Both the position numbers and the translations under genes were made by a program. A stretch of DNA of 64,000 bases from an uncultured Verrucomicrobiota bacterium. Its GTDB lineage: Bacteria; Verrucomicrobiota; Kiritimatiellia; CAJWTS01. The stretch's first letter is position 1, and each line of letters begins with the position of its first letter. This document shows positions 1 through 64,000 of this stretch, piece after piece. Below the pieces are notes generated by a model. That model did not search any database and had not been told where the DNA came from. It was given only the letters and a program-made list of their open reading frames with translations. The stretch covers positions 19,363-83,362 of the forward strand of contig CAJWTS010000006.1 in assembly GCA_913047795.1 (NCBI GenBank). The letters run 5' to 3'.

Positions 1-87
1 AAGAAACGTCTGTAATAGCACAGAAAAGCGCTCGCTTCGGCATAACCGCGGGGCCGGCCCCCTCCGGCAGCGATAATTCCGATAAAA

Positions 88-105
88 GGAATCCCCGGGT
101 ATTCC
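88..105. promoter_or_regulatory. Near-perfect 18-bp palindrome GGAATCCCCGGGTATTCC followed by GCCGGC and a T5 tract, about 125 bp upstream of the nfrB-like start. Candidate operator, or a weak intrinsic terminator of an upstream gene.
   Basis: Read directly: arms GGAAT/ATTCC around a CCCGGG core, then TTTTT at 112-116. Confidence 0.2.
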
Positions 106-230
106 GCCGGCTTTTTGGGTGGACAGATACTTCTAAAACGCTATGAATAACCCTTGCCCAGCGGGAGCACGCATCCGGGAAGACACGGTCAGGAGTGGTA
201 GACGCGGGGAGATAGCCAGGAGCCCGATCA

Positions 231-2249
231 ATGGAAGCCGCAGATCTTTTCTTTTACGCATGGGTCGTCTTTCGGTCTCTCTTCATTTTCCTCATAATTT
301 TCTTCATCGTCAGTGGTCTGGACGATCTGTTTCAGGACATCGTCTATTACTTGCGATGGATATTCAGGGCCATTTTTCGTCGCAAGCTCATCACGCCGGT
401 CACGCGCGAGCAGCTTGATGCCGTTCCGGAGAAGGCCGTCGCGATCATGGTCCCCGCCTGGGATGAGTCGGCGGTCATCGGACCGATGCTACTCAATACC
501 TGCAGCACACTGGACTACAAGAATTTCGTCGTTTTTGTCGGCACCTATCCTAACGATGAGGCAACGCGGGTTGAAGTCGAAAAAATTCGCGACATCTATC
601 CGAATATCGAAGTTGCCATTACGCCGTCCGACGGCCCGACCAATAAAGCCGACTGTCTGAACTGGGTCTACCAGGGGCTGCTTATTTACGAAATGGAACA
701 CGGGGTGCATTTCGATATTTTCTTGATGCACGATTCCGAGGACGTTATCCATCCGCTCTCGATCAAGTATTACAACTACCTGATCCCACGCCTCGACTTC
801 ATTCAGCTCCCGGTTTACCCGCTGGAGGCCAAGTGGACGGACCTGGTGATAGGCGTCTACATGGACGAGTTCGCGGAGAGCCACAGCAAGGATCTGCGCA
901 TTCGGGAGGCCCTGGCTCGTTCCATTCCGTCGGCGGGCGTGGGCACAGCCATGAGTCGCGCCACGATCGAGTTTCTCGCGTCCAGCCACGACAACCAGAT
1001 TTTCGACATCACATCGGTCACGGAAGACTACTTGATGGGACTCAAGCTGGAAGATTTCGAGGGGCGCAAGATATTCCTTCAGCAGGAAATCGAACGACCA
1101 GGCGAAGGGCGCAAGGAGCCGATTGCGACCCGCGCCCTGTTCCCGACGACGTTCGCGTCTGCCGTGCGCCAGAAGTCGCGCTGGATTCTCGGCATCGCGC
1201 TGCAGGGCTGGAGCGTGGGCTGGGGCCGCTCGCTCGGATCGGGCTATTACCTGTTTCGCGATCGCAAGGGAGTGCTCACGAACATCCTGGTTGTCGTGGG
1301 CTACATTGTCTTCTTCTGGTGGGCGATCAGCGGGTTCCTTAACAATCAATTCGCCGGAGTCGACATACCGCCGCTCGTGGAGACCGATGAGATCTGGTGG
1401 AACTTCAGCGGACTCGTACTGGCGCTCTTCGTCTGGCGCATCATCAATCGCGTGGGCTTCACCTGGCACGTCTACGGACCCAAGTTTGCGGTTCTGGCGT
1501 TCCCGCGCATGATTTACGCCAACGTGTTGAACTTCTGCGCGACCTTGGCCGCGATCAACGAATTCGCGAGTGCCAAGCGGGAGGGACGCGTGCCGGAGTG
1601 GAAGAAGACAGAGCATAGCTTCCCGTCCGAAGAACAACTGCGCCGCTACCGCCGGCGCCTGGGTGACATCTTGCTGGACAGGCGCTGGGTAACATCGGCC
1701 CAGTTACAGGAAGCCCTGGTGCGTCAGGAATCGGAGAAGCGCCCCCTGGGCGAACTTCTGGTCGAGATGGGCGTGCTCTGGGAAGAGGACGTAAAACTGG
1801 CGCTTTCTGTACAGGAAAATCGTCAGCGCGTGGAGATCGACCCCTACGCCACGCCCGGGGAACTCCTGAAGCGGGTGCCCCAGCACCTGGCGGAGAAGCA
1901 CAAGGTGTTTCCGCTGGCCTACAGCGGCGATCGAATCGTGTTGGCCACGGCGTCCGAGGACCGTTCCAACCTGGACGAGCTGAAGCGATCCCTCGACGCG
2001 ACGGTCGAGCTGCGCCACTCATCCGAAGCCGAGATCACGTTTGCTATTTCACGCGCCTACACCGACCTGCACCGGCCGGAATCGATGGAGGCCACCCTTG
2101 GCCAGCGCCTTATCGAAAAGGACCTGATCGACGAAAAGACGCTTCGCAAGGCCCTGCGCGAGCAGAAGGCCACGGACAAGCCCTTGGGCGAGGTATTGAT
2201 CAAGATGAAGGCCATCTCGAAGGTGGATCTCAAGGAGGGGTTGCAATAG
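231..2249 (+). CDS. nfrB: Family-2 glycosyltransferase (NfrB-like exopolysaccharide synthase): N-terminal TM segments, cytoplasmic GT-A domain, C-terminal tandem MshEN (T2SSE_N-like) c-di-GMP-binding domains
   Basis: 672-aa ORF. Hydrophobic N-terminus (FFYAWVVFRSLFIFLIIFFIV). GT2-like core (VPAWDESAVIG, MHDSEDVIHP). Four copies of the 24-residue MshEN motif at the C-terminus (RLGDILLDRRWVTSAQLQEALVRQ; PLGELLVEMGVLWEEDVKLALSVQ; TLGQRLIEKDLIDEKTLRKALREQ; PLGEVLIKMKAISKVDLKEGLQ). Confidence 0.8.
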   Translation: MEAADLFFYAWVVFRSLFIFLIIFFIVSGLDDLFQDIVYYLRWIFRAIFRRKLITPVTREQLDAVPEKAVAIMVPAWDESAVIGPMLLNTCSTLDYKNFVVFVGTYPNDEATRVEVEKIRDIYPNIEVAITPSDGPTNKADCLNWVYQGLLIYEMEHGVHFDIFLMHDSEDVIHPLSIKYYNYLIPRLDFIQLPVYPLEAKWTDLVIGVYMDEFAESHSKDLRIREALARSIPSAGVGTAMSRATIEFLASSHDNQIFDITSVTEDYLMGLKLEDFEGRKIFLQQEIERPGEGRKEPIATRALFPTTFASAVRQKSRWILGIALQGWSVGWGRSLGSGYYLFRDRKGVLTNILVVVGYIVFFWWAISGFLNNQFAGVDIPPLVETDEIWWNFSGLVLALFVWRIINRVGFTWHVYGPKFAVLAFPRMIYANVLNFCATLAAINEFASAKREGRVPEWKKTEHSFPSEEQLRRYRRRLGDILLDRRWVTSAQLQEALVRQESEKRPLGELLVEMGVLWEEDVKLALSVQENRQRVEIDPYATPGELLKRVPQHLAEKHKVFPLAYSGDRIVLATASEDRSNLDELKRSLDATVELRHSSEAEITFAISRAYTDLHRPESMEATLGQRLIEKDLIDEKTLRKALREQKATDKPLGEVLIKMKAISKVDLKEGLQ

Positions 2250-2251
2250 GC

Positions 2252-5200
2252 ATGAATCATCGATCCCGCATAAAGATTTCCTGCATTGCCGCCACGGGTC
2301 TCCTCTTGATTGGTGCCGGCCCGCTCGTGGCGGAAGAACTGTCGCAGGCCATGCCCATCCCGAAGCCGAAGGCGGGGTATGGCTGGTTCAAGAATCAGCG
2401 CGTCAACTACAGCAACCGTCCGTTGTGGAAGAAGGCCAACGCGTTGGTGGCGGAAGGCAAGCACACGCGCGCAGCGCGCGTCTACGATTCGATCCTCGCC
2501 ACGGACCCACACAACAACAAGGCCAAGGTTCACCTGATCCACCTCTACTTTCAGCTCGAAGAGTGGACCAGAGGCATCGACCTTGCCGAGAGCCTGATTG
2601 CGAATTATCCGGATTACCTCGATGCCTATTTCTTCAAGGCCAATTATGCGCTCAGGGCCGGGCGGACCCAATTGGCCGTCCGGACCTTCGAAGACATTCT
2701 CAATCGCGACCCCAGCCGGGCGGTCGCGAATTCCGAGGCGTACAAGGGCCTGGCGCGCGCACGATTTCCGGCGCGGGCGTATCAGAAGCGTCTACCCGAG
2801 GTGCACCGTAGCCTGGCGCGACTGTACTCCCTGAGCGGCGACGCCATGCGCGCGGAGGAACACGCCGCGCGTTGGCGTGACCTGACCGACGAGGGCGAAG
2901 CACATCTTTTTGTCGCCGAGAGCGCACTGAGCCGCAAAGACTGGGACAAGGCGATGGAGGCCCTGACCCTTGCCGGCGAACGCGTCGATACGGAAGAGCT
3001 GAAAGGACGCCTGAGTCTCAAGCGCGGAATGGTCCTCTATAATCTGAAGGATTACGACCGCGCGATGAACGAGCTCATGAACGCCGAAAGCAGAACCGAG
3101 AACGCCGCGGACAAGGCCCTGGCCCAGCGTTACCTCGGCCAAATTGCACTCAAGAAGGGCGCGAACACACGTGCGGCCGATTACCTGTTGTCCGCTACCG
3201 CGATCGCTTTTGACGAAGACGCTGGCGCCGCAGCCCTGCAGGCATTAATGGCGTCCGAGCAATGGGAACGCGGGGTAACCGCGGCCGAGAAGATGCTCAA
3301 GCGGGAAAATCTCTCCGATAACTTCCAGCGCGTGGCGAATGAGAACCTGATGTATTTCTACAAGAATAGCGGCAACGACCGCGGGTATGCCATGGTTGCC
3401 GATAAGCTGCGGCGCGAGAGCCCGGATGATCCGCGCTACCTGCTCGAGAGCGCCGTCGGTGCCGACCGGCTGGGGCGCGATGAGCGCGCGCGCGAATTCT
3501 ACACCACATATCTGGAGGGAAAATTCGACCCGGCCGTTGCCTTCAACCTGTTCTACCTGTTGAAGGAAACCGAGGACCTGGCCGCCGGCGAGGTTGTGCT
3601 CGACCGGGTCGTGGCGACGGAAGGACTAACAGACGACATGCGGCTCGCCGCGAACTACGAACTTGCGCAGGTCTACCGCGCGACCAACCGCACCAATGAC
3701 TACATGCGCATCATGGACCAGGTGGTCCTCGAGAAGGCCGAGGCGGAGCTGCTGTTTGAATATGGCGTGCAGCTCTACGGCAGCGGCTACGATGACCTGG
3801 CCGTCGAGCTATTCAAAAAGGCGTTCGAGCGCCAGACGGAGGCTGCCGACAACTTCAAGACCGCGATTATCATCGCCAAGATCAACATCGGGCACGGCGA
3901 GAACGAGGTCGGCCGCGAATGGTTAGAAAAGGCGCGTGCGTTCGGCGAGGTCGATGACGAATGGCATATCACGATGGCGCGCACGTATTTCAACAACGCC
4001 GAATATGATGCGGTGATCGAGCGCCTGCTGGGCGTGGTCAGCGAGCAGGACACGGGCGGCAACCTGCTGCTCGGGTTTACCTACCACCTGATGCGCATGC
4101 CCGGTCTGTCGCTGTACCACCTGAATCGCGTCGGCTCGCCGGAGAAGCTGGACCCCAGCGAGCGCAATACGCTTTTCTCAAACCGGGCCTACCTCTGGTT
4201 TGACCAGGGCAACTACGTTAACGCGCTGGCGGATGCCGAACGCGCTGTTGCGCCGCACACCGCAGACCAGATGATGCTGGTCCAAATGAAGGCGCTGTTG
4301 CCGCTAAATCGCTACGAAGAGGCGCGCGATATCGGTCTTGAGTTGCTCGACACGATGGACGAGGAGGAGGCGCCTTCCTTCGTCGCCGACCTGATGAAGA
4401 CGCTGGGAACCGTTCATTTCTATCTCAACGATAACGAGAACGCGGTCGAGTTCTTCACGGCGGCACTTAAAGTTGATGACGGGCAGTACGACGTCTACTA
4501 CCTGCGCGCCCTCGCCTATCACCGGCTCGAGGAGTACGAGAAGGCCGAGGAAGATTTCCTCCTGATAGAGACGGAGTCGTCTTTCATCCCGGCCGTGCTC
4601 TGGGGCGACATGGGAATCGTGGAGGGCTATCTTGAGAATTACGATACCGGCACCGTGGTTCTGGCGCGGTCGCTCGAGTACTACCGGTACGATATCGACG
4701 GCATCGAAGAGATGGCATACCAGCACATGAAGAACAACGACAATGCGAAGGCGCAAGATGCGTTCTTCCGGGGCGTGCGCGCGTACGACAATGTTATCCC
4801 GTACATCACCGGGCCGGATCGCGAAATTTATACAGACGACCGCAAGGCCCTGAAGCGCGAGTACGCCAAGCTCGATCGGACGTGGACATTCGAAACCTAT
4901 GTTAACCGGACAGAATTTGGGGACGACGCGGTTGCGGGCTTCGCCGGAACGCTCTCGGCAGTGGACGGCGGCCTGCCCTCCCAGGCAGGTGTCTACCTGG
5001 GGTATCGACCTCCGAAGCTGGGGTTTCGAGATGAGAAGACCCTGGATGGGTTCGCGCGCGTGCTGGCGAATTTCGAGCCCGACTCCTGGGCCCTCGACGA
5101 GGATACCTATCAACTCGGGATTGGATTGGACTGGAAACCCTTCAAGGCGTTCAACTATTCGATGAGCTTCGAGAAGCTCATCGCGATCGGGGATAACGCC

Positions 5201-5638
5201 GAAGATAACTGGCTCTGGCGCAACAAGGGATCGGTTGAGTTTGGCGAGAAGCCGAAGAAGCTCAAGGAAGCCTGGACGAGCGGCCGACTCTATGGCGATA
5301 TCGCGTGGTATCTCGATGATCCCAATCGCGTCGTCTACTACCTCGACGGTCGCCTGGCGCGTACGATCGCACTTTCGGATACCTTCTTGCTGACGATTCC
5401 GCAGGGCAAAGCGGTGTGGCGCTATCAGAACAACGATCCCGACGGTATTGGTTCGTATGTGATAGCTTCGATCGGGTTCGAAGCGCGATTTCTCGAGAAA
5501 GAGAGAGATGCGCTGACCGAACGCTGGTACATGGATCTCTTCGCCCACTATGCCTGGGGTTGGTTCACGGACGAACCGCGGATCAAGGGCGATCGTAACT
5601 TCGAGGGCATCTGGTTCGGTGCCACGTTCCGGAAGTGA
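2252..5638 (+). CDS. nfrA: Outer-membrane exopolysaccharide export protein: signal peptide, long TPR-repeat periplasmic region, C-terminal beta-barrel (NfrA/PgaA/BcsC-like)
   Basis: 1128-aa ORF starting 2 nt after the nfrB stop. N-terminal signal-like segment (SCIAATGLLLIGAGPLVAEE). Hundreds of residues with Ala/Leu/Tyr-rich TPR periodicity. Last ~300 aa have alternating hydrophobic/aromatic beta-strand pattern ending ...GIWFGATFRK. Confidence 0.7.
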   Translation: MNHRSRIKISCIAATGLLLIGAGPLVAEELSQAMPIPKPKAGYGWFKNQRVNYSNRPLWKKANALVAEGKHTRAARVYDSILATDPHNNKAKVHLIHLYFQLEEWTRGIDLAESLIANYPDYLDAYFFKANYALRAGRTQLAVRTFEDILNRDPSRAVANSEAYKGLARARFPARAYQKRLPEVHRSLARLYSLSGDAMRAEEHAARWRDLTDEGEAHLFVAESALSRKDWDKAMEALTLAGERVDTEELKGRLSLKRGMVLYNLKDYDRAMNELMNAESRTENAADKALAQRYLGQIALKKGANTRAADYLLSATAIAFDEDAGAAALQALMASEQWERGVTAAEKMLKRENLSDNFQRVANENLMYFYKNSGNDRGYAMVADKLRRESPDDPRYLLESAVGADRLGRDERAREFYTTYLEGKFDPAVAFNLFYLLKETEDLAAGEVVLDRVVATEGLTDDMRLAANYELAQVYRATNRTNDYMRIMDQVVLEKAEAELLFEYGVQLYGSGYDDLAVELFKKAFERQTEAADNFKTAIIIAKINIGHGENEVGREWLEKARAFGEVDDEWHITMARTYFNNAEYDAVIERLLGVVSEQDTGGNLLLGFTYHLMRMPGLSLYHLNRVGSPEKLDPSERNTLFSNRAYLWFDQGNYVNALADAERAVAPHTADQMMLVQMKALLPLNRYEEARDIGLELLDTMDEEEAPSFVADLMKTLGTVHFYLNDNENAVEFFTAALKVDDGQYDVYYLRALAYHRLEEYEKAEEDFLLIETESSFIPAVLWGDMGIVEGYLENYDTGTVVLARSLEYYRYDIDGIEEMAYQHMKNNDNAKAQDAFFRGVRAYDNVIPYITGPDREIYTDDRKALKREYAKLDRTWTFETYVNRTEFGDDAVAGFAGTLSAVDGGLPSQAGVYLGYRPPKLGFRDEKTLDGFARVLANFEPDSWALDEDTYQLGIGLDWKPFKAFNYSMSFEKLIAIGDNAEDNWLWRNKGSVEFGEKPKKLKEAWTSGRLYGDIAWYLDDPNRVVYYLDGRLARTIALSDTFLLTIPQGKAVWRYQNNDPDGIGSYVIASIGFEARFLEKERDALTERWYMDLFAHYAWGWFTDEPRIKGDRNFEGIWFGATFRK

Positions 5639-6837
5639 CCATGGCGCGAGCACGGAGAACAAAGGACATGCGAAAAGCTTACGGCCTGATATTGATGATG
5701 GCAGCCTGCCTGTGGTCGCTCGACGGCCTGGCCGGAGATGCGACGTTTGTTCAGCTGAGTCGCGCCGCGGCAAAACGGTCGGCGGATGATTGGCGGGCGG
5801 AGTTTGAAAAGATGACGGCCATAGGGGTCGATACGATCATTCTGCAGTGGACGGCGGAGACAGACATTGCGTATTTCGTTCTTGTCGAGGACGCGGAGGC
5901 GCCGGAAGACCCCGTTGCCGCAGGGGTGCGCGCGCGGGAAGAAGACCTGGCCCCGACGAATCCGAGCGAGACCATGAAGGAGCCGGTCGTTCTGCCTGAC
6001 ATTTCCGCCGAGGAAACCTACCCCGAACAGTACCCGGTCCTGGAGCGGATTTTCGAGGCCGCCGAAGCAAGTGGCGTCTCGGTCGTGCTGGGCCTGCACC
6101 ACGATCCGAATTACTGGACCGAGATCACCGCACGCATGCGTGTATTGAAAGACTACTTTTATGTGCGCACCGCCCATAACGAACGGCTGCAATTGGAGTT
6201 GCTGAAGAAGTTCAGCCATCGCACGAGCTGGATCGGCTACTACGTGCCGGATGAGATCGATGATTTAACATGGCGCACGGATGCCAAGCTCGATCTCGTG
6301 GCGGGTTACGTGGCTCTCCTCAGCGAGCGCTTGCGCGCCAACGACGCCGACCGCGGCATCACGATCAGTAGCTTTTTCCGGCTGCGCACCGCCCCCGATG
6401 TCTATGCCCGTAACATCAAGCGCATTCTTTCCGGCAGCGACGTGACCGAGCTGTTGGTACAGGACGGCATGGGCGACGGCAACCCGTGGAAATACGCGAA
6501 ACACTATGTGCCGATTTACTATGAAACGCTTGCGGAGGTCCTGAAGGAAGAAGCCTACGATCGTAAAGTCGTGATTGAACTTTTTGAACGCGTCACGGAT
6601 GTGGGCGAACCCTTTCGTGCCGTTTCGGCGCCGGTCGATCGCGTCAGCCGGCAGATCGAAATGGCCGCCCCGCATTTCGCGGGGAAAGTCTACTTCACGT
6701 ACTCGAACTACATGCATCCGGCTCGGGGCGAACATGCCGCTGAGCTTTACGATGCAATGAAGTCCGGATCACGAAAAAGAGCCGCCGCAGTCGCCGCACC
6801 CGCCGCACCCGCCGCACCCGCACCGGAAGACAAGTAA
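5635..6837 (+). CDS. Secreted/periplasmic glycoside-hydrolase-like (TIM-barrel-like, YbcH/DUF4434-type?) protein with C-terminal Pro-Ala repeat tail
   Basis: GTG start overlaps the nfrA stop (GTGA). Signal peptide (MRKAYGLILMMAACLWSLDGLAG). ORF ends in AAAVAAPAAPAAPAPEDK. Third position in the nfr-like operon. Product assignment is tentative. Confidence 0.5.
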   Translation: MTMARARRTKDMRKAYGLILMMAACLWSLDGLAGDATFVQLSRAAAKRSADDWRAEFEKMTAIGVDTIILQWTAETDIAYFVLVEDAEAPEDPVAAGVRAREEDLAPTNPSETMKEPVVLPDISAEETYPEQYPVLERIFEAAEASGVSVVLGLHHDPNYWTEITARMRVLKDYFYVRTAHNERLQLELLKKFSHRTSWIGYYVPDEIDDLTWRTDAKLDLVAGYVALLSERLRANDADRGITISSFFRLRTAPDVYARNIKRILSGSDVTELLVQDGMGDGNPWKYAKHYVPIYYETLAEVLKEEAYDRKVVIELFERVTDVGEPFRAVSAPVDRVSRQIEMAAPHFAGKVYFTYSNYMHPARGEHAAELYDAMKSGSRKRAAAVAAPAAPAAPAPEDK

Positions 6838-6866
6838 CCGGCGCGTTCCGTGCCGCGCGGCTTTCC

Positions 6867-9500
6867 TTGAGTTCACATATGCCCGGGCGTATAATCCCGC
6901 CTCTCGTGAAAGAGACCGAAATAGATGTTTTCCCCATGGAGCCGGCCGATCCCGTGCCCGCCGACAGGATTCGCGTGCTCGTTATCGATGACGAGGAGCC
7001 GATTCGGAGGCTTGCGCGTCGCATACTGATCCAGGCAGGGTGTACCGTGGAGGCCGCCGTCGATGGCCGTGACGGGTTGCAATTGCTGCTCGGGAGCGAC
7101 TTCGATGTTGCTGTTGTTGACCTCAAGATGAGCCGCATGGACGGTATCGCGTTTCTGGTCGAGGCGCTTCGGATCTGTCCCTGGATCGGCGTCGTCATCG
7201 TAACCGGATTGAGCCAGCAGGTCGACGTGGACCGCGCTCGAGAACTCGGCGTAAAACACATTCTCAAGAAACCGTTCAGGGTCGACGAATTCCGCGGCAT
7301 GGTTTTCGAGCAGGCCGAGGAAAAGCGTCGCAAGTTAACGACCTCGTCGGACATCTCCCTTGGACGTATTCAGAACGCGCTCGGGCTGTTTCGCCAACTG
7401 ACCTGCGCGGCGACGGAATCGGACACGCTGCTTGATGCCCTGCAGAGCCTGAGCACGGGCCTGCAGATACTGCCGTCGGCCGTCGTCGCGATCCTGAGCC
7501 TGGAAGAGGACCCGATCCTGGTGATCAGCGTGCTAAAGCCCGTGTCGCGGGAATTTCTACAGACCTTCGAGGATGAGATCCGGACGCGTTATCAACGATT
7601 CAGCGGCCAGACCCTCTCGAGCGAACTGCGGATCGAGGTGCAGGGCGTGGCCGAGAGCGAGGACGGCGCCGCCGCGGTTGGAAACTCGTTCAGCATTCCA
7701 ATTATCACCGGTGGCGACATCAGTGGCCTGCTCGCGCATGCGTCGATCGATAAAGACGCGTATTCCGAGACGGACATGTTGTTCATGTACCACGCTGCCA
7801 ACCTGCTCTCCACGGTGCTGCTGACCTTCCGCCGGATGAAACAGCTCGCGGTGCGCGATGCGCTCACGGGCCTGTATAACCAGCGCGGCCTGCGGGAGCA
7901 GATGGAGAGCGTGTGGCAGATGGTGAAACGCTATCACTACCGGGTCAGCATCGCCGTGTTGGACATCGACCAATTCAAGGCGGTCAACGATACCTATGGA
8001 CACCCGGTCGGCGACGAAGTGTTGCTCGAGTTGGGCGACCTGTTGCGCGTCAGTGTCCGCGCGTCGGACATCATCGGCCGTTACGGCGGTGACGAATTCG
8101 TCATCTTGTTCCCCAATGCCTCGCCGGAAGACCTCGCCGCGTTTTCGGAACGATTCATGGAAACGCTGCGCGGTCATATCTTCTGCGACGGCACGCACGA
8201 CCTGAAGCTGACCGTATCAATGGGCATGTCCAGCAGCTTTGGCCAGGACTGGCTCTTGCTCTCGAGCAACGAGATCCTGACCCAAGCCGATCAGGCGCTC
8301 TATACCGCGAAAGATAACGGACGGGATCAGGTCTGCATGTGGTCGGCGGGCGGTTTCGCTGCGACCGAGACCATTGAGACGCTTGCGCCCGTGGCGCGCG
8401 AGACCGCCAAGCATGAAATCCAGGGTGCCGGGCGCCTGCTTGTCGTAGATGACGAGCAGGTCGTGCTCGACTACTTACGGACGGTTTTAAAAACCGAGGG
8501 CTACGAGGTCGTCGCCGTGCAATCCGCGGAAGAAGCCCGAGAGGCGTTGCGCTCTGCGCCCGGAGAAATCGGCATCGTCGTAACCGACATCACGCTTAAA
8601 GAGGAAAGCGGCTTGGATCTGCTCAAAGACCTTCGTTCCCTTGACGACATGCTTGTCGCGATTGTCATGACCGGGAACGTCACGCTCGATAACGCGGTCA
8701 GTAGTTTACGTCACGGTGCGTACGACTTCATCGAAAAGCCGATCGAAGTCGCCCCATTGCTTGCCGTTCTAAATCGCGCCCGCGAATACCGGCGCTTGCG
8801 CCTGCAGAACCGCCGCTACCAGCTGCGCCTCGAAGACATGGTGCGAGAAAAGAGCAAAGAGCTCTCGATTGCGCTCGAACAAGCTAAGCAGTCGTACAAC
8901 TTCACGCTCGAGGCACTGGTCAACATGATCGACGCGCGCGAGCAGAACACGGGTCGGCATAGCGTTAATGTCCGTGAGCTCTCCCTCATTCTCGGACGCG
9001 AACTGGACCTGGAGGAACGCGACATGCGGATCCTGAGCCAGGGCGCGCTCCTGCACGACATCGGAAAAATTGCGATTCCCGACAGCATCCTTCTCAAGGA
9101 AGGACCCCTCACGAGCGATGAGTGGGTTGTCATGCGCTCCCACGCCGAGAAGGGGTACGAGATCGTATCGCGATCGCCGTTTCTGAAGGAATCGGCCGAG
9201 ATCGTGCACTCCCACCAGGAAAAATATGATGGAACGGGCTATCCCCGCGGCCTCGCCGGCGATGATATATGTATGGGTGCCCGCATATTCGCGGTTGTCG
9301 ATGCCTACGATGCGATGCGCACCGACCGCCCCTACCGGAAGGCCATGCGCACAAGTGACGCCATAAACGAGCTGCGGACATATTCCGGAACGCAATTTGA
9401 TCCGACTGTCGTCGAAGCCGCGCTACGCTGCATCGACCAGATGGAGCGTGTCCGCGCCCTGACGACCGATATAGAAGCCAACGAAGTCGCCGCACGTTGA
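6867..9500 (+). CDS. Composite c-di-GMP enzyme: receiver (REC) - GAF-like - GGDEF diguanylate cyclase (intact GGDEF plus RxxD I-site) - second REC - HD-GYP phosphodiesterase
   Basis: 877 aa. REC1 (VLVIDDEEPIRR...VVDLKMSRMDG). GGDEF motif RYGGDEF at 8085-8099 preceded by RASD (I-site spacing). REC2 (LLVVDDEQVVLD...VTDITLKEESG). HD at 9054-9059 and GYP at 9237-9245 (HDIGK...HQEKYDGTGYPRGL). Confidence 0.85.
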   Translation: MSSHMPGRIIPPLVKETEIDVFPMEPADPVPADRIRVLVIDDEEPIRRLARRILIQAGCTVEAAVDGRDGLQLLLGSDFDVAVVDLKMSRMDGIAFLVEALRICPWIGVVIVTGLSQQVDVDRARELGVKHILKKPFRVDEFRGMVFEQAEEKRRKLTTSSDISLGRIQNALGLFRQLTCAATESDTLLDALQSLSTGLQILPSAVVAILSLEEDPILVISVLKPVSREFLQTFEDEIRTRYQRFSGQTLSSELRIEVQGVAESEDGAAAVGNSFSIPIITGGDISGLLAHASIDKDAYSETDMLFMYHAANLLSTVLLTFRRMKQLAVRDALTGLYNQRGLREQMESVWQMVKRYHYRVSIAVLDIDQFKAVNDTYGHPVGDEVLLELGDLLRVSVRASDIIGRYGGDEFVILFPNASPEDLAAFSERFMETLRGHIFCDGTHDLKLTVSMGMSSSFGQDWLLLSSNEILTQADQALYTAKDNGRDQVCMWSAGGFAATETIETLAPVARETAKHEIQGAGRLLVVDDEQVVLDYLRTVLKTEGYEVVAVQSAEEAREALRSAPGEIGIVVTDITLKEESGLDLLKDLRSLDDMLVAIVMTGNVTLDNAVSSLRHGAYDFIEKPIEVAPLLAVLNRAREYRRLRLQNRRYQLRLEDMVREKSKELSIALEQAKQSYNFTLEALVNMIDAREQNTGRHSVNVRELSLILGRELDLEERDMRILSQGALLHDIGKIAIPDSILLKEGPLTSDEWVVMRSHAEKGYEIVSRSPFLKESAEIVHSHQEKYDGTGYPRGLAGDDICMGARIFAVVDAYDAMRTDRPYRKAMRTSDAINELRTYSGTQFDPTVVEAALRCIDQMERVRALTTDIEANEVAAR

Positions 9501-9529
9501 CGCGTGGCCAAGAAGAAAGGGTTCCCCGT

Positions 9530-10636
9530 ATGTCGAGGTGCCGAATTTTATGTGTAGTCGGAACGCGACCGGAAGCCATCAAGATGGCGCCGGTCATCCG
9601 CGAGATTCAAAAGGACCCCGATACGTTCGATCTCACGATCAAGTCAACGGGTCAGCATCGTGAAATGCTGGTGCAGGCACTGAGTACCTTTTCGATCACC
9701 CCGAATGTCGACCTCGACATCATGGCCGGCGGCCAAACGCTGGCCTACGTGACCAGCGAAGTGCTGACCGCCATGCAGAGCTATCTGCAAAACAACGAGA
9801 CGGACGTGGTCATGGTACAGGGCGATACAACGACCACCATGGCCGCCGCAATGGCGAGTTTTTATAACGGCGTACGCGTGGCGCACGTCGAGGCCGGATT
9901 GCGTACCTGGAACGGCTGGGAACCCTTCCCCGAGGAGATGAACCGGCGCGTGACGAGCCTCGTGGGCCACTATCACTTTGCGCCGACGGACCTGTCCGCG
10001 CAGAACCTGCTCCGCGAGGGAGTCGATCCGGCACGCGTGCATGTGACTGGGAATCCGGTCGTCGATGCTCTGATGTATGTGCTGGAGCACACCGAAGCAC
10101 CGCCCACGCCGATCGCGGAGGGGCGGCCGTATATCCTGATGACCTGCCACCGGCGCGAAAGCTTTGGTGAGCCGATCCGGGAGATCTTTGGCGCGATTCG
10201 AGCGTTTGCGCAGACACATCCCGAGCTTTCGATATGGTATCCGGTGCATCCCAACCCGAAGGCCAAGGAACCGGCACACGAGATCCTTGGCGACTTGGAG
10301 AACGTCGTTTTGAGCGAGCCACTAGATTACGTGGGTTTCGTGCATGCCATGAAGGGCGCTTACCTTGTTGTATCGGATTCCGGCGGGGTCCAGGAAGAGG
10401 CACCGTCGCTTGGAAAACCGGTCCTGGTCTTGCGCGATGTCACGGAACGGCCCGAAGCCGTGGAAGCCGGGACCTGTCGGCTTGTCGGGCCGCACCGAGA
10501 CCGCATACTCGAGTCCCTGGAACGGCTCCTGTCGGACAAGGCAGAATATCAGCGAATGGCGGGAATCAGCAATCCCTTCGGGGATGGCGCCGCCGCGGAG
10601 CGTATCGTATCCCTCATCCGCGACGACTACGCCTGA
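9530..10636 (+). CDS. wecB: UDP-N-acetylglucosamine 2-epimerase (non-hydrolysing), makes UDP-ManNAc
   Basis: MSRCRILCVVGTRPEAIKMAPV..., DIMAGGQTL, HVEAGLRT, classic Epimerase_2 signatures. ATG at 9530 with AAGGG upstream. 29 nt after the previous gene. Confidence 0.9.
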   Translation: MSRCRILCVVGTRPEAIKMAPVIREIQKDPDTFDLTIKSTGQHREMLVQALSTFSITPNVDLDIMAGGQTLAYVTSEVLTAMQSYLQNNETDVVMVQGDTTTTMAAAMASFYNGVRVAHVEAGLRTWNGWEPFPEEMNRRVTSLVGHYHFAPTDLSAQNLLREGVDPARVHVTGNPVVDALMYVLEHTEAPPTPIAEGRPYILMTCHRRESFGEPIREIFGAIRAFAQTHPELSIWYPVHPNPKAKEPAHEILGDLENVVLSEPLDYVGFVHAMKGAYLVVSDSGGVQEEAPSLGKPVLVLRDVTERPEAVEAGTCRLVGPHRDRILESLERLLSDKAEYQRMAGISNPFGDGAAAERIVSLIRDDYA

Positions 10637-10779
10637 GAATCTGCTTGATGTTCAAACCGTCGATCTGCTAGACCGCATGTTCCGGTTCGGTCCGCATCGC
10701 ACAGCAGATCACGCGCGATCCGGGTTAGCAGGGCGGTGGGATTTTAAGGCTGGCGACAGCTGTCGCGAAAGAAACGAAT

Positions 10780-11604
10780 ATGAACGAGGATAACGACAAG
10801 AAAGAAACAGCACCGGAAGCGGTACCGGAAGCGGTACCGGAAACGGCGTTGGACACCGCGGTCACCGAGACACAAGAGCAGGCGGTACCCCAGGCGACGT
10901 TCGCGAGATACGGCAAGTGGGCCGTGTTTGCCGTCTGCGCCGTGGGAATTCCCGTTGTCGGAATGTTCATGTACACCGCCTCGCAGCGCGCGAAGGTGCG
11001 GCGTGCGGCCGAATTGGTGGGCGCGGCCCGGAACGTGGTGCAGCTACAGAAGGTCCTGGACCAATACCCCGACGCACCCGCGGCGGCACATGCCAAGCTC
11101 GCGATGGCCAAGGCGTATTTCGACCAGAGCAATTATGCCGGTGCGCTCAAGATCTACCAGTCCTTCGAGCAGGAATATCCGGAGCATTACTTTGTTCTTG
11201 CGGCGCGCCTGGGTATTCACACCTGTGGCGAGGCGCTCGGCACCACGCTCTACCGACAGGGCCAGAGCATGGCGGCGCGCGAGAAGCTTGAGGCGGCACG
11301 GAACGGATACCGCAGTTTCGTTGACGCGAATCCGGATCATTTTCTGGTCGCGCAGGCGATCTTCGGCGAAGCAAGCTGTCACCAGCAACTGGGCCGACTG
11401 CAGGACGCGCGGATTCTATATGAGGATTTCATCACGACCTCGACGAACAGCCCCTGGGTACAGCTTGCGGAACGACAACTCGCGGCCGTCGAACGCGATA
11501 TCGAGCGGACCGAGCGGGGAGAACCGGCGCGCGAGACGGTGATTACGCCTCTCGGCATCCCCGCGGAGTCGGCATGGCAACTCCCCGAAACATTCGGGCC
11601 GTAG
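10780..11604 (+). CDS. Membrane-anchored TPR-like protein (YfgM/YbgF-like architecture), function unknown
   Basis: Acidic N-terminus with repeated PEAV, one TM (WAVFAVCAVGIPVVGMFMY), then helical repeat region rich in A/L/Y. Confidence 0.45.
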   Translation: MNEDNDKKETAPEAVPEAVPETALDTAVTETQEQAVPQATFARYGKWAVFAVCAVGIPVVGMFMYTASQRAKVRRAAELVGAARNVVQLQKVLDQYPDAPAAAHAKLAMAKAYFDQSNYAGALKIYQSFEQEYPEHYFVLAARLGIHTCGEALGTTLYRQGQSMAAREKLEAARNGYRSFVDANPDHFLVAQAIFGEASCHQQLGRLQDARILYEDFITTSTNSPWVQLAERQLAAVERDIERTERGEPARETVITPLGIPAESAWQLPETFGP

Positions 11605-11625
11605 GAAACGTGGTGCGGATGCAGG

Positions 11626-11817
11626 CTAGGACTTGTCCGCGTCGGGCGGATCAGCCGCGTCGTCATCCTTGCCCTTCTTGAATTCCGTCAGGCTGCGACC
11701 CAACGACCGCGCCAGTTCCGGCAGGCGCTTGGCGCCGAATAGCAACAGGACGACAAAAAGCACAATCAGGATCTCCCCGATGCCGGGGGGTCCAGAAAAT
11801 AGAGCCAGAGGACTCAT
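11626..11817 (-). CDS. tatA: Twin-arginine translocase subunit TatA/E
   Basis: [49 protein letters not shown], typical TatA TM plus amphipathic helix. Start chosen at the internal Met of the 82-aa ORF. Confidence 0.75.
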
Positions 11818-11979
11818 GGCAGCGTCAAAAATTGATTGTGTGTTCATCTCGCCCGGATCCAGTACTCTGTGCAAGCGGGTATTGGCGCTCCGCCTGCGCG
11901 CGCGGCATCTCCGTGCTACAGGAGTATCCTTGGCACAACAGCCCTAATCAAGGGCAAACTTGAAGGAGCCGGGAAAATC

Positions 11980-12447
11980 GTGGCGGCAACGGGAACCAAG
12001 AAAATTGTGACGAATCGCAAGGCGTTCAGGGACTATGAAATCCTTGAGCGCGTTGAGGCGGGCATTGAGTTACGCGGCACCGAAGTCAAATCGGCTCGGA
12101 ATGGCCACGTACGCCTCGATGGTAGTTTCGCACGTATAGATGGCCGGCAGGTTTGGCTGACGGATGCTCGTATCGAGCCCTACGACCATGGCAACCAGTT
12201 TAATCACGACCCCGTCCGTGCGCGGCGCCTGCTGCTGCACCGTAACGAAATTCGTCGCCTGACCGAGCACGCGGAGCGGCAGGGACACACGCTGGTTCCG
12301 CTCAGCATGTATTTCAAGCGCGGGATTCTAAAGGTGGAACTCGGGATCTGCCGCGGCAAGGCCAGTCGCGACAAGCGCGACGACATGAAGGCAAAGACCG
12401 CGGATCGCGAAGCCGAACGTGCCATGGCCGATCATCAACGCCAGTAA
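11980..12447 (+). CDS. smpB: SsrA-binding protein SmpB
   Basis: IVTNRKAFRDYEILERVEAGIELRGTEVKS...LLLHRNEIRRL. GTG start at 11980 preceded by GAAGGAG. The N-terminal extension of the 203-aa ORF was rejected. Confidence 0.85.
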   Translation: MAATGTKKIVTNRKAFRDYEILERVEAGIELRGTEVKSARNGHVRLDGSFARIDGRQVWLTDARIEPYDHGNQFNHDPVRARRLLLHRNEIRRLTEHAERQGHTLVPLSMYFKRGILKVELGICRGKASRDKRDDMKAKTADREAERAMADHQRQ

Positions 12448-12553
12448 CACCGACGTGGCGTAACGCGAGGGTACCCGCCGAACCCGGGACCTTGCTCGTC
12501 CTTCGATACGCGCCGGACGCGACAATGCGGCCTCACGCGGCAGGACGAATCCC

Positions 12554-13936
12554 CTACTCCACGTAACCCAGCGCGCGCAGCTTCGCGCGCTCCTCTTCGC
12601 CCAGGATCCGCTGCCCCGGGGGCGCGGTGACGTACCGGCGCCATGCATCGAGGACGGGGGTCAGCCGCGTCACGACAGCGGGCCGGGCGTCGTAGAGGTT
12701 TTCCAGTTCGCCGGGGTCGCGGCCGAGGTCATAGAGCTCCCGACGCCGCTCGTCTTCCGCGATGATCAGCTTCCAGTCCTCTACGCGAACGGCGAATTGC
12801 TCCCCGCCCAGAACGACCTTGCGCAACTTACGGCCCGGCGAGTAGAACTGCCGATAGAGAAAAATCGGGCGCGAGGCGAGGTCCCTGTCCTCGTTGCTCC
12901 GCCAACCGACGCCCAGGTCCAGGCCGTCGATCTCCTCCGGCGCCCCAATGCCGAGGGCTCCCAGAATCGTGGGCAGCACATCAACCTGTTCCACGGGCAG
13001 GCTGCGCCGCCCGGGCCGCAGCCTGCCCGGCCAGCGCATCATCAGCGGGACGCGTACCGATTCTTCGTAAATATTCACGGCATGGTATGGATCGTTGTGC
13101 TGCGTGAGGCCCTGGCCGTGGTCTCCCGTGATCACGACCAGTGTCGTTTTGGCCAGACCCAGTTTGTCGAGCGCGGCTAGCACTCGCCCGATTTCATCGT
13201 CGACGTAGGCGATCTCCCCATCATATCCGGCGCCCAGATTGTTGCGTCCCGCGGCCAGGCGTCGCGCGTATTCGATCGGAGGGCGGTAGGGTTCGTGCGG
13301 ATCGAAATAATGAAGGGTCAGCAGGAACGGCCGGTGTGGCTTGCGTGTCCGCGTCAGCCACTCGACGGCGCGACGCGAAACCACCGTCGCGCGACGATCA
13401 AAGCCGTCCCGAATCGCGATACCTTCCCATTCCTGGATATCGAACTTGCCCTCATCGCGCCCGAAATCCTGCTGATAGACGTCGTAGCCCTGGGCGAACC
13501 CGAAGCGCGCGTCCAGCACAAAGGAGCCGAGAACGGCCGCGGTCTGGTAGCCCTCGTCGCGCAACACCTCGGCCAGCGTGTGGTGGCGTTCCGCGAGCAC
13601 GACCGCGTTGGCGTTGACCCCGTGGCGCGGCGCGTAGATGCCCGTAAAGAGCGTGGCGTGGCTGGGTCCCGTCGTGGACGAGGCGGCGTATGCATTATCG
13701 AACACAACGGCGTCCGCGGCGAATGCCTCGAGGTTTGGCGTTGACGGTCGTGCGTAACCATACACCGACATGTGATCGGCGCGTATCGTATCGATTGAAA
13801 TCAACAGGACGCCGGGCGGCGGATGACGGCTGCCGCAGCCCAGATGGAGCAGAAGAAGGGACGTGCCGGCGAGCGCCAGGAGAGCGCTGGAGCGCAGGCA
13901 CCTGGACGGACGGAAATGGAGGCCAAGCTTCATCAC
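12554..13936 (-). CDS. Sulfatase-like (alkaline-phosphatase superfamily, PF00884-type) secreted lipoprotein; the nucleophile position carries Thr rather than Cys/Ser
   Basis: Lipoprotein signal (LLLLHLGCGS). LLISIDTIRADH metal-binding motif. SSTTGPSHATLFTG in the position of the sulfatase C/S-x-P-x-R motif. Confidence 0.7.
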   Translation of the reverse strand: MMKLGLHFRPSRCLRSSALLALAGTSLLLLHLGCGSRHPPPGVLLISIDTIRADHMSVYGYARPSTPNLEAFAADAVVFDNAYAASSTTGPSHATLFTGIYAPRHGVNANAVVLAERHHTLAEVLRDEGYQTAAVLGSFVLDARFGFAQGYDVYQQDFGRDEGKFDIQEWEGIAIRDGFDRRATVVSRRAVEWLTRTRKPHRPFLLTLHYFDPHEPYRPPIEYARRLAAGRNNLGAGYDGEIAYVDDEIGRVLAALDKLGLAKTTLVVITGDHGQGLTQHNDPYHAVNIYEESVRVPLMMRWPGRLRPGRRSLPVEQVDVLPTILGALGIGAPEEIDGLDLGVGWRSNEDRDLASRPIFLYRQFYSPGRKLRKVVLGGEQFAVRVEDWKLIIAEDERRRELYDLGRDPGELENLYDARPAVVTRLTPVLDAWRRYVTAPPGQRILGEEERAKLRALGYVE

Positions 13937-14013
13937 CGTGAGAATATCAGATCTCGGCCGCGCGACAAATGTCGGCCGCGCGAGAAAGGAAGATTGCGAA
14001 GGGTGGCGACCCG

Positions 14014-14235
14014 CTACTCTGCGTCGGTAGTGGGCGAAAAAGAGAGCTCGGCGATGATCAGGCCGTCCGCGATTTCCCGCAAGGCGATGTCCAGCGGCTC
14101 TTCGTTGGGGCCGGTGGGCTGCAGGTAGGGGCGCGCGCCGTTGTTAAGCTGACGCACGCGCTTGGAAACCATGTTTATCAGCACGGGTATATTGGTCACG
14201 CGCTTCTTGGCGGCATTGAGGAGTTCAACGTTCAA
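14014..14235 (-). CDS. rpoZ: DNA-directed RNA polymerase subunit omega
   Basis: 73 aa. KRVTNIPVLINMVSKRVRQL...ALREIADGLI resembles omega (ARVT...RRARQ...ALREIEEGLI). Confidence 0.55.
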   Translation of the reverse strand: MNVELLNAAKKRVTNIPVLINMVSKRVRQLNNGARPYLQPTGPNEEPLDIALREIADGLIIAELSFSPTTDAE

Positions 14236-14297
14236 CAGTCACCTCCGAGGGTCGGTTGGCAAGAATTGGGCTCGGGGGGGCATCCCGCCTGGCCCAA

Positions 14298-14327
14298 GAA
14301 AAATGGGGTGCACAGAGTGTGCGCCCC
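14298..14327 (-). terminator. Rho-independent terminator after groEL (stem GGGGCGCACA/UGUGCACCCC with one mismatch, then AUUUUU on the minus strand)
   Basis: Read directly 25-55 nt downstream of the groEL stop. Confidence 0.5.
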
Positions 14328-14353
14328 ATTCTCCTGAGTCAAACATTATTATC

Positions 14354-15994
<1,641 letters not shown>

Positions 15995-16024
15995 CTATAT
16001 CTCCTTTTTAGTAACCGAAAAGGG

Positions 16025-16312
16025 TTATTCGACGATGCCGAGGATGTCATCCTCGCGCATAATCTGGTATTCCTTGTCGTCAATTTTGACTTCCGTCCCA
16101 CCGTATTTCGGCATCAGGATGGCGTCGCCTTTTTTCACGTTGAACGGGATAACCTTGCCGTCATCATCACGCTTGCCCGTTCCAAGTGCGATGACCTTTC
16201 CCTGTTGGGGCTTTTCCTTGGCTGTGTCAGGAATGATTATTCCGCCCTTCTCAACCTCACCATTTTCCTGAGGCTGAACAAGAATTCGATCACCCAGTGG
16301 CTTGATCTTCAT
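16025..16312 (-). CDS. groES: Co-chaperonin GroES (Hsp10)
   Basis: 95 aa. [14 protein letters not shown]...GKVIALGTG. Confidence 0.95.
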
Positions 16313-16366
16313 CTTTTCTCCCTCCTTCGTTTTGTTTTAGCGGCCGCAGCCGCCACGTTGTTACTG

Positions 16367-18292
16367 TTACTTCTTGTCGTCGACCATTTCGAAGTCGGCA
16401 TCGATGACATCCTCGTCCTTACCCTGCTCCTCCCCCGCTTCTTGGTCGGGTCCGGGCGCGTCGCCGTCCGCGGGGCTGTCTTCGGCGGCCTCGGGATCGT
16501 CGGTCTGGGTATAGAGATCGGCCGTTACGGCCTGCATCTCCGTGTTGAGAGTTTCGATGGCCGCCTTCATCTGGTCCGTGTCGCCGGACTCGATGGCCTT
16601 CTTTAAGCCGTCAATTGCGCCTTCGACCGTGCTCTTTTTCTCGGCATCGATCTTCTCGCCGTTGTCGTTCATGAGCTTCTCGGTCTGGTACACCAGATTC
16701 TCCGCGAGGTTGCGCGTCTCGACCTTATCGCGCTCCTCCTTGTCCTGCTCGGCGTTCTTCTCGGCATCGGAGACCATGGAATTGATCTCATCTTCGGACA
16801 GGCCGCTTGCGGCGGTGATCGTGATCTTCTGCTCCTTGCCGGTGCCGAGATCCTTGGCGGAGACGTTCAGAATGCCGTTGGCGTCGATATCAAAGCTGAC
16901 CTCAACCTGGGGCGTGCCACGCACCGCTGGCGGGATGCCATCGAGATGAAAGCGTCCGATCGACTTGCCGTCCTTGGCCATCTTGCGCTCGCCCTGCAGC
17001 ACGTGAATCTCAACCGTGGGCTGGTTGTCGGCCGCGGTGCTGAATATCTCGCTCTTCTTCGTGGGAATCGTCGTGTTGCGTTCGATCAGCGGCGTGAAGA
17101 CTCCACCCAGGGTCTCGATGCCCAGCGTCAACGGCGTCACGTCGAGCAGGAGCACGTCTTTTACATCGCCCTGTAGGATGCCGCCCTGAATCGACGCGCC
17201 CGTGGCAACAACCTCGTCCGGGTTCATGCCCTTGTGCGGCTCCTTGCCAAAAAGCTCCTGGCACATCGCCTGCACCTTCGGCATGCGGGTCATGCCGCCC
17301 ACCAGGATCGACTCGTCAATACCGTCCAGATCCGCATCCTTCAGACAGGACCGTACCGGGTCCGCCGTCCGCTCAATGAGGCTATCGACCAGCTGCTCGA
17401 GGGTCGCACGCGAAAGCGTCACGTTCAAATGTTGCGGCCCGGATTCGTCGGCGGTGATGAAGGGCAGGTTGATGTCGGTCTCTTGCGTGCTCGAAAGCTC
17501 GCATTTTGCCTTCTCCGCCGACTCCTTCAGGCGTTGCAGGGCCATCGTATCCTGCGAGAGGTCGATGCCCTTGTCCTTCTTGAACTCCGCGACGAGCCAG
17601 TTGATGACGGCCTCGTCGAAATCGTCTCCTCCAAGGTGCGTATCGCCGTTGGTCGCCTTGACTTCGAAAACGCCGTCGCCGATGTCCAGCACGGACACGT
17701 CAAAGGTTCCGCCGCCGAGATCGTAAACGGCGATCTTCTCGTCCTTCTTCTTATCCAGGCCGTATGCCAGCGCGGCCGCGGTCGGTTCGTTGATGATGCG
17801 CAGCAGATTGAGCCCTGCGATGCGCCCGGCATCCTTGGTCGCCTGGCGCTGGCTGTCGTTGAAATACGCTGGGACCGTCACCACGGCATCCGTAATAGGC
17901 TCTCCCAGGTAGGCCTCGGCGTCCACCTTCAGCTTCTGCAGAATCATCGAAGAGATTTCTTGTGGCGTGTAGGTCTTGTCGGCGACCTGGATGTTGACGT
18001 CGCCGTTGTCGGCCTTGACAACATCGTAAGGCACCAGCGAGATCTCGTGGGCCACCTCGTCGTACTTGCGGCCCATGAATCGCTTGATCGAAAAAATCGT
18101 GTTCTCGGGGTTGGTGACAGCCTGCCGCTTGGCAGCCTGCCCCACAAGGCGCTCGCCGCTCTTGGTGAAGGCGACGACCGAAGGTGTCGTACGCCCGCCT
18201 TCGGCATTGGGGATGACCGTCGGCTCACCACCTTCGAGTACAGCCATACAGGAGTTTGTCGTGCCAAGGTCTATTCCAATTACTTTTCCCAT
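16367..18292 (-). CDS. dnaK: Molecular chaperone DnaK (Hsp70)
   Basis: 641 aa. [23 protein letters not shown], acidic C-terminus. Sits directly upstream of groES on the same strand. Confidence 0.95.
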
Positions 18293-18814
18293 CGGTCCGC
18301 CCTTTCGTTACTCGGGTAATCGCCAAACATAGTTCGACCGCGTTGACGCATCGCTTAAAGCAGCATGTATGCCACCGCAACCCCACAACACCGCCGGATC
18401 GCCGGACAGTCGCAATTCGGGCTGTTTCTAACACGAAAACGTGCAAACATTCTGCAAGGCGTCGCGCAACGCAATTGCCGAATGCGTGTCCATTTGTCCC
18501 ACATCCGGACATGTTGCCGGGTTTCGTGACGATCTGTCTCGCCACGGTGTGACACGTCTTGATCTGCATCGTCCACGCGTCGCAACCCCGCGTTACGACA
18601 TGTAGTAGGTTGTCCCCCTGAGACACACCACAGTGATCGAATCCGATAGGCGGTAACAGCGGTGTCCGCATCGCGTGCTCGTCATCACGGTTCGGGACGC
18701 TGGAGGCCCTGTCCTCCGTGGCTACGCCCCGCCGCAGACAGAAAGGGCGAAGGAGGATCGAAAACCCGCAATTCCGCTTGCCATGCGATACACTTTTGTA
18801 ACAATGCTGGCTCC

Positions 18815-20395
18815 ATGGCATCAGCTCCCACCACAACCGCGCGTGCGGCGCAGGACGAACTCGAAGCGCTGTATCACATCTCGCAGACGACCACGGCGCA
18901 TCACGACGATGTGAGCGCCCTTCTGATGGAGGTGCTCAAAATTCTAGAAACCGAGCGCGGCATGGGGCACGGCACGCTGACCCTGCGCCGGCCCGACACC
19001 GACGTGTTCGTCATCGAGGCGTCGCGCGGTCTCTCCAGTGCTGAACGCGAACGCGGTCAGTACCGGCTCGGCGAGGGCGTCACCGGTCGCGTTGCAAAGA
19101 GCCGCATCCCGGCACTCGTGCCCGATGTCAGCAAGGACGACGAATTCCTGAACTTGACCGGCTCGCGCAAGAAAATGAAGACCGCATTCCTCTGTGTGCC
19201 CATCACCTACCGTCGCCGCGTGATTGGAACCCTGAGTGCTGATCGACCGACGGCGACAAACGACGTCCTCGATCGCGAACTGAACTTCCTGAAACTGGTT
19301 GCCGGCCTGCTGGCCGAAGCCGTGGCTGCCTCGCGCGAGCAGCTGCAGGAGCGCGAAAGCCTGCTGGCCGAGAACACTCTGCTGCGTCAGCAACTCGGCC
19401 AGAGCTACCATCCCAATAACATGGTGGGCACGAGCCGCGTGATCCGATCCGTCTACGGCCAGGTGCGCCAGGTTGCAGACAGCACGGCGACGGTCCTGGT
19501 GCGCGGTGAGTCCGGCACCGGCAAGGAGCTCGTGGCCAAGGCGATTCACTATTCAAGCGCGCGCAAGACCAAGCCCTTCATCGGCGTCAATTGCGCGGCC
19601 CTGCCGGAAAACCTGATCGAAAGTGAACTCTTTGGGCACGAGAAGGGCGCGTTCACGGGTGCCGAGAAGCAGCGGCACGGGCGCTTTGAACTCGCTGACG
19701 GCGGAACCCTATTCCTGGATGAAATCGGTGATATCTCGCCGGCCGTTCAGGTCCGGCTGCTGCGCGTCCTGCAGGAACGCTGCTTCGAGCGCGTTGGGGG
19801 TTCACGGACCATCAAGATCGACGTGCGCATCATCGCCGCGACGAGCCGGGACCTGGAGCAGGCCATAGAGGATGACCGGTTTCGCGGCGACCTCTACTAC
19901 CGGCTCAATGTGTTCCCGGTGCATCTGCCGCCCTTGCGCGAGCGCCGCTCGGATATCCTGCTCCTGGCCGAACACTTTCTGAAGCAATACAGCGAATCCT
20001 ATGCGAAGGACATCCGCCGCATCTCCACCCCGGCGATCAACATGATGATGGAGTATCATTGGCCCGGCAACGTGCGCGAACTCGAGAATTGCATCGAACG
20101 TGCGGTCTTGAGCAGTGCTGACAACGTGATCCACGCGTATTCGCTGCCACCCTCGTTGCAGACGAGCGAAGAAACAGACACCGCGCTGTTGCCGTCCGAC
20201 GGCGCCAGCCTCAAGACGCTGGTCGATTCCTATGAACGCGAGGTTATCGTGGATGGGCTGAAGCACTGCGGGGGAAACGCCGCCGCCACCGCTCGTCACC
20301 TCAAGACCACCAAGCGTATCTTGAACTACAAAATCAAGCACATGAACATCAAGGCGGAGCGCTACCGTGGCCCGGCGGACGAAAATGGATCGTAA
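18815..20395 (+). CDS. Sigma-54-dependent transcriptional activator (enhancer-binding protein), GAF - AAA+ - HTH (NifA/FhlA-like)
   Basis: [15 protein letters not shown] (Walker A), EKGAFTGA (GAFTGA sigma-54 contact motif), C-terminal HTH. Start moved to the internal ATG at 18815. Confidence 0.85.
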
Positions 20396-21839
20396 CGGCG
20401 CATGTCGGAGACTGGCCGCGCTGGCGATCGTCGCCGCATCGCTGGCCGCACCTTGCCGCGCGCACGACGATCTGACCCCGGAAGAGGTGCTGGACCTCAC
20501 GGGCAGGGCGCTCGCTTCCATCGCGCGCCGCGCTATTCCCTGCGTGGTGCACGTCTGGGCCGACAATCGCCCCCCGTCACCGGACGCGGAGAAGGAAGAA
20601 GGCCTGACGCCCGAGATGCAGGAACGGATGCGACAGCTATGGATGCACCCGGACTTACGACGCTTGCATGGTCCCTTTCCGTTTCGCCGTCGCCGTGAAG
20701 GCACCGGGCTGATCGTCAGCGAGGACGGATACATTGTCTCCAATCACCACGTCGTGGGCGACGCCGATTCGATCAAGGTGCGCCTGCATGATGGACGTGA
20801 GTTCGATGCGACGGTCGTGGGCACGGACGCAAAATCGGAAATAGCGGTGATTAAGATCACGGCTGAAAAGCTCCCCGTCTTGCCCGACGGCGATTCCACA
20901 GAACTCGACGTGGGGGAATGGGTCATGGCCATCGGGAATCCATTTGGGCTGAGCGAGACCGTGACCGTCGGGGTGGTCAGCGCCAAGGGCCGCAGCGGTT
21001 TGGCCATCGCCGAATACGAGGATTTCATTCAGACGGACGCGGCGATCAATCCCGGCAATTCGGGCGGGCCGCTGATCGACAAGCAGGGCAAGGTCATCGG
21101 CATCTGTACGGCGATCGTGAGCGGCACGGGTAGCTACATGGGCGTGGGCCTCGCCGTTCCAATGAGTATGGCGCGAGGCGTGATTGATCAGTTGATTCAA
21201 AGTGGGCACGTCACGCGCGGATTTCTCGGCGTCTACATTCAGAACGTGAATCATGAAATGGCGGAATTTTTCGGCCTCAAGGCGGCCGGTGGCATCATCA
21301 TCGCCGAGGTGCTCAAGGGTTCCGCGGCCGACCGCGCGGGCCTGAACGCAGACGATATTGTCCTGGAGCTCGACGGCCTGGCCGTGCGTAATACCAGCGC
21401 CTTCCGTAACGCTGTCGCGGCCCGTCAGCCCGGCACGCCGATCAACCTTCTGGTCTTTCGCGAGGGGCAGAAACGCAAGGTCGCCGTCACGGCCGGTGAA
21501 CACCCGGATCAGGTTGCGGCGGAAGCCCCGGCCTCGGGGCCGGATATCGATGGCCTGGGGCTTAGCGTGGAAGCCCTTCCGAAGGAACTTTCCGCCGAGA
21601 TGGACATGGACGCGGGCGTCATTGTGACCGGTGTCGCGGAAGGCAGCTTGTCCTCCGCGCAGGGGATCGAAGTCGGCAACGTTATCGCCAGCGTGAATCG
21701 TAAGCGCGTGAAGGACCCGCAGGAATTCGCGCGATTGGTTGAAGAAGCCTCCGGCCGCGGCAAGGTACTGTTGCTGGTCAAAACCGGCAATAGCACGCGT
21801 TACGTGCTCATCACGCGTTCCCCAGTAACTGCGCCTTAA
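20385..21839 (+). CDS. htrA: Periplasmic serine endoprotease DegP/HtrA family with two PDZ domains
   Basis: Signal peptide ([17 protein letters not shown]). Catalytic triad context ([13 protein letters not shown]). Two PDZ-like segments. Start overlaps the EBP stop by 11 nt. Confidence 0.85.
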
Positions 21840-23709
21840 GGGCGGCGTACTGCCGCGTATAGCGCGGGCCCAGTTGCGACTCACGGTGATCGAATCCGAA
21901 TGTCCGCCGCTTGACGGCCAGGATCGGCGGCGCCTGGATCCGCTTGGCGAGCGCCATGCCCTGGTACAGGTTCCACCAGCGCTCCAGGTCCGCCACAAAA
22001 GCCGCGTCGTCATCGAACAGGTCCCGCACGGATCCGTCGTAATCCAATCGCTCCTCAAGCGAGCCGTCGATGTACCAGGCCAGAAGGTCTTCGGGCGTCG
22101 CCCGGTTCCACCACTCGACCCAACTCGTAAAGATACGATCGTGGTACGGGTAGACCAGCGGGTCGCCGCGACCCTCGTCCACATTCTGTGCTGCGCTCAG
22201 TTCGGCCGAGGGCACGACGTCGATGCTGCCCTGCGGAATACGCTCCGCGCCGAAGATCGCGTCGTTCATATAATGCGCCAGATCGATGACTTCTGTTTTC
22301 CACAGGTCGGCGATGTTGGCCAGGTATCCGGCCAGGTCGCCGTACAGGGTCGTGTAGCCGACGGTCGCCTCGGACTTGTTGGCGTTGCAGGTGAAGACGC
22401 CGCCGAAGGCGGCGGCCAGCGCCGCCAGCACGCGCGAGGAACGATCACGCGCCTGTACATTCTCCAGAACAAAATCCGACAGTTCCAGCCTGTGCTGCTG
22501 CTTGCCGTCGCCGCTCTCGATCTGTAGGCCGTCGAGTTGCGATGTCGTGACCTTGACGCTGTCTTCGATCGGCACTTCCACAAAGAAACAGCCGATGTTG
22601 CCGGCCAGGGTCTTGGCCAGGCTACGCGTCGTAGCCGAGTTGTACCGGCTTGGCATGTTGACCAGCAACAGGTTCTCCGGCGCGAGGAAACCGCTGTACA
22701 GCGAGGCCACGACGGCCGAATCGATGCCGCCCGAGATGCCGATCGCGATCCGCTTAACGCCGCAGCGATCCATAAAGAGTTGCGTCCCGTAACAAAGGGC
22801 GCGGTAGAGCGACGCGGCGCCGTCATCCACGAGTTGTATGGGTTCTCCGAATGAGGTCGACTTGTCCAGCGGAACGGCATGCGTCAGCGTCGTTGCCACG
22901 AAGGGGTCGCCCGCCGTGACCTGGTTGCCGTGCCCATCGTAGATGCAACTGCTGCCGTCAAAGGTGTACACCGTCTTGCCGTTGTCCTGCAGACCGACGT
23001 TGTTGACGTAGATCAACGGCGTGCGGCATTCCTCGGCATGTGCCGAGAAGACGCGGTTGCGCTTGTGGTTCTTGTTCGCAGTGAAAGGCGAACAGCTGAT
23101 ATTGATCAGCAGGTCGACGTCCTGCGCCGCCAGCACCGCCCAGGGCGAGAAGCTGTAGTCCGCATCCCAGGCGTCTTCACAAAGGATACACCCCAGCGAA
23201 AGGTCGCGCGTTCGAATGGGCGTCAGCAGGTCTTCGGGGCGTTGCCCTTCCTCGAGCGCCAGCTTGCGCAGGTCGTAGAAGTGGCGGCTGTCATCGAACT
23301 CGCGATAGTTGGGCAGCAGCGCCTTGATCGCGAAGTCGTACCGGCCGCCGACGCCGCGCAAAAAGGCCCTGTCCTCGGCGACGAAGCAGGCGTTGTACTT
23401 GCGTACGCGCCCGTCCTCGTTGCGACGTGTACGGTCGATGCCGATATTACCGAAGACCACGACCAGTCCGTCCGAGGCCGCGCGAATCTCATCACCGCAG
23501 GCTTCGCACTCGCGCAGAAACGCTTCGCGTTCCCACTCGTCGGCAACCAGATACCCGGGTATCGCCATTTCGGGGAAGACAAGCAACTCCACGCCGTCGC
23601 CCTTCGCCGTAGCGATCGCTTCCAGCATCGACGCCACATTGTCGGCGGGGCGCCCGGGGTGCACCGTCATCTGCACGGCGCGTATGAGAACTGTCTTCGT
23701 GGCCGACAT
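21811..23709 (-). CDS. nadE: Glutamine-dependent NAD+ synthetase (N-terminal CN-hydrolase domain plus C-terminal NAD synthase domain)
   Basis: 632 aa. LLVFPEMAIPGY (nitrilase-type), GISGGIDSAVVASL (PP-loop). Confidence 0.9.
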   Translation of the reverse strand: MSATKTVLIRAVQMTVHPGRPADNVASMLEAIATAKGDGVELLVFPEMAIPGYLVADEWEREAFLRECEACGDEIRAASDGLVVVFGNIGIDRTRRNEDGRVRKYNACFVAEDRAFLRGVGGRYDFAIKALLPNYREFDDSRHFYDLRKLALEEGQRPEDLLTPIRTRDLSLGCILCEDAWDADYSFSPWAVLAAQDVDLLINISCSPFTANKNHKRNRVFSAHAEECRTPLIYVNNVGLQDNGKTVYTFDGSSCIYDGHGNQVTAGDPFVATTLTHAVPLDKSTSFGEPIQLVDDGAASLYRALCYGTQLFMDRCGVKRIAIGISGGIDSAVVASLYSGFLAPENLLLVNMPSRYNSATTRSLAKTLAGNIGCFFVEVPIEDSVKVTTSQLDGLQIESGDGKQQHRLELSDFVLENVQARDRSSRVLAALAAAFGGVFTCNANKSEATVGYTTLYGDLAGYLANIADLWKTEVIDLAHYMNDAIFGAERIPQGSIDVVPSAELSAAQNVDEGRGDPLVYPYHDRIFTSWVEWWNRATPEDLLAWYIDGSLEERLDYDGSVRDLFDDDAAFVADLERWWNLYQGMALAKRIQAPPILAVKRRTFGFDHRESQLGPRYTRQYAALKAQLLGNA

Positions 23710-23899
23710 GATTGCGCCAGACTAACGCAGGGGCTCCGACTGGAATAGAAAAATCGCCACCGGGCCGGCGCTGCGCGACAGAAGCATACAGCTGAAAAAA
23801 CAGCCCTGGCCCAGCTCGGGGTTTGCCGTGCGGCCACGCCTCCTTGGCCGTCGTCCTGATTTCTTGTCGCGGCCCCCGCCGTGCACTACGCTGACCGCC

Positions 23900-24835
23900 A
23901 TGCGTATTGTTTTCATGGGGTCCCCCGCGCTGGCCTGTCCATCGCTCGAGGGCTTAAGTGCCGTCCACGACGTGGTCGCGGTCGTGACGCAACCGGACCG
24001 TCCGCAGGGCCGCCGGCTGCGGCCGGCGGCCTCCGCGGTCAAGACCTGTGCCGTCGAACGCGGTTATGCCGTGTTGACGCCCGAGCACGTCAACGATCCC
24101 GAGAGCGTTGGGCAGATCGCCGCGGTGGAGCCGGATCTCATTGTTGTGGTTGCCTTTGGGCAGATCCTGAAGCCGGCGCTGCTTGCGATGCCTCCGCACG
24201 GTTGCATTAATTTGCACACGTCGCTGCTGCCGGCCTATCGGGGGGCCGCACCGATCCAGTGGGCGATCGCGCGCGGCGAGACGGAAACCGGGGTCACCAC
24301 CATGTTCATGTCCGCGGGGCTGGACGAAGGGGATATTATTGCACAGACGACCGTGGCGATAGGGGCCGAGGAAACCGCGGGGAATCTGCACGACCGCCTG
24401 GCCGTCGTGGGTGCCGGGTTGCTGGCCCGCACGGTTGCGGCCGTTCAAGACGGATCCGCGGCGGCCCGCGCGCAGGATCACACGGCGGCAACCTACGCGC
24501 CGCGATTGAACAAGGCCGACGGGAAAATGGACTGGAACCTGCCGGCGGTGGAGCTACACAACCGCCTGCGGGGATTTACACCCTGGCCGGGCAGCTTCTG
24601 CACGTCCCCCCCCGGGCGCCGGCTGGCCGTGCTTGAGGCGCGCCCCGAAATGAACGATAGTGCGTCATTACCGGAGCCCGGCACGGTGCTCGCTGTCGAT
24701 GGTGACGGGCCGCTGGTTCAGACCGGCACGGATGCCCTGCGCCTGGTGACGGTACAGCCGGAAGGCAAGCGTGCGCTACCCGGTGCGGAGTACCTGCGCG
24801 GGTATCCAACCCAAGCGGGCGACCGGATGGGCTAG
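23900..24835 (+). CDS. fmt: Methionyl-tRNA formyltransferase
   Basis: MRIVFMGSP...VVTQPDRPQGRR...INLHTSLLPAYRGAAPIQWAI. Start set at the internal ATG 23900. Confidence 0.9.
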   Translation: MRIVFMGSPALACPSLEGLSAVHDVVAVVTQPDRPQGRRLRPAASAVKTCAVERGYAVLTPEHVNDPESVGQIAAVEPDLIVVVAFGQILKPALLAMPPHGCINLHTSLLPAYRGAAPIQWAIARGETETGVTTMFMSAGLDEGDIIAQTTVAIGAEETAGNLHDRLAVVGAGLLARTVAAVQDGSAAARAQDHTAATYAPRLNKADGKMDWNLPAVELHNRLRGFTPWPGSFCTSPPGRRLAVLEARPEMNDSASLPEPGTVLAVDGDGPLVQTGTDALRLVTVQPEGKRALPGAEYLRGYPTQAGDRMG

Positions 24836-24840
24836 AGATC

Positions 24841-25932
24841 ATGTCAGAAACCGTACAGGTAGACTTGGGCACGACCCGCTACGACATTCGTATCGGAAGC
24901 GGCGTGCTGCCCGCGACCGATTGGGAAGATGCACAGTCTGTGCTCCTTGTCTCGGACGCGAACGTCGCGCCGCTCCACGGCGAACGTATTCGCGCGCATT
25001 TCGCGGGGGCCGGCCTGCGCGTCGAGCATGTGGTTGTACCCGCGGGCGAGACCTCGAAGAGCACGGACGCGGCGCACCAGATCTATGACGGCGCCTTAGC
25101 GGCGGGACTCGATCGCCGTGGCATCATTGTCGCCCTGGGCGGCGGCGTGGTTGGCGATCTAGCGGGGTACGCCGCGGCCACCTTCCTGCGCGGGATCCGT
25201 TACGTGCAGGTGCCCACGACCCTGTTGGCCATGGTGGACAGCTCTGTCGGTGGCAAAACCGGCATCAACCTCGCGCAGGGCAAAAACCTGGTGGGCGTGT
25301 TTCATCAGCCGATCGAAGTCGTGGCCGATCTCGACATGCTCGTAACGCTACCCGCCCGTGAGTACGTGGCGGGCCTTGCGGAGGTGATCAAGTACGGCGT
25401 GATTTGGGACAAGGCCTTACTCGACCTGCTCGAGAAGAACGTGGACCAGCTGCTGGCCCGCGACGGCGCGCTACTTGCGGGTATCGTTGCGCGCTGCTGC
25501 GCCATCAAGGCGGAGGTCGTCGCGCGCGATGAACGCGAGCACGACTTGCGCGCGATACTCAATTTCGGCCATACGCTCGGGCACGCGATTGAAAACGCGG
25601 GCCGTTACGCCGGACCGCTACACGGCGAGGCGATCGCCGTGGGAATGGTCTATGCTGCGCAACTTTCAGTGCGCCATGCAGACTTGCCGCTCCCGGATTT
25701 TGATCGACTGCGCGCACTGATCACGGCCGTGGGCCTGCCCGTTGCGCTTTCCGCACTGCCGTCCAGCGGCGGCGCGCAGCAATGGTCCGTGCTGCGTGCG
25801 GCGATGACTGTCGACAAGAAGTCTGTCGCCGGCCGCCCGCGCTTTGTACTCGCCACGGAACTCGGCGCGGCCCGCCCCGGCTACGAGTTGCCGGACGATG
25901 CGCTCGAAGAGACCTTTAACGCCCTCGACTGA
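24841..25932 (+). CDS. aroB: 3-dehydroquinate synthase
   Basis: GGGVVGDLAGYAAATFLRGIRYVQVPTTLLAMVDSSVGGKTGINL. Confidence 0.9.
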   Translation: MSETVQVDLGTTRYDIRIGSGVLPATDWEDAQSVLLVSDANVAPLHGERIRAHFAGAGLRVEHVVVPAGETSKSTDAAHQIYDGALAAGLDRRGIIVALGGGVVGDLAGYAAATFLRGIRYVQVPTTLLAMVDSSVGGKTGINLAQGKNLVGVFHQPIEVVADLDMLVTLPAREYVAGLAEVIKYGVIWDKALLDLLEKNVDQLLARDGALLAGIVARCCAIKAEVVARDEREHDLRAILNFGHTLGHAIENAGRYAGPLHGEAIAVGMVYAAQLSVRHADLPLPDFDRLRALITAVGLPVALSALPSSGGAQQWSVLRAAMTVDKKSVAGRPRFVLATELGAARPGYELPDDALEETFNALD

Positions 25933-26130
25933 CACCTGGTTCGACGGGGGGGACCCGGTCGTGCCCGAGTCGAAGACCTGTCCTCGGTCTTGTCCTGCGA
26001 AGCCGGAACGGCATCGCAGGAAGCCACGATCCGCCGCAGGTGCAGAGGAGGATCGAAAGCCCATCAATATGAGTGTTGATCCCCATGCCCAGAATCGTAG
26101 AATGGCTTTTTAGGGGAGCATTGAAACCGT

Positions 26131-26730
26131 ATGTCCGCTGTCAATGAATGGGTCGTCAGGGAGTATTTCGAAACGCTTGGATTCCTTGTCAGCCAGCCGC
26201 GCAAATACATTGCCTCGGGCCGCCAGCGCCGCGCCGAGGAGGAGATCGATCTCCTCGTCCACAATCCGTCGGTAACCGAACACCGCGTCCCGTCGGACAT
26301 GATATGGGATTCGTCCTCGCTGAAGGACGTCGAACGCGCCGTGATCGGCGTACGCGGCTGGCATACCGAGCGATTCTATTCGACAACGCTCGAGAACAAT
26401 CCTGAAATTCTTCGTTTCGCGGAGTCGGCCCCCCTGCGTGCCGCCGAAAAGAGACTGGGATCCGCCAAGATCGCCAAGATCCTTTGTCTGCCGCGCTTGC
26501 CGGCGTCCGGGGCGCTCAAGGACAAGACGATCCTTCTTTTGCGCAGCAAGGAAATCGACGGCGTCATCTCCTTCCAGACGATGCTCACCGAAATTGTCGA
26601 CGGCGTAAGCAGTAACCTGAATTATGAGAAATCCGATCTGCTGCAGATCATCCGTCTGCTGAAAAGCTACGATCTTCTGAAGGACGGCCAACTGGAACTC
26701 TTCGAGCGCAGGCCGCGTCGACGGAAATAG
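26131..26730 (+). CDS. Hypothetical protein (199 aa), no recognisable family
   Basis: Clean ORF with GGGGAG 8 nt upstream of the ATG. No motif I can assign. Confidence 0.45.
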   Translation: MSAVNEWVVREYFETLGFLVSQPRKYIASGRQRRAEEEIDLLVHNPSVTEHRVPSDMIWDSSSLKDVERAVIGVRGWHTERFYSTTLENNPEILRFAESAPLRAAEKRLGSAKIAKILCLPRLPASGALKDKTILLLRSKEIDGVISFQTMLTEIVDGVSSNLNYEKSDLLQIIRLLKSYDLLKDGQLELFERRPRRRK

Positions 26731-27044
26731 GGACCCCGGGGGAGGTCCGGATTGCGTGCGCCGGCATAGCCGACGTATTCATTTTTGAGTCCTCTGCGCC
26801 ACGAACGAAACGCCGACAACGCGCCACTATTGCATGGAAGCCGCCTTTTCGTAGCCATTCACCGCCCGCGACCCGTCGGCCGCATTGCAATACAACCGTC
26901 GCCCGTGGTATAGTCCCCCCCCTTGTTCATACCCGCCGATTCGGGAAATTCCTGCATGGCACTTAGTCACCGCATCAGAAAGTTGTTCGCCTCCGGGCTC
27001 GTGTCGCTTTCCCTCGGAGTGGCCGCATCGAGATTTCACAGGAT

Positions 27045-28067
27045 ATGATGCCTTACGATGTCGACCAGCCGGGAAGCTACGTCGTGACCGAGAACCTGAC
27101 CGGCTCAGCCGCATGGAATGGCATCACAATCGCCGCCGATGACGTCACGATTGATCTCAACGGCTTTGCGCTTACGGGTGTGCCCAACTCGAAGGACGGT
27201 ATCTCGGCCGGATCCAATTATGAAAACATCGAGATCCTGAACGGCAGCATCCAGAATTGGGGCGATGATGGGATCGACATGTTCGGCGTCACCAATGCAA
27301 TCGTTCGTGACCTGCGGGTATCCCACAACGCGGACGACGGAATGCGGGTTGGATACGCCAGCCGCGTCTCGGACTGCACCCTGCTTGAGAATACGCACGA
27401 CGGGCTCGTGGCACAGAACGGATCCATTGTCGCCCGCTGTGTTGCGCGCGACAATTCCGACAGCGGCCTGGTCGTCGGAAACGGCTGTACCGTCCGCGAC
27501 AGCGTATCGCGCCAGAACAGCGACGACGGTATTTATGCCGGCGAGGGGTCGACGGTCGTGGCCTGTACCACGCGATCCAACGGGGACAACGGGATCCAGG
27601 TCGGTCGCGGCAGCCTCGTGACGACCTCGGTCGGTTACGCCAATGACGACAATGGCATTTGGGTCAATGGTGCGGGCGGAAGCGTGATCAACTGTTCCGT
27701 GTTTGGGAACTCGCTTTACGGCATACGCGTTGGCGATGGCTGTTCGATCATTTCCTGCACCGCCAGCGGAAACGAAAAGGATTCCTTCTACGTATCCAAC
27801 AGTTGTTATGTTTTCGGCAACAATTCGTTCGAAGCGGCGAACAGCGGCTTCAAGGTCGCTGGAGACAAGAACCGGATCGATCGCAATCACGCCACGCGCG
27901 GCGCAAAGGGCTATAGTGTTACCGGTGCCGACAACCTCATCATCCGCAACTCCGCGTCGGGTAATAGCGATTCCAGCTACGGCATTGGAGGCGGTAACGA
28001 TGCCGGCGGCATCGAGACGGACCCGTCCGCGGCATCCGCCGGGCCGTGGGATAATTTTTCGGATTGA
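27045..28067 (+). CDS. Right-handed parallel beta-helix (PbH1 repeat) protein, paralog 1. Its N-terminal signal peptide lies in another frame (26956-27045), so this is a possible frameshift or pseudogene.
   Basis: Repeats of the form N-x-x-DG-I...V. In-frame translation upstream of the first ATG still reads SGRIEISQDMMPY, matching paralog 2, but has no start codon. A signal-peptide ORF MALSHRIRKLFASGLVSLSLGVAAS sits in the +1 frame. Confidence 0.6.
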   Translation: MMPYDVDQPGSYVVTENLTGSAAWNGITIAADDVTIDLNGFALTGVPNSKDGISAGSNYENIEILNGSIQNWGDDGIDMFGVTNAIVRDLRVSHNADDGMRVGYASRVSDCTLLENTHDGLVAQNGSIVARCVARDNSDSGLVVGNGCTVRDSVSRQNSDDGIYAGEGSTVVACTTRSNGDNGIQVGRGSLVTTSVGYANDDNGIWVNGAGGSVINCSVFGNSLYGIRVGDGCSIISCTASGNEKDSFYVSNSCYVFGNNSFEAANSGFKVAGDKNRIDRNHATRGAKGYSVTGADNLIIRNSASGNSDSSYGIGGGNDAGGIETDPSAASAGPWDNFSD

Positions 28068-28068
28068 T

Positions 28069-29253
28069 ATGAATCCTGGTCGCAGAGCATGCGTCGCGAT
28101 CCTGTCCCTCGTCACCATCCAGGGCCATGGCGACAACGGGCGTATCGAAATCTCGCAAGACATGATGCCCCTCACGATCAGCGAACCGGGAAGCTATGTC
28201 GCCGTCGAGAATCTCGTTCATGCCAATTCGGGAGATGGGATCACGATCACGGCCAACAACGTCACGCTGGACCTGAACGGGTATCGCCTGTTTGGAGGAG
28301 CGGGGACGGTCTCGGACGATGGCATCTCCATTCCTTATGGGCACAACATCGAAATCCGAAATGGCACGATCAAGGGATTCGGAGATCACGGCATCGATGC
28401 GCTGTTTTCGACCAACAGCGTTTTTCGGCACCTGCGTGTAATGGACAACTATGACGCCGGCATCCTCGCGGGCACGGCATGCTCGATACTCGAAACGGTC
28501 TCCTCCCGTAACGGCGTGCGCCAAGGGCGTTCGGGGACCGGGGTCGGGATAGAGGTGGATATCGGCTCGATGATTGTCGACTGCACCGTATCTGCCAATT
28601 ACGACCATGGCATGGTTGTGTCCTCGGGCTCGACGGTCATGAATTGCATCCTATCCGGCAACGGTCACGACGGCGCCCATGGCGGCTTCGGAACCCTGTT
28701 CCGCAGGATCATCGCCTTCGAGAACATCGGAGAAGCCTTTGAAGCAAACGGGGGAAGTGTGGTCGCGGAATGCGTTGCCCAGCGCAATATCGACGACGGG
28801 ATCAAGGCGGCAGACGAAGGGCGACTGCTCTTGGTGCGTTGTATTGCAACGGACACGGCCAACCTTGTCGACGGGAAGGGCGACGGGATTAAGGGGCAGA
28901 GCGGCAGTCTCGTGCTCGAGTGCACGGTGCGCGACAACTATGACGATGGCATTACCGTGGCCAGCGGAGCTTTCGTATACGACTGCCTTGGTTCCGGCAA
29001 CGGATATGGCGAGGACGAGTCGCCCGGTGGTGGTGTACGCATGACGGGTCCGCAGGAGGGGGTGGACTCGCGCTGTGACGACAATCACCTGCTGAACAAC
29101 GCACGCGGCGCCGAAGCCGGGGTAAATTGCCTGGTCGTGAAGAATAGTGCCGAGGGGAATACCATCGATTACGCGGTCTCCAGCCGTGCGCACGAAGACA
29201 TCACGAGCGTGAACCCCAACAACGCCGGCCCCTGGGCCAGCTTCGACTACTAG
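28069..29253 (+). CDS. Right-handed parallel beta-helix (PbH1 repeat) secreted protein, paralog 2
   Basis: MNPGRRACVAILSLVTIQGHG signal, then GRIEISQDMMPLTISEPGSYVAVENL. C-terminus NNAGPWASFDY parallels paralog 1 (SAGPWDNFSD). Start is 1 nt after the paralog 1 stop. Confidence 0.7.
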   Translation: MNPGRRACVAILSLVTIQGHGDNGRIEISQDMMPLTISEPGSYVAVENLVHANSGDGITITANNVTLDLNGYRLFGGAGTVSDDGISIPYGHNIEIRNGTIKGFGDHGIDALFSTNSVFRHLRVMDNYDAGILAGTACSILETVSSRNGVRQGRSGTGVGIEVDIGSMIVDCTVSANYDHGMVVSSGSTVMNCILSGNGHDGAHGGFGTLFRRIIAFENIGEAFEANGGSVVAECVAQRNIDDGIKAADEGRLLLVRCIATDTANLVDGKGDGIKGQSGSLVLECTVRDNYDDGITVASGAFVYDCLGSGNGYGEDESPGGGVRMTGPQEGVDSRCDDNHLLNNARGAEAGVNCLVVKNSAEGNTIDYAVSSRAHEDITSVNPNNAGPWASFDY

Positions 29254-29358
29254 CCTGCCCTCACGCGGCCCTTGTCGCTGTATCGGGTTCTTGCTGTTGG
29301 CAAGAAACAGCGCCGGGCGATCCTGCCGGTCCACGAATCGTTTCCGTCAAGGTGCGCG

Positions 29359-31170
29359 TCAAGTAGCCGCCGCGCGTTTGCGATCGGTCGCGTTGAGGAT
29401 GTTCTTGCGCAGGCGCAGATGGTTGGGTGTCACCTCGACATATTCGTCCACACCGATGAACTCGATTGCCCGCTCGAGCGATAGTTGCATCGGCGGCTCG
29501 AGCTCGATCGCCTTGTCCTTGCCGGCCGTGCGCACCTTGCCCAGGTGCTTCGTGCGCGTCGGGTTAACCGGCAGGTCTTCCTTGCGTGGGTTTTCGCCGA
29601 CCATCATGCCCTCGTACACCTCGGTCTGCGGACCGATGAAGAGCTTGCCGCGCGCCTGAATCTGGTCGAGCGCGTAGGCTGTGGCGATGCCCTGTACCAT
29701 CGACACCAGCGCGCCCGAGGTGCGTGTCTCGATCGGGCCGCAGCCGGCCGCGTATTCCCTGAACATGTGGCTCATCAACGCGCGGCCGCTGGTCAGGTTG
29801 ACCAGGAAGTTGTCGAGCCCGAACAGGCCGCGCGTGGGAATGATGCCCTCCAGGTGCACATTGTTCCCGTGATGTGTCATGTTCTCCGTGCGTGCCTTGC
29901 GTGCCGCGAGTGCCTGTATCACGTCGCCCAGGCATTCGTTCGGGATTTCCAGCCAGAGATCTTCGTAGGGCTCCAGGCGCTTGCCGTTCTCTTCGCGATA
30001 AATCACTTCCGGACGGGAGACGAGCAGCTCGAACCCTTCGCGGCGCATGGTCTCGACCAGTACGGAAATCTGCAATTCGCCGCGCGCCTTGATCGTGAAG
30101 CCGGAGCCGTTGGATGCTTCTGACAGCTCCAGCGAAATGTTCGTTTTCATCTCGCGTTCAAGGCGTTCGCGAATCTGGCGGGATGTCACGTACTTCCCGT
30201 CACGCCCGGACAGGGGGCCATCGTTGGCGCGGATCTGCATCTGTATCGTCGGCGGGTCGATGGCCACGAAGGGCAGTGGCGGCTGGCTATCCGTCGCGCA
30301 CAGCGATTCCCCAATGAATATGTCCGTGAAGCCGGCGATGCCGACGATATCGCCGGACTCGCCGACCGGCGCTTCCGCCGTTCCCATGCCGCTGAACGTG
30401 AGCAGCTTGGTAATGGTTTCGCGCGTTCGCGAACCGTCGCCACGAACGCAGTACACGTTGTCGCCCGTCGCTACGCGCCCCTGTGTGATCTTGCCGATGG
30501 CGATGCGGCCGACGTAGTCATCCCAGTCCACGTTACTGATCAACATCTCGAACGGCGCGTCGGGATCGGCCGCAGGCGCGGGAATGTGTGCGATAACGGT
30601 TTCGAAAAGGGGCGTCATGTCTCCGGCATTGTCGCCGATTTCGCGTACGGCGTAACCGTCCTTCGCGCTCCCGTAAAGAAACGGGGCATGGAACTGCTCT
30701 TCGCTGGCGTTGAGCTCGAGCAGCAGCTCAAGCAGGTCATCGTGCGCCTGTGCGGGATTCGCCAGGTCGCGGTCGATCTTGTTGATCACGGCGACCAGCG
30801 GCAACTGTTGCTCGATTGCTTTCTTGAGCACGAACCGCGTCTGGGCCTGCGGACCCTCGGCCGCGTCGACCAGGACCAGCACGCCGTCCACCATTTGCAG
30901 GATGCGCTCAACTTCACCGCCGAAATCGGCGTGGCCGGGCGTGTCGACGATGTTGACCTGGTAGCCGTTCCAGCGCACCGAGGCATTCTTGGACTTGATC
31001 GTAATGCCTTTTTCGCGCTCGAGGTCCATCGAGTCCATGACGCGGTCGACCGCCTCGCGGTGCGCGCGGAACGCGCCGCCCTGCCGCAGCAAGCAGTCCA
31101 CGAGCGTCGTCTTGCCGTGATCGACGTGGGCGATAATACCGATGTTGCGGATTTTCGTATTGGTACTCAT
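29359..31170 (-). CDS. typA: Translational GTPase TypA/BipA
   Basis: MSTNTKIRNIGIIAHVDHGKTTLVD...DTPGHADFGGEVER...NKIDR. The N-terminal extension of the ORF was rejected. Confidence 0.9.
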   Translation of the reverse strand: MSTNTKIRNIGIIAHVDHGKTTLVDCLLRQGGAFRAHREAVDRVMDSMDLEREKGITIKSKNASVRWNGYQVNIVDTPGHADFGGEVERILQMVDGVLVLVDAAEGPQAQTRFVLKKAIEQQLPLVAVINKIDRDLANPAQAHDDLLELLLELNASEEQFHAPFLYGSAKDGYAVREIGDNAGDMTPLFETVIAHIPAPAADPDAPFEMLISNVDWDDYVGRIAIGKITQGRVATGDNVYCVRGDGSRTRETITKLLTFSGMGTAEAPVGESGDIVGIAGFTDIFIGESLCATDSQPPLPFVAIDPPTIQMQIRANDGPLSGRDGKYVTSRQIRERLEREMKTNISLELSEASNGSGFTIKARGELQISVLVETMRREGFELLVSRPEVIYREENGKRLEPYEDLWLEIPNECLGDVIQALAARKARTENMTHHGNNVHLEGIIPTRGLFGLDNFLVNLTSGRALMSHMFREYAAGCGPIETRTSGALVSMVQGIATAYALDQIQARGKLFIGPQTEVYEGMMVGENPRKEDLPVNPTRTKHLGKVRTAGKDKAIELEPPMQLSLERAIEFIGVDEYVEVTPNHLRLRKNILNATDRKRAAAT

Positions 31171-31490
31171 GACGGGTACAGGGGGTTCATGCGGTGCGGA
31201 AAGGAACCGCCGTGCTCCGGAGAGCGGCATGGCCGACCGGGGCAAAGGCGGCGGAGCATCCGACAAAACCCGCCCGAACGCAAGATAAACTCGACCGGGT
31301 GACCGGGCCGGGTGCGAACCCGTTGTGCTCTGCGGGCACCAGGAACGGTGCGCTACACACGCCCTGGCATCAACGGCGCGACTGTCCGGGGTTCCTCCTC
31401 AACCGATCTCGCGCTTGCCATGCCCAGCCGGCCGGGAGTAGGATTTACATGCCTTGTCGCCGCCAACGCCGAACCATGAACGGGAGATCG

Positions 31491-32852
31491 ATGAGAACAC
31501 AATGCCTCACTGCAACACTCGCGATAATACTGCTCGTCAGCCACGCACAGGGCGCCGTGAACGTCGGCTTCCGCGACGACGGCACCGGACACTACCCGAA
31601 AGCCGAACCGGTCACGACCTGGCAGGACGCGCAGGACGACAAACCCGCCGTCAACATCACCTGGAAGACCAAGTTGCCGTCGTGGGGCAATGCATCGCCC
31701 GTGCCGGTCGGCGACGCGATCTTCGTTTGCGCCGAACCCTTTACGCTGATCTGTCTTGATGCCGCAACGGGCGCCATTCGATGGCAGGCGACCAACGACT
31801 ACGCCACGGCGAAAAGTTTCGCGGCGCGCCTGGCCGACGCGGGCAAGGAGCCGGACAGCGGAAACCTGAACGAGGATCTCGCCAATATCATGGGGGATGA
31901 CGACACGTCGATGAACGTGGGGGAGTCGGGCGATGATTTACAGGCGATGTCCGCGGAGCTGAAGCCCAAGGAGCCGCCGCCCACGGAAACGTTGCCAGCC
32001 AAGCATGGCTCGACCGGCTATTCGTCATCCACACCGGTCTCCGACGGTAAGCACGTCTGGGCCGTCTTCGGCAATGGCGTTGCCGCCGCGTATAAACTCA
32101 CGGGAGAACGGCTCTGGATCAGGGAGATCGAACGTCCGACGCACGGACACGGGCACAGCGCTTCACCGCGCCTCGTGGGCGGACTGCTTATCGTGTCGGT
32201 GGTCAACGTGCATGGGCTGGATCCGTTGACTGGCGAAGAACGCTGGAAGGCTAAATCCGGCGCGCGTTTTGGTAGCCCGGTGGTGACAAAAATCGCGGAC
32301 ACGATCTGTCTCGTCACGCCCAACGGGGAGATCATCGAGGCCAAAACGGGCCGCGTGGCAACGACCGGCATGAAGGGCCTGACCTACAATGGCCCCGTGG
32401 TTGCGGACGGAATTGCCGTCTTCTTCAACCAGGGCGAAGCATCGGCGTACCGCCTGCCGACATCGCTTCAGGGTACGCCCAAGGCCGAACAGATCTGGAA
32501 GGTACCGGTGCCCAACGAGCGCATGTACGCTTCCCCACTGGTTACCGGCGGCCGGGTCTATTGCCTGGGTCAGAACGGGACCCTGACGGCGCTCGATCTC
32601 AAGACCGGTGAGATTACTTACAAGGAAAAGGCCGGCACGAGCGGGACGTGCTACTCATCCATCGCCGCCGCCGGCGATCAATTAATCATGGCCTCAGAGG
32701 GCGGCAGCGTCATTTTCGTCAACCCGGGCGACACGCTTGATGTCACGGCGCGCAACAAGATCGAGAAGCTGCGTTCCACGCCCGTGCTCGACGGCAAGCG
32801 CCTCTACCTGCGCACCATGAATCATCTCTACTGCATCGCGGCGGATAAGTAG
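31491..32852 (+). CDS. Secreted PQQ-like beta-propeller repeat protein (BamB-like fold)
   Basis: Signal peptide (MRTQCLTATLAIILLVSHAQGA). Repeated segments of the ...G.I.W...G.V.. type. GGGAGA RBS 4 nt upstream of ATG 31491. Confidence 0.65.
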   Translation: MRTQCLTATLAIILLVSHAQGAVNVGFRDDGTGHYPKAEPVTTWQDAQDDKPAVNITWKTKLPSWGNASPVPVGDAIFVCAEPFTLICLDAATGAIRWQATNDYATAKSFAARLADAGKEPDSGNLNEDLANIMGDDDTSMNVGESGDDLQAMSAELKPKEPPPTETLPAKHGSTGYSSSTPVSDGKHVWAVFGNGVAAAYKLTGERLWIREIERPTHGHGHSASPRLVGGLLIVSVVNVHGLDPLTGEERWKAKSGARFGSPVVTKIADTICLVTPNGEIIEAKTGRVATTGMKGLTYNGPVVADGIAVFFNQGEASAYRLPTSLQGTPKAEQIWKVPVPNERMYASPLVTGGRVYCLGQNGTLTALDLKTGEITYKEKAGTSGTCYSSIAAAGDQLIMASEGGSVIFVNPGDTLDVTARNKIEKLRSTPVLDGKRLYLRTMNHLYCIAADK

Positions 32853-32874
32853 AGTGTTCCGACCCTGATGCCGC

Positions 32875-33291
32875 TCAGGGCTTTGTCGTAATCGCGAAGC
32901 GCTCGATCCCCAGTTCGCGCAGCACGTCCAACACGTCGACCGTGATCTGCGTGGGACTGTCCGCATCCGCCTTGATCGCAACCGCTTGCACGCGACGCGT
33001 TGCGGTCAGCGCCCGCAGTCGTTGATAAAGCGCGGTCGAAGAGGGCACAAAGGTCTTCTCCATGGCCAGCTCGCCGTTCGCGCTGATCTCGATCACGACC
33101 GTGGACGATAGATCCAGGATCTCGGCCGGGTCGGCGTTGCGCGCCGTGGGCAGCTCGATGGGGAAGAACGTGTCCTCGGCAAAGGTCGTCGTGACGATGA
33201 AGAAGAGCAGCAACATGAAGATGACGTCGATCAGCGGGGTGATCTCGAGCTGATCCTCATCGTCCGCGATCGCGTCAGAGAGCCGCTTCAT
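32875..33291 (-). CDS. exbD: Biopolymer transport protein ExbD/TolR
   Basis: MKRLSDAIADDEDQLEITPLIDVIFMLLLFFIV, canonical ExbD N-terminus plus periplasmic domain. Confidence 0.8.
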   Translation of the reverse strand: MKRLSDAIADDEDQLEITPLIDVIFMLLLFFIVTTTFAEDTFFPIELPTARNADPAEILDLSSTVVIEISANGELAMEKTFVPSSTALYQRLRALTATRRVQAVAIKADADSPTQITVDVLDVLRELGIERFAITTKP

Positions 33292-34012
33292 TTTTCGTCC
33301 CTCCGCTCCTGGCGTGCAGGTACCCGTAACGGACCCGGTCGATGTCGGACTCGATGCTCTCGCTGAACCGTTGTACGCGGGACAAAAACGCGCGGCGCGC
33401 GATGATGCCTGGGATGGCGATGACGATCCCAAAGACGGTCGTGAACAGCGCGATCATGATGCCCTCGGCCATCTTCTGTTTATCGGGATTCAAGGAAACG
33501 CGAATTTCGTCGAATACCAGCACCATACCGACGACCGTGCCGAGCAACCCCAGCAGGGGCGCGATCGTCGCGATCGTGCCGATCGCCTGGATGTTGCGCT
33601 TCAAGGGCTTCAGGGCCAGGAGCGATGCCTGTGTCAGCGTTTCCTCCAGGGCGACCCCACCCAGGTTGAATTCGCGCAGCCCCTGCGCCCAGGCGCGCCC
33701 GACCGTGGTGTTCGATTGCTCACAATGCTTTTGTGCGCTTTCGAAATCCAGTTTGCCGGCCTGGTCGATCACCGTCTGCGTCAGCGATCCATCCAGTACG
33801 TTTGCTTCACGCAACGCCAGCGAGCGCTCGAAGATCAGCATCGCGAGGACCAGCGAGCAGGCCCAAAGCGGCATCATCGGCACCGCGTACAACTCCTCGA
33901 CGTGACTGCTCAAAACACTAGCGTTATCCGCGGCCTCGTCGGCAGCAACGCAGTCGCCGGGGGTCGCGTACAGGACGGCAAACAAGGCCAGCATTAACAA
34001 TTTATTTTTCAT
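33275..34012 (-). CDS. exbB: MotA/TolQ/ExbB proton-channel protein
   Basis: GTIATIAPLLGLLGTVVGMVLVF...IMIALFTTVFGIVIAIPGIIA. ATG overlaps the stop of the upstream 881-aa gene (ATGA). Confidence 0.8.
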   Translation of the reverse strand: MKNKLLMLALFAVLYATPGDCVAADEAADNASVLSSHVEELYAVPMMPLWACSLVLAMLIFERSLALREANVLDGSLTQTVIDQAGKLDFESAQKHCEQSNTTVGRAWAQGLREFNLGGVALEETLTQASLLALKPLKRNIQAIGTIATIAPLLGLLGTVVGMVLVFDEIRVSLNPDKQKMAEGIMIALFTTVFGIVIAIPGIIARRAFLSRVQRFSESIESDIDRVRYGYLHARSGGTKNEAAL

Positions 34013-36654
34013 CGTATCGGGGCGGCCGCCGTGGCCATGCGCTGCAGGGTCAGCACGGGTGCCGCCATTCTCATTTTGCACTCAACCGTGCGGTTTTTTT
34101 CGCCATATGGCGTGAAACGATCTTTGTACACGACCTCCAGTGTCCTTCCGCCATGAACCCCCAGCGTATTCGCGCGCGGCGGCTTGAAGGCGGCCTGGGT
34201 CGCGACCGACCCGCGGAAGACGCCCGTGTCCTCACCGGTCTCTTCCAATATGGCGTATATGTAAGAACGTGCGGACCTCTCTTTCACGGCGACCATGACG
34301 CGATCCCGGTGCGTAGGCAAGAGATTCATATCCTGGTCGGTGACTTCGATGCCGACCGATTGTCCGGCCTGGATCGGTTGCGCCGCCTTGGCCGGTCGAC
34401 GGAAATGGGTGAAACGGACAGTGGCATCGGTGCCCAGCAGAAGCACGTCGCCCCAGGTGTCCGGCTTGTCGAATGTCTGCATGTTTTTCGGCAGGGACCA
34501 TTGCTGCGAGATCTCGCGCGCGTAACCCATGTTAATGGAGATATTCATGGCCACGTACAGGCCTGCCCGAAGATGGGGGCGGGCCAATGCGGCCCGGCTG
34601 ACGAACCCTTCGACCGTGTACCCCGCGGCGTCCAGGCGTCCGGTTGCGAGTCCTCGCGCCCGGGCCGGGTCCGTCACCGTCTCGAGACGGTTCTCGTAGC
34701 GGCCCAAGCCGCGAAACCCGCGACCGACCTCGATGAACGTCTGTTGCGCTGCTCCGCGATACCCGAACGGCATCAGGCAAAATTGCTGTGCGTAGGGGCT
34801 GTGATGCATCGTGCGTTTTCGCAGGTTCTGCATGTCGATCCATACCTCGAAGCAATCGCCCTCCCAGGCGCTCGTCTGATTGGGCTGCACCTGTGTCCGG
34901 CCGGGGACGTGGTAGCAATAGTAGAACCCCGCGCGAGACCATCGCACCCACACCTGGATCCCGTCCTCGAGCGGAACGCCATTAAAGGTCCAGCGCATGC
35001 GGAAGGGATGACGCAAGGCACCCCAGTCGCCGAGGTCGCCGTCGATTGTAAGGGACGCGCGCTGAAACGCCGCCGCGCCAAAGGCCAGTGTTTCAAAGCG
35101 GGGCCGGCTAAGCTTACGTGTCCTGCCGTCGGTCGACGCGCGCGGCCGCTGTTCGCCGTCTTCGACGAAAACACGCTCGGCCAGTAATTTCGATGTCGCC
35201 GCGGCTCGCGACACCGCGACATCAGCCAGGTTCTCGACAAGGGCCGCGCCCGGCGGGACGTTGGTTTGCCGCCGCGAGACAAACGCGCGGTAGATGTCAT
35301 AGGTGTCATGGTTGACGCGCGCATAGCGGTTGTATCGGTCCTCGAATGCCGCATGGCCCGTGCTCTCGGATTCCCCGCCGGACGACGCGCCCGACTGGAG
35401 CTCGCTCAAGGACGTGCCTAGCGGTCCAGCCGGCATGGGCATGCCGTGGCCCGAATCCGGACCCTCGCCCTCATGCTCCACATGGGGCCCCTCTCCTTCC
35501 CCGAGTTCGCGTGTCGCCTCGTCGTAGGTCACCGTGGAGTGGCCCAGGCGAAAGGTCTGCGGCGCGTCGTCAAAGCGTGCCAGTTTACCGGCCAGCGTGT
35601 CGAGGCGCCGCAACTGCTCCGCGACACCGGGGGTCAGCGCGAGGTCGGCCACGATATGGCGGTAAGCCGCACGGATACTGGCGCGCGTGCTGGCGGCGCC
35701 CTTTGGCGCGACCCCTTCATAGACCGCGACGGCAACCCCCGGAAGATCGCCGCCGCGCGCGTCATCCAGGCGATGCGCGGCGGCGAAGGTGATAAACGCA
35801 TTGGAGACCGCCGGAGCATGTAGTGCGCCCTGCAGGATGTTTTCAGCCAGCACGTCGCGGATCGGCGTGGAGAGGCGACCGACAATCGTCATGTCCGACC
35901 ACTCGATCTTGAGGAGTTCTTCCCGGACCTTTGCCAGCAGCTGGCGATCGATATCTTCGATCCCCTTCTCGCGGAGCTCGAGATCCATGGCGCCCGAAAC
36001 CTGTCGCGCCAGGGGCGGCAGTGTGGCGGTGAATATCGCCGCGTGGGAGGGCATCGCCTTCCTTGTTCGCGCCTCCTGCGCGATCGCGTTGTTCAGGGAT
36101 GTCGCGATCAGGGGCGCGGTCTGGCTTCGCAGGGCGGCGCAGGCGCGCGCATCAAAGGCAGGCGCGAGCGTTCGGCGAATGTAGGCCGCGACTTCGCCCG
36201 CGATCATCCGCTCGGACAAGCGTGCCAGGTATTGCTGCAGGTTCGTTATCGAGTGTTCGAAAAACGGTTGCGCCAACGGCGAGATGGATTCCAGGGTTCC
36301 GGCCTCGCGGCGTGCCTGCGCAAGGAAGCGTTCGCTCTCGTTCCGGACCTGCACGCGCACATCTTCCGCCAGGGCGTCCTGCAGCAGCGTTTCCAGCTCC
36401 TCGAGAACGGTGTCGCTCAGCTCTTCCGCCTGCAACTCGTGCTCTTCCTGCCGAATGCGCTCCTCTTCTGCCGCTTGCGCCTCGCGCAGCTCCGCTGCGG
36501 CTTCGTGGCGACGCTCTTCGATCGTCTCTGTTTTCCGTTCCCCGACAAGCATCAGGCCGAAAACGATGGCGGTATGCCATACGAGTGACAAAACGATTGG
36601 CCAGTGATATCGCGGCTGAGACATGCGTGCCAATGATCGAGCCTTGCCGCTCAT
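34009..36654 (-). CDS. Large membrane-anchored protein: N-terminal TM, long acidic/coiled-coil region, C-terminal beta-sandwich (CBM9/DOMON-like?) domains. Translationally coupled to exbB-exbD; possible TonB-like energy-coupled partner.
   Basis: 881 aa. TM (WPIVLSLVWHTAIVFGLMLVG). EERIRQEEHELQAEE-type charged helix. C-terminal IDGDLGDWGALRHPFRMRWTFNG...CFEVWIDMQN block. Confidence 0.55.
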   Translation of the reverse strand: MSGKARSLARMSQPRYHWPIVLSLVWHTAIVFGLMLVGERKTETIEERRHEAAAELREAQAAEEERIRQEEHELQAEELSDTVLEELETLLQDALAEDVRVQVRNESERFLAQARREAGTLESISPLAQPFFEHSITNLQQYLARLSERMIAGEVAAYIRRTLAPAFDARACAALRSQTAPLIATSLNNAIAQEARTRKAMPSHAAIFTATLPPLARQVSGAMDLELREKGIEDIDRQLLAKVREELLKIEWSDMTIVGRLSTPIRDVLAENILQGALHAPAVSNAFITFAAAHRLDDARGGDLPGVAVAVYEGVAPKGAASTRASIRAAYRHIVADLALTPGVAEQLRRLDTLAGKLARFDDAPQTFRLGHSTVTYDEATRELGEGEGPHVEHEGEGPDSGHGMPMPAGPLGTSLSELQSGASSGGESESTGHAAFEDRYNRYARVNHDTYDIYRAFVSRRQTNVPPGAALVENLADVAVSRAAATSKLLAERVFVEDGEQRPRASTDGRTRKLSRPRFETLAFGAAAFQRASLTIDGDLGDWGALRHPFRMRWTFNGVPLEDGIQVWVRWSRAGFYYCYHVPGRTQVQPNQTSAWEGDCFEVWIDMQNLRKRTMHHSPYAQQFCLMPFGYRGAAQQTFIEVGRGFRGLGRYENRLETVTDPARARGLATGRLDAAGYTVEGFVSRAALARPHLRAGLYVAMNISINMGYAREISQQWSLPKNMQTFDKPDTWGDVLLLGTDATVRFTHFRRPAKAAQPIQAGQSVGIEVTDQDMNLLPTHRDRVMVAVKERSARSYIYAILEETGEDTGVFRGSVATQAAFKPPRANTLGVHGGRTLEVVYKDRFTPYGEKNRTVECKMRMAAPVLTLQRMATAAAPIR

Positions 36655-36751
36655 CCGTCCAGCCGATTCCTCGCGCGGCAGGGGGAACCCCTAGCCCGCT
36701 CCTCCTTCGTCTTGCCTTGACAATTCTGCTCGCTCACGAAAACTCTGCTGC

Positions 36752-37564
36752 ATGTCCGGCTCCCTCCCGAAAGCGAATGCGAATGCGGATGGCGACGCGA
36801 TCGTGCCGCTTTCCGAGGAGCAGCGCTATCTGTTCGACACCAGGGGCTGGCTGTGTTTTCCGGGCCTGATCGGCGAAGAAGAGCTTGGGCCGATGCGCGC
36901 GTTCTATCGCCAGCTCAAAGACGACCCGGAGTCCCTGGTCGAGCACGAGCGCACGACCATCGCGGGGCCCCTGCTGCGATCGATCGACCATCCCGTGCTG
37001 GTGGGGTTTCTTCAGGCGTTCCTCTCGTACCAGGCGTTGGCCGGCGAGTCCTGCTACGATTTTCGGCTCGAATCGAGCGCCATGTATTTCCGCCCCGCCG
37101 GCTTCGACGCCTTTCGGCCGCACGGTGGGCAGGGCATGTTCGGGCGGCCCATCAACTCGCATGTCTATCACGTGCTGCCGGGCCAGGCCTACGCGGGCCT
37201 CGTTCGCGTGGTCTGGGAGCTCAACCCGGTCCGCATGGGCATGGGTGGCACCAAGTTTCTTTCGGGCAGCCACAAGGCCGCATTCCCCATCCCTAAATCT
37301 GCGTCTGAGGATCGCCTCTCGCCGTTATGGGAGACGTACGAATGCCCGGCCGGCTCCCTGCTCGTCTTCACGGAAGCCATTTGCCACACGGGAGATCTTT
37401 GGGCCGACGAAGAGCACGATCGCATGGCCGTCTTCCGCTGCTACAACACGGTCGGCAGCAAATGGCACGAGTGGGAACCACCGGAGAAGCTCGTCGAAAC
37501 CATGCACCCGCTGCGCCAGAGCCTTTTCCGGGCGGTGCATTGCGAGAACAACCCACTATCGTAA
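36752..37564 (+). CDS. Phytanoyl-CoA dioxygenase (PhyH) family Fe(II)/2-oxoglutarate oxygenase, paralog A
   Basis: LSEEQRYLFDTRGWLCFPGL PhyH N-terminal signature. His/Asp-rich core. Confidence 0.7.
   Translation: MSGSLPKANANADGDAIVPLSEEQRYLFDTRGWLCFPGLIGEEELGPMRAFYRQLKDDPESLVEHERTTIAGPLLRSIDHPVLVGFLQAFLSYQALAGESCYDFRLESSAMYFRPAGFDAFRPHGGQGMFGRPINSHVYHVLPGQAYAGLVRVVWELNPVRMGMGGTKFLSGSHKAAFPIPKSASEDRLSPLWETYECPAGSLLVFTEAICHTGDLWADEEHDRMAVFRCYNTVGSKWHEWEPPEKLVETMHPLRQSLFRAVHCENNPLS
37504..37553. repeat. 50-bp perfect direct repeat, copy 1 (last 16 codons of PhyH paralog A)
   Basis: GCACCCGCTGCGCCAGAGCCTTTTCCGGGCGGTGCATTGCGAGAACAACC, identical to 41766-41815. Confidence 0.9.
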
Positions 37565-37811
37565 GCACAGACCCACGCGGTCCGCTAGTGCCCGCCCGCT
37601 GAATTTTCGTAGCTGGCGCCCTGTCCTTCGTCGCTACGGGTTGTCCGGCACGGCAAGCGAAGCACGAGGCAGGAATCTCCCGAATGCCGTCCCTTTTTTC
37701 CCTGCCTGCCCCCTAACCATGCTTGCCCACGTCTCGATTCCTGATTAGGTTGAACAGGCTTGTAATCATGAACCGTTACCACTCCATAGGGAGCAGGGGT
37801 CACCACCGGAC

Positions 37812-39635
37812 ATGGCGAAAAAGAAAGCCGCGCACAACTATGATGAGAGCAAGATCAAGACGCTTTCTTCGCTCGAACATATTCGCAAGCGCACGGGTAT
37901 GTACATCGGGCGCATCGGGGACGGCACCCACTACGACGACGGCATCTATATCCTGCTCAAGGAGGCCATCGATAATGCCGTCGATGAGTTCATCATGGGC
38001 CATGGCACCTGCATCGATGTGGATATCGACGGCACCGAGGTAACCGTCCGCGATTACGGCCGTGGCATCCCGCTCGGCAAGGTGGTCGACTGCGTCTCGC
38101 GCATCAATACCGGCGCCAAGTATAACGACGATGTGTTCCAGTTCAGCGTGGGCCTCAACGGCGTCGGGACCAAGGCCGTTAACGCGCTTTCCAGTGACTT
38201 CCGAGTGTGCAGTGTGCGGACCGAACGCTACGCCGAGGTAACCTTTAAACAAGGCCGGCTGGTCAAGCAGCAGAAGGGACGCGAAAAGGACGAAAAAGAC
38301 GGCACGCTGGTGCAATTTACGCCTGACCCGGAGATCTTCGGAGAGGCGGCTTTCGATGCCAATCACCTCGAAAAACGCATGCGCCTCTACACCTATCTCA
38401 ATGCCGGGCTGACCGTACGATTAAATGGGCGGCGACTGCTCTCGGAGGGCGGGTTGCTGGATCTCGTGACCGAAGAGAGCCAGGACGAGGCCGTCTATGT
38501 GCCCCTGCATTTCCGCTCAAAAACCCTCGAGATCGCGTTTACGCATACGCAACGCTTCAACGAAACCTACCTTTCGTTCGTGAACGGGCAATATACGAGT
38601 GATGGCGGCACGCATCTCAGTGCCTGTCGCGAAGGCGTACTCAAGGCGGTCAACGAATTTACGAAGAAGCGCTACGAGGGCGATGACGTGCGCGAGGGCA
38701 TCGTGGCGGCCGTCGCCATTCGCCTGCAGGATCCGATCTTCGAGTCGCAGACAAAGAACAAGCTCGGCAATACAGAGATTCGCGGCGAGCTCATGTCGCA
38801 GGTAAAGGACGCGGTCCTCGACCTCTTGCACCGCAACCCCGAGGCCGCCGAACAGGCCGCCATCAAGATCGAGGAGACGCAGAAGCTGCGCAAGGAACTG
38901 TTGTCCGTCAAAAAGATCGCGCGCGACCGCGCGCGGGCAACATCCATCCGCGTGCCGCAACTCAAGGACTCCAAGGAGCACTATGATCCCGCGAAGGGCA
39001 AGGGCGAGGAAACCATGATCTTCATCACCGAAGGCCAGTCGGCCGCCGGTACCATCGTGAGTTGCCGCGACGCCGCGACGCAGGCGGTATTCACGTTGCG
39101 CGGGAAACCGCTGAACGTCTGTGAGCTCAAGCGCGACGCGATCTATAAGAATGATGAACTATACAACTTGATGCGCAGCCTCCAGGTCGAAGAATCCCTC
39201 GCCACACTGCGCTACAACAAGGTCGTGCTTGCGACCGACGCGGATGTGGACGGCATGCATATCCGCAACCTGTTATTGACGTTTTTTCTGCGCTTTTTCG
39301 AGGATCTGGTTATCAAGGGCCACGTGCATATCCTTGAAACGCCGCTTTTCCGCGTGCGCAACAAGACGACGACCCACTACTGCTACTCCGACGAGGAGCG
39401 CGGGCAGGCGATCAAGGCCATCGGACGCGGGGCAGAGATCACGCGCTTCAAGGGATTGGGCGAGATCTCGCCCCATGAGTTCAAGGCCTTCATCGGCAGC
39501 GATATGCGCCTGTGCGAAGTGCGCGTGGATCAGCAGAACGACATCCCGGAGATCCTTTCGTTCTATATGGGACGCAATACCCCCGAACGGCGTGCCTACA
39601 TCATGAACCATCTCGTCGTCGAAGCGAGCACGTGA
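37812..39635 (+). CDS. parE: Type IIA topoisomerase ATPase/Toprim subunit (ParE/GyrB family, compact 607-aa form)
   Basis: RKRTGMYIG, VDNAVDE, DYGRGIP, GLNGVG, Toprim block EGQSAAG...DADVDGMHI. Confidence 0.85.
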   Translation: MAKKKAAHNYDESKIKTLSSLEHIRKRTGMYIGRIGDGTHYDDGIYILLKEAIDNAVDEFIMGHGTCIDVDIDGTEVTVRDYGRGIPLGKVVDCVSRINTGAKYNDDVFQFSVGLNGVGTKAVNALSSDFRVCSVRTERYAEVTFKQGRLVKQQKGREKDEKDGTLVQFTPDPEIFGEAAFDANHLEKRMRLYTYLNAGLTVRLNGRRLLSEGGLLDLVTEESQDEAVYVPLHFRSKTLEIAFTHTQRFNETYLSFVNGQYTSDGGTHLSACREGVLKAVNEFTKKRYEGDDVREGIVAAVAIRLQDPIFESQTKNKLGNTEIRGELMSQVKDAVLDLLHRNPEAAEQAAIKIEETQKLRKELLSVKKIARDRARATSIRVPQLKDSKEHYDPAKGKGEETMIFITEGQSAAGTIVSCRDAATQAVFTLRGKPLNVCELKRDAIYKNDELYNLMRSLQVEESLATLRYNKVVLATDADVDGMHIRNLLLTFFLRFFEDLVIKGHVHILETPLFRVRNKTTTHYCYSDEERGQAIKAIGRGAEITRFKGLGEISPHEFKAFIGSDMRLCEVRVDQQNDIPEILSFYMGRNTPERRAYIMNHLVVEAST

Positions 39636-41725
39636 ACGAAGATCAGCTATTCTTTGAACCCGCGGTGTCGTTGTCTACAACGGATGTCGACGATGCGGAA
39701 GGCCTGGCAGACACGCTGATCCCCGATGGCGATGGGGGTACCGGCGACAACGGCGCATCCGTCCCCGGCGATGCGACTCCGCCGGATGGGCCGCTGCGGC
39801 GGATGATCGATGATCACTTCATCCAGTACGCGTCCTATGTCATCCGCGACCGCGCCATCCCCGACCTTGCGGACGGACTTAAGCCTGTCCAGCGGCGCAT
39901 CCTGTGGTCGCTGCATGAGCAGGACGACGGAAAGTTTACCAAGGTAGCCAACGTCGTCGGCCATTGCATGCAGTACCATCCGCATGGCGATGGCTCGATT
40001 GCGGCTGCGCTGGTCGGGCTGACCAACAAGCTGACCCTGATCGAGGGGCAGGGCAATTTCGGTAACCTGCATACTGGCGACCCGGCCGCTGCCTCGCGTT
40101 ACATCGAATGCCGCCTGACCGGTATGGCGCGCGACGAGTTATTCAATGATCACCTGACGCGTCTCGTGCCGAATTACGACGGGCGCCGCAAGGAGCCCGT
40201 AACACTGCCCTGCAAGCTGCCGCTGCTCCTGTTGCTCGGCGCCGAGGGTATCGCCGTGGGGCTCTCCACCCGGATTCTGCCGCATAACCTGGGCGAGTTG
40301 CTCGAGGCCCAGATCGCGATCCTCACGAAGGAGCGTTTCCGCATTTATCCCGACTTCCGGCAGGGCGGCACGATGGATATTCGCGAGTACAACAAGGGCA
40401 ATGGCCGCGTGCGCGTTCGCGCGCGAATCGAACCGCGCGGCAAAGACACGATCGTCATCACGGAAATCCCCTTCAGCACCACGACCGAGTCGATCATGGC
40501 GTCGATCGAGGCCGCCGCGCGCAAGAAGAAGATCAAGATTCGCGCCATCCAGGATTATACCGCCGAGGCGGTCGAGATAGAGATTACCCTCGACGAAGAC
40601 CAGGAGCCGCAGCGCGCCATCCAGGCTCTCTACGCCTTTACGCAATGCGAGGTTCCGATTTCGGCGCGATTGATCGTTATCGACGATGGTAAGCCCGTCG
40701 AGATGGACGTGAATGCCGTCCTGCGTGATGCCACCGAACGACTGGTCAAGATCTTGAAACGCGAGCTGCAGTGGCGTAAGCGCGAACTCGAGGCGGACGT
40801 TCATAAGCGCACGTTGATCCAGATCTTTGTCGAGAATCGCATCTACAAAAGAATTGAAGAGTGTGAGGCCTATCCCGAGGTGCAGGCGGCAGTACGAACC
40901 GGGTTCGATCCGTTCGCCGCGCAGCTCACGCAGTCGGTCACCGAGAAGGATATCGAAATGCTGCTGTCGATTCCGGTCAAGCGCATCTCGCGTTTTGATA
41001 TCAAGCGCAGTCGCAAGGAAATCGGCGACCGCGTGCGCGAGATCGGCGAGATCGAGAAGAAGCTGGGTGCCATGACGCCGTACGCCGTTCAATATCTGCG
41101 CGGCATGATCAGGGCCTATGCTGGTGACGCCGTACGGCGCACGAAGGTTGAAACGTTCAAGGATGTCGAGATCCGCGATCTCACGGCCGAGGAGCTGACC
41201 GTTCGCTACGACGCCGCGACCGGGTACCTCGGCACGGGAATCAAGGGCGAGGACGCTGTCCTGACCTGCTCGTCGTACGACAAGGTGCTCTGTGTCTGGC
41301 CCGACGGACGCTACAAAGTGATCCCGCCGCCGGAGCGGCTGTTCGTCGAAGAATTGATTTATCTCGGCCCTGCCGAGCGCGATCGCGTGTTGACCATCGT
41401 TTTCACGCATGGCGACTTCACATTCCTCAAGCGCTTTAAGCTGGGGGGTACGATCATGAACCGGGACTACATGGCCGGTGGTGTCACCTCGCGGGTCCTG
41501 TACTTCTCCGACGCGTCACCGGAGACGCTCTACGTCAAGTATCACAAGGCCAGTCGCCTGCGCATCACCGAGCAGGAATTCGACCTGACCGCCGTCGTGG
41601 CGCGCGGCGCGCGCGCGCGCGGCAACCAGATGACCAGCAAGAAAATCCGCGTCATCACCGACGTGCGCCCGCGTGGCTGGAAAGACGATCCCGACCGGCC
41701 CCGCGGACGGTTCAAAAATTTCTGA
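39632..41725 (+). CDS. parC: Type IIA topoisomerase DNA breakage-reunion subunit (ParC/GyrA family, ~697 aa)
   Basis: MQYHPHGDGSIAAALV, AASRYIECRLT. GTG start overlaps the parE stop (GTGA). Confidence 0.85.
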   Translation: MNEDQLFFEPAVSLSTTDVDDAEGLADTLIPDGDGGTGDNGASVPGDATPPDGPLRRMIDDHFIQYASYVIRDRAIPDLADGLKPVQRRILWSLHEQDDGKFTKVANVVGHCMQYHPHGDGSIAAALVGLTNKLTLIEGQGNFGNLHTGDPAAASRYIECRLTGMARDELFNDHLTRLVPNYDGRRKEPVTLPCKLPLLLLLGAEGIAVGLSTRILPHNLGELLEAQIAILTKERFRIYPDFRQGGTMDIREYNKGNGRVRVRARIEPRGKDTIVITEIPFSTTTESIMASIEAAARKKKIKIRAIQDYTAEAVEIEITLDEDQEPQRAIQALYAFTQCEVPISARLIVIDDGKPVEMDVNAVLRDATERLVKILKRELQWRKRELEADVHKRTLIQIFVENRIYKRIEECEAYPEVQAAVRTGFDPFAAQLTQSVTEKDIEMLLSIPVKRISRFDIKRSRKEIGDRVREIGEIEKKLGAMTPYAVQYLRGMIRAYAGDAVRRTKVETFKDVEIRDLTAEELTVRYDAATGYLGTGIKGEDAVLTCSSYDKVLCVWPDGRYKVIPPPERLFVEELIYLGPAERDRVLTIVFTHGDFTFLKRFKLGGTIMNRDYMAGGVTSRVLYFSDASPETLYVKYHKASRLRITEQEFDLTAVVARGARARGNQMTSKKIRVITDVRPRGWKDDPDRPRGRFKNF

Positions 41726-41765
41726 GCCTGCCCACCGGCCGGCACGCTGCACATGCGCCGGAGGC

Positions 41766-41815
41766 GCACCCGCTGCGCCAGAGCCTTTTCCGGGCGGTGC
41801 ATTGCGAGAACAACC
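41766..41815. repeat. 50-bp perfect direct repeat, copy 2
   Basis: Identical to 37504-37553. Weaker similarity continues for ~90 nt downstream in both copies. Confidence 0.9.
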
Positions 41816-41985
41816 TGCTCGACGCTATCTGCCCCGCCAGCGCCCGCCGCCGGAATTTTCATAGCCGCTGCCCCGGCCATTGGCCTGCGAAGGGGAGCGC
41901 GATGGTCTGCTTCCGACATGGCAATCGAATTCCCTGCTCCAGGGAACAATCGGATCCGGGAACGGCTTCAGGGAACAGGCCATGA
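41766..41985 (+). pseudogene. 3'-terminal remnant of a PhyH-family gene (HPLRQSLFRAVHCENN...), no upstream body
   Basis: In-frame translation matches the C-terminus of paralog A, then diverges. The upstream sequence is the parC 3' end. Confidence 0.5.
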
Positions 41986-42158
41986 AATTTGACTGCCGGG
42001 CCCCTTTGGGCTGATACTTCCGCTTCGCTGTCAGGTTCAACCTGGAGGCACCGCAAGACCATGAAGAAGACTGCGCTACTCTTACCCGTCGCCCTGTTGC
42101 TGACCTGTGCCGCGCAGGGGACGCCGAACTCGCCCCGCCGTCCACGCCGAGGGCCACG

Positions 42159-43298
42159 ATGAACGCGGGCTTCGAGGCGATGATGGAGCCGGCGATCGCC
42201 AGGTGCACGACGCTCTCGCCGGTGGAGGCGCGGCACTTCGTCGACCACGGCTGGGTCCTGGTGAAGGGCGCGTTCTCGAAGCAGATCGCGGCGGATGTCG
42301 TGGCCTGCGCCTGGCGCGAGCTCGAGGAGCAGGGCATCATGCAGGACGACCCGGAGACATGGAAGCTGGGGTCGTACACGCGGACCGGCGGCCCGCCCGA
42401 GGTGTTCATCATGGCCTCGCGTGGCGACGAGGCGGCGGCGGCGAAGATGCTCGAGATCCGGACGCGCTACGGCCTGCCGCCGAAAAGTCCGCTGCTGCAC
42501 GATGTTGCCCCGCGCGCGCTCGGCGCGCAGCTCGACTGCGTGGGCGGCCTGGATCGGGTGAAGGACCCGGAGCTGATCAGGCTGGTGGACTCCGTCGCGG
42601 TGAACCTGTGCGGCGAGGACGGCGACCTGGGCGAGGACGGGTGGAGGTCGACGCGCACGCCGGGGTGGCACAAGGACGGCTGGCACTTCCGCCACTTCCT
42701 CGACACGCCGCAACAGGGGCTCCTGCTGTGCTTCTTCTACGACGACATCCTCCCCGATTCCGGCGGCACCCAGATCTGCGTCGACTCCATCGGCGTCGTG
42801 GCGCGGCTGCTCGCCCAGCACCCGGAGGGCATCCACCCGGACACGGTCCAGGACTACATCAAGCCCTACATGATCAAGGAGTGCGGCAAGTTCGAGGAGC
42901 TCACGGGGGAGGCGGGCGACATGGCCATGATGCACCCGTATATGGTCCACCGCGTCGCGGCCAACCCCAGCGGCAGGGCGCGCTTCGCGCAATTCCCCTC
43001 CATCGGGCTCTCCGAGCCGATGCAGTTCGGGCGCGATGACCCGGGCGAGTACAGTCTCGCGGAGCTGATCGTGCTGAAGGAGCTTGGGGGGCTGAAGCGC
43101 TTCGACTTTGCGACGCAGGCGGATTACGCGACGTATCCACGCGAGGACATCACGCCGCCGCCATCGCGGACGAAGGAAGAGTGGCGGGCGATCAGCGTGG
43201 AGCTGTATGAGGAGCAGCAGAGGATGGCGCGGACGGAGCCGGAGTGGGCGCAGGAGATGTGGACCAGGCGCGAGCGCCCCGACATGTCCGGGCGCTGA
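42159..43298 (+). CDS. Phytanoyl-CoA dioxygenase (PhyH) family oxygenase, paralog B. A lipoprotein-type signal peptide ORF (42061-42162) lies upstream in a different frame.
   Basis: LSPVEARHFVDHGWVLVKGAF PhyH signature. The upstream ORF MKKTALLLPVALLLTCAAQG has a GGAGG RBS and ends in TGA overlapping the ATG. Confidence 0.7.
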   Translation: MNAGFEAMMEPAIARCTTLSPVEARHFVDHGWVLVKGAFSKQIAADVVACAWRELEEQGIMQDDPETWKLGSYTRTGGPPEVFIMASRGDEAAAAKMLEIRTRYGLPPKSPLLHDVAPRALGAQLDCVGGLDRVKDPELIRLVDSVAVNLCGEDGDLGEDGWRSTRTPGWHKDGWHFRHFLDTPQQGLLLCFFYDDILPDSGGTQICVDSIGVVARLLAQHPEGIHPDTVQDYIKPYMIKECGKFEELTGEAGDMAMMHPYMVHRVAANPSGRARFAQFPSIGLSEPMQFGRDDPGEYSLAELIVLKELGGLKRFDFATQADYATYPREDITPPPSRTKEEWRAISVELYEEQQRMARTEPEWAQEMWTRRERPDMSGR

Positions 43299-43552
43299 TG
43301 CAGATAGCGGCCGCAACCGATCCGCGCAGATGCACATTATCTCTGCGTCAAACAGCGCCGCTCACAGCCACCTGACCGTGGGCTAGCCTCTGTCCGCCGC
43401 CAACGGCCGCAGTGGTCTCGCGCACAGTTCGTCCATCTCGTCGAGACCCGCCCAGCCCAGCACCCGCCTGAGATAGATGCAGAAGCCCGGCTCCGCGCCG
43501 TCGCCCGGTCTCGCGCGACGTGCGGTACGTCACGCGGGAAACGCGAACGTTC

Positions 43553-44017
43553 TCAATGCACGTGCCCGTGCTCGACTTCGGTCTCGGTTGCCTCGCGCAC
43601 CGATTTCACGGTTACATCGAAGTGTAGAACCTCGCCGGCGAGCGGATGATTGGCGTCGACGGTGACCTCGTCATCCGCCACGGACGCGACGGTCACCACC
43701 TGGATCTGGTCATCTTCGGTCTGGCCCTGGAACTGCATGCCCGGCATCAACTCCTTGGCGTCGCCGAATGCGCTGCGCGGAACCTTCTGTACCAGCTCGT
43801 CGTGCCGTTCGCCGTAACCGAGTTCGGGCGGCACGGTTACCTTCACGTTGTCGCCGACGGCCTTGCCCTGCAACTCCTGCTCCAGCCCGGGCACGATGTT
43901 GCCGGCGCCATGCAGGTAGTTCATCGGCTCGCCGTCTGTGGAGGAATCGATCACGTCGCCGGAATCACCGGTCAGCGTGTAGTGGATGGATACGACACAT
44001 TTATCGTCAATTGTCAT
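43553..44017 (-). CDS. slyD: FKBP-type peptidyl-prolyl cis-trans isomerase SlyD (with IF insert and His-rich tail)
   Basis: MTIDDKCVVSIHYTLT...LHFDVTVKSVREATETEVEHGHVH. Confidence 0.85.
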   Translation of the reverse strand: MTIDDKCVVSIHYTLTGDSGDVIDSSTDGEPMNYLHGAGNIVPGLEQELQGKAVGDNVKVTVPPELGYGERHDELVQKVPRSAFGDAKELMPGMQFQGQTEDDQIQVVTVASVADDEVTVDANHPLAGEVLHFDVTVKSVREATETEVEHGHVH

Positions 44018-44219
44018 TTGGGTCTCACGTTTAATGGGTTTCTTCTGGAAGATTGCCGGGGCAAGGTACCACGCTTTCGCCCGATGGCAAGGATCGTCGA
44101 TGAATCCGCGGCTACGCCGATTCCGCCCCATCTTTTTTCTGGTCCGCCGCTACGTAGGCCTTACAATTCCGGCCATACCGCACGCACGAGCCATCATTGA
44201 CCCAAAGGATCACCAGATA

Positions 44220-44789
44220 TTGAAGACGCTGACATCTCTTGCAACAGCCGCGTTTCTCCTCGTCTCCGCCATCATTGCCGAAGAGGCACCGGACACGCCG
44301 GCGGCTCTCGACTTCACGCTGAAGACGCTGGCCGGCGAGGCTGTCGCGCTCGCGTCGTACCAGGGCAGGGTCCTCCTGGTTGTGAATACGGCCAGCAAAT
44401 GTGGACTGACTCCCCAATACAGGGCGCTACAGGCGCTCCACGAGAAATACGCGAAAGACGGACTGGCCGTGTTGGGCTTTCCCTGCAATCAATTCGGCAA
44501 GCAGGAGCCGGGCACGGCGGCCGCGATCAAGGCCTTCTGTACGCAGAACCATGGTGTCACCTTCGACATGTTCTCGAAGATAGAGGTGAATGGTGAGGGC
44601 GCCTGTGATTTCTATAAACACCTGACGGCGCTTGAAACAAAACCCAAGGGACCCGGCAGGGTGAGCTGGAATTTCGAGAAGTTTCTGATCGGCCGGCGCG
44701 GGAATGTCGTGGCCCGCTTCGCCCCGCGCACCAAGCCTGAAGCGAAAGACGTTACCGACTTGATCGAGGCTGAACTGGCGAAGAAATAG
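44220..44789 (+). CDS. gpx: Glutathione peroxidase, secreted
   Basis: VVNTASKCGLTPQY...LGFPCNQFGKQEPG. Putative TTG start with AAGGA upstream and an N-terminal hydrophobic segment. Confidence 0.8.
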   Translation: MKTLTSLATAAFLLVSAIIAEEAPDTPAALDFTLKTLAGEAVALASYQGRVLLVVNTASKCGLTPQYRALQALHEKYAKDGLAVLGFPCNQFGKQEPGTAAAIKAFCTQNHGVTFDMFSKIEVNGEGACDFYKHLTALETKPKGPGRVSWNFEKFLIGRRGNVVARFAPRTKPEAKDVTDLIEAELAKK

Positions 44790-44956
44790 ATTCCACTGAA
44801 TCATGCGCCAGGAAAAGAGCGTCAAACGCGCGACCCTCTTCGGTGTGCTCGGGGCACTGGCCTTTCTGATTACGGCCGCCCTGTCGCTGTGTCTGCGGCC
44901 ACCGAGGGTGGCGCTGTCCGGACCGGCGAATTCGTGGTGCTGTGGCAGGCGGAACC

Positions 44957-45685
44957 CTATGAGCGCTTTTTGCCCTTAACCCGTGGCTCCCCGCCACCCG
45001 GCGGCAGGATGGACTTGCTCTTCGCCGCGACCCAGACGAATCGCGAAAGCGATTTGCTGCCCTTGTACGCCGGCACGCGGTGCCGGCGCACGGCCAGGCC
45101 CGCGCGCATCAGCGTGCGCTCGTAGGCCTTGCTGGGGTCGGCCGACCAGATGGCCAGGCACCCCTTGTTGGTTAGCGCGTCGCGGCAGAGCGCGACGCCC
45201 GCGTTGCCGTAGAGGCGGTGGTTGCCGAGATCCGTCATCGGCGTGGGGCCGTTGTCGACGTCCAGTATGATCGCGTCAAACGTGCCGGGGCCGTTCGCCA
45301 GCAACTCAACAACGTCGCCCCGTTTAACCGTCACCCGCTTGTCGCGCATGGGATGATTGTTCAACGCACCCAAATGGTCGCGGTTCCAGGCAATGACATC
45401 CCCGATCAACTCGCATACCTTGATCGAGGCCGTGGGGCTGACAAGGTCCAGGCACTGGCGCAGGGTATAGCCCAGCCCAAGACCGCCCATCAGGATGCGG
45501 GGATCTCTTCGTTCGGCGAGGTGCGCGCATCCGAGTCGCGCAAGTTCCAGCTCCGACTCGTGCTGCCGGCTCTGCATCAGCACCTCGCCCTCAACCCGTA
45601 TGAAGAAATCTTCGTCGTGCCGGAATAGCACCATCTCGTTTCCGTCCGGGGTCCTTGAAGAGGCAATCTTGATCGTCGGCTTCAT
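44957..45685 (-). CDS. Spermidine/spermine synthase-family (PABS-like) aminopropyltransferase-like protein
   Basis: ILMGGLGLGYTLRQ...DAIILDVDNGP. Start at internal Met (MKPTIKIASS). Confidence 0.55.
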   Translation of the reverse strand: MKPTIKIASSRTPDGNEMVLFRHDEDFFIRVEGEVLMQSRQHESELELARLGCAHLAERRDPRILMGGLGLGYTLRQCLDLVSPTASIKVCELIGDVIAWNRDHLGALNNHPMRDKRVTVKRGDVVELLANGPGTFDAIILDVDNGPTPMTDLGNHRLYGNAGVALCRDALTNKGCLAIWSADPSKAYERTLMRAGLAVRRHRVPAYKGSKSLSRFVWVAAKSKSILPPGGGEPRVKGKKRS

Positions 45686-45768
45686 TCTGCTGTCTCTCTT
45701 TTCCGCCTGCCCGGAGCGAGTGCACCTAACGAACGCGTCGAGGGGCATCCCCGACCCCCGCCAAAACG

Positions 45769-46746
45769 TCAGCCCAGAACCCTGCCAATCGCCCCAACAA
45801 CATCGTCTCTCCCCGGGAGCACCGCGCGCTCAAGAACCTTCGCCACCGGCATCGGCACATCCCCCGCCGTGACGCGCTCGATCGGCGCATCGAGGAAATC
45901 CAATGCCTGCTCGCTCACGATCGCCGCGATCTCGGCCGCGTAACCGCAGGTGCGACTGCCCTCATTCACAATCACCAATCGCCCGGTCTTCTTGACCGAT
46001 TCAATAATCGTCGCCGTATCCAGCGGCTTGAGCGTCTGTGGGTCGATGACTTCAACTTCCGTGCCGTCACGCCCGACCTCCTCGGCCGCCGACGTCGCAA
46101 CGCTGACCATGCGGCCCGTGGCAACAACCGTCACGTCCCCGCCCTCACGCACCATCACTGATCCGGGAATGTCCAGCAGGTACTCCCCTTCCGGCACCTC
46201 GCCCTTGATGGCGTAAAGCAGGCGGGACTCCAGAAAGACCACCGGGTTCGGATTGCGAATCGCGGCCTTGAGCAGCCCCTTGGCGGCGTAGGGCGTCGAC
46301 GGCATGATCACGATGAGCCCGGGCACATGCGCGAACCAGGCCTCGAGGCTCTGCGAATGCTGCGCGCCCATCCCGATCCCGCTGCAGATCGCGGCACGCA
46401 TCACCAGCGGCACCGCCGCCTGGCCACCGGTCATGTAGCGCAACTTGGCCGCATGATTCACGATCTGGTCCATCGCAATCGTCATGAAATCGTTGAACTG
46501 AAACTCGATCACCGGCCGCGTGCCCGCCAACGCCGCGCCGACGCCTGCCCCGGCGATTGCGGCCTCGGAGATCGGCGTATCGATCACGCGTTCGGGCCCG
46601 TATTTGTCCAACAGGTCCTTGGTGACCTGGAACAGGCCGCCCAAAACCGCGATATCCTCGCCCAGTACAAAGACGTTCGCATCGCGCTGCATCTCTTCAT
46701 GCAGTGCTTCGTTCAACGCCTCGGAATATGTGATCGTGCGTGCCAT
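45769..46746 (-). CDS. 2-oxo-acid (pyruvate/acetoin) dehydrogenase E1 component, beta subunit
   Basis: MARTITYSEALNEALHEEMQRD..VFVLGEDI, transketolase-like pyrimidine-binding domain plus C-terminal domain. Confidence 0.9.
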   Translation of the reverse strand: MARTITYSEALNEALHEEMQRDANVFVLGEDIAVLGGLFQVTKDLLDKYGPERVIDTPISEAAIAGAGVGAALAGTRPVIEFQFNDFMTIAMDQIVNHAAKLRYMTGGQAAVPLVMRAAICSGIGMGAQHSQSLEAWFAHVPGLIVIMPSTPYAAKGLLKAAIRNPNPVVFLESRLLYAIKGEVPEGEYLLDIPGSVMVREGGDVTVVATGRMVSVATSAAEEVGRDGTEVEVIDPQTLKPLDTATIIESVKKTGRLVIVNEGSRTCGYAAEIAAIVSEQALDFLDAPIERVTAGDVPMPVAKVLERAVLPGRDDVVGAIGRVLG

Positions 46747-46749
46747 GGG

Positions 46750-47724
46750 CTATGCGTAAATATCCGCCATCGCCTCGGCCGGCTCGGGCTCGGGACTGTT
46801 GGTTGCGAATTCAACCGCTTCCTCGATCAGCGCCGCCACCGCCTTTTGGATGGCAGCGTCCTGATCGGCGCTCAAGGCGTCCTGCTCCTCCAGTACTTTT
46901 CGAAAGCGCGCGATCGGATCCCGGGCCTTCCATTCCGCCACTTCATCGGGCGGACGCGGGTCCTTCGTATTGAAAACGGAATGCGGTTCCCAGCGGTAGG
47001 TCTTGTTCTCGATCAGTGATGGCCCGTCGCCGGCGCGCGCGCGTTGCACCGCCTCGACGGCCGTCGTATGCACGGCCAGGACATCGTTGCCGTCCACGAT
47101 GTGACCCGGTATCGAATACGCCGCCGCGCGATCGGCCACGTTCGCTACCGCGGTGGTGACCTCGAAGCCGGCGCTCAGGGCCCAATGATTGTTCTCACAG
47201 ACAAACACCACCGGCAGCTTGCGGATCGCGGCCAGGTTAATCGCCTCGTGAAAAGACCCCTGGTTTGTTGCGCCCTCGCCGAAGAAACACGCCACCACCT
47301 GGGACGACTGTCGTACGCGACAACCCAGCGCGGCGCCGGTTGCAATCGGAATCCCGCCACCCACGATACCGTCCGCGCCCAGCATGCCGCGGCTGACATC
47401 GGCGATGTGCATGCTGCCGCCCTTGCCCTTGCAGTAACCGGTGGCGCGCCCAAATATTTCGGCCAGCATGCGCTTCACGTCCAATCCGCGCGCGATGCAA
47501 TGCCCATGCCCGCGGTGGGTGCTGGTCAGGTAGTCGTCGTCGAGCAGCGCGGAGCAGATCCCCACCGCCGACGCCTCCATGCCGATGTACGTATGTGCCG
47601 GGCCCTGCACCAGCCGCTTCTCGTGCGAGGCCAGTACCGCCTGCTCAAACTCCCGAATCAGCAGCATCGAGCGGTACAGCTCAAGCTGTTGATCCGTGCT
47701 CAGGTTCGTATCAGGTGTTGCCAT
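46750..47724 (-). CDS. 2-oxo-acid (pyruvate/acetoin) dehydrogenase E1 component, alpha subunit (TPP-binding)
   Basis: YRSMLLIREFE, GHGHCIARG, GDGA.NQG TPP motif context. Confidence 0.9.
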   Translation of the reverse strand: MATPDTNLSTDQQLELYRSMLLIREFEQAVLASHEKRLVQGPAHTYIGMEASAVGICSALLDDDYLTSTHRGHGHCIARGLDVKRMLAEIFGRATGYCKGKGGSMHIADVSRGMLGADGIVGGGIPIATGAALGCRVRQSSQVVACFFGEGATNQGSFHEAINLAAIRKLPVVFVCENNHWALSAGFEVTTAVANVADRAAAYSIPGHIVDGNDVLAVHTTAVEAVQRARAGDGPSLIENKTYRWEPHSVFNTKDPRPPDEVAEWKARDPIARFRKVLEEQDALSADQDAAIQKAVAALIEEAVEFATNSPEPEPAEAMADIYA

Positions 47725-47837
47725 GATCGCGCGCGCTCCTCATCCATCCGTCGTCGCGCCGTTCGGGAGAACCGCTTGAGCGGATCTCTCCTGGCAAACG
47801 CGCGCGCCGGCTCTTTTTTCGGTGCCTCCGTGCTGAA

Positions 47838-48869
47838 TCATGACGGTGCCAGCAAAATTTTCGCGTCCGCGCCGGCTTCCGCCCGCGCAAATGCCTCCAG
47901 CCCCTCGTCCAGTGGCAGTACGGCCGAGATCAGCGGTGCAACATCGATTGTCCCATCATCCATCAACCGCAGCGCCGTATCGAACGAACTCCAGATATGC
48001 GCGAAGGATCCGATGACGTTCAGCTCGCGGACCGCAATCTGCGAGTAATCGACCTGGACCGCCCCTTCGAACAGTCCCAGCTGCACGATCGTGCCACCCT
48101 TGCGCGTACAGGCATAGGCGGCCGCGACGGAGGCCGCCGCACCCGCGGCCTCGACCGTGATATCCGCGCCCCCGGTTTCCGGCGCCAATGTCTTGATCTC
48201 CCCTGCCAGGTCGGTCGATTCGACTTCAATCGCCCGGGCGACCCCAATCGTATCGGCTAGCTTCAAGCGTTCGGCATCCCTGGCCGTGCCGGCAACTACC
48301 ACCACCGCGCCATGCGCCTTCGCCACCAGCGCGGCGAAAAGACCGATGGGGCCGGGCCCGAGGATGAGCACCAGTTGGCCCGGCGTCACCTGCGTCCGCT
48401 CGAGCAGGGCGTGCACACAGACGGCCAGCGGTTCGGTCGCGGCGCCGGCATGAAAATCGACACCGGGCGGCAGGCGATGCACGGCGTCCTTGCGCACGAC
48501 CACGTGCTCCGCAAACCCGCCGTTGACGTGAACGCCGTAGGCCGTGCGTGCGGCGCAGCGATTGGTGTCGCCGCTCAGGCAGAACGGGCAGGTGCCACAG
48601 AGCGTTGCAGTTGTCTCGGCCATGACGCGTTCGCCGGCCTTGAGTTCGTCCACGCCGCTGCCGACGGCGCTGATTTCGCCGCAGAACTCATGGCCGAGGA
48701 TCACCGGTGGCACGTACGGAAAGGTATCGTGAACGATATGGATGTCCGTGCCGCATATCCCTGCCGCGCGAATGGCGATCTGCACCTCGCCCTCGCCCGG
48801 CTCCGGTGTCGGCACATCCACCAGCGCGAGGTGTCCCGGCCCCTTCTTCTGTTTAACCAGCGCGCGCAT
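47838..48869 (-). CDS. Zinc-dependent medium-chain alcohol dehydrogenase (butanediol/sorbitol/threonine dehydrogenase-like)
   Basis: MRALVKQKKGPG...GICGTDIHIV...GHEFCGEI...CGTCPFCLSGDTNRC. Start at internal Met. Confidence 0.85.
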   Translation of the reverse strand: MRALVKQKKGPGHLALVDVPTPEPGEGEVQIAIRAAGICGTDIHIVHDTFPYVPPVILGHEFCGEISAVGSGVDELKAGERVMAETTATLCGTCPFCLSGDTNRCAARTAYGVHVNGGFAEHVVVRKDAVHRLPPGVDFHAGAATEPLAVCVHALLERTQVTPGQLVLILGPGPIGLFAALVAKAHGAVVVVAGTARDAERLKLADTIGVARAIEVESTDLAGEIKTLAPETGGADITVEAAGAAASVAAAYACTRKGGTIVQLGLFEGAVQVDYSQIAVRELNVIGSFAHIWSSFDTALRLMDDGTIDVAPLISAVLPLDEGLEAFARAEAGADAKILLAPS

Positions 48870-49028
48870 CGATCCGAGTCTGCCGCTGTGGGACGCGCAA
48901 TTCAAGCGCCAAGGGGTCTCGGTGTCCGGGCGGGCGCGGTGTAACGCGCTGGTTTGTATCCCCTTTTTCGCGCCGGCCATGTTGTGTGTGCTTGACGCGC
49001 CGCGCGAGAGCGGCATTCTACGCCGCTT

Positions 49029-50387
49029 ATGCCTGCAGGCCCGGATAACGCCCGATTCTCGCCGCGGAACTGGCCGTTCTTTTATGGCTGGATGATTATG
49101 CTGGCGGGCACGGTGGGGGTCCTGGCCAGTGCGCCCGGCCAGACGAACGGCGTTTCGCCATTTACCGAAAGCCTGATCAAGGCGCTGGGTTTGTCGCGCG
49201 TCGACCTGAGCCTGGCCTATATGTTAGGCACAATCGGCAGCTCGCTGCTGCTGACCCGCGCCGGAAAACTCTACGATCGCTACGGTGCGCGCCGGATTGC
49301 CCCTGCGGCGGCCGTCGTGCTTGCGCTCGCCCTGCTGGCATTGAGCGCTTGTGACCAGATTGCCGCCGCGGTCAACGCATGGGTGCCCCATCTGGGCGCC
49401 CGCCGGTCATCGCTCGTGGTCGTAACGCTCGGTTTCTTCGCGCTGCGTTTCAGCGGGCAAGGCGTGCTGACGATGGTCTCCTACAACATGATAATGAAGT
49501 GGTTCGACCGGCACCGCGGACTGGTGACCGCGATCACAGGCATGTTCATTGCCCCGGGGTTCTCTGCTGCGCCGTTGGTGCTGAGCAAGATTGTGACCGC
49601 CGTGGGTTGGCGCGAAACCTGGCAAATGATGGCCGTGTTGATCGGCGTCGGCTTCAGCCTGTTCGCCTGGCTCTTTTTCAGGGAAAGCGCGGAGGCCTGC
49701 GGGCTCGTGGCCGATGGCCCCTGGCGCGATCGTAGCCTGGGCGCGAGGAAGCCGCACGCCGAGACGCGACACCAGTTCACGCTCGCGGAGGCCCGACGCT
49801 GCCCGACCTTCTGGGTTTTTTCGCTTGGACTCAGCCTTTTCGGATTCGTGATGACCGGGTTTACGTTCCACGTGGCATCAATTTTCGAAAACGCAGGGCT
49901 GACCGCCGCAGCCGGATTCGCCATTTTTCTGCCGGGTGCGATCATCTCCGTGATCCTGCGGCCCCTGGTCGGCTGGCTGGCGGACCGGATCCCGCTCAAG
50001 TACCTGATGATGGCCATGTTGATCGCCCTGATAATGGTGGCGACAACGCTGTCCGTGCTCGGCCCGCGCTGGACACTCGTGTTGCTCGTCGTCGGCAACG
50101 GCGTCTGCTTCTCGATGATGGGTACGCTCTACGCTATCACCTGGCCCAATTTTTTCGGACGCACCCACCTGGGCGCCATCAGCGGTTTCAATAGCGCGCT
50201 GTGCGTCTTCTTCAGCGCCCTGGCCCCGTGGATGTTTGGGCAATGCCTGGCGGCGACCGGGTCGTACGCGGTGATCGAGGTGACCTGTGCGGGAGTCGCG
50301 GCCGTGTTGGTTGTGTTTTCCACACGGGCGGATGATCCGCAGGGGGAAGGTGGGTGGGCAAGGGAAGAAGGGAAAAGGAAAGCGTGA
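49029..50387 (+). CDS. MFS transporter
   Basis: 12 predicted hydrophobic segments; 452 aa. Confidence 0.8.
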   Translation: MPAGPDNARFSPRNWPFFYGWMIMLAGTVGVLASAPGQTNGVSPFTESLIKALGLSRVDLSLAYMLGTIGSSLLLTRAGKLYDRYGARRIAPAAAVVLALALLALSACDQIAAAVNAWVPHLGARRSSLVVVTLGFFALRFSGQGVLTMVSYNMIMKWFDRHRGLVTAITGMFIAPGFSAAPLVLSKIVTAVGWRETWQMMAVLIGVGFSLFAWLFFRESAEACGLVADGPWRDRSLGARKPHAETRHQFTLAEARRCPTFWVFSLGLSLFGFVMTGFTFHVASIFENAGLTAAAGFAIFLPGAIISVILRPLVGWLADRIPLKYLMMAMLIALIMVATTLSVLGPRWTLVLLVVGNGVCFSMMGTLYAITWPNFFGRTHLGAISGFNSALCVFFSALAPWMFGQCLAATGSYAVIEVTCAGVAAVLVVFSTRADDPQGEGGWAREEGKRKA

Positions 50388-50465
50388 GAGGAAGGGACGG
50401 AGATTCTTGGTGTTCCTTGCGCGCTATTGCGGTTAGGTTACGTCGCGAAACAGGAGAAAGCCGTT

Positions 50466-51287
50466 ATGTACAAATGTCTTAATCGTGGAGCCTTGCGGGT
50501 TCAGGCGGAATGGGAAGAATGTTTGCCGTTGGCGAAGGCGGCGGGGTTCGAGGGTGTTGATCCGGAGCTGGGGGCCGATAGCTCGGCCGCCCAGGTCAGT
50601 GACGCACTGGCCGCGAATGATCTGCGCATCGGCGGCGCGGGCCTGCCGGTGGAGTTCCGCGCGGATGAAGAGACGTTCAAGGCGGGCCTGGAGAGCCTGA
50701 AGAAGATTGCGCCGATCGCGGCGGCGGCCAACTGCACGCGGTTTGCGACCTATATCTTGTCGTTTTCGGACGATCTGCCGTTCGAGGAGAACTTTTCGCA
50801 ACATGCCCGTCGCCTGGGCGAGGCGGCCAGGATCCTGGCCGCCAGCGGCTGTCGGATCGGGCTGGAATTTCTCGGGCCGAAGACGCTGCGCGACGGACAT
50901 GACTACGAGTTCATCCATACCATGGGCCGGATGCTGGAACTCTGCGCGGCGGTGGGCTCGAACGCGGGGCTGCTGCTGGATGCCTGGCACTGGTATACGT
51001 CGCGCAGCACGGTCGCGGCACTGCAGGCCCTGACCCCCGACCAGATTGTGTATGTGCATATCAACGATGCGCCACTCGACGTCGCGATCGATGATCAGAT
51101 CGACGACCAGCGCGCCCTGCATGGCGATACGGGCGTGATCGACCTGGCGGGATTCTGCACGGCCTTGCGCGCGATCGGATACGATGGGCCGGTTGTTCCA
51201 GAGCCCTTTATCAACGAATTCGGGGACATGGATGCCGGTGATGTCGTTGACCGGGCGGGAAAAGCATACGCCGGCTTTTGGGGCTAG
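50466..51287 (+). CDS. Sugar phosphate isomerase/epimerase (xylose-isomerase-like TIM barrel)
   Basis: MYKCLNRGAL...LGLEFLGP...HINDA. AGGAGAAAG RBS before ATG 50466. Confidence 0.7.
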   Translation: MYKCLNRGALRVQAEWEECLPLAKAAGFEGVDPELGADSSAAQVSDALAANDLRIGGAGLPVEFRADEETFKAGLESLKKIAPIAAAANCTRFATYILSFSDDLPFEENFSQHARRLGEAARILAASGCRIGLEFLGPKTLRDGHDYEFIHTMGRMLELCAAVGSNAGLLLDAWHWYTSRSTVAALQALTPDQIVYVHINDAPLDVAIDDQIDDQRALHGDTGVIDLAGFCTALRAIGYDGPVVPEPFINEFGDMDAGDVVDRAGKAYAGFWG

Positions 51288-51337
51288 ATAGGCTAAGCGC
51301 CGCGGGGCCGCCAGGTCCTCTCTGGTCGCGCGTGCCG

Positions 51338-52195
51338 TTAGTGAGCACGGTCCGCATGCGGATTGTGATGCCGCGCGGGATCAATCTCGATGTCGGGCAG
51401 CGCGTCTAATTCGTCGTCAATTAGGCGCGGCAGAATGGGATCGGCGCCGAGGACGGTGAGATAGCGCTGCGCGTCAGCGCGCGCGCGCTGGGAATCGCCG
51501 AAACGGTGCTCGAGAATGACCGTCATGCGCATCGCCGCGCGCGAGTCGAGTTCGTCGTAGGTTGTCCAGCCGATGCGCGCCGCGTCCTCGTCTGACTCCG
51601 GCCGCTGCGCGCGAGCCAGCTCCGCCGCGGTGCGATAGGACTTGATTGCCAGGGCGCAATTCGCGCGTGCCCGCGGCGTGAGATCTTCCAGTGCCGTCCC
51701 GCGCTCGCGTTTCGCCGCATCGAGATATGACTTGGCGCGCATGAAGTGCAGCTGGAAGGCCTGCGGGCTGTGCGCCACGCCCTCGTCCAGAAAGTGAAGC
51801 GCGGTATCCGGCTGCATGCCCTGCAGGCGGAAAGCGCCCGCCGTGTAGCCCTTGATCGCGCGCGGATTGGCCCAGGTCATCAGGCGGAACCAGGGGATCA
51901 TCTGCAGGCCGTCGGCATGCTCGTGCGGTGCATCGGGATCGCGCCAGGTCTGGACCGTGCGATGCAAGTGACCCACAAAGCCGCGATAGTCGCGCGCGGC
52001 GTCGGGAATAACGCTGGCACAGCTCGCCATGCGATGCACGTCGGCGGGTGGCGTGTCCGCGTGAGGCCGGTAGACGATGCCGTGATCGAGATACTTCTCG
52101 CTTTGCAGAAACATCCAATCGCTGACGACCGCTTGCATGCCGCAGCCGGTGCACGCCAGGCACAAGGGCAAGAACAGGTACCACGCGCGGTTCAT
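51338..52195 (-). CDS. Hypothetical lipoprotein
   Basis: MNRAWYLFLPLCLACTGCG lipobox. ATG overlaps the stop of the upstream permease. Confidence 0.5.
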   Translation of the reverse strand: MNRAWYLFLPLCLACTGCGMQAVVSDWMFLQSEKYLDHGIVYRPHADTPPADVHRMASCASVIPDAARDYRGFVGHLHRTVQTWRDPDAPHEHADGLQMIPWFRLMTWANPRAIKGYTAGAFRLQGMQPDTALHFLDEGVAHSPQAFQLHFMRAKSYLDAAKRERGTALEDLTPRARANCALAIKSYRTAAELARAQRPESDEDAARIGWTTYDELDSRAAMRMTVILEHRFGDSQRARADAQRYLTVLGADPILPRLIDDELDALPDIEIDPARHHNPHADRAH

Positions 52196-52953
52196 ACCAT
52201 CGCCCTTCCCTGCTTGCGGCGCGCGACCCAGGCGGCGAGTCCCGTGTAAGCCGCGGAATAGACAAGGCCGTAGAGAGTGATCAGCAACAGCGGTATCGCG
52301 CCCACCATCGGCCAGTTTTCGGCGTGCACGGTGCGGTCGTGCAGATCAAAGACGATCAATTGTGGCAGCAGGTAATTCGCCACGAACAGCATGCCGCGTA
52401 CGGCGCCGCCGAGATAGGGATACATCACCAGCAGCACACCGACGGCGCCCAGTCCGACCGCGTAGTAGAGAGCGCCCACTACGATCGCGGCATCGAGATT
52501 CAGGATCGCCGAGAGAAGAAAAGAAACGGCGGTCAACGTAAGCATCATCAGCAATTGGAGATAAAGGAACTGTAAATACATCGGCCAGGGCACGAGCCCG
52601 TCGCGGCGTAAACCGGCCAATGTAAAGACAGCGGTTAGCACGACAAGAACACAGGCGGCGAAGAGCAGCACGCCCAGTGCTTTGCCGGCGAGCAAGGTGA
52701 CCCGCGCGGGGGTGCCGGACTTGAGCGTGGCGGGCAGCTGCCGGGCAGCGAGAACAACGACGCAAATCGCGGTGGCGAAGCTGATGATGCGCAGTCCGCC
52801 GTCGCGGTAAATGCGCACAACGCCGCCGAGCCCGAAGAAGTCGAGCGCAAGGGTGAAGACAATGAGAGCGGCGGCGGCGATGACGATGAGGAGGTTCTCT
52901 TTGCGACGAAGAGCGTCTTTCAGAACGGTAAGCGCGATGGAAGCGATCGTCAT
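52192..52953 (-). CDS. ABC-2-type permease-like polytopic membrane protein (no ATPase adjacent)
   Basis: Six hydrophobic segments. Start set at MTIASIALT. Confidence 0.5.
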   Translation of the reverse strand: MTIASIALTVLKDALRRKENLLIVIAAAALIVFTLALDFFGLGGVVRIYRDGGLRIISFATAICVVVLAARQLPATLKSGTPARVTLLAGKALGVLLFAACVLVVLTAVFTLAGLRRDGLVPWPMYLQFLYLQLLMMLTLTAVSFLLSAILNLDAAIVVGALYYAVGLGAVGVLLVMYPYLGGAVRGMLFVANYLLPQLIVFDLHDRTVHAENWPMVGAIPLLLITLYGLVYSAAYTGLAAWVARRKQGRAMV

Positions 52954-53054
52954 CGTTGGGGGGAGCCTAGAAGAGAAAGGGAAAAGGAAAAGCGGGAGAG
53001 AGTGTTTTGGTGTAGCGCCTAATGGGGATGGCGCGGGTGCGTGTCGCAATGCAT

Positions 53055-53672
53055 TTAGGGAGAGCCTTTGCGCCAGACGAGAATCCGATTATTGGCCGGC
53101 AGCGGGTGATCGGACTCAAAGACGAACCCGTTGGCCCTGGCGAGGCGGTTAAGATCGACGGTGTCGCGAATGCCCATCTCCGGATCGCGGGCGTGCAACT
53201 GTTGGTCGAAGGCGCGATTGCTGGCACTCGTATACTCGCCGTCGATATTGAACGGACCGTAAAGCGCCAGGGCTCCGCCTGCCGGGAGCTTGCGGCCCGC
53301 GCCAATGAACATGCATTCGACCGCGGGCCAGGACATGATGTGCGCCGTGTTGGCGCTGAAAATGGCATCAAGGTCCTGGACCGGCCATTTTTCCATGCAT
53401 ACGTCCAGTTCAAGCGGTGGTTCGACGTTGAGAATCGCGGCTTCCTCGAGCCATCGCCAGATGCCCGCGTGGTTCTCCGCGCGATCACTGGTCAGCCAGA
53501 CGATATGCGGCAGATGCCTGCCCATGTAGACCGCATGCTGGCCCGTGCCGCTACCGATTTCGAGGACCGTGAGCGGTTCGCGGTACAGCTCGCGCAAGAC
53601 GGTCAGGATCGGCTCCTGGTTTCGGTCGCAGGCGGGAGAATGCGGCTTATGGGAGGTACGGGGCACTGTCAT
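53055..53672 (-). CDS. Class I SAM-dependent methyltransferase (DUF938-like)
   Basis: LEIGSGTGQHAVYM glycine-rich SAM motif. Confidence 0.7.
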   Translation of the reverse strand: MTVPRTSHKPHSPACDRNQEPILTVLRELYREPLTVLEIGSGTGQHAVYMGRHLPHIVWLTSDRAENHAGIWRWLEEAAILNVEPPLELDVCMEKWPVQDLDAIFSANTAHIMSWPAVECMFIGAGRKLPAGGALALYGPFNIDGEYTSASNRAFDQQLHARDPEMGIRDTVDLNRLARANGFVFESDHPLPANNRILVWRKGSP

Positions 53673-53765
53673 CGGTCCGTATTCTGGTAGGGAGAAACAA
53701 AAAGGAAAAGGGAAAAGAGGAGCCGAACTTGATGGCAGGAGGATATCCGGCCAGAATAGGGCAGG

Positions 53766-54740
53766 ATGAAGGTCGGGACGAAAGGGCTTGTGATAGGGGG
53801 ATTGCTACTGGCGGCGCCGGCCTGGGCGTTCCTTGTGGAGGAGCATCTCGATTTCGGATCGGTGACGTACACCAATAGTGGCTACGGAAAGTGGGGTGCG
53901 AGCGAGCCGGATCCGTTGCCGGACACCGACATCGACGGCGTCGATTCCGACGGCGATGGCAACGCAAACTGGTGCCCGCGCGCTGACATCGCCTTTCCGC
54001 AGGACGCCGTCTCAAACGGCATCTTCACCGTTCCGGCCGGATTCATGCTGGATCATCGCTATGCCCCGACGCTGATCCCCTACAACTATCCGCTGCAAAT
54101 CGATATCAGCTCGCGCGGCAACCATTCCTTTTTCTTCTGGTTCGATCAACATGGGTCGATCGCCGGCGGCACCAACGACGCGGTGGGGACCGGCTGCATC
54201 ATCAGGTACCGGTTGACCGAGAGCAATGGCACCTACATCGTCGACTTCACGGGGTCCGAACAGCCCTCTACGCCATGGGGAAATTTTAATGCTCCCTTCC
54301 TCCAGTACACAAACGTTATGCCGGGTTCGAACGGCTTCATCGACGTCACGATCGCAATCGACCCGAGTCCCGATGGCCGGCTCCAGGCCAATCGCGCGAC
54401 AGGCACGCTGAGCGTCGAGGGTGTCTCGAGCAACGTGGCCATGACCGCCGCAGGGTACTGGAATAATAACGATACGGCGGATCATTTCCTGTCGATCCAT
54501 GACAGCGACGGCACGGCCGAGATCAAGTCCATCGATGTGATCATGGTCGAGCCGGGTGATGCGAACATGGACGGCGTGGTCGACCTCGCCGATACCGCGA
54601 TCGTGTGCTCGAACCTGCTACAGGGAGCGGGGTTCTCCTGGATCCATGGCGATTTTGATGGGGATGGCGTGGTGACAAGGGGAGACAAGAGGCTTGTGCC
54701 GAAAGGGCCGCCGAAGGGGCTGCTGCTGCAGGTCAGGTAG
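53766..54740 (+). CDS. Secreted protein with C-terminal dockerin-like Ca-binding repeat pair
   Basis: Signal peptide (LVIGGLLLAAPAWA). DANMDGVVDLADTAIV and DFDGDGVVTRGD near the C-terminus. Confidence 0.55.
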   Translation: MKVGTKGLVIGGLLLAAPAWAFLVEEHLDFGSVTYTNSGYGKWGASEPDPLPDTDIDGVDSDGDGNANWCPRADIAFPQDAVSNGIFTVPAGFMLDHRYAPTLIPYNYPLQIDISSRGNHSFFFWFDQHGSIAGGTNDAVGTGCIIRYRLTESNGTYIVDFTGSEQPSTPWGNFNAPFLQYTNVMPGSNGFIDVTIAIDPSPDGRLQANRATGTLSVEGVSSNVAMTAAGYWNNNDTADHFLSIHDSDGTAEIKSIDVIMVEPGDANMDGVVDLADTAIVCSNLLQGAGFSWIHGDFDGDGVVTRGDKRLVPKGPPKGLLLQVR

Positions 54741-54816
54741 GCGATCGGGCGATTTCGAATGTAGCTGCGCGTGCCAACGCGTGAAGAGGAAACGCACGCG
54801 GGCTTCGCGGAGCGAA

Positions 54817-55599
54817 TCAGGAGGAAGTCTCTTCTGTCTGTACCCGGGCGTCTTGTTCCTGCCTGAGGCGACCCTGTTCGGCGACGGCAACGGCGTGGGC
54901 GTTTTCGCCCGGCGCATCCCGGCGGCGGGTGTCGAACTCTTCGAGGGTGGTGCCCGGTCCGTAAAGGATGACGCGGTCGCCGGGTTCGATGCGGGTTGCG
55001 CCGTTCGGCGCACCCACGTAGGTGCTGTCGGCATGACGCAGGCCGATCATGATGACCCCTTCGTCGTTCAGCGAAAGCTCTTCCAGGCTACGACCGCACA
55101 TCCATGTGTGGGGTTTCACCGCGAACTCCAGGATGCGATGATCGTCTCCGAGATGAAGCAAGGTTGCGTAATCGCGCACATCAATGTCGGTCCAGCGCTC
55201 CAGCGCGCGGCTGATCCAATGCGACATCCAGCGGTCGATCAGCTTGCTGGAGGCAATGAACCACAGGCTGATCAGTCCGCCGGCGAGCAGGAACAGGGAA
55301 AAGAATGGTGATATACCGCCGGCGCCAAGACCCAGAAAGGTGACGACCAGAGACGCGATCACGGTTACGATCCCGGCGTTGCCGCAGAGCATCAGCCACA
55401 TCATGATTTGGCGCCGAACCGGATGCCCCACAATGCTTTCTGATTCGCTGGTCGTGAACCCCACGCCGCTGTACGCCGATCGCGCCTGGAACCGCGCCGA
55501 TTCGCGCGAGAGACCCGTGTGCACCAGCGCGACCGTGGCGATACGCGTCACGATCCCTGAGAGCATCACGATGATGAGGAGTGTGAGGATGGCTAACAT
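54817..55599 (-). CDS. Two-TM membrane protein with C-terminal TrkA-C (RCK_C) domain
   Basis: MLAILTLLIIVMLSGIV... then LHLGDDHRILEFAVKPHTWMCGRSLEELSL...GDRVILYGP. Long N-terminal ORF extension rejected. Confidence 0.5.
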   Translation of the reverse strand: MLAILTLLIIVMLSGIVTRIATVALVHTGLSRESARFQARSAYSGVGFTTSESESIVGHPVRRQIMMWLMLCGNAGIVTVIASLVVTFLGLGAGGISPFFSLFLLAGGLISLWFIASSKLIDRWMSHWISRALERWTDIDVRDYATLLHLGDDHRILEFAVKPHTWMCGRSLEELSLNDEGVIMIGLRHADSTYVGAPNGATRIEPGDRVILYGPGTTLEEFDTRRRDAPGENAHAVAVAEQGRLRQEQDARVQTEETSS

Positions 55600-55852
55600 T
55601 TCGATTCCGCCTCGGGCACACAGGAACGTCGCACAGTTAGCGCAGGAAGCGGAGCTTTGAATGGGACCCTGGGCGGGGAGCGCCGGAAAGGGAAACCGGA
55701 TTGCGGAACGAGACGAACAGGGATAGGGTAATGACATCGGGGAAACGAAGGGGTGCCGGCGCGCGGCGCCGGGGACCATGCGGGGACGGCGAACAGGCTG
55801 TTCAGGGAACCGAAAATAGGAATGTGCCGCGTAGAAGCAGGAATGCCTCATC

Positions 55853-56236
55853 ATGCAACGGCTACAACTTAAATCAAAAATACACCGCGCGATCATCACG
55901 CAGGCGGATGTGAACTACGAGGGCAGCATCGAGATCCCGACGGACTTGATGCGGGCCGCGGACCTGTGGGCGCGCGAGAAGGTCCTGGTCGCATCCGTCA
56001 CGACCGGCGCGCGACTGGAGACGTATGTGCAGGCCGGCGCCGAGGGGACCGGCAACATCGTCATGAACGGGGGCGCCGCACACCTGATCGGACAAGGCGA
56101 GCGTATTACGATCATGGCCTTCTCCTGGTCCGATCAGCCGGTGCCCGCGCGAATCGTGCTCTGCGACGACAGTAACGCCATCGTGCGCGAAGAACTTGCG
56201 GAGACGGGGCAGGACCCCGAAACCAGTCACGGATAA
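55853..56236 (+). CDS. panD: Aspartate 1-decarboxylase
   Basis: KSKIHRAIITQADVNYEGSIEI...NGGAAHL. Confidence 0.9.
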   Translation: MQRLQLKSKIHRAIITQADVNYEGSIEIPTDLMRAADLWAREKVLVASVTTGARLETYVQAGAEGTGNIVMNGGAAHLIGQGERITIMAFSWSDQPVPARIVLCDDSNAIVREELAETGQDPETSHG

Positions 56237-56301
56237 GGGCGCGGTAAAATTCCGCGAATTTCACGGGCCGGCGAAGCCGAGCCGCCACGAAAGATGGAGC
56301 C

Positions 56302-57417
56302 ATGGAAACCCCCAAGACCCAGCCACGATTCCGCAAAGACGGGAAAGTCAACTGGTACCGCTGTCGGATCGACAAGGACCTGCTTGCCGAGTTGAAGCGG
56401 ACAAGTGACTGGCACGGGTACAGCCAGGCGCTGGGGCATCTCGGCATGTGGTTCGCGACCGGCTGCCTGTCCTATCTGGCCTTCCGGAACGTCACGGCCG
56501 CGACGGCGTACTGGTCGGTGCCCTTGCTGCTGGCCGCGCTGTTCGCGCACGGAACGGTCGGCGCCTTCATGGGCGGATCGCCCTGCCACGAGTTGAGCCA
56601 CAAGACACCGTTCAAGAACAAGAAGGCAAACGAGTTTTTCTTCAAGGTGTTCGCGTTCTTCGGCTGGTTCGACCGTGTCGGATATCGACCCAGCCATATC
56701 CGGCATCACCAGCTCACGGTCTATCACGACTACGACGGCGAAGTCGTGCTTCCCCTGCACATGTCGTTCAAGGGCTGGAAGTTTTGGTTGGGCATGCTGG
56801 CCTGGAACCCGATGACGACCTGGTATACGTTCAAGACGTTCTACCGGAGGGCCACGGGCCGCGTCGAGGGCGAGTGGGTGGAGTTCCTGTTTCCCGAGAA
56901 CAACGAATTGGCGCGCCGCAAATTCCGCAACTGGCACGCGTTCGTCCTTGTCGGTCACGCGGCCCTGGCAGCGGTCTTCATCGCCACCGGACACTGGTTC
57001 CTGGTGATGCTCTTCAGCATCGGTAGCCACTGTTGTCATTGGCTCACCTTCCTGACCGGGGTGCCGCAGCATATCGGACTCAAGCCGGATGTTCCCGATC
57101 ACCGGCTCTGCTGTCGTACGTTCACCTGCGGCTGGCTGCCCGGATTTCTGTACTGGAACATGCAGTACCATGCGGATCACCACATGTTTCCCGCCGTTCC
57201 GTTTTTCAACCTTCCGAAGTTGCACGCGGCGATCAGGCACGACATGCCACCGGTGCCGCACGGGTTGCGCGCGACCTGGAAAGAGATCCGTGCCATTGTG
57301 AAGCGCCAGCAGGAGGACCCGGGCTATTACTACGTGCCGCCGCTGCCGGGCGAATCGGAAGGCACCCACGCCGGTGACGAAGTACTCGAACGTGAAGCGG
57401 CATTGACGGGCGCTTGA
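56302..57417 (+). CDS. Membrane fatty-acid desaturase family protein
   Basis: Three His boxes: HELSH, HIRHH, HADHH. Confidence 0.8.
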   Translation: METPKTQPRFRKDGKVNWYRCRIDKDLLAELKRTSDWHGYSQALGHLGMWFATGCLSYLAFRNVTAATAYWSVPLLLAALFAHGTVGAFMGGSPCHELSHKTPFKNKKANEFFFKVFAFFGWFDRVGYRPSHIRHHQLTVYHDYDGEVVLPLHMSFKGWKFWLGMLAWNPMTTWYTFKTFYRRATGRVEGEWVEFLFPENNELARRKFRNWHAFVLVGHAALAAVFIATGHWFLVMLFSIGSHCCHWLTFLTGVPQHIGLKPDVPDHRLCCRTFTCGWLPGFLYWNMQYHADHHMFPAVPFFNLPKLHAAIRHDMPPVPHGLRATWKEIRAIVKRQQEDPGYYYVPPLPGESEGTHAGDEVLEREAALTGA

Positions 57418-57420
57418 GCC

Positions 57421-57672
57421 ATGCGACAGAAGATATCGTGGACAGGACGGGAAGCGGATGGGGTCAAGCGCGAGGTGCGCGTGGAGATCACGGCCGGCAG
57501 CATGAAGTGGCAGTTCAAGCGTAAGGACCAGCCGGCCTGGGACTACGACTCGCCACCGTGCCGGGACGACTGGGACGAACTGGAGGAGATCCTCATCCGT
57601 CGCGCGGGCCACGGTCGGTCCTTGAGCCTGAAGGAAGCCGTGCGGAAGCACCGGCAGCGGGCCCGTGTCTGA
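57421..57672 (+). CDS. Small hypothetical protein (83 aa)
   Basis: ORF overlaps the downstream methyltransferase start by 8 nt. No family assigned. Confidence 0.35.
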   Translation: MRQKISWTGREADGVKREVRVEITAGSMKWQFKRKDQPAWDYDSPPCRDDWDELEEILIRRAGHGRSLSLKEAVRKHRQRARV

Positions 57673-58783
57673 GCCGCTTGAATTCCACGCGTCCTGCATC
57701 CCCGGCGCCGAACGGGTGCTGCGTGACGAACTGAGCGAGTTGGGCTTTCGCAGTGCGCGTCTCAACCGTGGCGGCATTCCCTTCCGTGGACCGCGCGAGG
57801 AGGGCTGGCGCGCCTGCCTGACCAGTCGCATCGCCCAGCGCATTCAGCTCGTCGTGAGTCGCTTCCCGGCCCCGACCGAAGACGCGCTCTACGGCGGCGT
57901 GAACGCGATTCCCTGGGAGCAGTACCTCGGGCCGTCGCAGACCCTCGCCGTGCGCGCGGTCAGCCAGGGCAGCGCGCTGCGGCATACGGGCTTTGTGGCG
58001 CTCAAGGCCAAGGACGCCATCGTCGATCGCGTGCGAGACAGGGCCGGGCGACGGCCCTCGGTATCGAAAGACGACCCGGACCTGAAGGTGTTTGTCTACC
58101 TCGCCGGGGACAAGGCGACCCTCTATCTCGATCTCGCGGGCGAGCCCCTGCACCGTCGCGGCTATCGCCTGGCGACCGGCGAAGCGCCGCTGCGCGAGAC
58201 GCTCGCCGCCGCGATCCTGCGCCTATCGGGATGGGACCGCAAGACGCCGCTGATCGACCCGATGTGCGGCTCGGGAACCATCGCGATCGAGGCGGCGCAA
58301 TGGGCGGCCGGCCTGGCGCCGGGTCTGTCGCGCGAGCGTTTCGGCTTCGAGCGTTGGGCGGACTTCGGCGATGGGGACGCGGAGCGCCTGCGCGCCTTGC
58401 GCGGGGAACTGCGCGGTGCGGCCGGCCAGGCGGGGCGCATCAGCGGCGCGGACATCGCCGCCGATGCGATCGAAGCCGCGCGCAGCAACGCGCGTAGTGC
58501 GGGCGTACGCCTTTCGCTCAAAGAGCGCTCCGTTCTGGAGTTGCAGAGCGATGGCAGCCGCAACTGGCTGGTGAGTAATCCCCCTTACGGCCAACGCCTC
58601 GATGCCAGCCCCGACTTCCTGCACGCCTTCACCGCCAAGGTTCAGAGCCTGCACGGCTGGCAGGTCTGCCTCCTGGCCGGAACACCCGAGTACGAGCGGC
58701 GCATTTCTATTCACCCCGCTGCGCGGTACTCGCTCAAGAATGGCGACATCGATTGCGACTTGCTGATCTATGATGTGCCCTGA
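57665..58783 (+). CDS. THUMP-domain class I SAM-dependent RNA (m2G/m6A-type) methyltransferase, RlmL/UPF0020-like
   Basis: IDPMCGSGTIAIEAA...NPPYGQRL. Confidence 0.85.
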   Translation: MSEPLEFHASCIPGAERVLRDELSELGFRSARLNRGGIPFRGPREEGWRACLTSRIAQRIQLVVSRFPAPTEDALYGGVNAIPWEQYLGPSQTLAVRAVSQGSALRHTGFVALKAKDAIVDRVRDRAGRRPSVSKDDPDLKVFVYLAGDKATLYLDLAGEPLHRRGYRLATGEAPLRETLAAAILRLSGWDRKTPLIDPMCGSGTIAIEAAQWAAGLAPGLSRERFGFERWADFGDGDAERLRALRGELRGAAGQAGRISGADIAADAIEAARSNARSAGVRLSLKERSVLELQSDGSRNWLVSNPPYGQRLDASPDFLHAFTAKVQSLHGWQVCLLAGTPEYERRISIHPAARYSLKNGDIDCDLLIYDVP

Positions 58784-59327
58784 TCTGCCCGCGTACCCGG
58801 CCGCGAGCCGCGCGATCAGCTCGCATCGCCGCCTTCGCTTTTCCTTCCGCTCGATCTCGCAAACCAATGACTCCCCAGGCGTCCGGAAGAAGGGGCAGTG
58901 TCGAATGGCGCTAAGATAAGCACGGGTTCGGACAACTAAATGGGACGCGCGCCACGTGTGTGAGTGCGTGGGTTTGGGAACCGGAGAATGCTTTGATACA
59001 AGGTCCTTTTCCGGTCTTTCCCACATGCCGAATGGCACGGCCGAGGGATTCATTCTGTCCCAAACGCCCTTAACTCAGTGCCATTCGGGTCATTGTCCAA
59101 AATCGTAAAGTACGGATGCGGGCCTTCGCGTTTCTTCGCGAGACGTTGAAAGATTTGGACACGGACCCCTTGTCTTGCGCACAAGACGGATCCAAACCGT
59201 GCGATGACCTAAGGAACTCAAAGAAGAGGCGAGATCTATGCGCTCTTTCGTGGTCAATCCTTCTACCGCTCACCCACAATAACTCCGCCCCTATTCACCG
59301 GATCCAAACTGTTCGGGAACTGAAGCC

Positions 59328-61403
59328 TCACCCCCCATATCGGAATTCCGCGCGGCTCACGCCGCTGACGCCTGCCGCCGGCGTGTGCCGCTGCGCCCGT
59401 AGCAGCCACTTGCAGACCCAGTGATTCGGCGTTCCGTAGGGCGAGTCGGGCCCCTCGGGCGGCACGTGGCCGCCCTGGCTGACCCGGATCAGGACCTGGT
59501 GCCGGCCCTTCGCAAGCCGAATCTTATCGGTCATCAATCGCCCCTCGCCGAAGGCGTGTTCCGCTCGTCCCGCGATCTGCCTACCGTCGATCCACACGAA
59601 CCCGGCGTCGTCCAGTGTCAGCAGCGATAGGTACTGTCCCGCCTGCTCGACCGCGACCTCGGTGTACAGGAAGATCTCCTTGTTGATCGAATTCCCGTAG
59701 GCTTTTTCAAAATCGAAGCGGCGGTAGCGATCAAATCCGCGCGCCGGATACGGCGACCAACCCTCTGCCAGATCGCCGGCCGTAAGGCGGGTTCTCGCCA
59801 TCAGCGTCTTGCAGCGTTCGTCGCTCATGGCCAGCGGACCGGTTGTCAGCCAATCGAACGGCACGCTGATCAAGGTCTGGCCGACCGCCTCTATCTTGTT
59901 CCCGGCTTTGAAGACTATCTTCAGCGCCGCCTCGATGCCGTGCACGGACTCGGGAACACGGATTCGGATCGGTGCATGACCCAGCGCAGCGTTCTCCTCG
60001 AAGGCGAGCGGAATCTCGTCAGGCCCCAGCAGCTCGAACGGCTGATCGATGCTGCCGCGCAGTCGTCCGTTGCGCAGGTCCGGCCGGTTACGGCGCACCC
60101 AGGCGACCGCCGATTGCGTCGAGCCGGGAAGCTGGGTCTGCATCTCGGTCGTGATGCTGATACTGCTCGGAACGGAGGCATCGAACAGTGCGTTGGGCGG
60201 GGGAAGGTTGGTCGGGTCGAAGATCTCGCCGGCCGGCAGAACGGCGTACTTATCCAGCGAGGCACCGTCCTCGATGGCGGTGACAGTCAGCAGGTGGCGT
60301 CCGGCCTTGAGCCGTTGTCGGGCATGCGCTTGTTTCCAGTGCCAGATCCGGTAGCGGTCCCTCGCGTCGTGTGCATGCTGGTTGGCGAAGCCGATCCGCT
60401 CGCCGTCGAGCTGGAGTCCCGTCGAATTGCCGCACTTGTTCTCGAACCAGCCTCGTACCCAGACCTGGTACTCGCCCGTCGTCTCGATCGCGAACGGCAA
60501 CGACCCGGCCCCGATGTCGACCGAACTCGAATCGCCGAGCCTCCATGCCGACCTCCCGCCGGCGCCTTCGCCCAGGTAGAGGCACCGTTCACCGTCGTGT
60601 GTCTCGACCTGGTAATTCGGCCGCAGCGAATAGGCCGTTTCGGCCTCGATCGTCATGCGGTCGATCGCTTTCGGCGGGAGGGGTGCCGGGGCCGGGGCGT
60701 CGATGATCCAGTCACTCGTCGCGTAGCCCCGCATCACTCCGTCGATGGCGGACAACGCGTTCACGACAAAGACACTCAGCGCGCTGATGTCTCCGTTCAA
60801 AGGCTCGATCAGCGCATCCCTGTGCGGTTGCAGGAGCTCCGCGTACTTGTGGATCGCCTGCATGGCCGCGAGTTCCCCTGGGTCCGCATCCGGAAGGATC
60901 GACAGGATCCATTCGACGAGTTTGGGATCTTTGCGTTCTGCCCGTCGATCTATCACGCGACTTAGAAGGAGCAGTTGATCGCGCCGAAACGCCTGATCCT
61001 CGATCGCCGTCACGGCAGCGACCAGCAGTGGATCGGTGACCGTTCCACCTGCAAGAAGATCGCTCAATGCACGTCCTTTCACGGACGGATCCTCATCCTC
61101 CGCCAGCCGTACCAGGTCGTCGCGGAACGCGGCTCCCAGCTCCGGCATGCGGCTCAGCGCCTCGATCGCGGCGTATCGCACCTGCGCAACCGGGTCGGCC
61201 AGCAATCGCCTCAGCATCCACCGCGCCCGCGGAATCGATTTCATGTATACCGACCGGCATGCCACCACCCGCTGCTCCACATTGCCCGTCATCACCGCCC
61301 ACTCCGGCGTCTGCCTGATCTTGTAGACACCCGCCACGACGGCGAGCATCACGACCCCCGTCAATATTGAACCTCTGTATTTTCCGCGCATCGCAGCCCG
61401 CAT
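59328..61403 (-). CDS. Membrane-anchored HEAT-repeat protein with C-terminal beta-sandwich domains, function unknown
   Basis: N-terminal TM (ILTGVVMLAVVAGV). VRYAAIEALSRMPEL-type HEAT helices. 691 aa. Confidence 0.55.
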   Translation of the reverse strand: MRAAMRGKYRGSILTGVVMLAVVAGVYKIRQTPEWAVMTGNVEQRVVACRSVYMKSIPRARWMLRRLLADPVAQVRYAAIEALSRMPELGAAFRDDLVRLAEDEDPSVKGRALSDLLAGGTVTDPLLVAAVTAIEDQAFRRDQLLLLSRVIDRRAERKDPKLVEWILSILPDADPGELAAMQAIHKYAELLQPHRDALIEPLNGDISALSVFVVNALSAIDGVMRGYATSDWIIDAPAPAPLPPKAIDRMTIEAETAYSLRPNYQVETHDGERCLYLGEGAGGRSAWRLGDSSSVDIGAGSLPFAIETTGEYQVWVRGWFENKCGNSTGLQLDGERIGFANQHAHDARDRYRIWHWKQAHARQRLKAGRHLLTVTAIEDGASLDKYAVLPAGEIFDPTNLPPPNALFDASVPSSISITTEMQTQLPGSTQSAVAWVRRNRPDLRNGRLRGSIDQPFELLGPDEIPLAFEENAALGHAPIRIRVPESVHGIEAALKIVFKAGNKIEAVGQTLISVPFDWLTTGPLAMSDERCKTLMARTRLTAGDLAEGWSPYPARGFDRYRRFDFEKAYGNSINKEIFLYTEVAVEQAGQYLSLLTLDDAGFVWIDGRQIAGRAEHAFGEGRLMTDKIRLAKGRHQVLIRVSQGGHVPPEGPDSPYGTPNHWVCKWLLRAQRHTPAAGVSGVSRAEFRYGG

Positions 61404-61876
61404 TGTAGTGTCGGCCCCGCTCCGGTTACCACCATTGTCTCTCTCTCAATGCGTAATGAATCACCAGGTTCCCAAACGTAGCTGCGCCTGCTAAGGCGTG
61501 GAGCCCTGTCATGCCCATGTCAGACCGGTCTCGAGCGAAGCCCCGTGTCCCTCTCCCCGCCTCTCAACGGCAACCGAGTGCGGAAATTTGAGTCTGAGCG
61601 GCAAGAGATAAGATCATGTCCAGAGCGGGTCCGCTCACGCGCGGGATCAAATTACGCAATGCTTCCCGGCCTGTCCTCCTCTTGCGCAGCGAGGGCGTAG
61701 TAGGAACCCGATCCGTCCCCATCCAGTAGATCGTGCCAAACGCGGCCAACGGCTTCGTATTTTAAGGGCTGCCCCGTCAGGCGGACGGGCTGCGCAAGAA
61801 CCGGCGACCTGCACATGGTAATCGACACGCAGGCGGATATGCCGCATCGTGCGCCGCCGCATGAAAAGGAATACCC

Positions 61877-63649
61877 ATGTCATTTGAGGAATTTGGACTC
61901 TCGCCCGAGATCCTGGAGGCGATCGGCGCGATGGGCTTCGAGACGCCGACGCCCGTGCAGGCCGAGGTCATCCCGCGGCTGCTCAAGAACCGCGGCGACA
62001 TGGTTGCGTTGGCGCAGACGGGTACCGGCAAGACGGCCGCGTTCGGCTTGCCCATTCTCAACATGCTCAACCACGAGCTGCGGGCGCCCCAGGCCCTGGT
62101 GCTCTGTCCGACGCGCGAGCTCTGCGTCCAGATCACCCGCGACCTGGAGGCTTTCGCGGCCCGCACGCAGGGTGTACGCGTTGTGGCGGTCTATGGCGGC
62201 GCGTCCATTCAGGACCAGCTGCGGGCGCTGAACCGTGGCGTGCAGATTGTCGTCGCCACGCCCGGTCGCATGCACGACATCCTGCGCCGGGGCAAGGCGG
62301 ACCTGGGCGGCGTCGAGCGCGTGATCCTCGACGAGGCCGACGAGATGCTCAATATGGGGTTCCAGGAAGACCTCGAGGCCATTCTCGCCCAGACCCCCGG
62401 CACGGCACACACCCTGCTCTTCTCCGCCACCATGCCGCATCACGTCGCCACCATCGCCCGTAAGCACATGCACAACCCCGAGGAGATCACGGTTGGTCAC
62501 CGCAACGCCGGCGCCGAGACGGTGAGCCACGAGTGCTACGTTGTTCGTGAGCGCGATCGCTATGCTGCGCTGAAGCGGCTCGCCGACTACTACCCGGACA
62601 TGTACGGCATTGTTTTCTGCCGCACGCGGCTGGAAACCCAGGCGGTCGCTGACTGGCTGATTCGTGACGGCTATAATGTCGACTCGCTGCACGGAGACCT
62701 TTCCCAGTCCCAACGCGACATGGTGATGAAGAAGTTCCGCGCGCGGTCCCTGCAGCTTCTCGTCGCGACCGACGTGGCCGCGCGCGGGCTGGATGTCAAC
62801 GACCTGACGCACGTCATCAACTACAACCTGCCCGACGAACTGGGCGGTTACACCCACCGCAGCGGCCGAACCGGCCGCGCCGGCAAGAAGGGCGTCTCGA
62901 TCATCATCGTCAACATGCGGGAGAAGGGCCGCGCCCACCAGATCGAGCGGCTGACCAAGACTAAATTTACCTACCCCGAGGTCCCGACCGGCCGCGCCAT
63001 CTGCGAGGCGCAGCTGCTCAGTCACATCACGCGTATGAAATCGGTTGAACTCGATCACAAGCAGATCGATCCCTTCCTGCCCGAGATCTACGAGGCGCTC
63101 GAGGGCATGGACTGGAAAGAGCTGATCAAGCGCTTTGTCTCGCTCGAGTTCGAGATTCTCCTCAAGTACTACCGCGGCACCGAGGATCTACGTCCGGGCG
63201 GGGACGATGGGCGCCCGCCTGTGCGGGACGGCCATTCGCGCCGCGAGCGCTCATCGGGCCCGGGCCGCCGTGACGCGCCCGCGGGTGCCCGGCTGGCTGT
63301 CAACATCGGCAGCGCGGACGGACTGAACCCCCGTAAACTCACTGGCTGGATCAGCCGCGCGGGCGGACACAACGTGCGCGTCGGCCGCATCGAGATTATG
63401 GAGCATCGCGCCCTCTTCGAGGTCCCGGTCAAGGATGCCCGCGCGCTGGCGCGGGCCCTGGACAAGAACCCCTTCGACGGCCGCGCCGTGCGCGTCGAAG
63501 ACGCCGGTGCCGACCGCGGACAAAAGCCGTCGGGCCGCCCGCCGCGCGGCAAGCCCGCGTTCAAGCGAAAATCTGCCGCCAGGGGCAAGTCCAAAGGCAA
63601 GCCCGCCGCCAAGGGTAAGTCCCAGCGTGCCGGGCCCGCGGGGGAGTAG
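61877..63649 (+). CDS. deaD: DEAD-box ATP-dependent RNA helicase (DeaD/CsdA-like) with C-terminal DbpA-type RNA-binding domain and Arg/Gly/Lys-rich tail
   Basis: AQTGTGKT, PTRELC, DEAD, SAT, HRSGRTGRAG. Confidence 0.9.
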   Translation: MSFEEFGLSPEILEAIGAMGFETPTPVQAEVIPRLLKNRGDMVALAQTGTGKTAAFGLPILNMLNHELRAPQALVLCPTRELCVQITRDLEAFAARTQGVRVVAVYGGASIQDQLRALNRGVQIVVATPGRMHDILRRGKADLGGVERVILDEADEMLNMGFQEDLEAILAQTPGTAHTLLFSATMPHHVATIARKHMHNPEEITVGHRNAGAETVSHECYVVRERDRYAALKRLADYYPDMYGIVFCRTRLETQAVADWLIRDGYNVDSLHGDLSQSQRDMVMKKFRARSLQLLVATDVAARGLDVNDLTHVINYNLPDELGGYTHRSGRTGRAGKKGVSIIIVNMREKGRAHQIERLTKTKFTYPEVPTGRAICEAQLLSHITRMKSVELDHKQIDPFLPEIYEALEGMDWKELIKRFVSLEFEILLKYYRGTEDLRPGGDDGRPPVRDGHSRRERSSGPGRRDAPAGARLAVNIGSADGLNPRKLTGWISRAGGHNVRVGRIEIMEHRALFEVPVKDARALARALDKNPFDGRAVRVEDAGADRGQKPSGRPPRGKPAFKRKSAARGKSKGKPAAKGKSQRAGPAGE

Positions 63650-63742
63650 GACAGTCGCGCATCCGATGTCCCGAACCCCCGCATGAATTCGTTACCTTTT
63701 TTGGCCCAGATGCCTTAATCGATATCGCGACCTGAAGCAGCC

Positions 63743-64000
63743 ATGCCGTCTCCACCCGAAGAGCTACGCGTCGAAGGCCTTCAGCCGACCGTTTTCTTGC
63801 GCTCCGCCGGGAACGACCGGCTTGAGCAGCAGGCAGCACTACAGCTGACCGCGCCCGCAGCCGTCAACGGACTGATCGTCCGGGCCTCGGCGGAAGGCAA
63901 CACCGTCACAACCGTTCTCGAGCCCGTCCCGGAGGGAACGTCGACACAACCGATCTATCTTCCGGAGCTGAGCCGCGACGGCACAATCGAGCTGGAACTG
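63743..64000 (+). CDS. 5' part of an ORF running off the window end (hypothetical)
   Basis: ATG at 63743, open through 64000 (MPSPPEELRVEGLQPTVFLRSAG...). Confidence 0.3.
   Translation, partial: MPSPPEELRVEGLQPTVFLRSAGNDRLEQQAALQLTAPAAVNGLIVRASAEGNTVTTVLEPVPEGTSTQPIYLPELSRDGTIELEL

Follow-up and report, generated by a model that had tools for sequence, protein, structure and literature searches.

A probable Nfr-type exopolysaccharide gene cluster with wecB and a predicted dual-receiver c-di-GMP enzyme in an uncultured bacterium

Gene content of the locus

The window analysed here is a stretch of 64,000 nucleotides from an uncultured bacterium, and near its start the ORF listing gives five ORFs on the plus strand, at 231-2249, 2252-5638, 5635-6837, 6867-9500 and 9497-10636, with lengths of 672, 1128, 400, 877 and 379 aa. 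The original prediction had read them as genes for an NfrB-like family-2 glycosyltransferase with C-terminal MshEN domains, an NfrA-like outer-membrane protein with TPRs and a beta-barrel, a hydrolase-like periplasmic protein in the position of E. coli ybcH, a REC-GAF-GGDEF-REC-HD-GYP enzyme (hereafter the regulator) and a UDP-GlcNAc 2-epimerase. The five genes and these domain calls were borne out by profile matches for each ORF, with the GAF domain at the family level. The features, with start codons corrected, are as follows.

1..230, + strand: non-coding stretch ahead of the nfrB-like gene, a leader or promoter region (the window starts inside an intergenic region)
231..2249, + strand: NfrB-like inner-membrane family-2 glycosyltransferase with a C-terminal MshEN-type c-di-GMP receptor (Pfam, NCBIfam, alignment with E. 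coli NfrB)
2252..5638, + strand: NfrA-like outer-membrane export protein with a signal peptide, a long TPR region and NfrA_C at about residues 870-1128 (Pfam, hhalign)
5635..6837, likely start ATG 5668, + strand: YbcH-like periplasmic protein of the DUF4434 family, predicted to fold as a (beta/alpha)8 barrel resembling those of glycoside hydrolases (Pfam, AF2, Foldseek)
6838..6935, + strand: non-coding stretch separating ybcH from the regulator gene, with a promoter-like TTGAGT-N17-TATAAT at 6867-6895 (promoter scan, indel in relatives)
6936..9500, + strand: cytoplasmic REC-(divergent GAF)-GGDEF-REC-HD-GYP protein, predicted to make and degrade c-di-GMP under control by phosphorylation (Pfam, PDB matches, 79 orthologues)
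9530..10636, + strand: WecB, non-hydrolysing UDP-GlcNAc 2-epimerase, predicted to supply UDP-ManNAc (TIGR00236, Epimerase_2)

The likely start codons of three genes differ from those of the ORF listing. The regulator almost certainly starts at ATG 6936 (854 aa) and not at TTG 6867, because in L020 and L021, two relatives with 98% identity, a 1-nt deletion falls between these codons and would break the TTG frame, and because its orthologues are 830-900 aa long with a first receiver domain from near residue 13. The gap between ybcH and the regulator gene is therefore 98 nt and not 29; intergenic distances of 2, -4, 29 and 29 nt had been given previously, and they were reproduced at the ORF level. 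The YbcH-like protein may start at ATG 5668 (389 aa, leaving a gap of +29 nt) rather than at GTG 5635 (-4), since the N-termini of its homologues align there, and the start of WecB was placed at ATG 9530 because residue 16 of the TTG-initiated ORF is the first one covered by the profile. In the 98% relative L021, a transketolase gene of opposite orientation lies upstream of nfrB, at a distance of about 340 nt. The leader at 1..230 matched no Rfam family and no c-di-GMP riboswitch.

Synthase, exporter and periplasmic protein

The first ORF matched Glyco_tranf_2_3 (106 bits) and Glyco_trans_2_3 as well as MshEN (33.8 bits, cut-off 23.1) in Pfam, and the c-di-GMP_motif domain of NCBIfam in two stretches (98.8 bits). 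The 24-residue motifs are kept in an alignment over 593 aa to E. coli NfrB (36% identity), where RLGDILL...QLQEAL and PLGELLVEMGVL...LALSVQ can be seen. Two tandem MshEN motif pairs lie at about residues 476-528 and 620-672. Since the C-terminus matched MshEN/T2SSE_N profiles and also the solved MshEN domains of PilF, PilB and MshE, its assignment as an MshEN region is upheld. The DxD, TED and QxxRW signatures of a processive family-2 glycosyltransferase are present as HDSEDV, TEDY and QKSRW, which align with D169, D267 and W330 of E. coli NfrB. Because the protein passed the sister model PRK15489 (578 bits, cut-off 537) and fell below the enterobacterial NfrB equivalog PRK11234 (506 bits, cut-off 1170), it is a member of the NfrB family outside the enterobacterial equivalog. 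Hydrophobic segments were found at residues 3-38 and 346-371. Annotation pipelines already name this first gene 'adsorption protein B' (K11740).

For the second ORF, an N-terminal hydrophobic segment at residues 7-27 is followed by matches to TPR families and to NfrA_C (41.6 bits, cut-off 25). Pairwise similarity to E. coli NfrA was weak (E 7e-4); with a profile built from C-terminal NfrA sequences of proteobacteria, E. coli included, hhalign matched the C-terminus over 303 columns at a probability of 99.95% (E 1.6e-38), which together with the TPRs identifies the protein as NfrA-like. AF2 prediction of the C-terminus from a 3-sequence alignment returned no usable fold (pLDDT 37), and a count of strand amphipathicity, a crude measure, was not above that of shuffled sequences. 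The C-terminal domain is presumed to be a beta-barrel from its homology and from published models of E. coli NfrA (PMC8669472).

The third ORF matched DUF4434 (124.8 bits) and aligned with E. coli YbcH at 29% identity over 154 aa; the gene order nfrB-nfrA-ybcH places it in the expected position. Its AF2 model (pLDDT 76, core above 90) has eight alternating strands and helices, and Foldseek matched the model to 4h41, a GH164 beta-mannosidase, GH5 mannanases and GH42, with the family profile also matching 4h41 (E 1.5e-13). Two glutamates, E196 and E304, are invariant throughout the family including E. coli YbcH, and each is matched in the alignment with 4h41. In the model they lie at the ends of strands 188-197 and 298-304, giving the layout of clan GH-A, a (beta/alpha)8 barrel with a Glu ending strands 4 and 7. 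The predicted GH-A-like TIM barrel and the two invariant glutamates therefore suggest a hydrolase rather than a scaffold, in line with the hydrolase-like reading first given to this protein.

Catalytic centres of the regulator

The regulator matched Response_reg twice, GGDEF (137 bits) and HD_5 (147 bits) in Pfam, and PDB matches were obtained to DgcR, PleD, PmGH (4mcw) and PA4781. Hydrophobicity of its sequence revealed no membrane segment, so the protein is predicted to be soluble, and it is not a DgcJ equivalog in NCBIfam, where it scored 92.7 bits against a cut-off of 500, through the GGDEF domain only. The GAF domain is a call that stands in part: GAF_2 was matched in 30 of 36 orthologues, but in the regulator itself the best match, to GAF_3 (E 0.0035, 18 bits), lies below the cut-off of 27.

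In the numbering of the 854-aa protein, GGDEF is found at residues 384-388 and the RASD I-site at 375-378. Among 79 orthologues the two glycines and the Glu of GGDEF are invariant, the third residue being D or E, and 78 of them carry RxxD. The key receiver residues (DD18-19, D62, T90 and K112 in the first domain; DD505-506, D551, T579 and K601 in the second) are each conserved in 75-79 of the orthologues, allowing Thr or Ser at the Thr site, and both receiver Asp are conserved in 76-78. In the HD-GYP domain, no variation was seen in the HD dyad, in the single His ligands or at the G and Y of GYP, and the E, the second Asp and the proline of GYP are kept in 76-78 of 79.

One metal ligand differs, as the HHE motif of the HD-GYP domain reads HQE in the regulator and in 28 of the 79 orthologues. 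This substitution would fit a one-sided enzyme, either a phosphodiesterase with a sensory GGDEF domain that binds GTP or c-di-GMP or a cyclase whose HD-GYP domain is impaired, and so not a true push-pull enzyme; many composite c-di-GMP enzymes of the GGDEF-EAL kind use one of their domains as a regulator. Apart from HH, however, each of the ligands that align with those of PmGH (E, H, HD, H, D) is kept by 76-79 of the 79 orthologues. Together with the invariant GGDEF and HD-GYP residues and the nearly universal I-site, this points to selection on both catalytic centres and makes a one-sided enzyme unlikely. We therefore regard the regulator as a predicted bifunctional cyclase and phosphodiesterase.

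Transcription units

The original prediction placed all five genes in one transcription unit. The stretch at 6838-6935 is non-coding, given the 1-nt indel in L020 and L021, and it contains TTGAGT-N17-TATAAT, a 10/12 sigma-70-like match, although the sigma-70 consensus may not be that of this phylum. The gap is also long throughout, at 98, 167, 162 and 91 nt in the cluster and its relatives, while within nfrB-nfrA-ybcH adjacent genes overlap or lie 2 to 29 nt apart. These features could reflect two units with a promoter each, a tightly coupled nfrB-nfrA-ybcH and a regulator-wecB pair separated by 29 nt. The promoter scan as a whole found 3 sites against 3.9 expected by chance, however, and no convincing terminator follows ybcH, where the fold of the hairpin at 6839-6856 is no more stable than that of shuffled sequence (z -0.44); an internal promoter would also be compatible with read-through. 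We give two separate units slightly less than an even chance, and all five genes may instead be co-transcribed.

WecB and the sugar of the polymer

The fifth ORF scored 454.9 bits against TIGR00236 (cut-off 210) and 381 bits against Epimerase_2, establishing it as the UDP-GlcNAc 2-epimerase that had been expected. Of 19 genome loci with NfrB-like genes, drawn from many phyla, 12 have a gene for this enzyme beside the NfrB-like gene. It is also adjacent in three lineages of the cluster's own clade, and E. coli genetics requires WecB and not the rest of the ECA pathway (PMC8669472). These observations favor a ManNAc-containing polymer. It is quite improbable, but conceivable, that the polymer contains a different sugar, with WecB feeding another envelope glycan or the synthase using another UDP-sugar: the E. 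coli polymer is itself chemically undefined (PMC10211494), 7 of the 19 NfrB-like loci had no wecB within the fetched flank, and in one relative (L028) the NfrB-like gene lies beside an NAD-dependent epimerase/dehydratase gene instead of wecB.

Genomic contexts of the regulator

The order nfrB-nfrA-DUF4434-regulator is kept in three diverged lineages, at regulator identities of 98% (L020, L021), 56% (L110) and 48% (P0013 locus), as the synteny comparison called for with the original prediction confirmed. Of 11 sampled contexts of regulator orthologues, 4 contained MshEN-type synthases, 2 contained PilZ-type PGA-like synthases, 1 was a decayed nfr cluster, and in 4 the orthologue stood alone. 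Direct adjacency to a family-2 glycosyltransferase bearing a c-di-GMP receptor was thus found in 6 of 11 contexts, the receptor being MshEN in the Nfr-type and an N-terminal PilZ domain in the PGA-like type.

These contexts bear on whether the regulator is a dedicated, local source and sink of c-di-GMP for NfrB or a global c-di-GMP response regulator that happens to neighbor the nfr genes. A global role would fit the orthologues standing alone among housekeeping genes (L026, L027, L112 and L113), the solubility of the protein, unlike membrane-bound DgcJ, and the promoter-like element of its own in the preceding 98-nt gap, as well as the locus of the closest genome relative of NfrB (Ca. Erginobacter, L001), which reads nfrB-nfrA-DUF4434-wecB and lacks the regulator. 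Against this, synthase adjacency in 6 of 11 contexts with two receptor types, plus the decayed nfr cluster, is far above the expectation for random neighbors, and in two lineages the regulator gene is flanked by ybcH and wecB within the functional cluster. We consider a purely global role rather unlikely, and signalling by the regulator to NfrB may be local.

More tentatively, and with somewhat less than even confidence, we propose that the regulator family is a portable two-input push-pull c-di-GMP module, which in Kiritimatiellota and related PVC bacteria is specifically paired with synthase-dependent exopolysaccharide machines, whatever their receptor. If so, specificity would come from the pairing of enzyme and synthase and not from the receptor domain, and the uncultured hosts would represent a natural swap experiment for the local-signalling model.

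Proposed mechanism

We interpret the region, with a probability of roughly 0.8, as a synthase-dependent Nfr-type exopolysaccharide machine, accompanied by the enzyme for its sugar precursor and by an enzyme of its own for c-di-GMP control. WecB would convert UDP-GlcNAc to UDP-ManNAc, and the NfrB-like glycosyltransferase would polymerise the sugar and drive the chain across the inner membrane, being active only with c-di-GMP on its C-terminal MshEN motifs. In the periplasm the DUF4434/YbcH protein, as a GH-A-like hydrolase, might trim or clear the nascent chain, as BcsZ, PslG and PgaB do elsewhere, and the NfrA-like protein would take up the chain through its TPR arm and pass it out through the C-terminal outer-membrane pore. 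The c-di-GMP level seen by NfrB would be set by the cytoplasmic regulator, in which the first receiver, with the GAF domain, may control the cyclase in the manner of PleD and WspR, with product inhibition at RxxD, and the second receiver may control the HD-GYP phosphodiesterase in the manner of RpfG. Kinases acting through the two receivers could then push polymer output up or down; no kinase gene was found within the 64-kb window.

Comparison with known systems

The E. coli system was described correctly in the original prediction. According to published experiments (PMC8669469, PMC8669472), the MshEN region of NfrB binds c-di-GMP with a Kd of about 1 uM, the system depends on DgcJ and WecB, and the polymer is the receptor of phage N4. 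Frequent linkage of nfrBA-ybcH to wecB and GGDEF genes was reported by Junkermeier & Hengge 2021 (PMC8669469, section 11), so the principle of linkage is already published and the present cluster, though well supported, is only modestly new. What is new is the host, probably a marine PVC-group bacterium and likely a member of Kiritimatiellota; the nfr-linked enzyme, a predicted dual-receiver cyclase and phosphodiesterase whose motifs, except HQE, are conserved in 79 orthologues; the spread of its orthologues over the 11 contexts; and the modelled GH-A-like barrel of YbcH with its glutamate pair.

The cluster shares with NfrB-NfrA-YbcH of E. coli K-12 (Junkermeier & Hengge 2021, Sellner et al. 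2021) all three core proteins and their order: a glycosyltransferase with DxD/TED/QxxRW and C-terminal MshEN motif pairs, an exporter with TPRs and NfrA_C, and a DUF4434 protein in which both glutamates of the invariant pair are kept. The proteins have little sequence identity (NfrB 36%; YbcH 29% over 154 aa; NfrA weak and C-terminal), and the host is a PVC-group bacterium and not an enterobacterium. Both the UDP-GlcNAc 2-epimerase and the dedicated c-di-GMP enzyme that the E. coli system requires have counterparts linked in the cluster, whereas wecB and dgcJ lie elsewhere in the E. coli genome; DgcJ is a membrane dCache-GGDEF cyclase, unlike the soluble enzyme of the cluster.

The nfr operons of Pseudomonas and other proteobacteria (PMC8669469, Fig. 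7, section 11) share the linkage of synthase and exporter to wecB and have a c-di-GMP enzyme as a downstream gene. Those enzymes are described as GGDEF proteins (cyclases), whereas that of the cluster combines a cyclase and an HD-GYP domain, each with its own receiver, and is placed between ybcH and wecB, unlike in the published cases. In a betaproteobacterial locus (L018), a gene for a dCache-PAS-GGDEF-EAL protein lies a few kb upstream and NfrB lacks MshEN.

With the Bcs (DgcC/PdeK) and PgaABCD systems the cluster would share a c-di-GMP-gated processive glycosyltransferase in the inner membrane, a periplasmic hydrolase (BcsZ and PgaB; predicted here), an exporter with TPRs and a barrel (BcsC and PgaA; barrel presumed here) and co-localised source and sink enzymes. 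It differs in its receptor, MshEN instead of PilZ (Bcs) or the PgaC-PgaD interface, in its predicted sugar, and in having source and sink in one polypeptide. The halves of that polypeptide have the architectures of PleD, WspR and DgcR (REC-GGDEF) and of RpfG (REC-HD-GYP), from which the phospho-acceptor Asp, GGDEF, the RxxD I-site, HD and GYP are kept; unlike in these proteins, both halves are fused, with a divergent GAF domain between, and HHE reads HQE.

Gene content of the nfr-type cluster

The cluster at the 5′ end of the window consists of five co-directional open reading frames (ORFs), and profile searches with each of their products confirmed all five gene assignments of the original prediction. 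The cluster is real and far beyond chance. We consider it an Nfr-type c-di-GMP-gated exopolysaccharide system with a probability of about 0.8.

ORFs as initially called, with the next gene downstream
231-2249, plus strand: ORF1, NfrB-like family-2 glycosyltransferase (GT2)
2252-5638, plus strand: ORF2, NfrA-like exporter
5635-6837, plus strand: ORF3, YbcH (DUF4434)
6867-9500, plus strand: ORF4, the regulator
9497-10636, plus strand: ORF5, WecB
10780-11604, downstream of the cluster: N-terminally membrane-anchored TPR_21 (YfgM-like) protein

ORF1 was identified as a family-2 glycosyltransferase (Glyco_tranf_2_3, 106 bits) that ends in an MshEN domain (33.8 bits); the NCBIfam MshE-related c-di-GMP motif domain occurs twice (98.8 bits). 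The C-terminus also matched the MshEN structures solved for PilF, PilB and MshE. It scored 578 against the NfrB-sister model PRK15489, above the curated cut-off of 537, and 506 bits against the E. coli NfrB equivalog model, under the cut-off of 1170. With nfrB-nfrA-ybcH of E. coli MG1655 as reference, ORF1 was 36% identical to NfrB over 593 residues and retained the DxD (HDSEDV), TED (TEDY) and QxxRW (QKSRW) motifs as well as both MshEN motif pairs. Annotation pipelines already label ORF1 as 'adsorption protein B' or K11740, and one cluster member derives from a Tara Oceans mesopelagic sample.

ORF2 presented numerous TPR matches and an NfrA_C match of 41.6 bits (cut-off 25). Pairwise alignment with E. 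coli NfrA gave weak C-terminal similarity (E 7e-4), and profile-profile alignment of the window clade with proteobacterial NfrA C-termini, E. coli among them, gave a probability of 99.95% (E 1.6e-38, 303 columns). An AF2 model of the C-terminus from a three-sequence alignment reached pLDDT 37, and a simple count of beta-amphipathic segments in residues 871-1128 was uninformative (6 versus 3.7 +/- 1.8 in shuffles). Thus we infer a probable C-terminal barrel from homology together with the published models of E. coli NfrA (PMC8669472). ORF5 matched WecB (TIGR00236, 455 bits, cut-off 210). A ManNAc-containing polymer is a rather likely product of the system, and a role as putative phage receptor is plausible.

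ORF3 scored 124.8 bits against DUF4434, to which E. coli YbcH also belongs; YbcH has so far been assigned a putative scaffolding or auxiliary role (PMC8669469; RefSeq annotation). The AF2 model, built from 11 sequences, had a pLDDT of 76 with a core above 90, and its eight strands alternating with helices form a TIM barrel. Foldseek placed an uncharacterised Bacteroides protein (4h41) at the top, which the family profile also matches by sequence (E 1.5e-13), followed by GH164 beta-mannosidase, GH5 mannanases, Cwp19 and GH42. Strand 4 ends in E196 (within PDEIDD) and strand 7 in E304 (within VIELF). Both glutamates were invariant across all aligned homologues, E. coli YbcH among them, and both positions also align in 4h41. 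This is how the acid/base and the nucleophile are arranged in retaining glycosidases of clan GH-A. The modelled fold and the glutamate pair suggest that YbcH may be the periplasmic hydrolase of the system, analogous to BcsZ, PslG or PgaB; if it is a glycoside hydrolase, the conserved pair offers a testable function for E. coli YbcH. Two further features of the window protein are an insertion of about 45 residues, acidic and Pro-rich (residues ~70-119, 5875-6024), and an Ala/Pro-rich C-terminal tail (residues 369-389, 6774-6834), both missing from most homologues and of low confidence in the model.

Gene starts and transcriptional organization

In L020 and L021, relatives at 98% identity, one nucleotide is deleted between TTG 6867 and ATG 6936, so that this stretch cannot be coding. 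Orthologues of the regulator are 830-900 aa long and have their first receiver from about residue 13 onward, and this, together with the frame-breaking deletion, sets the start at ATG 6936 and the length at 854 aa. The 98% relative P0001 also has 854 aa. Exact look-up of the 877-aa product found no match, because its TTG start is wrong. The start of wecB was placed at ATG 9530, 29 nt past the regulator stop; in the longer ORF, the TIGR00236 match starts only with residue 16. In the two closest relatives, public JGI calls for wecB (L020 10006-11058, L021 12649-13701) start 18 codons late and lose the conserved GTRPE nucleotide-binding motif.

Spacing was 2 nt between nfrB and nfrA, and -4 to +29 nt between nfrA and ybcH. 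Since the regulator starts at ATG 6936, the gap between ybcH and the regulator, which had been given as 29 nt, is 98 nt, and it is long in relatives too (167 nt in L110, 162 nt in L022 and 91 nt in the locus of orthologue P0013). This non-coding gap contains TTGAGT-N17-TATAAT (6867-6895), a near-consensus sigma-70-type promoter match, which at 10/12 positions was the best promoter-like site within the first 12.6 kb in a promoter scan. Its -35 hexamer includes the same TTG that mechanical ORF calling takes for the start codon. A small hairpin just 5′ of this element, considered as a terminator of ybcH, did not fold better than shuffled sequence, nor did the hairpin 3′ of wecB, and neither a c-di-GMP riboswitch nor any other Rfam family was found in the nfrB leader or the whole window. 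The predicted single operon stands as a cluster of five genes, which may be transcribed as one unit or as two (nfrB-nfrA-ybcH and regulator-wecB); the odds of a single transcription unit are slightly short of even.

In L021, transketolase lies upstream of nfrB on the opposite strand, which makes nfrB the first gene and 1-230 its leader. The TPR_21 gene is followed by tatA (minus strand), smpB, sulfatase, groEL and dnaK. We rejected the TPR_21 gene as a sixth component, because the TPR-tatA-smpB block is kept in L022, where nfrB and wecB are missing. A horizontal-transfer island was likewise rejected on account of the housekeeping flanks and an arrangement common to diverged relatives; G+C content was 55-61% in the cluster and 60-65% nearby. 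Further 3′ of dnaK (18662-21839), a GAF-containing sigma-54 activator is followed by an HtrA/DegP protease, and the identical pair in equal order in L022 indicates that the arrangement is conserved. A 516-aa right-handed beta-helix protein is encoded at 27703-29253, and four long ORFs of 492-881 aa (34009-36654, 41859-43337, 56227-57843, 59328-61403) had no Pfam match at E <= 1e-5.

Architecture and conservation of the regulator

The regulator has two receiver domains, a GGDEF domain (137 bits) and an HD_5/HD-GYP domain (147 bits), with no membrane segment in the protein. These domains matched the solved REC-GGDEF cyclases DgcR, PleD and WspR and the solved HD-GYP phosphodiesterases PmGH (4mcw), V-cGAP3 and PA4781. 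The interval between REC1 and GGDEF corresponds to a divergent GAF domain, under threshold in the window protein and detected in 30/36 orthologues. A homologue search identified about 80 full-length orthologues with identical architecture and 39-59% identity, the named ones being from Kiritimatiellia or 'Verrucomicrobia' MAGs. In a metagenome scan with back-translated patterns derived from HD-GYP, only generic REC-HD-GYP proteins were recovered, and none of 80 loci held a full-length orthologue.

Conservation of regulator motifs in 79 aligned sequences
GGDEF: both Gly and Glu invariant, D/E in third position
RxxD inhibitory site: 78/79
HD: invariant
GYP: G and Y invariant, P 78/79
REC1 Asp: 76/79
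REC2 Asp: 78/79

Judging from the alignment, selection evidently acts on both catalytic centres. The HHE metal-binding motif is HQE in the window protein (residue 761, 9216-9218), and this position is Gln in 28/79 orthologues and His in 51, which suggests two HD-GYP subtypes that may differ in their metal centre. The most economical model would be a two-input push-pull enzyme, in which REC1/GAF would govern the cyclase and REC2 the phosphodiesterase. A Pfam scan of 30 downstream ORFs detected no histidine kinase gene, and no kinase gene was found within the window. In two lineages (the P0013 locus and L111 21022-21399), the synthase cluster linked to the regulator is followed by a 125-aa single-domain receiver gene, and the P0013 locus has several histidine kinases inside 10 kb; these receivers and kinases are candidate phosphorylation inputs for the regulator.

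Genomic context of NfrB-like synthases and of the regulator

A genome scan with NfrB identified 19 loci in multiple phyla, with NfrB-like loci in Auribacterota, Gemmatimonadota, Acidobacteriota (Bryobacteraceae, Granulicella), Bacteroidota (Chitinophagales), Negativicutes, and Alpha- and Betaproteobacteria. NfrB-like synthases thus occur well outside Proteobacteria, and their range is wider than described in 2021. The wecB gene adjoined the NfrB-like gene in 12 of the 19, and in the closest locus, from Ca. Erginobacter occultus (PVC group), the order is nfrB-nfrA-DUF4434-wecB and the regulator is missing. One locus (L018 1091-18316, Noviherbaspirillum suwonense) is a betaproteobacterial nfr variant with an NfrB-like GT2 lacking MshEN, a DUF2334 (deacetylase-like) gene inserted 5′ of nfrA, a divergent wecB upstream, and GGDEF and dCache-PAS-GGDEF-EAL genes a few kb upstream.

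Contexts of regulator orthologues (11 counted as independent, loci joined by a slash as one)
window/L020/L021, L110 (regulator 56% identical): nfrB-nfrA-DUF4434-regulator-wecB
P0013 locus (48%): divergent wecB, then nfrB-nfrA-DUF4434-regulator-REC
L028: GT2-MshEN, regulator, NAD-epimerase
L024/L025, L111: regulator immediately 5′ of N-terminal-PilZ GT2, weak deacetylase-like and TPR proteins (PGA-like cluster)
L022/L023: apparently decayed nfr cluster, NfrA as two TPR genes without barrel, nfrB and wecB absent
L026, L027, L112, L113: regulator alone amid housekeeping genes

In the PGA-like clusters (L024 12684-17849; L111 12709-21399), the GT2 is chitin-synthase/PgaC-like with an N-terminal PilZ domain, and is accompanied by a TPR protein, 529 or 1540 aa long, and by a 640-aa protein that weakly matches polysaccharide deacetylase. 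L026 has the gene order of L024 except for the missing PilZ-GT2 cassette. L022 (2359-6027) and L023 look like an nfr cluster that has decayed or been remodelled: the two TPR genes cover the equivalent of NfrA residues 41-577 and 618-814, DUF4434 and the regulator (59% identical) are kept in unchanged tatA-smpB-groEL surroundings, and an Lnb_N/DUF7843/DUF7840 gene lies upstream. With both receptor types counted, the regulator adjoined a c-di-GMP-gated synthase in 6 of 11 contexts, which argues for a functional pairing of regulator and synthase. We also keep alive the alternative that it is a general regulator, as lone orthologue copies exist and a separate promoter-like element precedes its gene. 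That the regulator is the dedicated partner of NfrB has about an even chance.

Comparison with known systems

In E. coli, NfrB binds c-di-GMP via MshEN, and DgcJ and WecB are required (Junkermeier & Hengge, mBio 2021, PMC8669469), and the same paper found nfrBA-ybcH often linked with wecB and GGDEF genes; Sellner et al. presented the same model and noted clustering of nfrA-nfrB-wecB in Achromobacter (PMC8669472). With these reports, the central point of the original prediction, that functions scattered in E. coli are united in one cluster, was already published, and our results do not overturn current models, whose main organising principle was known before. What is new is the lineage, since PVC-group bacteria are absent from the clades named in 2021, along with the composite dual-receiver cyclase and phosphodiesterase that replaces a plain cyclase, the recurrence of this regulator next to a PilZ-type synthase, and a YbcH that is predicted to be hydrolase-like. 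The Nfr system, the receptor pathway of E. coli phage N4, is thereby extended to a probably marine PVC-group bacterium, and one regulator family beside synthases with different c-di-GMP receptors provides a handle on the specificity of local c-di-GMP signalling. Instead of a simple cyclase, this cluster has a c-di-GMP enzyme predicted both to make and to degrade the messenger, under two phosphorylation inputs.

What the first reader, a model, noticed from the sequence alone, without database searches (positions are those of the whole stretch)
1656..2246. Four tandem 24-residue MshEN motifs (two MshEN domains) at the C-terminus of the glycosyltransferase
The last ~200 aa contain four copies of the RLGxxLLxxGxIxxxxLxxALxxQ-type motif that mediates c-di-GMP binding in MshE/T2SS ATPase N-domains: RLGDILLDRRWVTSAQLQEALVRQ, PLGELLVEMGVLWEEDVKLALSVQ, TLGQRLIEKDLIDEKTLRKALREQ, PLGEVLIKMKAISKVDLKEGLQ. 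A duplicated receptor module could bind two c-di-GMP molecules or integrate two inputs. The first copy is the most divergent (R instead of G at motif position 10).
Basis: partly seen in the sequence, partly recalled or inferred. Interest (0 to 1): 0.6.

Follow-up and report, generated by a model that had tools for sequence, protein, structure and literature searches.

The report
NfrB-type synthase with extra c-di-GMP module
The four motifs are real: this is an ordinary relative of the E. coli sugar-polymer synthase NfrB, and its tail carries one complete cyclic-di-GMP sensor domain plus a second, shortened copy, an arrangement that is common in the family (E. coli included) but not mentioned in the papers I could search.

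Summary
Observation confirmed. ORF 231-2249 (+, 672 aa) carries four MshEN-type motifs at aa 476-499, 505-528, 622-645 and 651-672 (nt 1656-2246). They are not strictly tandem. They form two 53-residue MshEN_N units, each passing the curated NCBIfam c-di-GMP-motif model (61.1 and 54.9 bits, cut-off 38). The units are separated by the MshEN_C alpha/beta subdomain (aa 533-612).

The protein is therefore GT2 synthase + one full MshEN domain + one extra MshEN_N unit with no C-subdomain. It is an NfrB relative in an nfrB-nfrA-ybcH operon. Downstream lie a REC-GGDEF-REC-HD-GYP enzyme and a WecB epimerase.

The extra unit is a family trait:
- 66 of 150 diverse representatives have two or more units.
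- E. coli NfrB has a degenerate second unit.
- The NfrB papers I could read describe only the first.

Arg at position 10 is the family consensus. Motifs 3 and 4 are the divergent ones (T for R, D and K for G, last Gln missing).

Whether unit 2 binds c-di-GMP cannot be decided from sequence: the non-binding PilF GSPII-A scores the same. This is a new member of a known kind, of modest interest.

The parts
231..2249 (+). nfrB-like gene: membrane GT2 exopolysaccharide synthase with a C-terminal c-di-GMP receptor region (672 aa)
   Evidence: ORF. Pfam Glyco_tranf_2_3 at aa 70-320 (106 bits). NCBIfam NF012033 scores 578 bits (cut-off 537); the NfrB equivalog NF008411 scores 506 bits, below its cut-off of 1170. 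AF2 model pLDDT 87.4. Best PDB folds are BcsA and hyaluronan synthases.
438..1325 (+). GT2 catalytic domain (aa 70-365) with DSED 168-171, TED 264-266 and QKSRW 314-318
   Evidence: Pfam hits. Motif positions. E265, D266, Q314, R317 and W318 are invariant in 90 homologues.
1656..1727 (+). Motif 1 (aa 476-499), RLGDILLDRRWVTSAQLQEALVRQ
   Evidence: All six contact positions are kept. R485 at position 10 is the clade consensus.
1743..1814 (+). Motif 2 (aa 505-528), PLGELLVEMGVLWEEDVKLALSVQ. With motif 1 it forms MshEN_N unit 1.
   Evidence: NF053729 61.1 bits. It is the only motif in the protein that fits the relaxed motif of Wang et al. 2016. G507 and Q528 are invariant. Predicted helices 477-483, 489-502, 506-512 and 518-529.
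1827..2066 (+). MshEN_C alpha/beta subdomain (aa 533-612)
   Evidence: Pfam PF05157 33.8 bits, profile positions 5-86 of 90. Predicted strands 559-565, 568-573 and 591-596 with flanking helices. Foldseek matches to PilF GSPII-B and MshE over about 140 columns.
2067..2093 (+). Low-confidence linker (aa 613-621)
   Evidence: pLDDT about 60 in the full model and below 50 at fragment residues 152-156.
2094..2165 (+). Motif 3 (aa 622-645), TLGQRLIEKDLIDEKTLRKALREQ
   Evidence: L2, G3, L17, L21 and Q24 are kept. It deviates from the clade consensus at R622T and G631D.
2181..2246 (+). Motif 4 (aa 651-672), PLGEVLIKMKAISKVDLKEGLQ, 22 residues. With motif 3 it forms MshEN_N unit 2 at the extreme C-terminus.
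   Evidence: NF053729 54.9 bits, profile positions 2-50 of 53. Predicted helices 623-629, 635-648, 652-658 and 664-671. There is no position-24 Gln, and that position is not conserved anywhere in the clade.
2252..5638 (+). nfrA-like outer-membrane TPR + NfrA_C export protein (1128 aa)
   Evidence: Pfam TPR families and NfrA_C PF13283 at aa 950-1100 (41.6 bits). The gene starts 2 nt after the nfrB stop codon.
5635..6837 (+). ybcH-like DUF4434 protein (400 aa)
   Evidence: Pfam DUF4434 124.8 bits. NCBIfam PRK09936 95.6 bits. Same gene order as E. coli nfrB-nfrA-ybcH.
6867..9500 (+). REC-GGDEF-REC-HD-GYP protein (877 aa; start codon uncertain), a candidate local source and sink of c-di-GMP
   Evidence: Pfam Response_reg (2 stretches), GGDEF 328-488 and HD_5 683-848. 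The sequence shows RASD-x5-GGDEF, HD and GYP. Full-length homologues sit beside nfr genes in PVC loci L003, L005 and L017.
9497..10636 (+). wecB/nfrC-like UDP-GlcNAc 2-epimerase (start codon uncertain)
   Evidence: Pfam Epimerase_2 381 bits. A homologue lies next to nfrB in 50 of 80 related loci.

Best explanation
The gene encodes an NfrB-type, c-di-GMP-activated, membrane-embedded processive GT2 synthase. It probably polymerises a ManNAc-containing exopolysaccharide from the UDP-ManNAc supplied by the operon's own WecB. The polymer would be exported through the NfrA-like and YbcH-like proteins.

The cytoplasmic tail has three parts:
- MshEN_N unit 1 (motifs 1+2, aa 476-528).
- The MshEN_C subdomain (aa 533-612).
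- After a flexible linker, a bare second MshEN_N four-helix unit (motifs 3+4, aa 622-672).

Unit 1 is the main switch. One c-di-GMP is sandwiched between the two motifs and relieves inhibition of the GT domain. The signal comes from the adjacent REC-GGDEF-REC-HD-GYP enzyme.

Unit 2 is an ancient, family-wide extra copy, not a peculiarity of this gene. Here it keeps both Leu triads, both position-3 glycines and one of the two glutamines. It has lost R1, R647 and the last Gln. I therefore take it to be a weaker, auxiliary c-di-GMP site (higher threshold, or local capture of ligand) rather than an independent second input.

Shown: the architecture, the homology, the family distribution and the operon.
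Inferred from E. coli NfrB experiments: activation through unit 1.
Inferred from residue conservation only: weak ligand binding by unit 2.
For: Architecture. Fold: C-terminal model versus MshE 5htl and PilF GSPII-B, E about 1e-6; full model versus BcsA and hyaluronan synthases.

Same operon order as E. coli nfrB-nfrA-ybcH, plus GGDEF/HD-GYP and wecB genes in cis.

E. coli precedent: NfrB414-745 binds c-di-GMP with Kd about 1 uM. Unit-1 mutations G491L and G519S abolish or reduce N4 infection (PMC8669469, PMC8669472).

An isolated MshEN_N (MshE 1-62) suffices to bind c-di-GMP, Kd 0.35 uM (PMC5013675). A bare unit 2 could therefore in principle bind.

Unit 2 is under selection in the family. In 94 sequences:
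- Motif 3: R1 81, G3 90, L17 90, L21 87, Q24 89.
- Motif 4: G3 89, L2 84.

In 54 diverse two-unit representatives, G3 is kept in 50 and 46, and motif-3 Q24 in 39. Of 150 representatives, 66 carry two or more units.

Missing G10 is tolerated: unit 1 of the NfrB clade itself lacks it.
Against: Motif presence does not prove binding. PilF GSPII-A scores 55.2 bits on the same profile and does not bind, even after its consensus residues were restored (PMC12002112).

Unit 2 of this protein deviates at 3 of 15 clade-conserved columns (R622T, G631D, R647A). That puts it among the 9 most divergent of 94 sequences.

The final Gln of motif 4 is absent. In PilF GSPII-B the equivalent Q190E substitution brings the Kd to about 500 nM, roughly the level of MshEN, and the Q190E+Q218E double mutant abolishes binding (PMC11731258).

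In E. coli, G491L in unit 1 alone abolishes function, so unit 2 cannot substitute for unit 1. E. coli unit 2 has lost the Gly of motif 3.

The NfrB equivalog model is not reached (506 bits against a cut-off of 1170). Substrate and product are therefore inferred, not shown.
Confidence: 0.55

Rival explanations
1. Unit 2 (aa 622-672) is a degenerate MshEN_N that no longer binds any nucleotide. It would work as a protein-contact module: docking on the GT domain (autoinhibition or release), on a second protomer, or on the operon's REC-GGDEF-REC-HD-GYP enzyme. The last option would keep the c-di-GMP source next to unit 1, as in local signalling of the DgcJ-NfrB type.
For: There is precedent for motif-bearing non-binders: PilF GSPII-A and XpsE (PMC12002112, PMC5013675). 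GSPII-A scores the same as unit 2 on NF053729.

Unit 2 lacks R1 and the last Gln, and has lost three clade-invariant residues.

E. coli unit 2 is even more degenerate (8 of 15 conserved columns changed, Gly of motif 3 lost), yet it is retained. This argues for a function other than ligand binding.

The clade has its own conserved signature, ALRxQKR (R643 in 93 of 94 sequences), which is not part of the ligand-contact set.

E. coli NfrB physically binds DgcJ (PMC8669469).
Against: Ligand-contact residues that have no obvious structural role (G3 in both motifs, Q24 of motif 3, R1) are 86-96% conserved across the clade. That is hard to explain without a ligand.

No interaction surface has been mapped.

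The AF2 models give no confident placement of unit 2 against anything: the linker has low pLDDT and the fragment pTM is 0.56.
Confidence: 0.33
2. The two units sense two different signals. Unit 1 would bind c-di-GMP and unit 2 another cyclic dinucleotide such as 3'3'-cGAMP.
For: MshEN_N of V. cholerae binds cGAMP weakly, KD 3.3 x 10^-4 M (PMC5013675). Unit 2 has a distinct conserved signature.
Against: Nothing in the window points to a second nucleotide. The only signalling enzyme in the operon makes and degrades c-di-GMP. The two guanine-stacking Leu triads are symmetric and intact in unit 2. No MshEN-type module with another preferred ligand turned up in the papers I read.
Confidence: 0.05
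3. The repeat is a chance resemblance or a low-complexity helical artefact, not a real domain.
For: The loose motif is Leu-rich. Shuffled proteins give 0.17 hits on average.
Against: Profile E-values are 6e-17 and 5e-15. The 29-residue phasing is exact. The unit is conserved in 92 long homologues and in distant phyla. Both units are confidently predicted as four-helix bundles.
Confidence: 0.01

Closest known systems
E. coli K-12 NfrB (b0569), the c-di-GMP-activated glycosyltransferase of the Nfr / N4-glycan-receptor system
   Same: Same order of parts: one N-terminal TM helix, a GT2 domain with D-x-ED / TED / QxxRW, TM helices, MshEN_N, MshEN_C and a second C-terminal MshEN_N. Same operon order nfrB-nfrA-ybcH. 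Position 10 of motif 1 is not Gly in either protein.
   Different: The score on the NfrB equivalog model is only 506 bits, against a cut-off of 1170. E. coli unit 2 is far more degenerate (Gly of motif 3 lost), and about 30 further residues follow it. Here wecB and a GGDEF/HD-GYP gene are inside the operon, whereas E. coli uses unlinked nfrC/wecB and dgcJ. The host is probably a PVC-group bacterium (best hits are Kiritimatiellia and Verrucomicrobiota MAGs).
Vibrio cholerae MshE N-terminal domain (MshEN, PDB 5HTL)
   Same: A 53-residue, two-motif, four-helix c-di-GMP-binding unit followed by an alpha/beta MshEN_C subdomain. Sequence hit E 1.8e-6 and Foldseek hit E about 3e-6.
   Different: MshEN sits at the N-terminus of a secretion ATPase. 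Here the domain is at the C-terminus of a glycosyltransferase and is followed by a second, bare MshEN_N.
Thermus thermophilus PilF (three consecutive GSPII/MshEN domains A-B-C)
   Same: Repeated MshEN units in one polypeptide. Query aa 475-672 aligns with PilF 166-356, i.e. GSPII-B plus the N-subdomain of GSPII-C. PilF shows that repeated units can differ in affinity (12 nM against 324 nM) or not bind at all (PMC11731258, PMC12002112).
   Different: PilF is an ATPase with complete domains. In the query the last unit lacks its C-subdomain and the final Gln.
BcsA cellulose synthase (GT2 + C-terminal PilZ)
   Same: A membrane-embedded processive GT2 activated by c-di-GMP through a C-terminal receptor domain. 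It is the best structural match to the full model.
   Different: The receptor is a PilZ beta-barrel, not a helical MshEN unit, and there is a single receptor domain.

Membership tests
MshEN_N c-di-GMP-binding unit (NCBIfam NF053729; Wang et al. 2016) | Two 24-residue motifs joined by a spacer of about 5 residues (53-residue unit) | tested here: met
   Starts at aa 476/505 and 622/651, each pair 29 residues apart. The last motif is 2 residues short.
MshEN_N c-di-GMP-binding unit (NCBIfam NF053729; Wang et al. 2016) | Profile score above the curated cut-off (38 bits) | tested here: met
   Unit 1 scores 61.1 bits and unit 2 scores 54.9 bits.
MshEN_N c-di-GMP-binding unit (NCBIfam NF053729; Wang et al. 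2016) | Six ligand-contact residues per motif: (R/K/L)1, L2, G3, L17, L21, Q24 | tested here: inconclusive
   Unit 1 has 11 of 12; P505 at position 1 is allowed by the relaxed motif. Unit 2 has 9 of 12, with T622, P651 and no Q24 in motif 4. Only motif 2 fits the published relaxed regex.
MshEN_N c-di-GMP-binding unit (NCBIfam NF053729; Wang et al. 2016) | Four-helix-bundle fold | tested here: met
   AF2 predicts four helices in each unit with pLDDT about 80-95. Foldseek confirms unit 1 + MshEN_C against 5htl and 8pdk. For unit 2 the evidence is only the predicted helices and the profile match.
MshEN_N c-di-GMP-binding unit (NCBIfam NF053729; Wang et al. 2016) | Specific binding of c-di-GMP | not testable with these tools
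   This needs ITC, DRaCALA or co-folding with the ligand. The profile score does not separate binders from non-binders: PilF GSPII-A scores 55.2 bits.
Full MshEN domain (Pfam PF05157: MshEN_N + MshEN_C) | An alpha/beta MshEN_C subdomain directly after the four-helix unit | tested here: met
   Met for unit 1: Pfam hit at aa 533-612, 33.8 bits against a cut-off of 23.1. Not met for unit 2, because the protein ends at aa 672. There is therefore one full MshEN domain, not two.
NfrB-type c-di-GMP-activated glycosyltransferase | GT2 domain with DxD-type, TED and QxxRW signatures | tested here: met
   DSED 168-171, TED 264-266 and QKSRW 314-318. Pfam GT2 hits.
NfrB-type c-di-GMP-activated glycosyltransferase | NCBIfam equivalog NF008411 above its cut-off (1170 bits) | tested here: not met
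   505.9 bits over aa 10-662. The sister model NF012033 (PRK15489) is passed at 578 bits against a cut-off of 537. The protein is a homologue of NfrB, not an orthologue by NCBI's criterion.
NfrB-type c-di-GMP-activated glycosyltransferase | Operon with an NfrA-like outer-membrane TPR protein and a YbcH-like DUF4434 protein | tested here: met
   Genes at 2252-5638 (NfrA_C PF13283) and 5635-6837 (DUF4434). E. coli gene order.
NfrB-type c-di-GMP-activated glycosyltransferase | Dependence on UDP-ManNAc (WecB/NfrC) and on a dedicated diguanylate cyclase | tested here: inconclusive
   The genes are present in cis, and wecB is adjacent in 50 of 80 related loci. Functional dependence was not testable.

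The most novel reading that the evidence does not exclude
The second, C-terminal MshEN_N unit is a functional second cyclic-dinucleotide site. It is present in about 44% of diverse NfrB-like synthases, and E. coli NfrB keeps a remnant of it. The NfrB papers I could read do not mention it. If it binds ligand, this class of exopolysaccharide synthases would have a two-site (graded, cooperative or two-threshold) response to locally produced c-di-GMP. Variants with 3-5 units would then act as multi-site integrators.
Probability: 0.3. Interest if true: 0.55.

Novelty: new member of a known kind. Interest (0 to 1): 0.3.

Why it matters
NfrB is one of the worked examples of local c-di-GMP signalling. 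It is also the synthase of the glycan receptor for phage N4. All the functional papers I could read treat its tail as a single MshEN domain. One of them calls the remainder a domain of unknown function.

A second MshEN_N unit turns out to be a conserved, selectable part of the family, across PVC bacteria, Desulfobacterota, Acidobacteriota and Proteobacteria. This gives a concrete, cheap experiment: measure binding stoichiometry and make point mutants. The published Kd for E. coli was measured on a construct that contains both units, so that result could change how it is read.

For this window itself the finding is mainly an annotation. It is a complete, self-contained Nfr-type exopolysaccharide operon with its own c-di-GMP enzyme, in a poorly studied lineage.

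Tried and rejected
1. Using the NF053729 bit score to judge whether unit 2 binds ligand. Rejected after calibration: the experimentally non-binding PilF GSPII-A scores 55.2 bits, the binders GSPII-B and GSPII-C score 63.2 and 52.0, and unit 2 scores 54.9.

2. The published relaxed regex of Wang et al. 2016. It catches only motif 2 of the query and 2 motifs of E. coli NfrB, so it is too strict for this family. I used a looser regex plus profiles instead.

3. Foldseek on the C-terminal model to place unit 2. The hits cover only about 140 columns (unit 1 + MshEN_C).

4. Inferring contacts of unit 2 from AF2. The tool does not return coordinates, the linker has low pLDDT and the fragment pTM is 0.56.

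5. A regulatory RNA, such as a c-di-GMP riboswitch, upstream of or within nt 1-2400. No Rfam match at E <= 1. No tRNA or tmRNA in the window.

6. A solved NfrB structure. There is none in the PDB sequence or fold searches.

7. Literature on a second MshEN unit in NfrB. Nothing found in 4 searches or in the supplement of Wang et al., whose alignment lists only NfrB 481-558.

8. ORFs on the minus strand overlapping 1555-2671. I did not pursue them, because they lie inside a gene conserved end to end in 90 homologues.
Full report
**1. The observation**

Window 231..2249 (+) is a 672-aa ORF. A loose form of the MshEN motif hits at aa 476, 505, 622 and 651 (nt 1656, 1743, 2094, 2181). Within each pair the starts are 29 residues apart, which is the published 24 + 5 arrangement (motif definition from PMC5013675).

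Shuffled versions of the protein give 0.17 loose matches on average. Each pair on its own passes the curated NCBIfam 53-position model NF053729 'c-di-GMP_motif': 61.1 bits (E 6.4e-17) and 54.9 bits (E 5.4e-15), against a cut-off of 38. Family profiles of the two pairs align in register over 52 columns (hhalign probability 99.4%, E 8e-22).

**2. The anatomy differs from 'four tandem motifs / two MshEN domains'**

The two pairs are 93 residues apart. That stretch (aa 533-612) is the part hit by Pfam MshEN PF05157 (33.8 bits, cut-off 23.1). It corresponds to the alpha/beta MshEN_C subdomain defined in the MshE crystal structure (PMC5013675).

AlphaFold2 with 90 homologues gives pLDDT 87.4 for the whole protein:
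- Unit 1: four helices at 477-483, 489-502, 506-512 and 518-529.
- MshEN_C: a beta-alpha unit at 543-609.
- Linker: low confidence at 613-621.
- Unit 2: four more helices at 623-629, 635-648, 652-658 and 664-671.

A model of the tail alone (pLDDT 86) shows the same pattern. It matches PilF GSPII-B and V. cholerae MshE with c-di-GMP at Foldseek E about 1e-6.

Phmmer against PDB sequences aligns query 475-672 with Thermus PilF 166-356. That segment is GSPII-B plus the N-subdomain of GSPII-C.

The tail is therefore MshEN_N + MshEN_C + MshEN_N: one complete MshEN domain and one bare extra unit. That unit ends the protein two residues before the canonical last Gln.

**3. What the protein is**

The N-terminal two-thirds is a GT2 domain (Pfam 106 and 84 bits) with DSED 168-171, TED 264-266 and QKSRW 314-318. 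The full model is most similar to BcsA and to hyaluronan synthases.

NCBIfam places it with NfrB-like proteins. NF012033 is passed at 578 bits (cut-off 537). The E. coli NfrB equivalog NF008411 aligns over aa 10-662 but reaches only 506 bits against a cut-off of 1170.

The following genes are:
- An NfrA-like TPR + NfrA_C protein at 2252-5638.
- A DUF4434 (YbcH-like) protein at 5635-6837.

This is the E. coli nfrB-nfrA-ybcH order. The operon then continues with:
- A REC-GGDEF-REC-HD-GYP protein at 6867-9500 with intact RxxD, GGDEF, HD and GYP.
- A WecB/NfrC-type UDP-GlcNAc 2-epimerase at 9497-10636.

In 80 related genomic loci, wecB lies within 10 kb in 50. A full-length homologue of the GGDEF/HD-GYP protein sits beside the nfr genes in several PVC-group genomes (L003, L005, L017).

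In E. coli, NfrB needs WecB/NfrC and a dedicated cyclase, DgcJ. Its tail (414-745) binds c-di-GMP with Kd about 1 uM. G491L in the first motif abolishes phage N4 infection (PMC8669469, PMC8669472). The window thus holds a self-contained version of that system.

**4. The second unit is a family trait**

E. coli K-12 NfrB, read from NC_000913, has unit 1 at 489-540. It also has a second NF053729 match in its last 98 residues (47.2 bits). There the Gly of motif 3 is lost (FLFAEIL...), while motif 4 (PLGKFLVTEGVISQETLDRVLTIQ) is intact.

Of the 120 closest database homologues, mostly Kiritimatiellia and Verrucomicrobiota MAGs at 45-56% identity, 92 are 640 aa or longer. In the alignment these nearly all carry unit 2 at the very C-terminus. 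The 28 shorter ones, mostly about 540 aa, end right after unit 1.

A search of 1.84 billion cluster representatives found 7,201 homologues at E <= 0.001. The best 150 carry the following numbers of MshEN_N units:

| Units per protein | 0 | 1 | 2 | 3 | 4 | 5 |
|---|---|---|---|---|---|---|
| Proteins | 32 | 52 | 50 | 13 | 2 | 1 |

Two-unit members occur in Stenotrophomonas, Comamonas, Xanthobacter, Caulobacter, Desulfobacterota and Acidobacteriota.

The papers I could search describe a single MshEN domain in NfrB. The supplementary alignment of Wang et al. lists only residues 481-558. Sellner et al. call the remainder 'a domain of unknown function'. Junkermeier & Hengge and the 2023 review speak of 'the MshEN domain'.

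**5. Which motif is divergent**

In the clade, Arg is the consensus at that position (73 of 94 sequences). E. coli has Gln there and still binds. Motif 1 keeps R1, L2, G3, L17, L21 and Q24.

Unit 2 of the clade is well conserved:
- Motif 3: R1 81/94, G3 90, G10 84, L17 90, L21 87, R22 93, Q24 89, followed by K and R at 90% or more.
- Motif 4: L2 84, G3 89.
- Position 24 of motif 4 is not conserved at all.

The query deviates at three of the 15 conserved unit-2 columns (R622T, G631D, R647A). That places it among the 9 most divergent of 94, where the median is 0. Its unit 1 shows only conservative changes. Its 93%-identical sibling P0001 also deviates at three of the 15 columns; at the first it has Ala where the query has Thr.

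**6. Mechanism and its limits**

Steps I regard as shown:
- Domain architecture.
- Homology to c-di-GMP-binding MshEN units.
- Family-wide conservation of the extra unit.
- The operon with a c-di-GMP enzyme.

Inferred from E. coli: c-di-GMP bound between motifs 1 and 2 activates the GT domain.

Inferred from residue patterns only: the role of unit 2.

For binding by unit 2:
- An isolated MshEN_N is sufficient for binding (Kd 0.35 uM for MshE 1-62; PMC5013675).
- Both Leu triads and both position-3 glycines are intact. The G11L and G40I variants of MshE show poor, if any, binding.
- Position 1 tolerates R, K or L, and R9 changes cost less than five-fold (PMC5013675, PMC11731258).
- G10 is dispensable, as unit 1 of NfrB shows.

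Against binding by unit 2:
- The last Gln is missing. In PilF GSPII-B, Q190E brings the Kd to about 500 nM, and the Q190E+Q218E double mutant abolishes binding (PMC11731258).
- Position 1 of motif 3 is Thr. The Ser at the corresponding motif-II start in non-binding GSPII-A was considered a major defect.
- GSPII-A did not bind even after all its consensus residues were restored (PMC12002112).
- GSPII-A scores 55.2 bits on NF053729, the same as unit 2.

I therefore commit, at moderate confidence, to unit 2 being a weakened auxiliary c-di-GMP site. The main rival is a non-binding protein-contact module.

**7. Verdict**

This is a correctly spotted, genuine feature. Its interpretation needs trimming. 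The protein is a typical NfrB-family synthase with one full MshEN domain and one extra MshEN_N unit. The duplication is old and widespread, not special to this gene. In this lineage the extra unit is somewhat eroded.

Novelty: new member of a known kind. One aspect is under-described in the literature: the second unit, which is also present in E. coli NfrB. That makes a small, directly testable question.

Noticed in passing
window 6867-9500 (+): An 877-aa REC-GGDEF-REC-HD-GYP protein lies directly downstream of the nfrB-nfrA-ybcH genes. It has an intact I-site (RASD), GGDEF, HD and GYP, so it could both make and degrade c-di-GMP under two-component control. Full-length homologues sit beside nfr genes in PVC-group loci L003, L005 and L017.
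   Followed up: partly
window 9497-10636 (+): A WecB/NfrC-type UDP-GlcNAc 2-epimerase is encoded in the same operon. Its listed start overlaps the stop of the previous gene by 4 nt, but the start is uncertain. In E. coli this gene is unlinked. It is adjacent to nfrB in 50 of 80 related loci.
   Followed up: partly
L001:7942-10179 (-), E. coli K-12 nfrB, last ~98 codons: E. coli NfrB has a second match to the c-di-GMP-motif model NF053729 at its C-terminus (47.2 bits, 2 stretches). The Gly of the first motif is lost. The NfrB papers I read do not mention this, although their binding construct 414-745 includes it.
   Followed up: partly
proteins P0170, P0163, P0210, P0124, P0154: Some NfrB-like synthases carry 3-5 MshEN_N units. 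P0170 has five almost head-to-tail (485-784). Others repeat the whole MshEN domain every 150 residues or so. P0131 (1916 aa) and P0157 (1657 aa) are giant fusions.
   Followed up: no
window ~2043-2207 (aa 605-659 of the synthase): A weak Pfam DUF4388 (PF14332) hit (19.5 bits, below the cut-off of 25) overlaps unit 2. The same family is precomputed on many homologues. The DUF4388 model may therefore contain an MshEN_N-like helical segment.
   Followed up: no
homologues P0075-P0113: About 30 close homologues of about 540 aa stop right after unit 1, with no MshEN_C and no unit 2. The tail is therefore modular and has been trimmed repeatedly.
   Followed up: partly
window 622-648 aa region, nt 2094-2174: Unit 2 of the clade has its own near-invariant basic signature, ALRxQKR(T/S), with R643 in 93 of 94 sequences. 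This is not part of the published ligand-contact set, and its role is unexplained.
   Followed up: no
window 11836-12447 (+): An SmpB gene is present, but ARAGORN finds no tmRNA or tRNA anywhere in the 64-kb window. Nearby are a sulfatase (12554-13936, -), GroEL (14354-15991, -) and DnaK (16367-18292, -).
   Followed up: no

Follow-up and report, generated by a model that had tools for sequence, protein, structure and literature searches.

A predicted two-receiver regulator with cyclase and HD-GYP domains in an Nfr-type EPS operon of a PVC-group bacterium

In local c-di-GMP signalling, a particular cyclase or hydrolase acts for a single effector even though the messenger diffuses and is shared; the evidence for it has so far come chiefly from a small number of proteobacterial examples, among them DgcJ-NfrB. 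The E. coli protein NfrB binds c-di-GMP via its MshEN domain, depends on WecB, and receives its activation locally from DgcJ (Junkermeier & Hengge 2021, PMC8669469). Linkage of nfr clusters to wecB and to GGDEF genes is frequent, and in pseudomonads a GGDEF gene has been noted as a fourth member of nfr operons (PMC8669469). Phosphorylation of the receiver (REC) domain switches on the diguanylate cyclase (DGC) DgcR via a coiled-coil register switch (PMC8041772), and the phosphodiesterase (PDE) activity of RpfG-family HD-GYP proteins likewise depends on REC phosphorylation (10.1101/2021.11.05.467447). Synthase and hydrolase share one polypeptide in the bifunctional REC-GGDEF-EAL proteins Lpl0329 of Legionella and RavR of Xanthomonas; as 10.1101/604611 summarises, phosphotransfer from a kinase lowers Lpl0329 DGC activity and shifts RavR from DGC to PDE. 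The combination of GGDEF and HD-GYP on one chain dates back to 1999, when HD-GYP was first described, and composites such as MASE9-HD-GYP-GAF-GGDEF and REC-PAS-PocR-GGDEF-HD-GYP have been catalogued (10.1101/2021.11.05.467447); our literature search turned up no fusion of this kind for which both activities had been characterised by experiment. There are thus precedents both for DGC genes within nfr operons and for GGDEF+HD-GYP fusions, and every part of the locus described here is of a known type.

We analyzed a 64-kb stretch of DNA (here called the window) from a PVC-group bacterium, probably a member of the Kiritimatiellia; all features given below lie on the + strand. The first gene of interest encodes an NfrB-like processive GT2 synthase with a C-terminal MshEN domain (231..2249; Pfam Glyco_tranf_2_3 and MshEN, NCBIfam), in which the TED and QxxRW motifs are present. 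It matches the NCBIfam NfrB model over its full length, but at 506 bits against an equivalog cut-off of 1170, and is therefore NfrB-like rather than an E. coli-type equivalog; NF012033 is matched at 578 bits (cut-off, 537) and the MshEN c-di-GMP_motif model NF053729 at 98.8 bits (cut-off, 38). With a motif regex, the 24-residue c-di-GMP motif was located in tandem at aa 476-528, and an extra one further on, at aa 622-645. Downstream follow an NfrA-like outer-membrane TPR protein with NfrA_C (2252..5638; Pfam TPR families, NfrA_C E 1.3e-10) and a YbcH-type periplasmic DUF4434 protein (5635..6837; Pfam E 6e-36, NCBIfam PRK09936 95.6 bits) whose start is uncertain, gene callers giving 387-389 aa in the 98% relatives. 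The fourth gene is the regulator under study, and the fifth encodes WecB, the non-hydrolysing UDP-GlcNAc 2-epimerase leading to UDP-ManNAc (9530..10636; Epimerase_2 E 5e-114, TIGR00236 455 bits with a cut-off of 210); its likely start is ATG 9530, and the maximal ORF begins at 9497, overlapping the stop of the preceding gene. The gaps between successive maximal ORFs are 2, -4, 29, and -4 nt. Judged by sequence, then, this is an operon for Nfr-type synthase-dependent EPS, made up of NfrB-like GT2-MshEN, NfrA-like TPR porin, YbcH-like DUF4434, REC-GAF-GGDEF-REC-HD-GYP, and WecB genes; an earlier note, made from the letters alone, had placed the regulator in an EPS operon beside an MshEN glycosyltransferase, as the Pfam and NCBIfam neighbours and the gap sizes now confirm.

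The likeness to the E. coli Nfr system extends to the presence and identical order of a GT2-MshEN synthase, an outer-membrane protein with TPR and NfrA_C, and a periplasmic DUF4434 protein, to WecB as the supplier of UDP-ManNAc, and to a GGDEF enzyme dedicated to the system (predicted here). Unlike E. coli, in which DgcJ is encoded elsewhere, this PVC-group bacterium carries the enzyme within the operon, with an HD-GYP domain and two receivers added; the NfrB-like protein, below the NfrB cut-off, also has the extra C-terminal c-di-GMP-type motif. Neither a histidine kinase nor a further receiver domain was found elsewhere in the 64-kb window, and a six-frame search of it for an H-box was empty too, in agreement with the earlier note's statement that no cognate kinase is present.

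The regulator gene occupies 6936..9500. An ORF of 877 aa at 6867-9500, counted from the first TTG, is present as the earlier note had it, but ATG 6936 (854 aa) is probably the true start, because the 98% identical relative P0001 has 854 aa and the leader lengths of homologs fit: the median number of residues before the REC1 acidic pair is 22 in homologs, compared with 40 from the TTG and 17 from ATG 6936. Residue numbers used throughout count from TTG 6867. The two Pfam Response_reg matches (E 8e-43) and those to GGDEF (aa 328-488, E 5.5e-40) and HD_5/HD (aa 683-848, E 6e-43) all lie far above the curated cut-offs. Together with a family profile and a predicted structure, these matches bear out the five-domain REC-GAF-GGDEF-REC-HD-GYP layout that had been proposed, including a separate receiver before each catalytic domain and the exact positions of GGDEF (8085-8099), HD (9054-9059), and GYP (9237-9245). 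Only the GAF domain fell below the Pfam threshold. For family comparisons we tabulated 79 sequences, about 78 of them full-length relatives from Kiritimatiellia/Verrucomicrobiota MAGs.

Both receivers have the acidic pair, phospho-acceptor Asp, Thr, and Lys at the expected positions, and conservation of these residues ranges from 76 to 79 of the 79 family members. In REC1 (aa 35-150, 6969..7316; Pfam Response_reg) these are D41/D42, D85 (nt 7119-7121), T113, and K135, with D85 falling on the phospho-acceptor position in an alignment to CheY (6er7) and RssB (3eod); D85 and K135 are each conserved in 76/79 family members. In REC2 (aa 525-635, 8439..8771; Pfam Response_reg) they are D528/D529, D574 (nt 8586-8588), T602, and K624, all of them aligned to the receivers 3jte and 3hdv, and conservation reaches 78/79 for D574 and 79/79 for K624. 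The alignment thus places both phospho-acceptors on the sites of solved receivers. That phosphorylation toggles synthesis versus hydrolysis, as had been suggested, is plausible by analogy with DgcR, RpfG-family regulators, Lpl0329, and RavR.

The GAF core (aa ~188-300, 7428..7766) was missed by Pfam when this sequence was searched alone, GAF_3 reaching 14.9 bits (cut-off, 27) with E 0.036. The family profile matched the PtsP GAF domain in the PDB (3ci6, E 5e-11), the AF2 model of the region has a pLDDT of 84.9, its top Foldseek matches are all GAF domains (TM about 0.5-0.6), and many homologs have precomputed GAF, GAF_2, or GAF_3 matches. The family profile and the predicted structure confirm the GAF fold. 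On either side of the core lies a long helix, aa 149-183 before it and aa 301-329 after it; the latter continues into the GGDEF domain.

The GGDEF cyclase domain (aa 328-488, 7848..8330) scores 137 bits with PF00990 (cut-off, 23.8) and 156 bits with TIGR00254 (cut-off, 37.4). Alignment to DgcR (6zxm, E 3.5e-35) finds RDxLTGLYN, DIDxFKxxNDxxGHxxGD, RxxD-x5-GG[D/E]EF, and AKxxGR complete, and the I-site R398-A-S-D401 lies at nt 8058-8069, five residues upstream of GGDEF. The intact GGDEF domain with an RASD I-site described in the earlier note is therefore there with all its catalytic residues: D366, K371, N374, D383, G407-G-D-E-F411 (nt 8085-8099), K482, and R486. Across the family, GG[D/E]E is kept in 79/79 sequences and the R and D of RxxD in 78/79 each; in a 46-sequence subset, D366, K371, N374, D383, and K482 are invariant and R486 is kept in ≥90%. 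In PleD numbering, we take the catalytic positions to be Mg-binding D327, guanine-binding N335/D344, and phosphate-binding K442/R446.

The HD-GYP phosphodiesterase domain (aa 683-848, 8913..9410) is full length, with both the HD (H730-D731, nt 9054-9059) and GYP (G791-Y-P793, nt 9237-9245) motifs and an HD_5 score of 147 bits (cut-off, 27.2). We aligned it to PmGH (4mcw), the structural reference for HD-GYP (PMC4159591), to V-cGAP3 (5z7c), and to PA4781 (4r8z); the matches to PmGH and V-cGAP3 have E values of 2e-38. The ligand positions are N694 (nt 8946-8948), H698, H730-D731, H759, H783-Q784-E785 (nt 9213-9221), and D812, with R821 and R824 as further residues. Two of the eight PmGH metal ligands are replaced. 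The HHE motif reads HQE, Q784 aligning with PmGH H277, and N694 stands in for PmGH E185, the ligand of the third metal, so that the trinuclear E/D-T-G signature becomes N694-T-G, with no carboxylate. The claim that all catalytic signatures are intact accordingly stands for GGDEF, HD, GYP, and the I-site and fails for these two residues. Missing HD-GYP metal ligands were among the grounds on which the earlier note would have had its reading rejected, and that condition applies here in part. Six of the seven ligands common to active HD-GYPs (PmGH H189, H221, D222, H250, H276, H277, and D305) are present. Since the third-metal carboxylate is missing, a binuclear centre is predicted; the PmGH E185 position varies across the family (S 26, E 14, N 11, A 10, others), and Asn there is common in what is presumed to be a binuclear subgroup.

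These substitutions raise the prospect of a protein that is effectively a cyclase only, its HQE HD-GYP domain being impaired and serving as a c-di-GMP/pGpG sensor, a protein-interaction module, or a "trigger" whose binding is gated by REC2. Roles of this sort have been suggested before, for certain RpfG-family members and degenerate HD-GYP proteins. Q784 and N694 occupy PmGH positions at which H277A abolishes and E185A reduces activity (PMC4159591), the altered-HHE proteins HnoD (QLE) and ECA3548 (ANE) are inactive regulators (10.1101/2021.11.05.467447), and a literature search returned no assayed HD-GYP with an HQE motif, so that the PDE activity assumed here is a prediction. We nevertheless consider a cyclase-only protein unlikely. 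A single His is changed, to a residue capable of ligating metal, and position 784 holds His in 51 and Gln in 28 of the 79 family sequences and nothing else, with no fewer than 7 switches between the two on an NJ tree. H698, H730, D731, H759, H783, E785, D812, and R821 are kept in 79/79 sequences and GYP in 78/79, as are the substrate contacts K734, Y792, and R821 (79/79 each) and R824 (R/K in 70/79). HD-GYP is moreover the most conserved domain in both groups, with mean pairwise identities of 0.62 in the Q-type and 0.60 in the H-type. The inactive examples additionally lack the HD motif or both His residues, and a Lysobacter RpfG that closely resembles the Xanthomonas RpfG proteins, in which a key His is missing (H189 in PMC4159591), hydrolyses c-di-GMP robustly all the same (10.1101/2021.11.05.467447). 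Thus, although two ligands are substituted, decay of the domain is unlikely, given the invariance of the other ligands and its standing as the best-conserved domain, and family-wide conservation argues that Gln is a tolerated ligand substitution rather than a sign of degeneration.

The same alignments bear on the substrate. If HD-GYP acted on another nucleotide, 3'3'-cGAMP or pGpG, synthesis and breakdown would concern different messengers. The best PDB match of the domain is the cGAMP-specific V-cGAP3 (5z7c, E 2.1e-38), statistically equal to the c-di-GMP enzyme PmGH, and the third is PA4781 (4r8z, E 2.7e-29), which likewise has no third-metal Glu at the aligned position. PA4781 prefers pGpG. 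The PmGH c-di-GMP contacts are kept, however (Y of GYP and the R314/K317 equivalents), and the adjoining receptor is an MshEN c-di-GMP domain. D383, which we take to be the guanine-specificity position of GGDEF, is invariantly Asp in the 46-sequence subset; Hypr-GGDEF enzymes have Ser there, so the fused GGDEF should make c-di-GMP and not cGAMP. We regard a different nucleotide as very improbable.

Set beside known regulators, the protein is best explained, from its sequence, as a composite two-component response regulator in which a DgcR/WspR-like REC-(coiled coil-GAF-helix)-GGDEF cyclase module is fused to an RpfG-like REC-HD-GYP phosphodiesterase module. Like DgcR/WspR/PleD-type proteins (DgcR: PMC8041772), the N-terminal half runs from a REC with a phospho-acceptor through a helical linker to a GGDEF domain that carries an RxxD I-site, and among solved structures it is DgcR that the GGDEF region matches best. 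This half differs in the GAF domain inserted between REC and GGDEF and, from PleD, in having no second pseudo-receiver. The C-terminal half, like RpfG-family proteins (10.1101/2021.11.05.467447), consists of REC, a coiled coil, and full-length HD-GYP with the HD, GYP, and substrate-binding residues; it differs in HQE for HHE, N-T-G for E/D-T-G, and its fusion behind a complete cyclase. NCBIfam equivalog cut-offs were missed for PleD (208 versus 474 bits), DgcR (192 versus 500), and the NosR family (259 versus 400), ruling out membership in these equivalogs and leaving resemblance only. Lpl0329 and RavR likewise combine synthase and hydrolase on one polypeptide (predicted activities here), but with one receiver and EAL, in contrast to HD-GYP and two receivers, one per catalytic domain. 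The catalogued GGDEF + HD-GYP composites have the same chain combination with a different domain order and inputs.

The domain identities, residues, conservation, operon recurrence, and kinase absence are observed, and we lean toward reading them as a dedicated REC-GAF-GGDEF-REC-HD-GYP regulator of the neighbouring Nfr-type EPS synthase. The protein would both supply and remove c-di-GMP locally, as the dedicated partner of the MshEN receptor in that synthase, to which it may be physically coupled, and both of its enzyme activities are predicted. Phosphorylation of D85 would reorganise the dimer via the helical linkers and GAF, which may bind a ligand, and thereby arrange two GGDEF domains productively; product inhibition would come from the RxxD I-site. 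Phosphorylation of D574 would control HD-GYP, and we infer both the sign of these phospho-switches and their independence of each other. HD-GYP is probably a binuclear enzyme that would yield mainly pGpG, given the missing third-metal Glu and the Gln in place of one His ligand. The synthase may polymerise a ManNAc-containing glycan out of UDP-ManNAc supplied by WecB, a product suggested by the E. coli system (PMC8669469).

Gene neighbourhoods were looked up for 12 relatives. The order GT2-MshEN, TPR-NfrA_C, DUF4434, and c-di-GMP gene recurs in four of them, at 98-45% identity (P0001, P0013, P0019, and P0038). Another contig (P0004, 59%) has TPR proteins, DUF4434, and the c-di-GMP gene; P0009 has a GT2-MshEN synthase directly upstream, and two other members lie directly upstream of a PilZ-bearing GT2 synthase. 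Four of the 12 (P0059, P0063, P0016, and P0062) have no adjoining EPS genes, and the family is therefore not obligatorily EPS-linked. Altogether, 9 of 13 loci (the window and 12 look-ups) adjoin a synthase gated by c-di-GMP or other genes of an Nfr-type cluster, the latter in a single contig that is incomplete. The four members among unrelated genes, a possible promoter of the gene's own at 6867-6895, and the diffusibility of c-di-GMP would suit a general cellular c-di-GMP regulator, placed in the EPS cluster by gene-order drift and not by a dedicated partnership with the NfrB-like synthase. We find this quite improbable: the four-gene order is kept in separate contigs down to 45-48% protein identity, two of the members without an MshEN neighbour adjoin a PilZ synthase, so that the 9 of 13 loci are synthase- or Nfr-linked, the GGDEF-nfr linkage occurs independently in pseudomonads, and NfrB is locally controlled (PMC8669469).

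The dedicated regulator that we favour could also be cast in a bolder form, as a push-pull controller complete in itself and docked on the NfrB-like synthase, with HQE marking a distinct, still-active HD-GYP subclass (e.g., with altered metal preference or as a slower "leak" hydrolase) that co-evolved with MshEN-type (Nfr) systems. The neighbourhoods lend this some support: in a count that ignores phylogeny, 7/8 Q-type loci, including the window, and 0/5 H-type loci adjoin GT2-MshEN or the partners of its cluster, the latter in one incomplete contig. We advance it as an unlikely speculation. Source, sink, two phospho-inputs, and a receptor-bearing synthase would here be united in one operon, found repeatedly across a phylum that has received little study, and family members in sister lineages adjoin a different receptor type, PilZ. 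These findings leave current concepts unchanged and extend them to an architecture and a clade that are new. With so compact a system one could ask whether local control follows from having source and sink on the same chain, how control of the opposing activities is divided between two receivers, and whether the HQE variant of the HD-GYP metal site, widespread and unstudied, is active.

The possible promoter is a sigma-70-like match, TTGAGT-17-TATAAT (10/12), at 6867..6895, between the DUF4434 gene and ATG 6936. Such sites in the region are not above shuffles, and we treat the match as only a lead to an internal promoter. A weak hairpin at 6841-6858 precedes it. Together, the promoter-like site and the hairpin could uncouple transcription of the c-di-GMP gene from that of nfrB and nfrA.

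A single forward-strand open reading frame (6867..9500; 877 codons from the first TTG) is confirmed to encode a two-receiver REC-GAF-GGDEF-REC-HD-GYP protein. Pfam identifies two Response_reg domains in it, together with a GGDEF domain (aa 328-488; E = 5.5e-40) and an HD_5/HD domain (aa 683-848; E = 6e-43), all far above their curated thresholds, and the NCBIfam models concur. The motifs lie exactly where the earlier note had put them: GGDEF at 8085-8099, HD at 9054-9059, GYP at 9237-9245, and the RASD I-site at 8058-8069, ending five residues before GGDEF. The TTG at 6867, from which residues are numbered here, is probably not the start codon, because a 98% identical relative (P0001) has 854 aa, equivalent to a start at ATG 6936, and because the acidic pair of the first receiver, REC1, is preceded in homologs by a median of 22 residues (IQR, 18-26); the count in the studied protein is 40 from TTG 6867 and 17 from ATG 6936.

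The Asp phospho-acceptor expected in each receiver is present, as D85 in REC1 and D574 in the second receiver, REC2. When REC1 is aligned with an archaeal CheY (6er7) and RssB (3eod), and REC2 with the receivers 3jte and 3hdv, the acidic pair, the Asp, the Thr, and the Lys are all in register, and these positions are conserved in 76 to 79 of the 79 sequences of the family alignment. With every active-site residue in both domains, a pseudo-receiver like the second REC of PleD is ruled out. The nearest solved match to the GGDEF region is DgcR (6zxm; E = 3.5e-35), a phosphorylation-activated cyclase with which the studied protein has all active-site blocks in common. Of the 79 family sequences, 78 keep the RxxD motif, and GG[D/E]E is present throughout; in a 46-sequence subset, the residues that bind Mg (Asp), guanine (Asn and Asp), and phosphate (Lys and Arg) show no variation or at least 90% conservation. 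This complete and invariant active site excludes a degenerate GGDEF serving as a sensor, as in some GGDEF-EAL proteins. A Hypr-GGDEF (cGAMP synthase) is likewise excluded by residue 383, since an Asp at this position argues against that identity and D383 is Asp.

The GAF assignment is the weakest domain call, with a single-sequence Pfam match (GAF_3; E = 0.036) below threshold; it is nevertheless supported by two other lines of evidence. A profile built from the REC1-to-GGDEF segment of 20 family members matches, among solved structures, the PtsP GAF domain (3ci6) at an E value of 5e-11, followed by 3trc and miRFP670nano, and an AlphaFold2 model of the REC1-GGDEF segment (pLDDT, 84.9) finds only GAF domains as its best PDB fold matches. 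In this model, a long helix (aa 149-183) precedes the GAF core, and a second (aa 301-329) continues into GGDEF.

Our main correction concerns the HD-GYP domain: the assertion that all catalytic signatures are intact holds for the receivers, GGDEF, HD, and GYP but not for the metal site, which is noncanonical. The metal site of PmGH (4mcw) is built from eight ligands, E185, H189, H221, D222, H250, H276, H277, and D305 (PMC4159591). In an alignment to PmGH (chain index offset by +6), H698, H730, D731, H759, H783, and D812 are present, N694 occupies the E185 position, and Q784 occupies the H277 position (SHQEKYDGTGYP in the studied protein versus EHHERWDGTGYP in PmGH). The two HD-GYP subgroups differ in E185 alone among the ligands, and an E185A change in PmGH merely lowers activity, while H277A essentially abolishes it (PMC4159591). 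Because the E185 ligand is lost, the alignment points to a putative binuclear center; in TM0186, formation of pGpG is related to two metals and that of GMP to a third (review, PMC13492106).

Is Q784 a sign of decay? The family data argue against it, since position 784 holds only His (51/79) or Gln (28/79); its surroundings (H783, E785, G789, G791, and Y792) are invariant in the 79 sequences, with D788 and P793 nearly so; the H/Q state switches at least seven times on a neighbor-joining tree; and HD-GYP is the most conserved domain in both Q-type and H-type members (mean pairwise identity, 0.62 and 0.60, respectively). Judging from this conservation, the change to Gln784, as a ligand or in the second shell, would be one that the site tolerates while staying functional. 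Outside the family, HQE occurs in 17/81 motif matches in other fetched HD-GYP loci, a sample biased toward relatives of the query; the carriers are REC-HD-GYP-type proteins from MAGs of Acidobacteriota, Myxococcaceae, Syntrophomonadaceae, and Eubacteriales (Bacillota). The literature searched holds no mention of an HQE HD-GYP. Xanthomonas RpfG lacks the H189 and E185 equivalents, and H277 is not its missing His (PMC4159591), so RpfG is ruled out as a direct precedent for Q784. The inactive proteins HnoD (HD to SE, HHE to QLE) and ECA3548 (HD to HT, HHE to ANE) (Galperin & Chou, 10.1101/2021.11.05.467447) have suffered far greater motif loss than the single H-to-Q change seen here. A protein that is a cyclase only, with the HQE HD-GYP domain kept as a sensor or interaction module, would fit the severity of H277A in PmGH; set beside the H/Q-only pattern and the invariant flanks, we regard it as unlikely, if worth some weight. 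To a further alternative, a hydrolase specific for a different nucleotide, we assign very little probability.

The gene was described as embedded in an exopolysaccharide (EPS) operon next to the MshEN receptor, and this is correct. It is the fourth of five co-oriented, closely packed forward-strand genes (231-10636) separated by 2, -4, 29, and -4 nt (maximal ORFs). They encode a GT2 glycosyltransferase carrying MshEN at its C terminus (231-2249; Pfam and NCBIfam), a TPR protein with an NfrA_C domain (2252-5638; Pfam), a DUF4434 protein (5635-6837; Pfam and the PRK09936 "DUF4434 family protein" model), the studied protein, and a WecB equivalog (9530-10636; 455 bits, cutoff 210). The NCBIfam NfrB model matches the synthase full-length with 506 bits, under its strict equivalog cutoff of 1170; the protein passes a related glycosyltransferase model (578 bits, cutoff 537) and a c-di-GMP-motif model (98.8 bits, cutoff 38), and its TED, QxxRW, and tandem 24-residue MshEN motifs are all present. 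NfrB binds c-di-GMP via MshEN and is locally activated by DgcJ (Junkermeier & Hengge, PMC8669469); in the same system, NfrA serves in the outer membrane, YbcH has an accessory role in the periplasm, and UDP-ManNAc comes from WecB (PMC8669469). The five-gene cluster is the Nfr system of these authors. The general arrangement is not new, as linkage to wecB is frequent among nfr clusters and, for those of pseudomonads, so is a GGDEF gene in fourth place in the operon (PMC8669469).

Several smaller features of the cluster deserve mention. The tandem MshEN motif of the synthase spans aa 476-499 and 505-528 (window 1656-1814); an extra 24-residue motif lies beyond it at aa 622-645, followed by a motif-like PLGEVLIKMKAISKVDLKEGLQ at the extreme C terminus (together, window 2094-2246). 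The c-di-GMP-motif model gives two stretches, and the C-terminal part may hold a second c-di-GMP site. In the 98-nt gap from the DUF4434 stop to ATG 6936, there are a weak hairpin (6841-6858) and a TTGAGT-17-TATAAT match (6867-6895; 10/12) that could be an internal promoter for the studied gene and wecB; sigma-70-like sites around it are no more numerous than in shuffled controls. The wecB overlap was discarded as evidence for translational coupling, since it is one of maximal ORFs only and the likely wecB start is ATG 9530. After wecB comes a 274-aa TPR/YfiO(BamD)-like protein (10780-11604), possibly a member of the EPS cluster or a component of outer-membrane assembly; a similar gene trails the cluster at the P0001 and P0004 loci.

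Among 5.8 billion proteins searched, full-length relatives formed ∼78 clusters (38 to 98% identity; coverage, ≥92%). Those with names are MAG proteins of Kiritimatiellia or Verrucomicrobia/Verrucomicrobiota annotated just as "diguanylate cyclase." When the family alignment was run against species-representative genomes, its generic patterns saturated the scan, which gave one true relative, in a Victivallales MAG (L010), the rest being mostly unrelated REC-HD-GYP proteins; a metagenome scan with the single protein gave only fragments (L094-L098), dominated by the receiver peptide YDFIEKPI. Because both scans were swamped, context counts are limited to 12 direct look-ups of family members. The full order GT2-MshEN, TPR-NfrA_C, DUF4434, and studied-gene homolog recurs in P0001, P0013, P0019, and P0038 (98 to 45% identity). 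P0004 (59% identity) has TPR proteins and DUF4434 before the homolog, with GT2-MshEN and NfrA_C unmatched on an 18.7-kb contig, and P0009 has only a GT2-MshEN synthase directly upstream. In P0015 and P0032, the homolog is directly followed by genes for a PilZ-bearing GT2 synthase, a 640-aa protein, and a large TPR protein. The neighbors of P0059, P0063, P0016, and P0062 are unrelated genes, as would be expected of a global regulator whose operon position has no specific meaning; with 9 of 13 loci (the window plus 12) adjoining a polysaccharide synthase gated by c-di-GMP (in the case of P0004, other Nfr-type genes), we consider such a role improbable. The synthases beside the family have two unrelated receptor types, MshEN and PilZ.

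The Q state is found at all seven Nfr-type loci, and the five H-type loci all fall outside this type (Fisher P = 0.005; P = 0.015 when the window and its near-twin are left out; 13 loci, kinship ignored), a lead linking the Q state to the Nfr-type context. The H-type PilZ loci (P0032, L001 12709-20936; P0015, L007 12684-17849), whose ∼640-aa protein has no Pfam match, use the same regulator family as the Nfr-type cluster and resemble a PilZ-gated EPS system of Kiritimatiellia, Bcs-like or otherwise.

The earlier note had called the regulator an orphan, and for these 64 kb it is. No HisKA kinase turned up in Pfam scans of ∼40 large ORFs from across the window, the sole HATPase_c match being a GyrB/ParE-type topoisomerase; a six-frame REC HMM search found no receivers beyond the gene's own two, and no H-box motif occurs in the window. 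These searches thus gave no sign of a concealed kinase, Hpt, or single-domain receiver there. At two Nfr-linked loci, those of P0013 and P0038 (L091 12513-22496), a block within 10 kb of the regulator, missing from the studied window, encodes two PAS-HisKA kinases, a REC-HisKA hybrid kinase, a sigma-54 response regulator, a ketoacyl synthase, and a Toluene_X porin. These kinases are candidate phospho-donors, as leads only. A single-domain receiver gene adjoins the cluster in P0013 and P0032.

The best-supported reading is that of a composite response regulator. As a whole, the interpretation in the earlier note is partly supported; its proposed toggling of synthesis versus hydrolysis by phosphorylation is plausible. 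The N-terminal half would act like DgcR/WspR-type cyclases, with receiver phosphorylation bringing two GGDEF domains together through helical linkers, as DgcR relays it (PMC8041772), and with product inhibition at the I-site. Unlike in those cyclases, the transmission path runs through an inserted GAF domain, which could bring in a small-molecule signal. The C-terminal half would resemble RpfG-family REC-HD-GYP proteins, whose hydrolase activity depends on receiver phosphorylation (10.1101/2021.11.05.467447), with the phosphorylated receiver governing the hydrolase. Because the gene is kept within the synthase operon, the simplest role would be a dedicated c-di-GMP source and sink for the MshEN receptor, analogous to DgcJ-NfrB local signaling. 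Both enzyme activities, the direction of each switch, a supply by one or by two kinases, a GAF ligand, and physical coupling to the synthase are all inferred. Among REC-GGDEF-EAL precedents, phosphorylation lowers the diguanylate cyclase (DGC) activity of Lpl0329, and RavA moves RavR from DGC to phosphodiesterase activity (10.1101/604611).

All components come from known families: GGDEF and HD-GYP fusions have been catalogued since 1999 (10.1101/2021.11.05.467447), and GGDEF genes in nfr operons were reported in 2021 (PMC8669469). The literature searched contained nothing on c-di-GMP in Kiritimatiellota. As far as our searches reach, four features have not been described: one receiver before each opposing catalytic domain, the conservation of this layout as a family in Kiritimatiellia-type bacteria, the family's alternate pairing with MshEN-type and PilZ-type synthases, and the HQE metal-site variant.

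Elsewhere in the window, a sigma-54 activator with a GAF input in place of a receiver (18662-20395) adjoins a groEL/dnaK/htrA-like stress cluster (14354-21839), a synteny shared with the P0004 locus. Four large reverse-strand ORFs had no Pfam match at E ≤ 1e-5 (34009-36654, 881 aa; 59328-61403, 691 aa; 56227-57843, 538 aa; and 41859-43337, 492 aa), and some could be shadow ORFs, the sequence being 60% GC.
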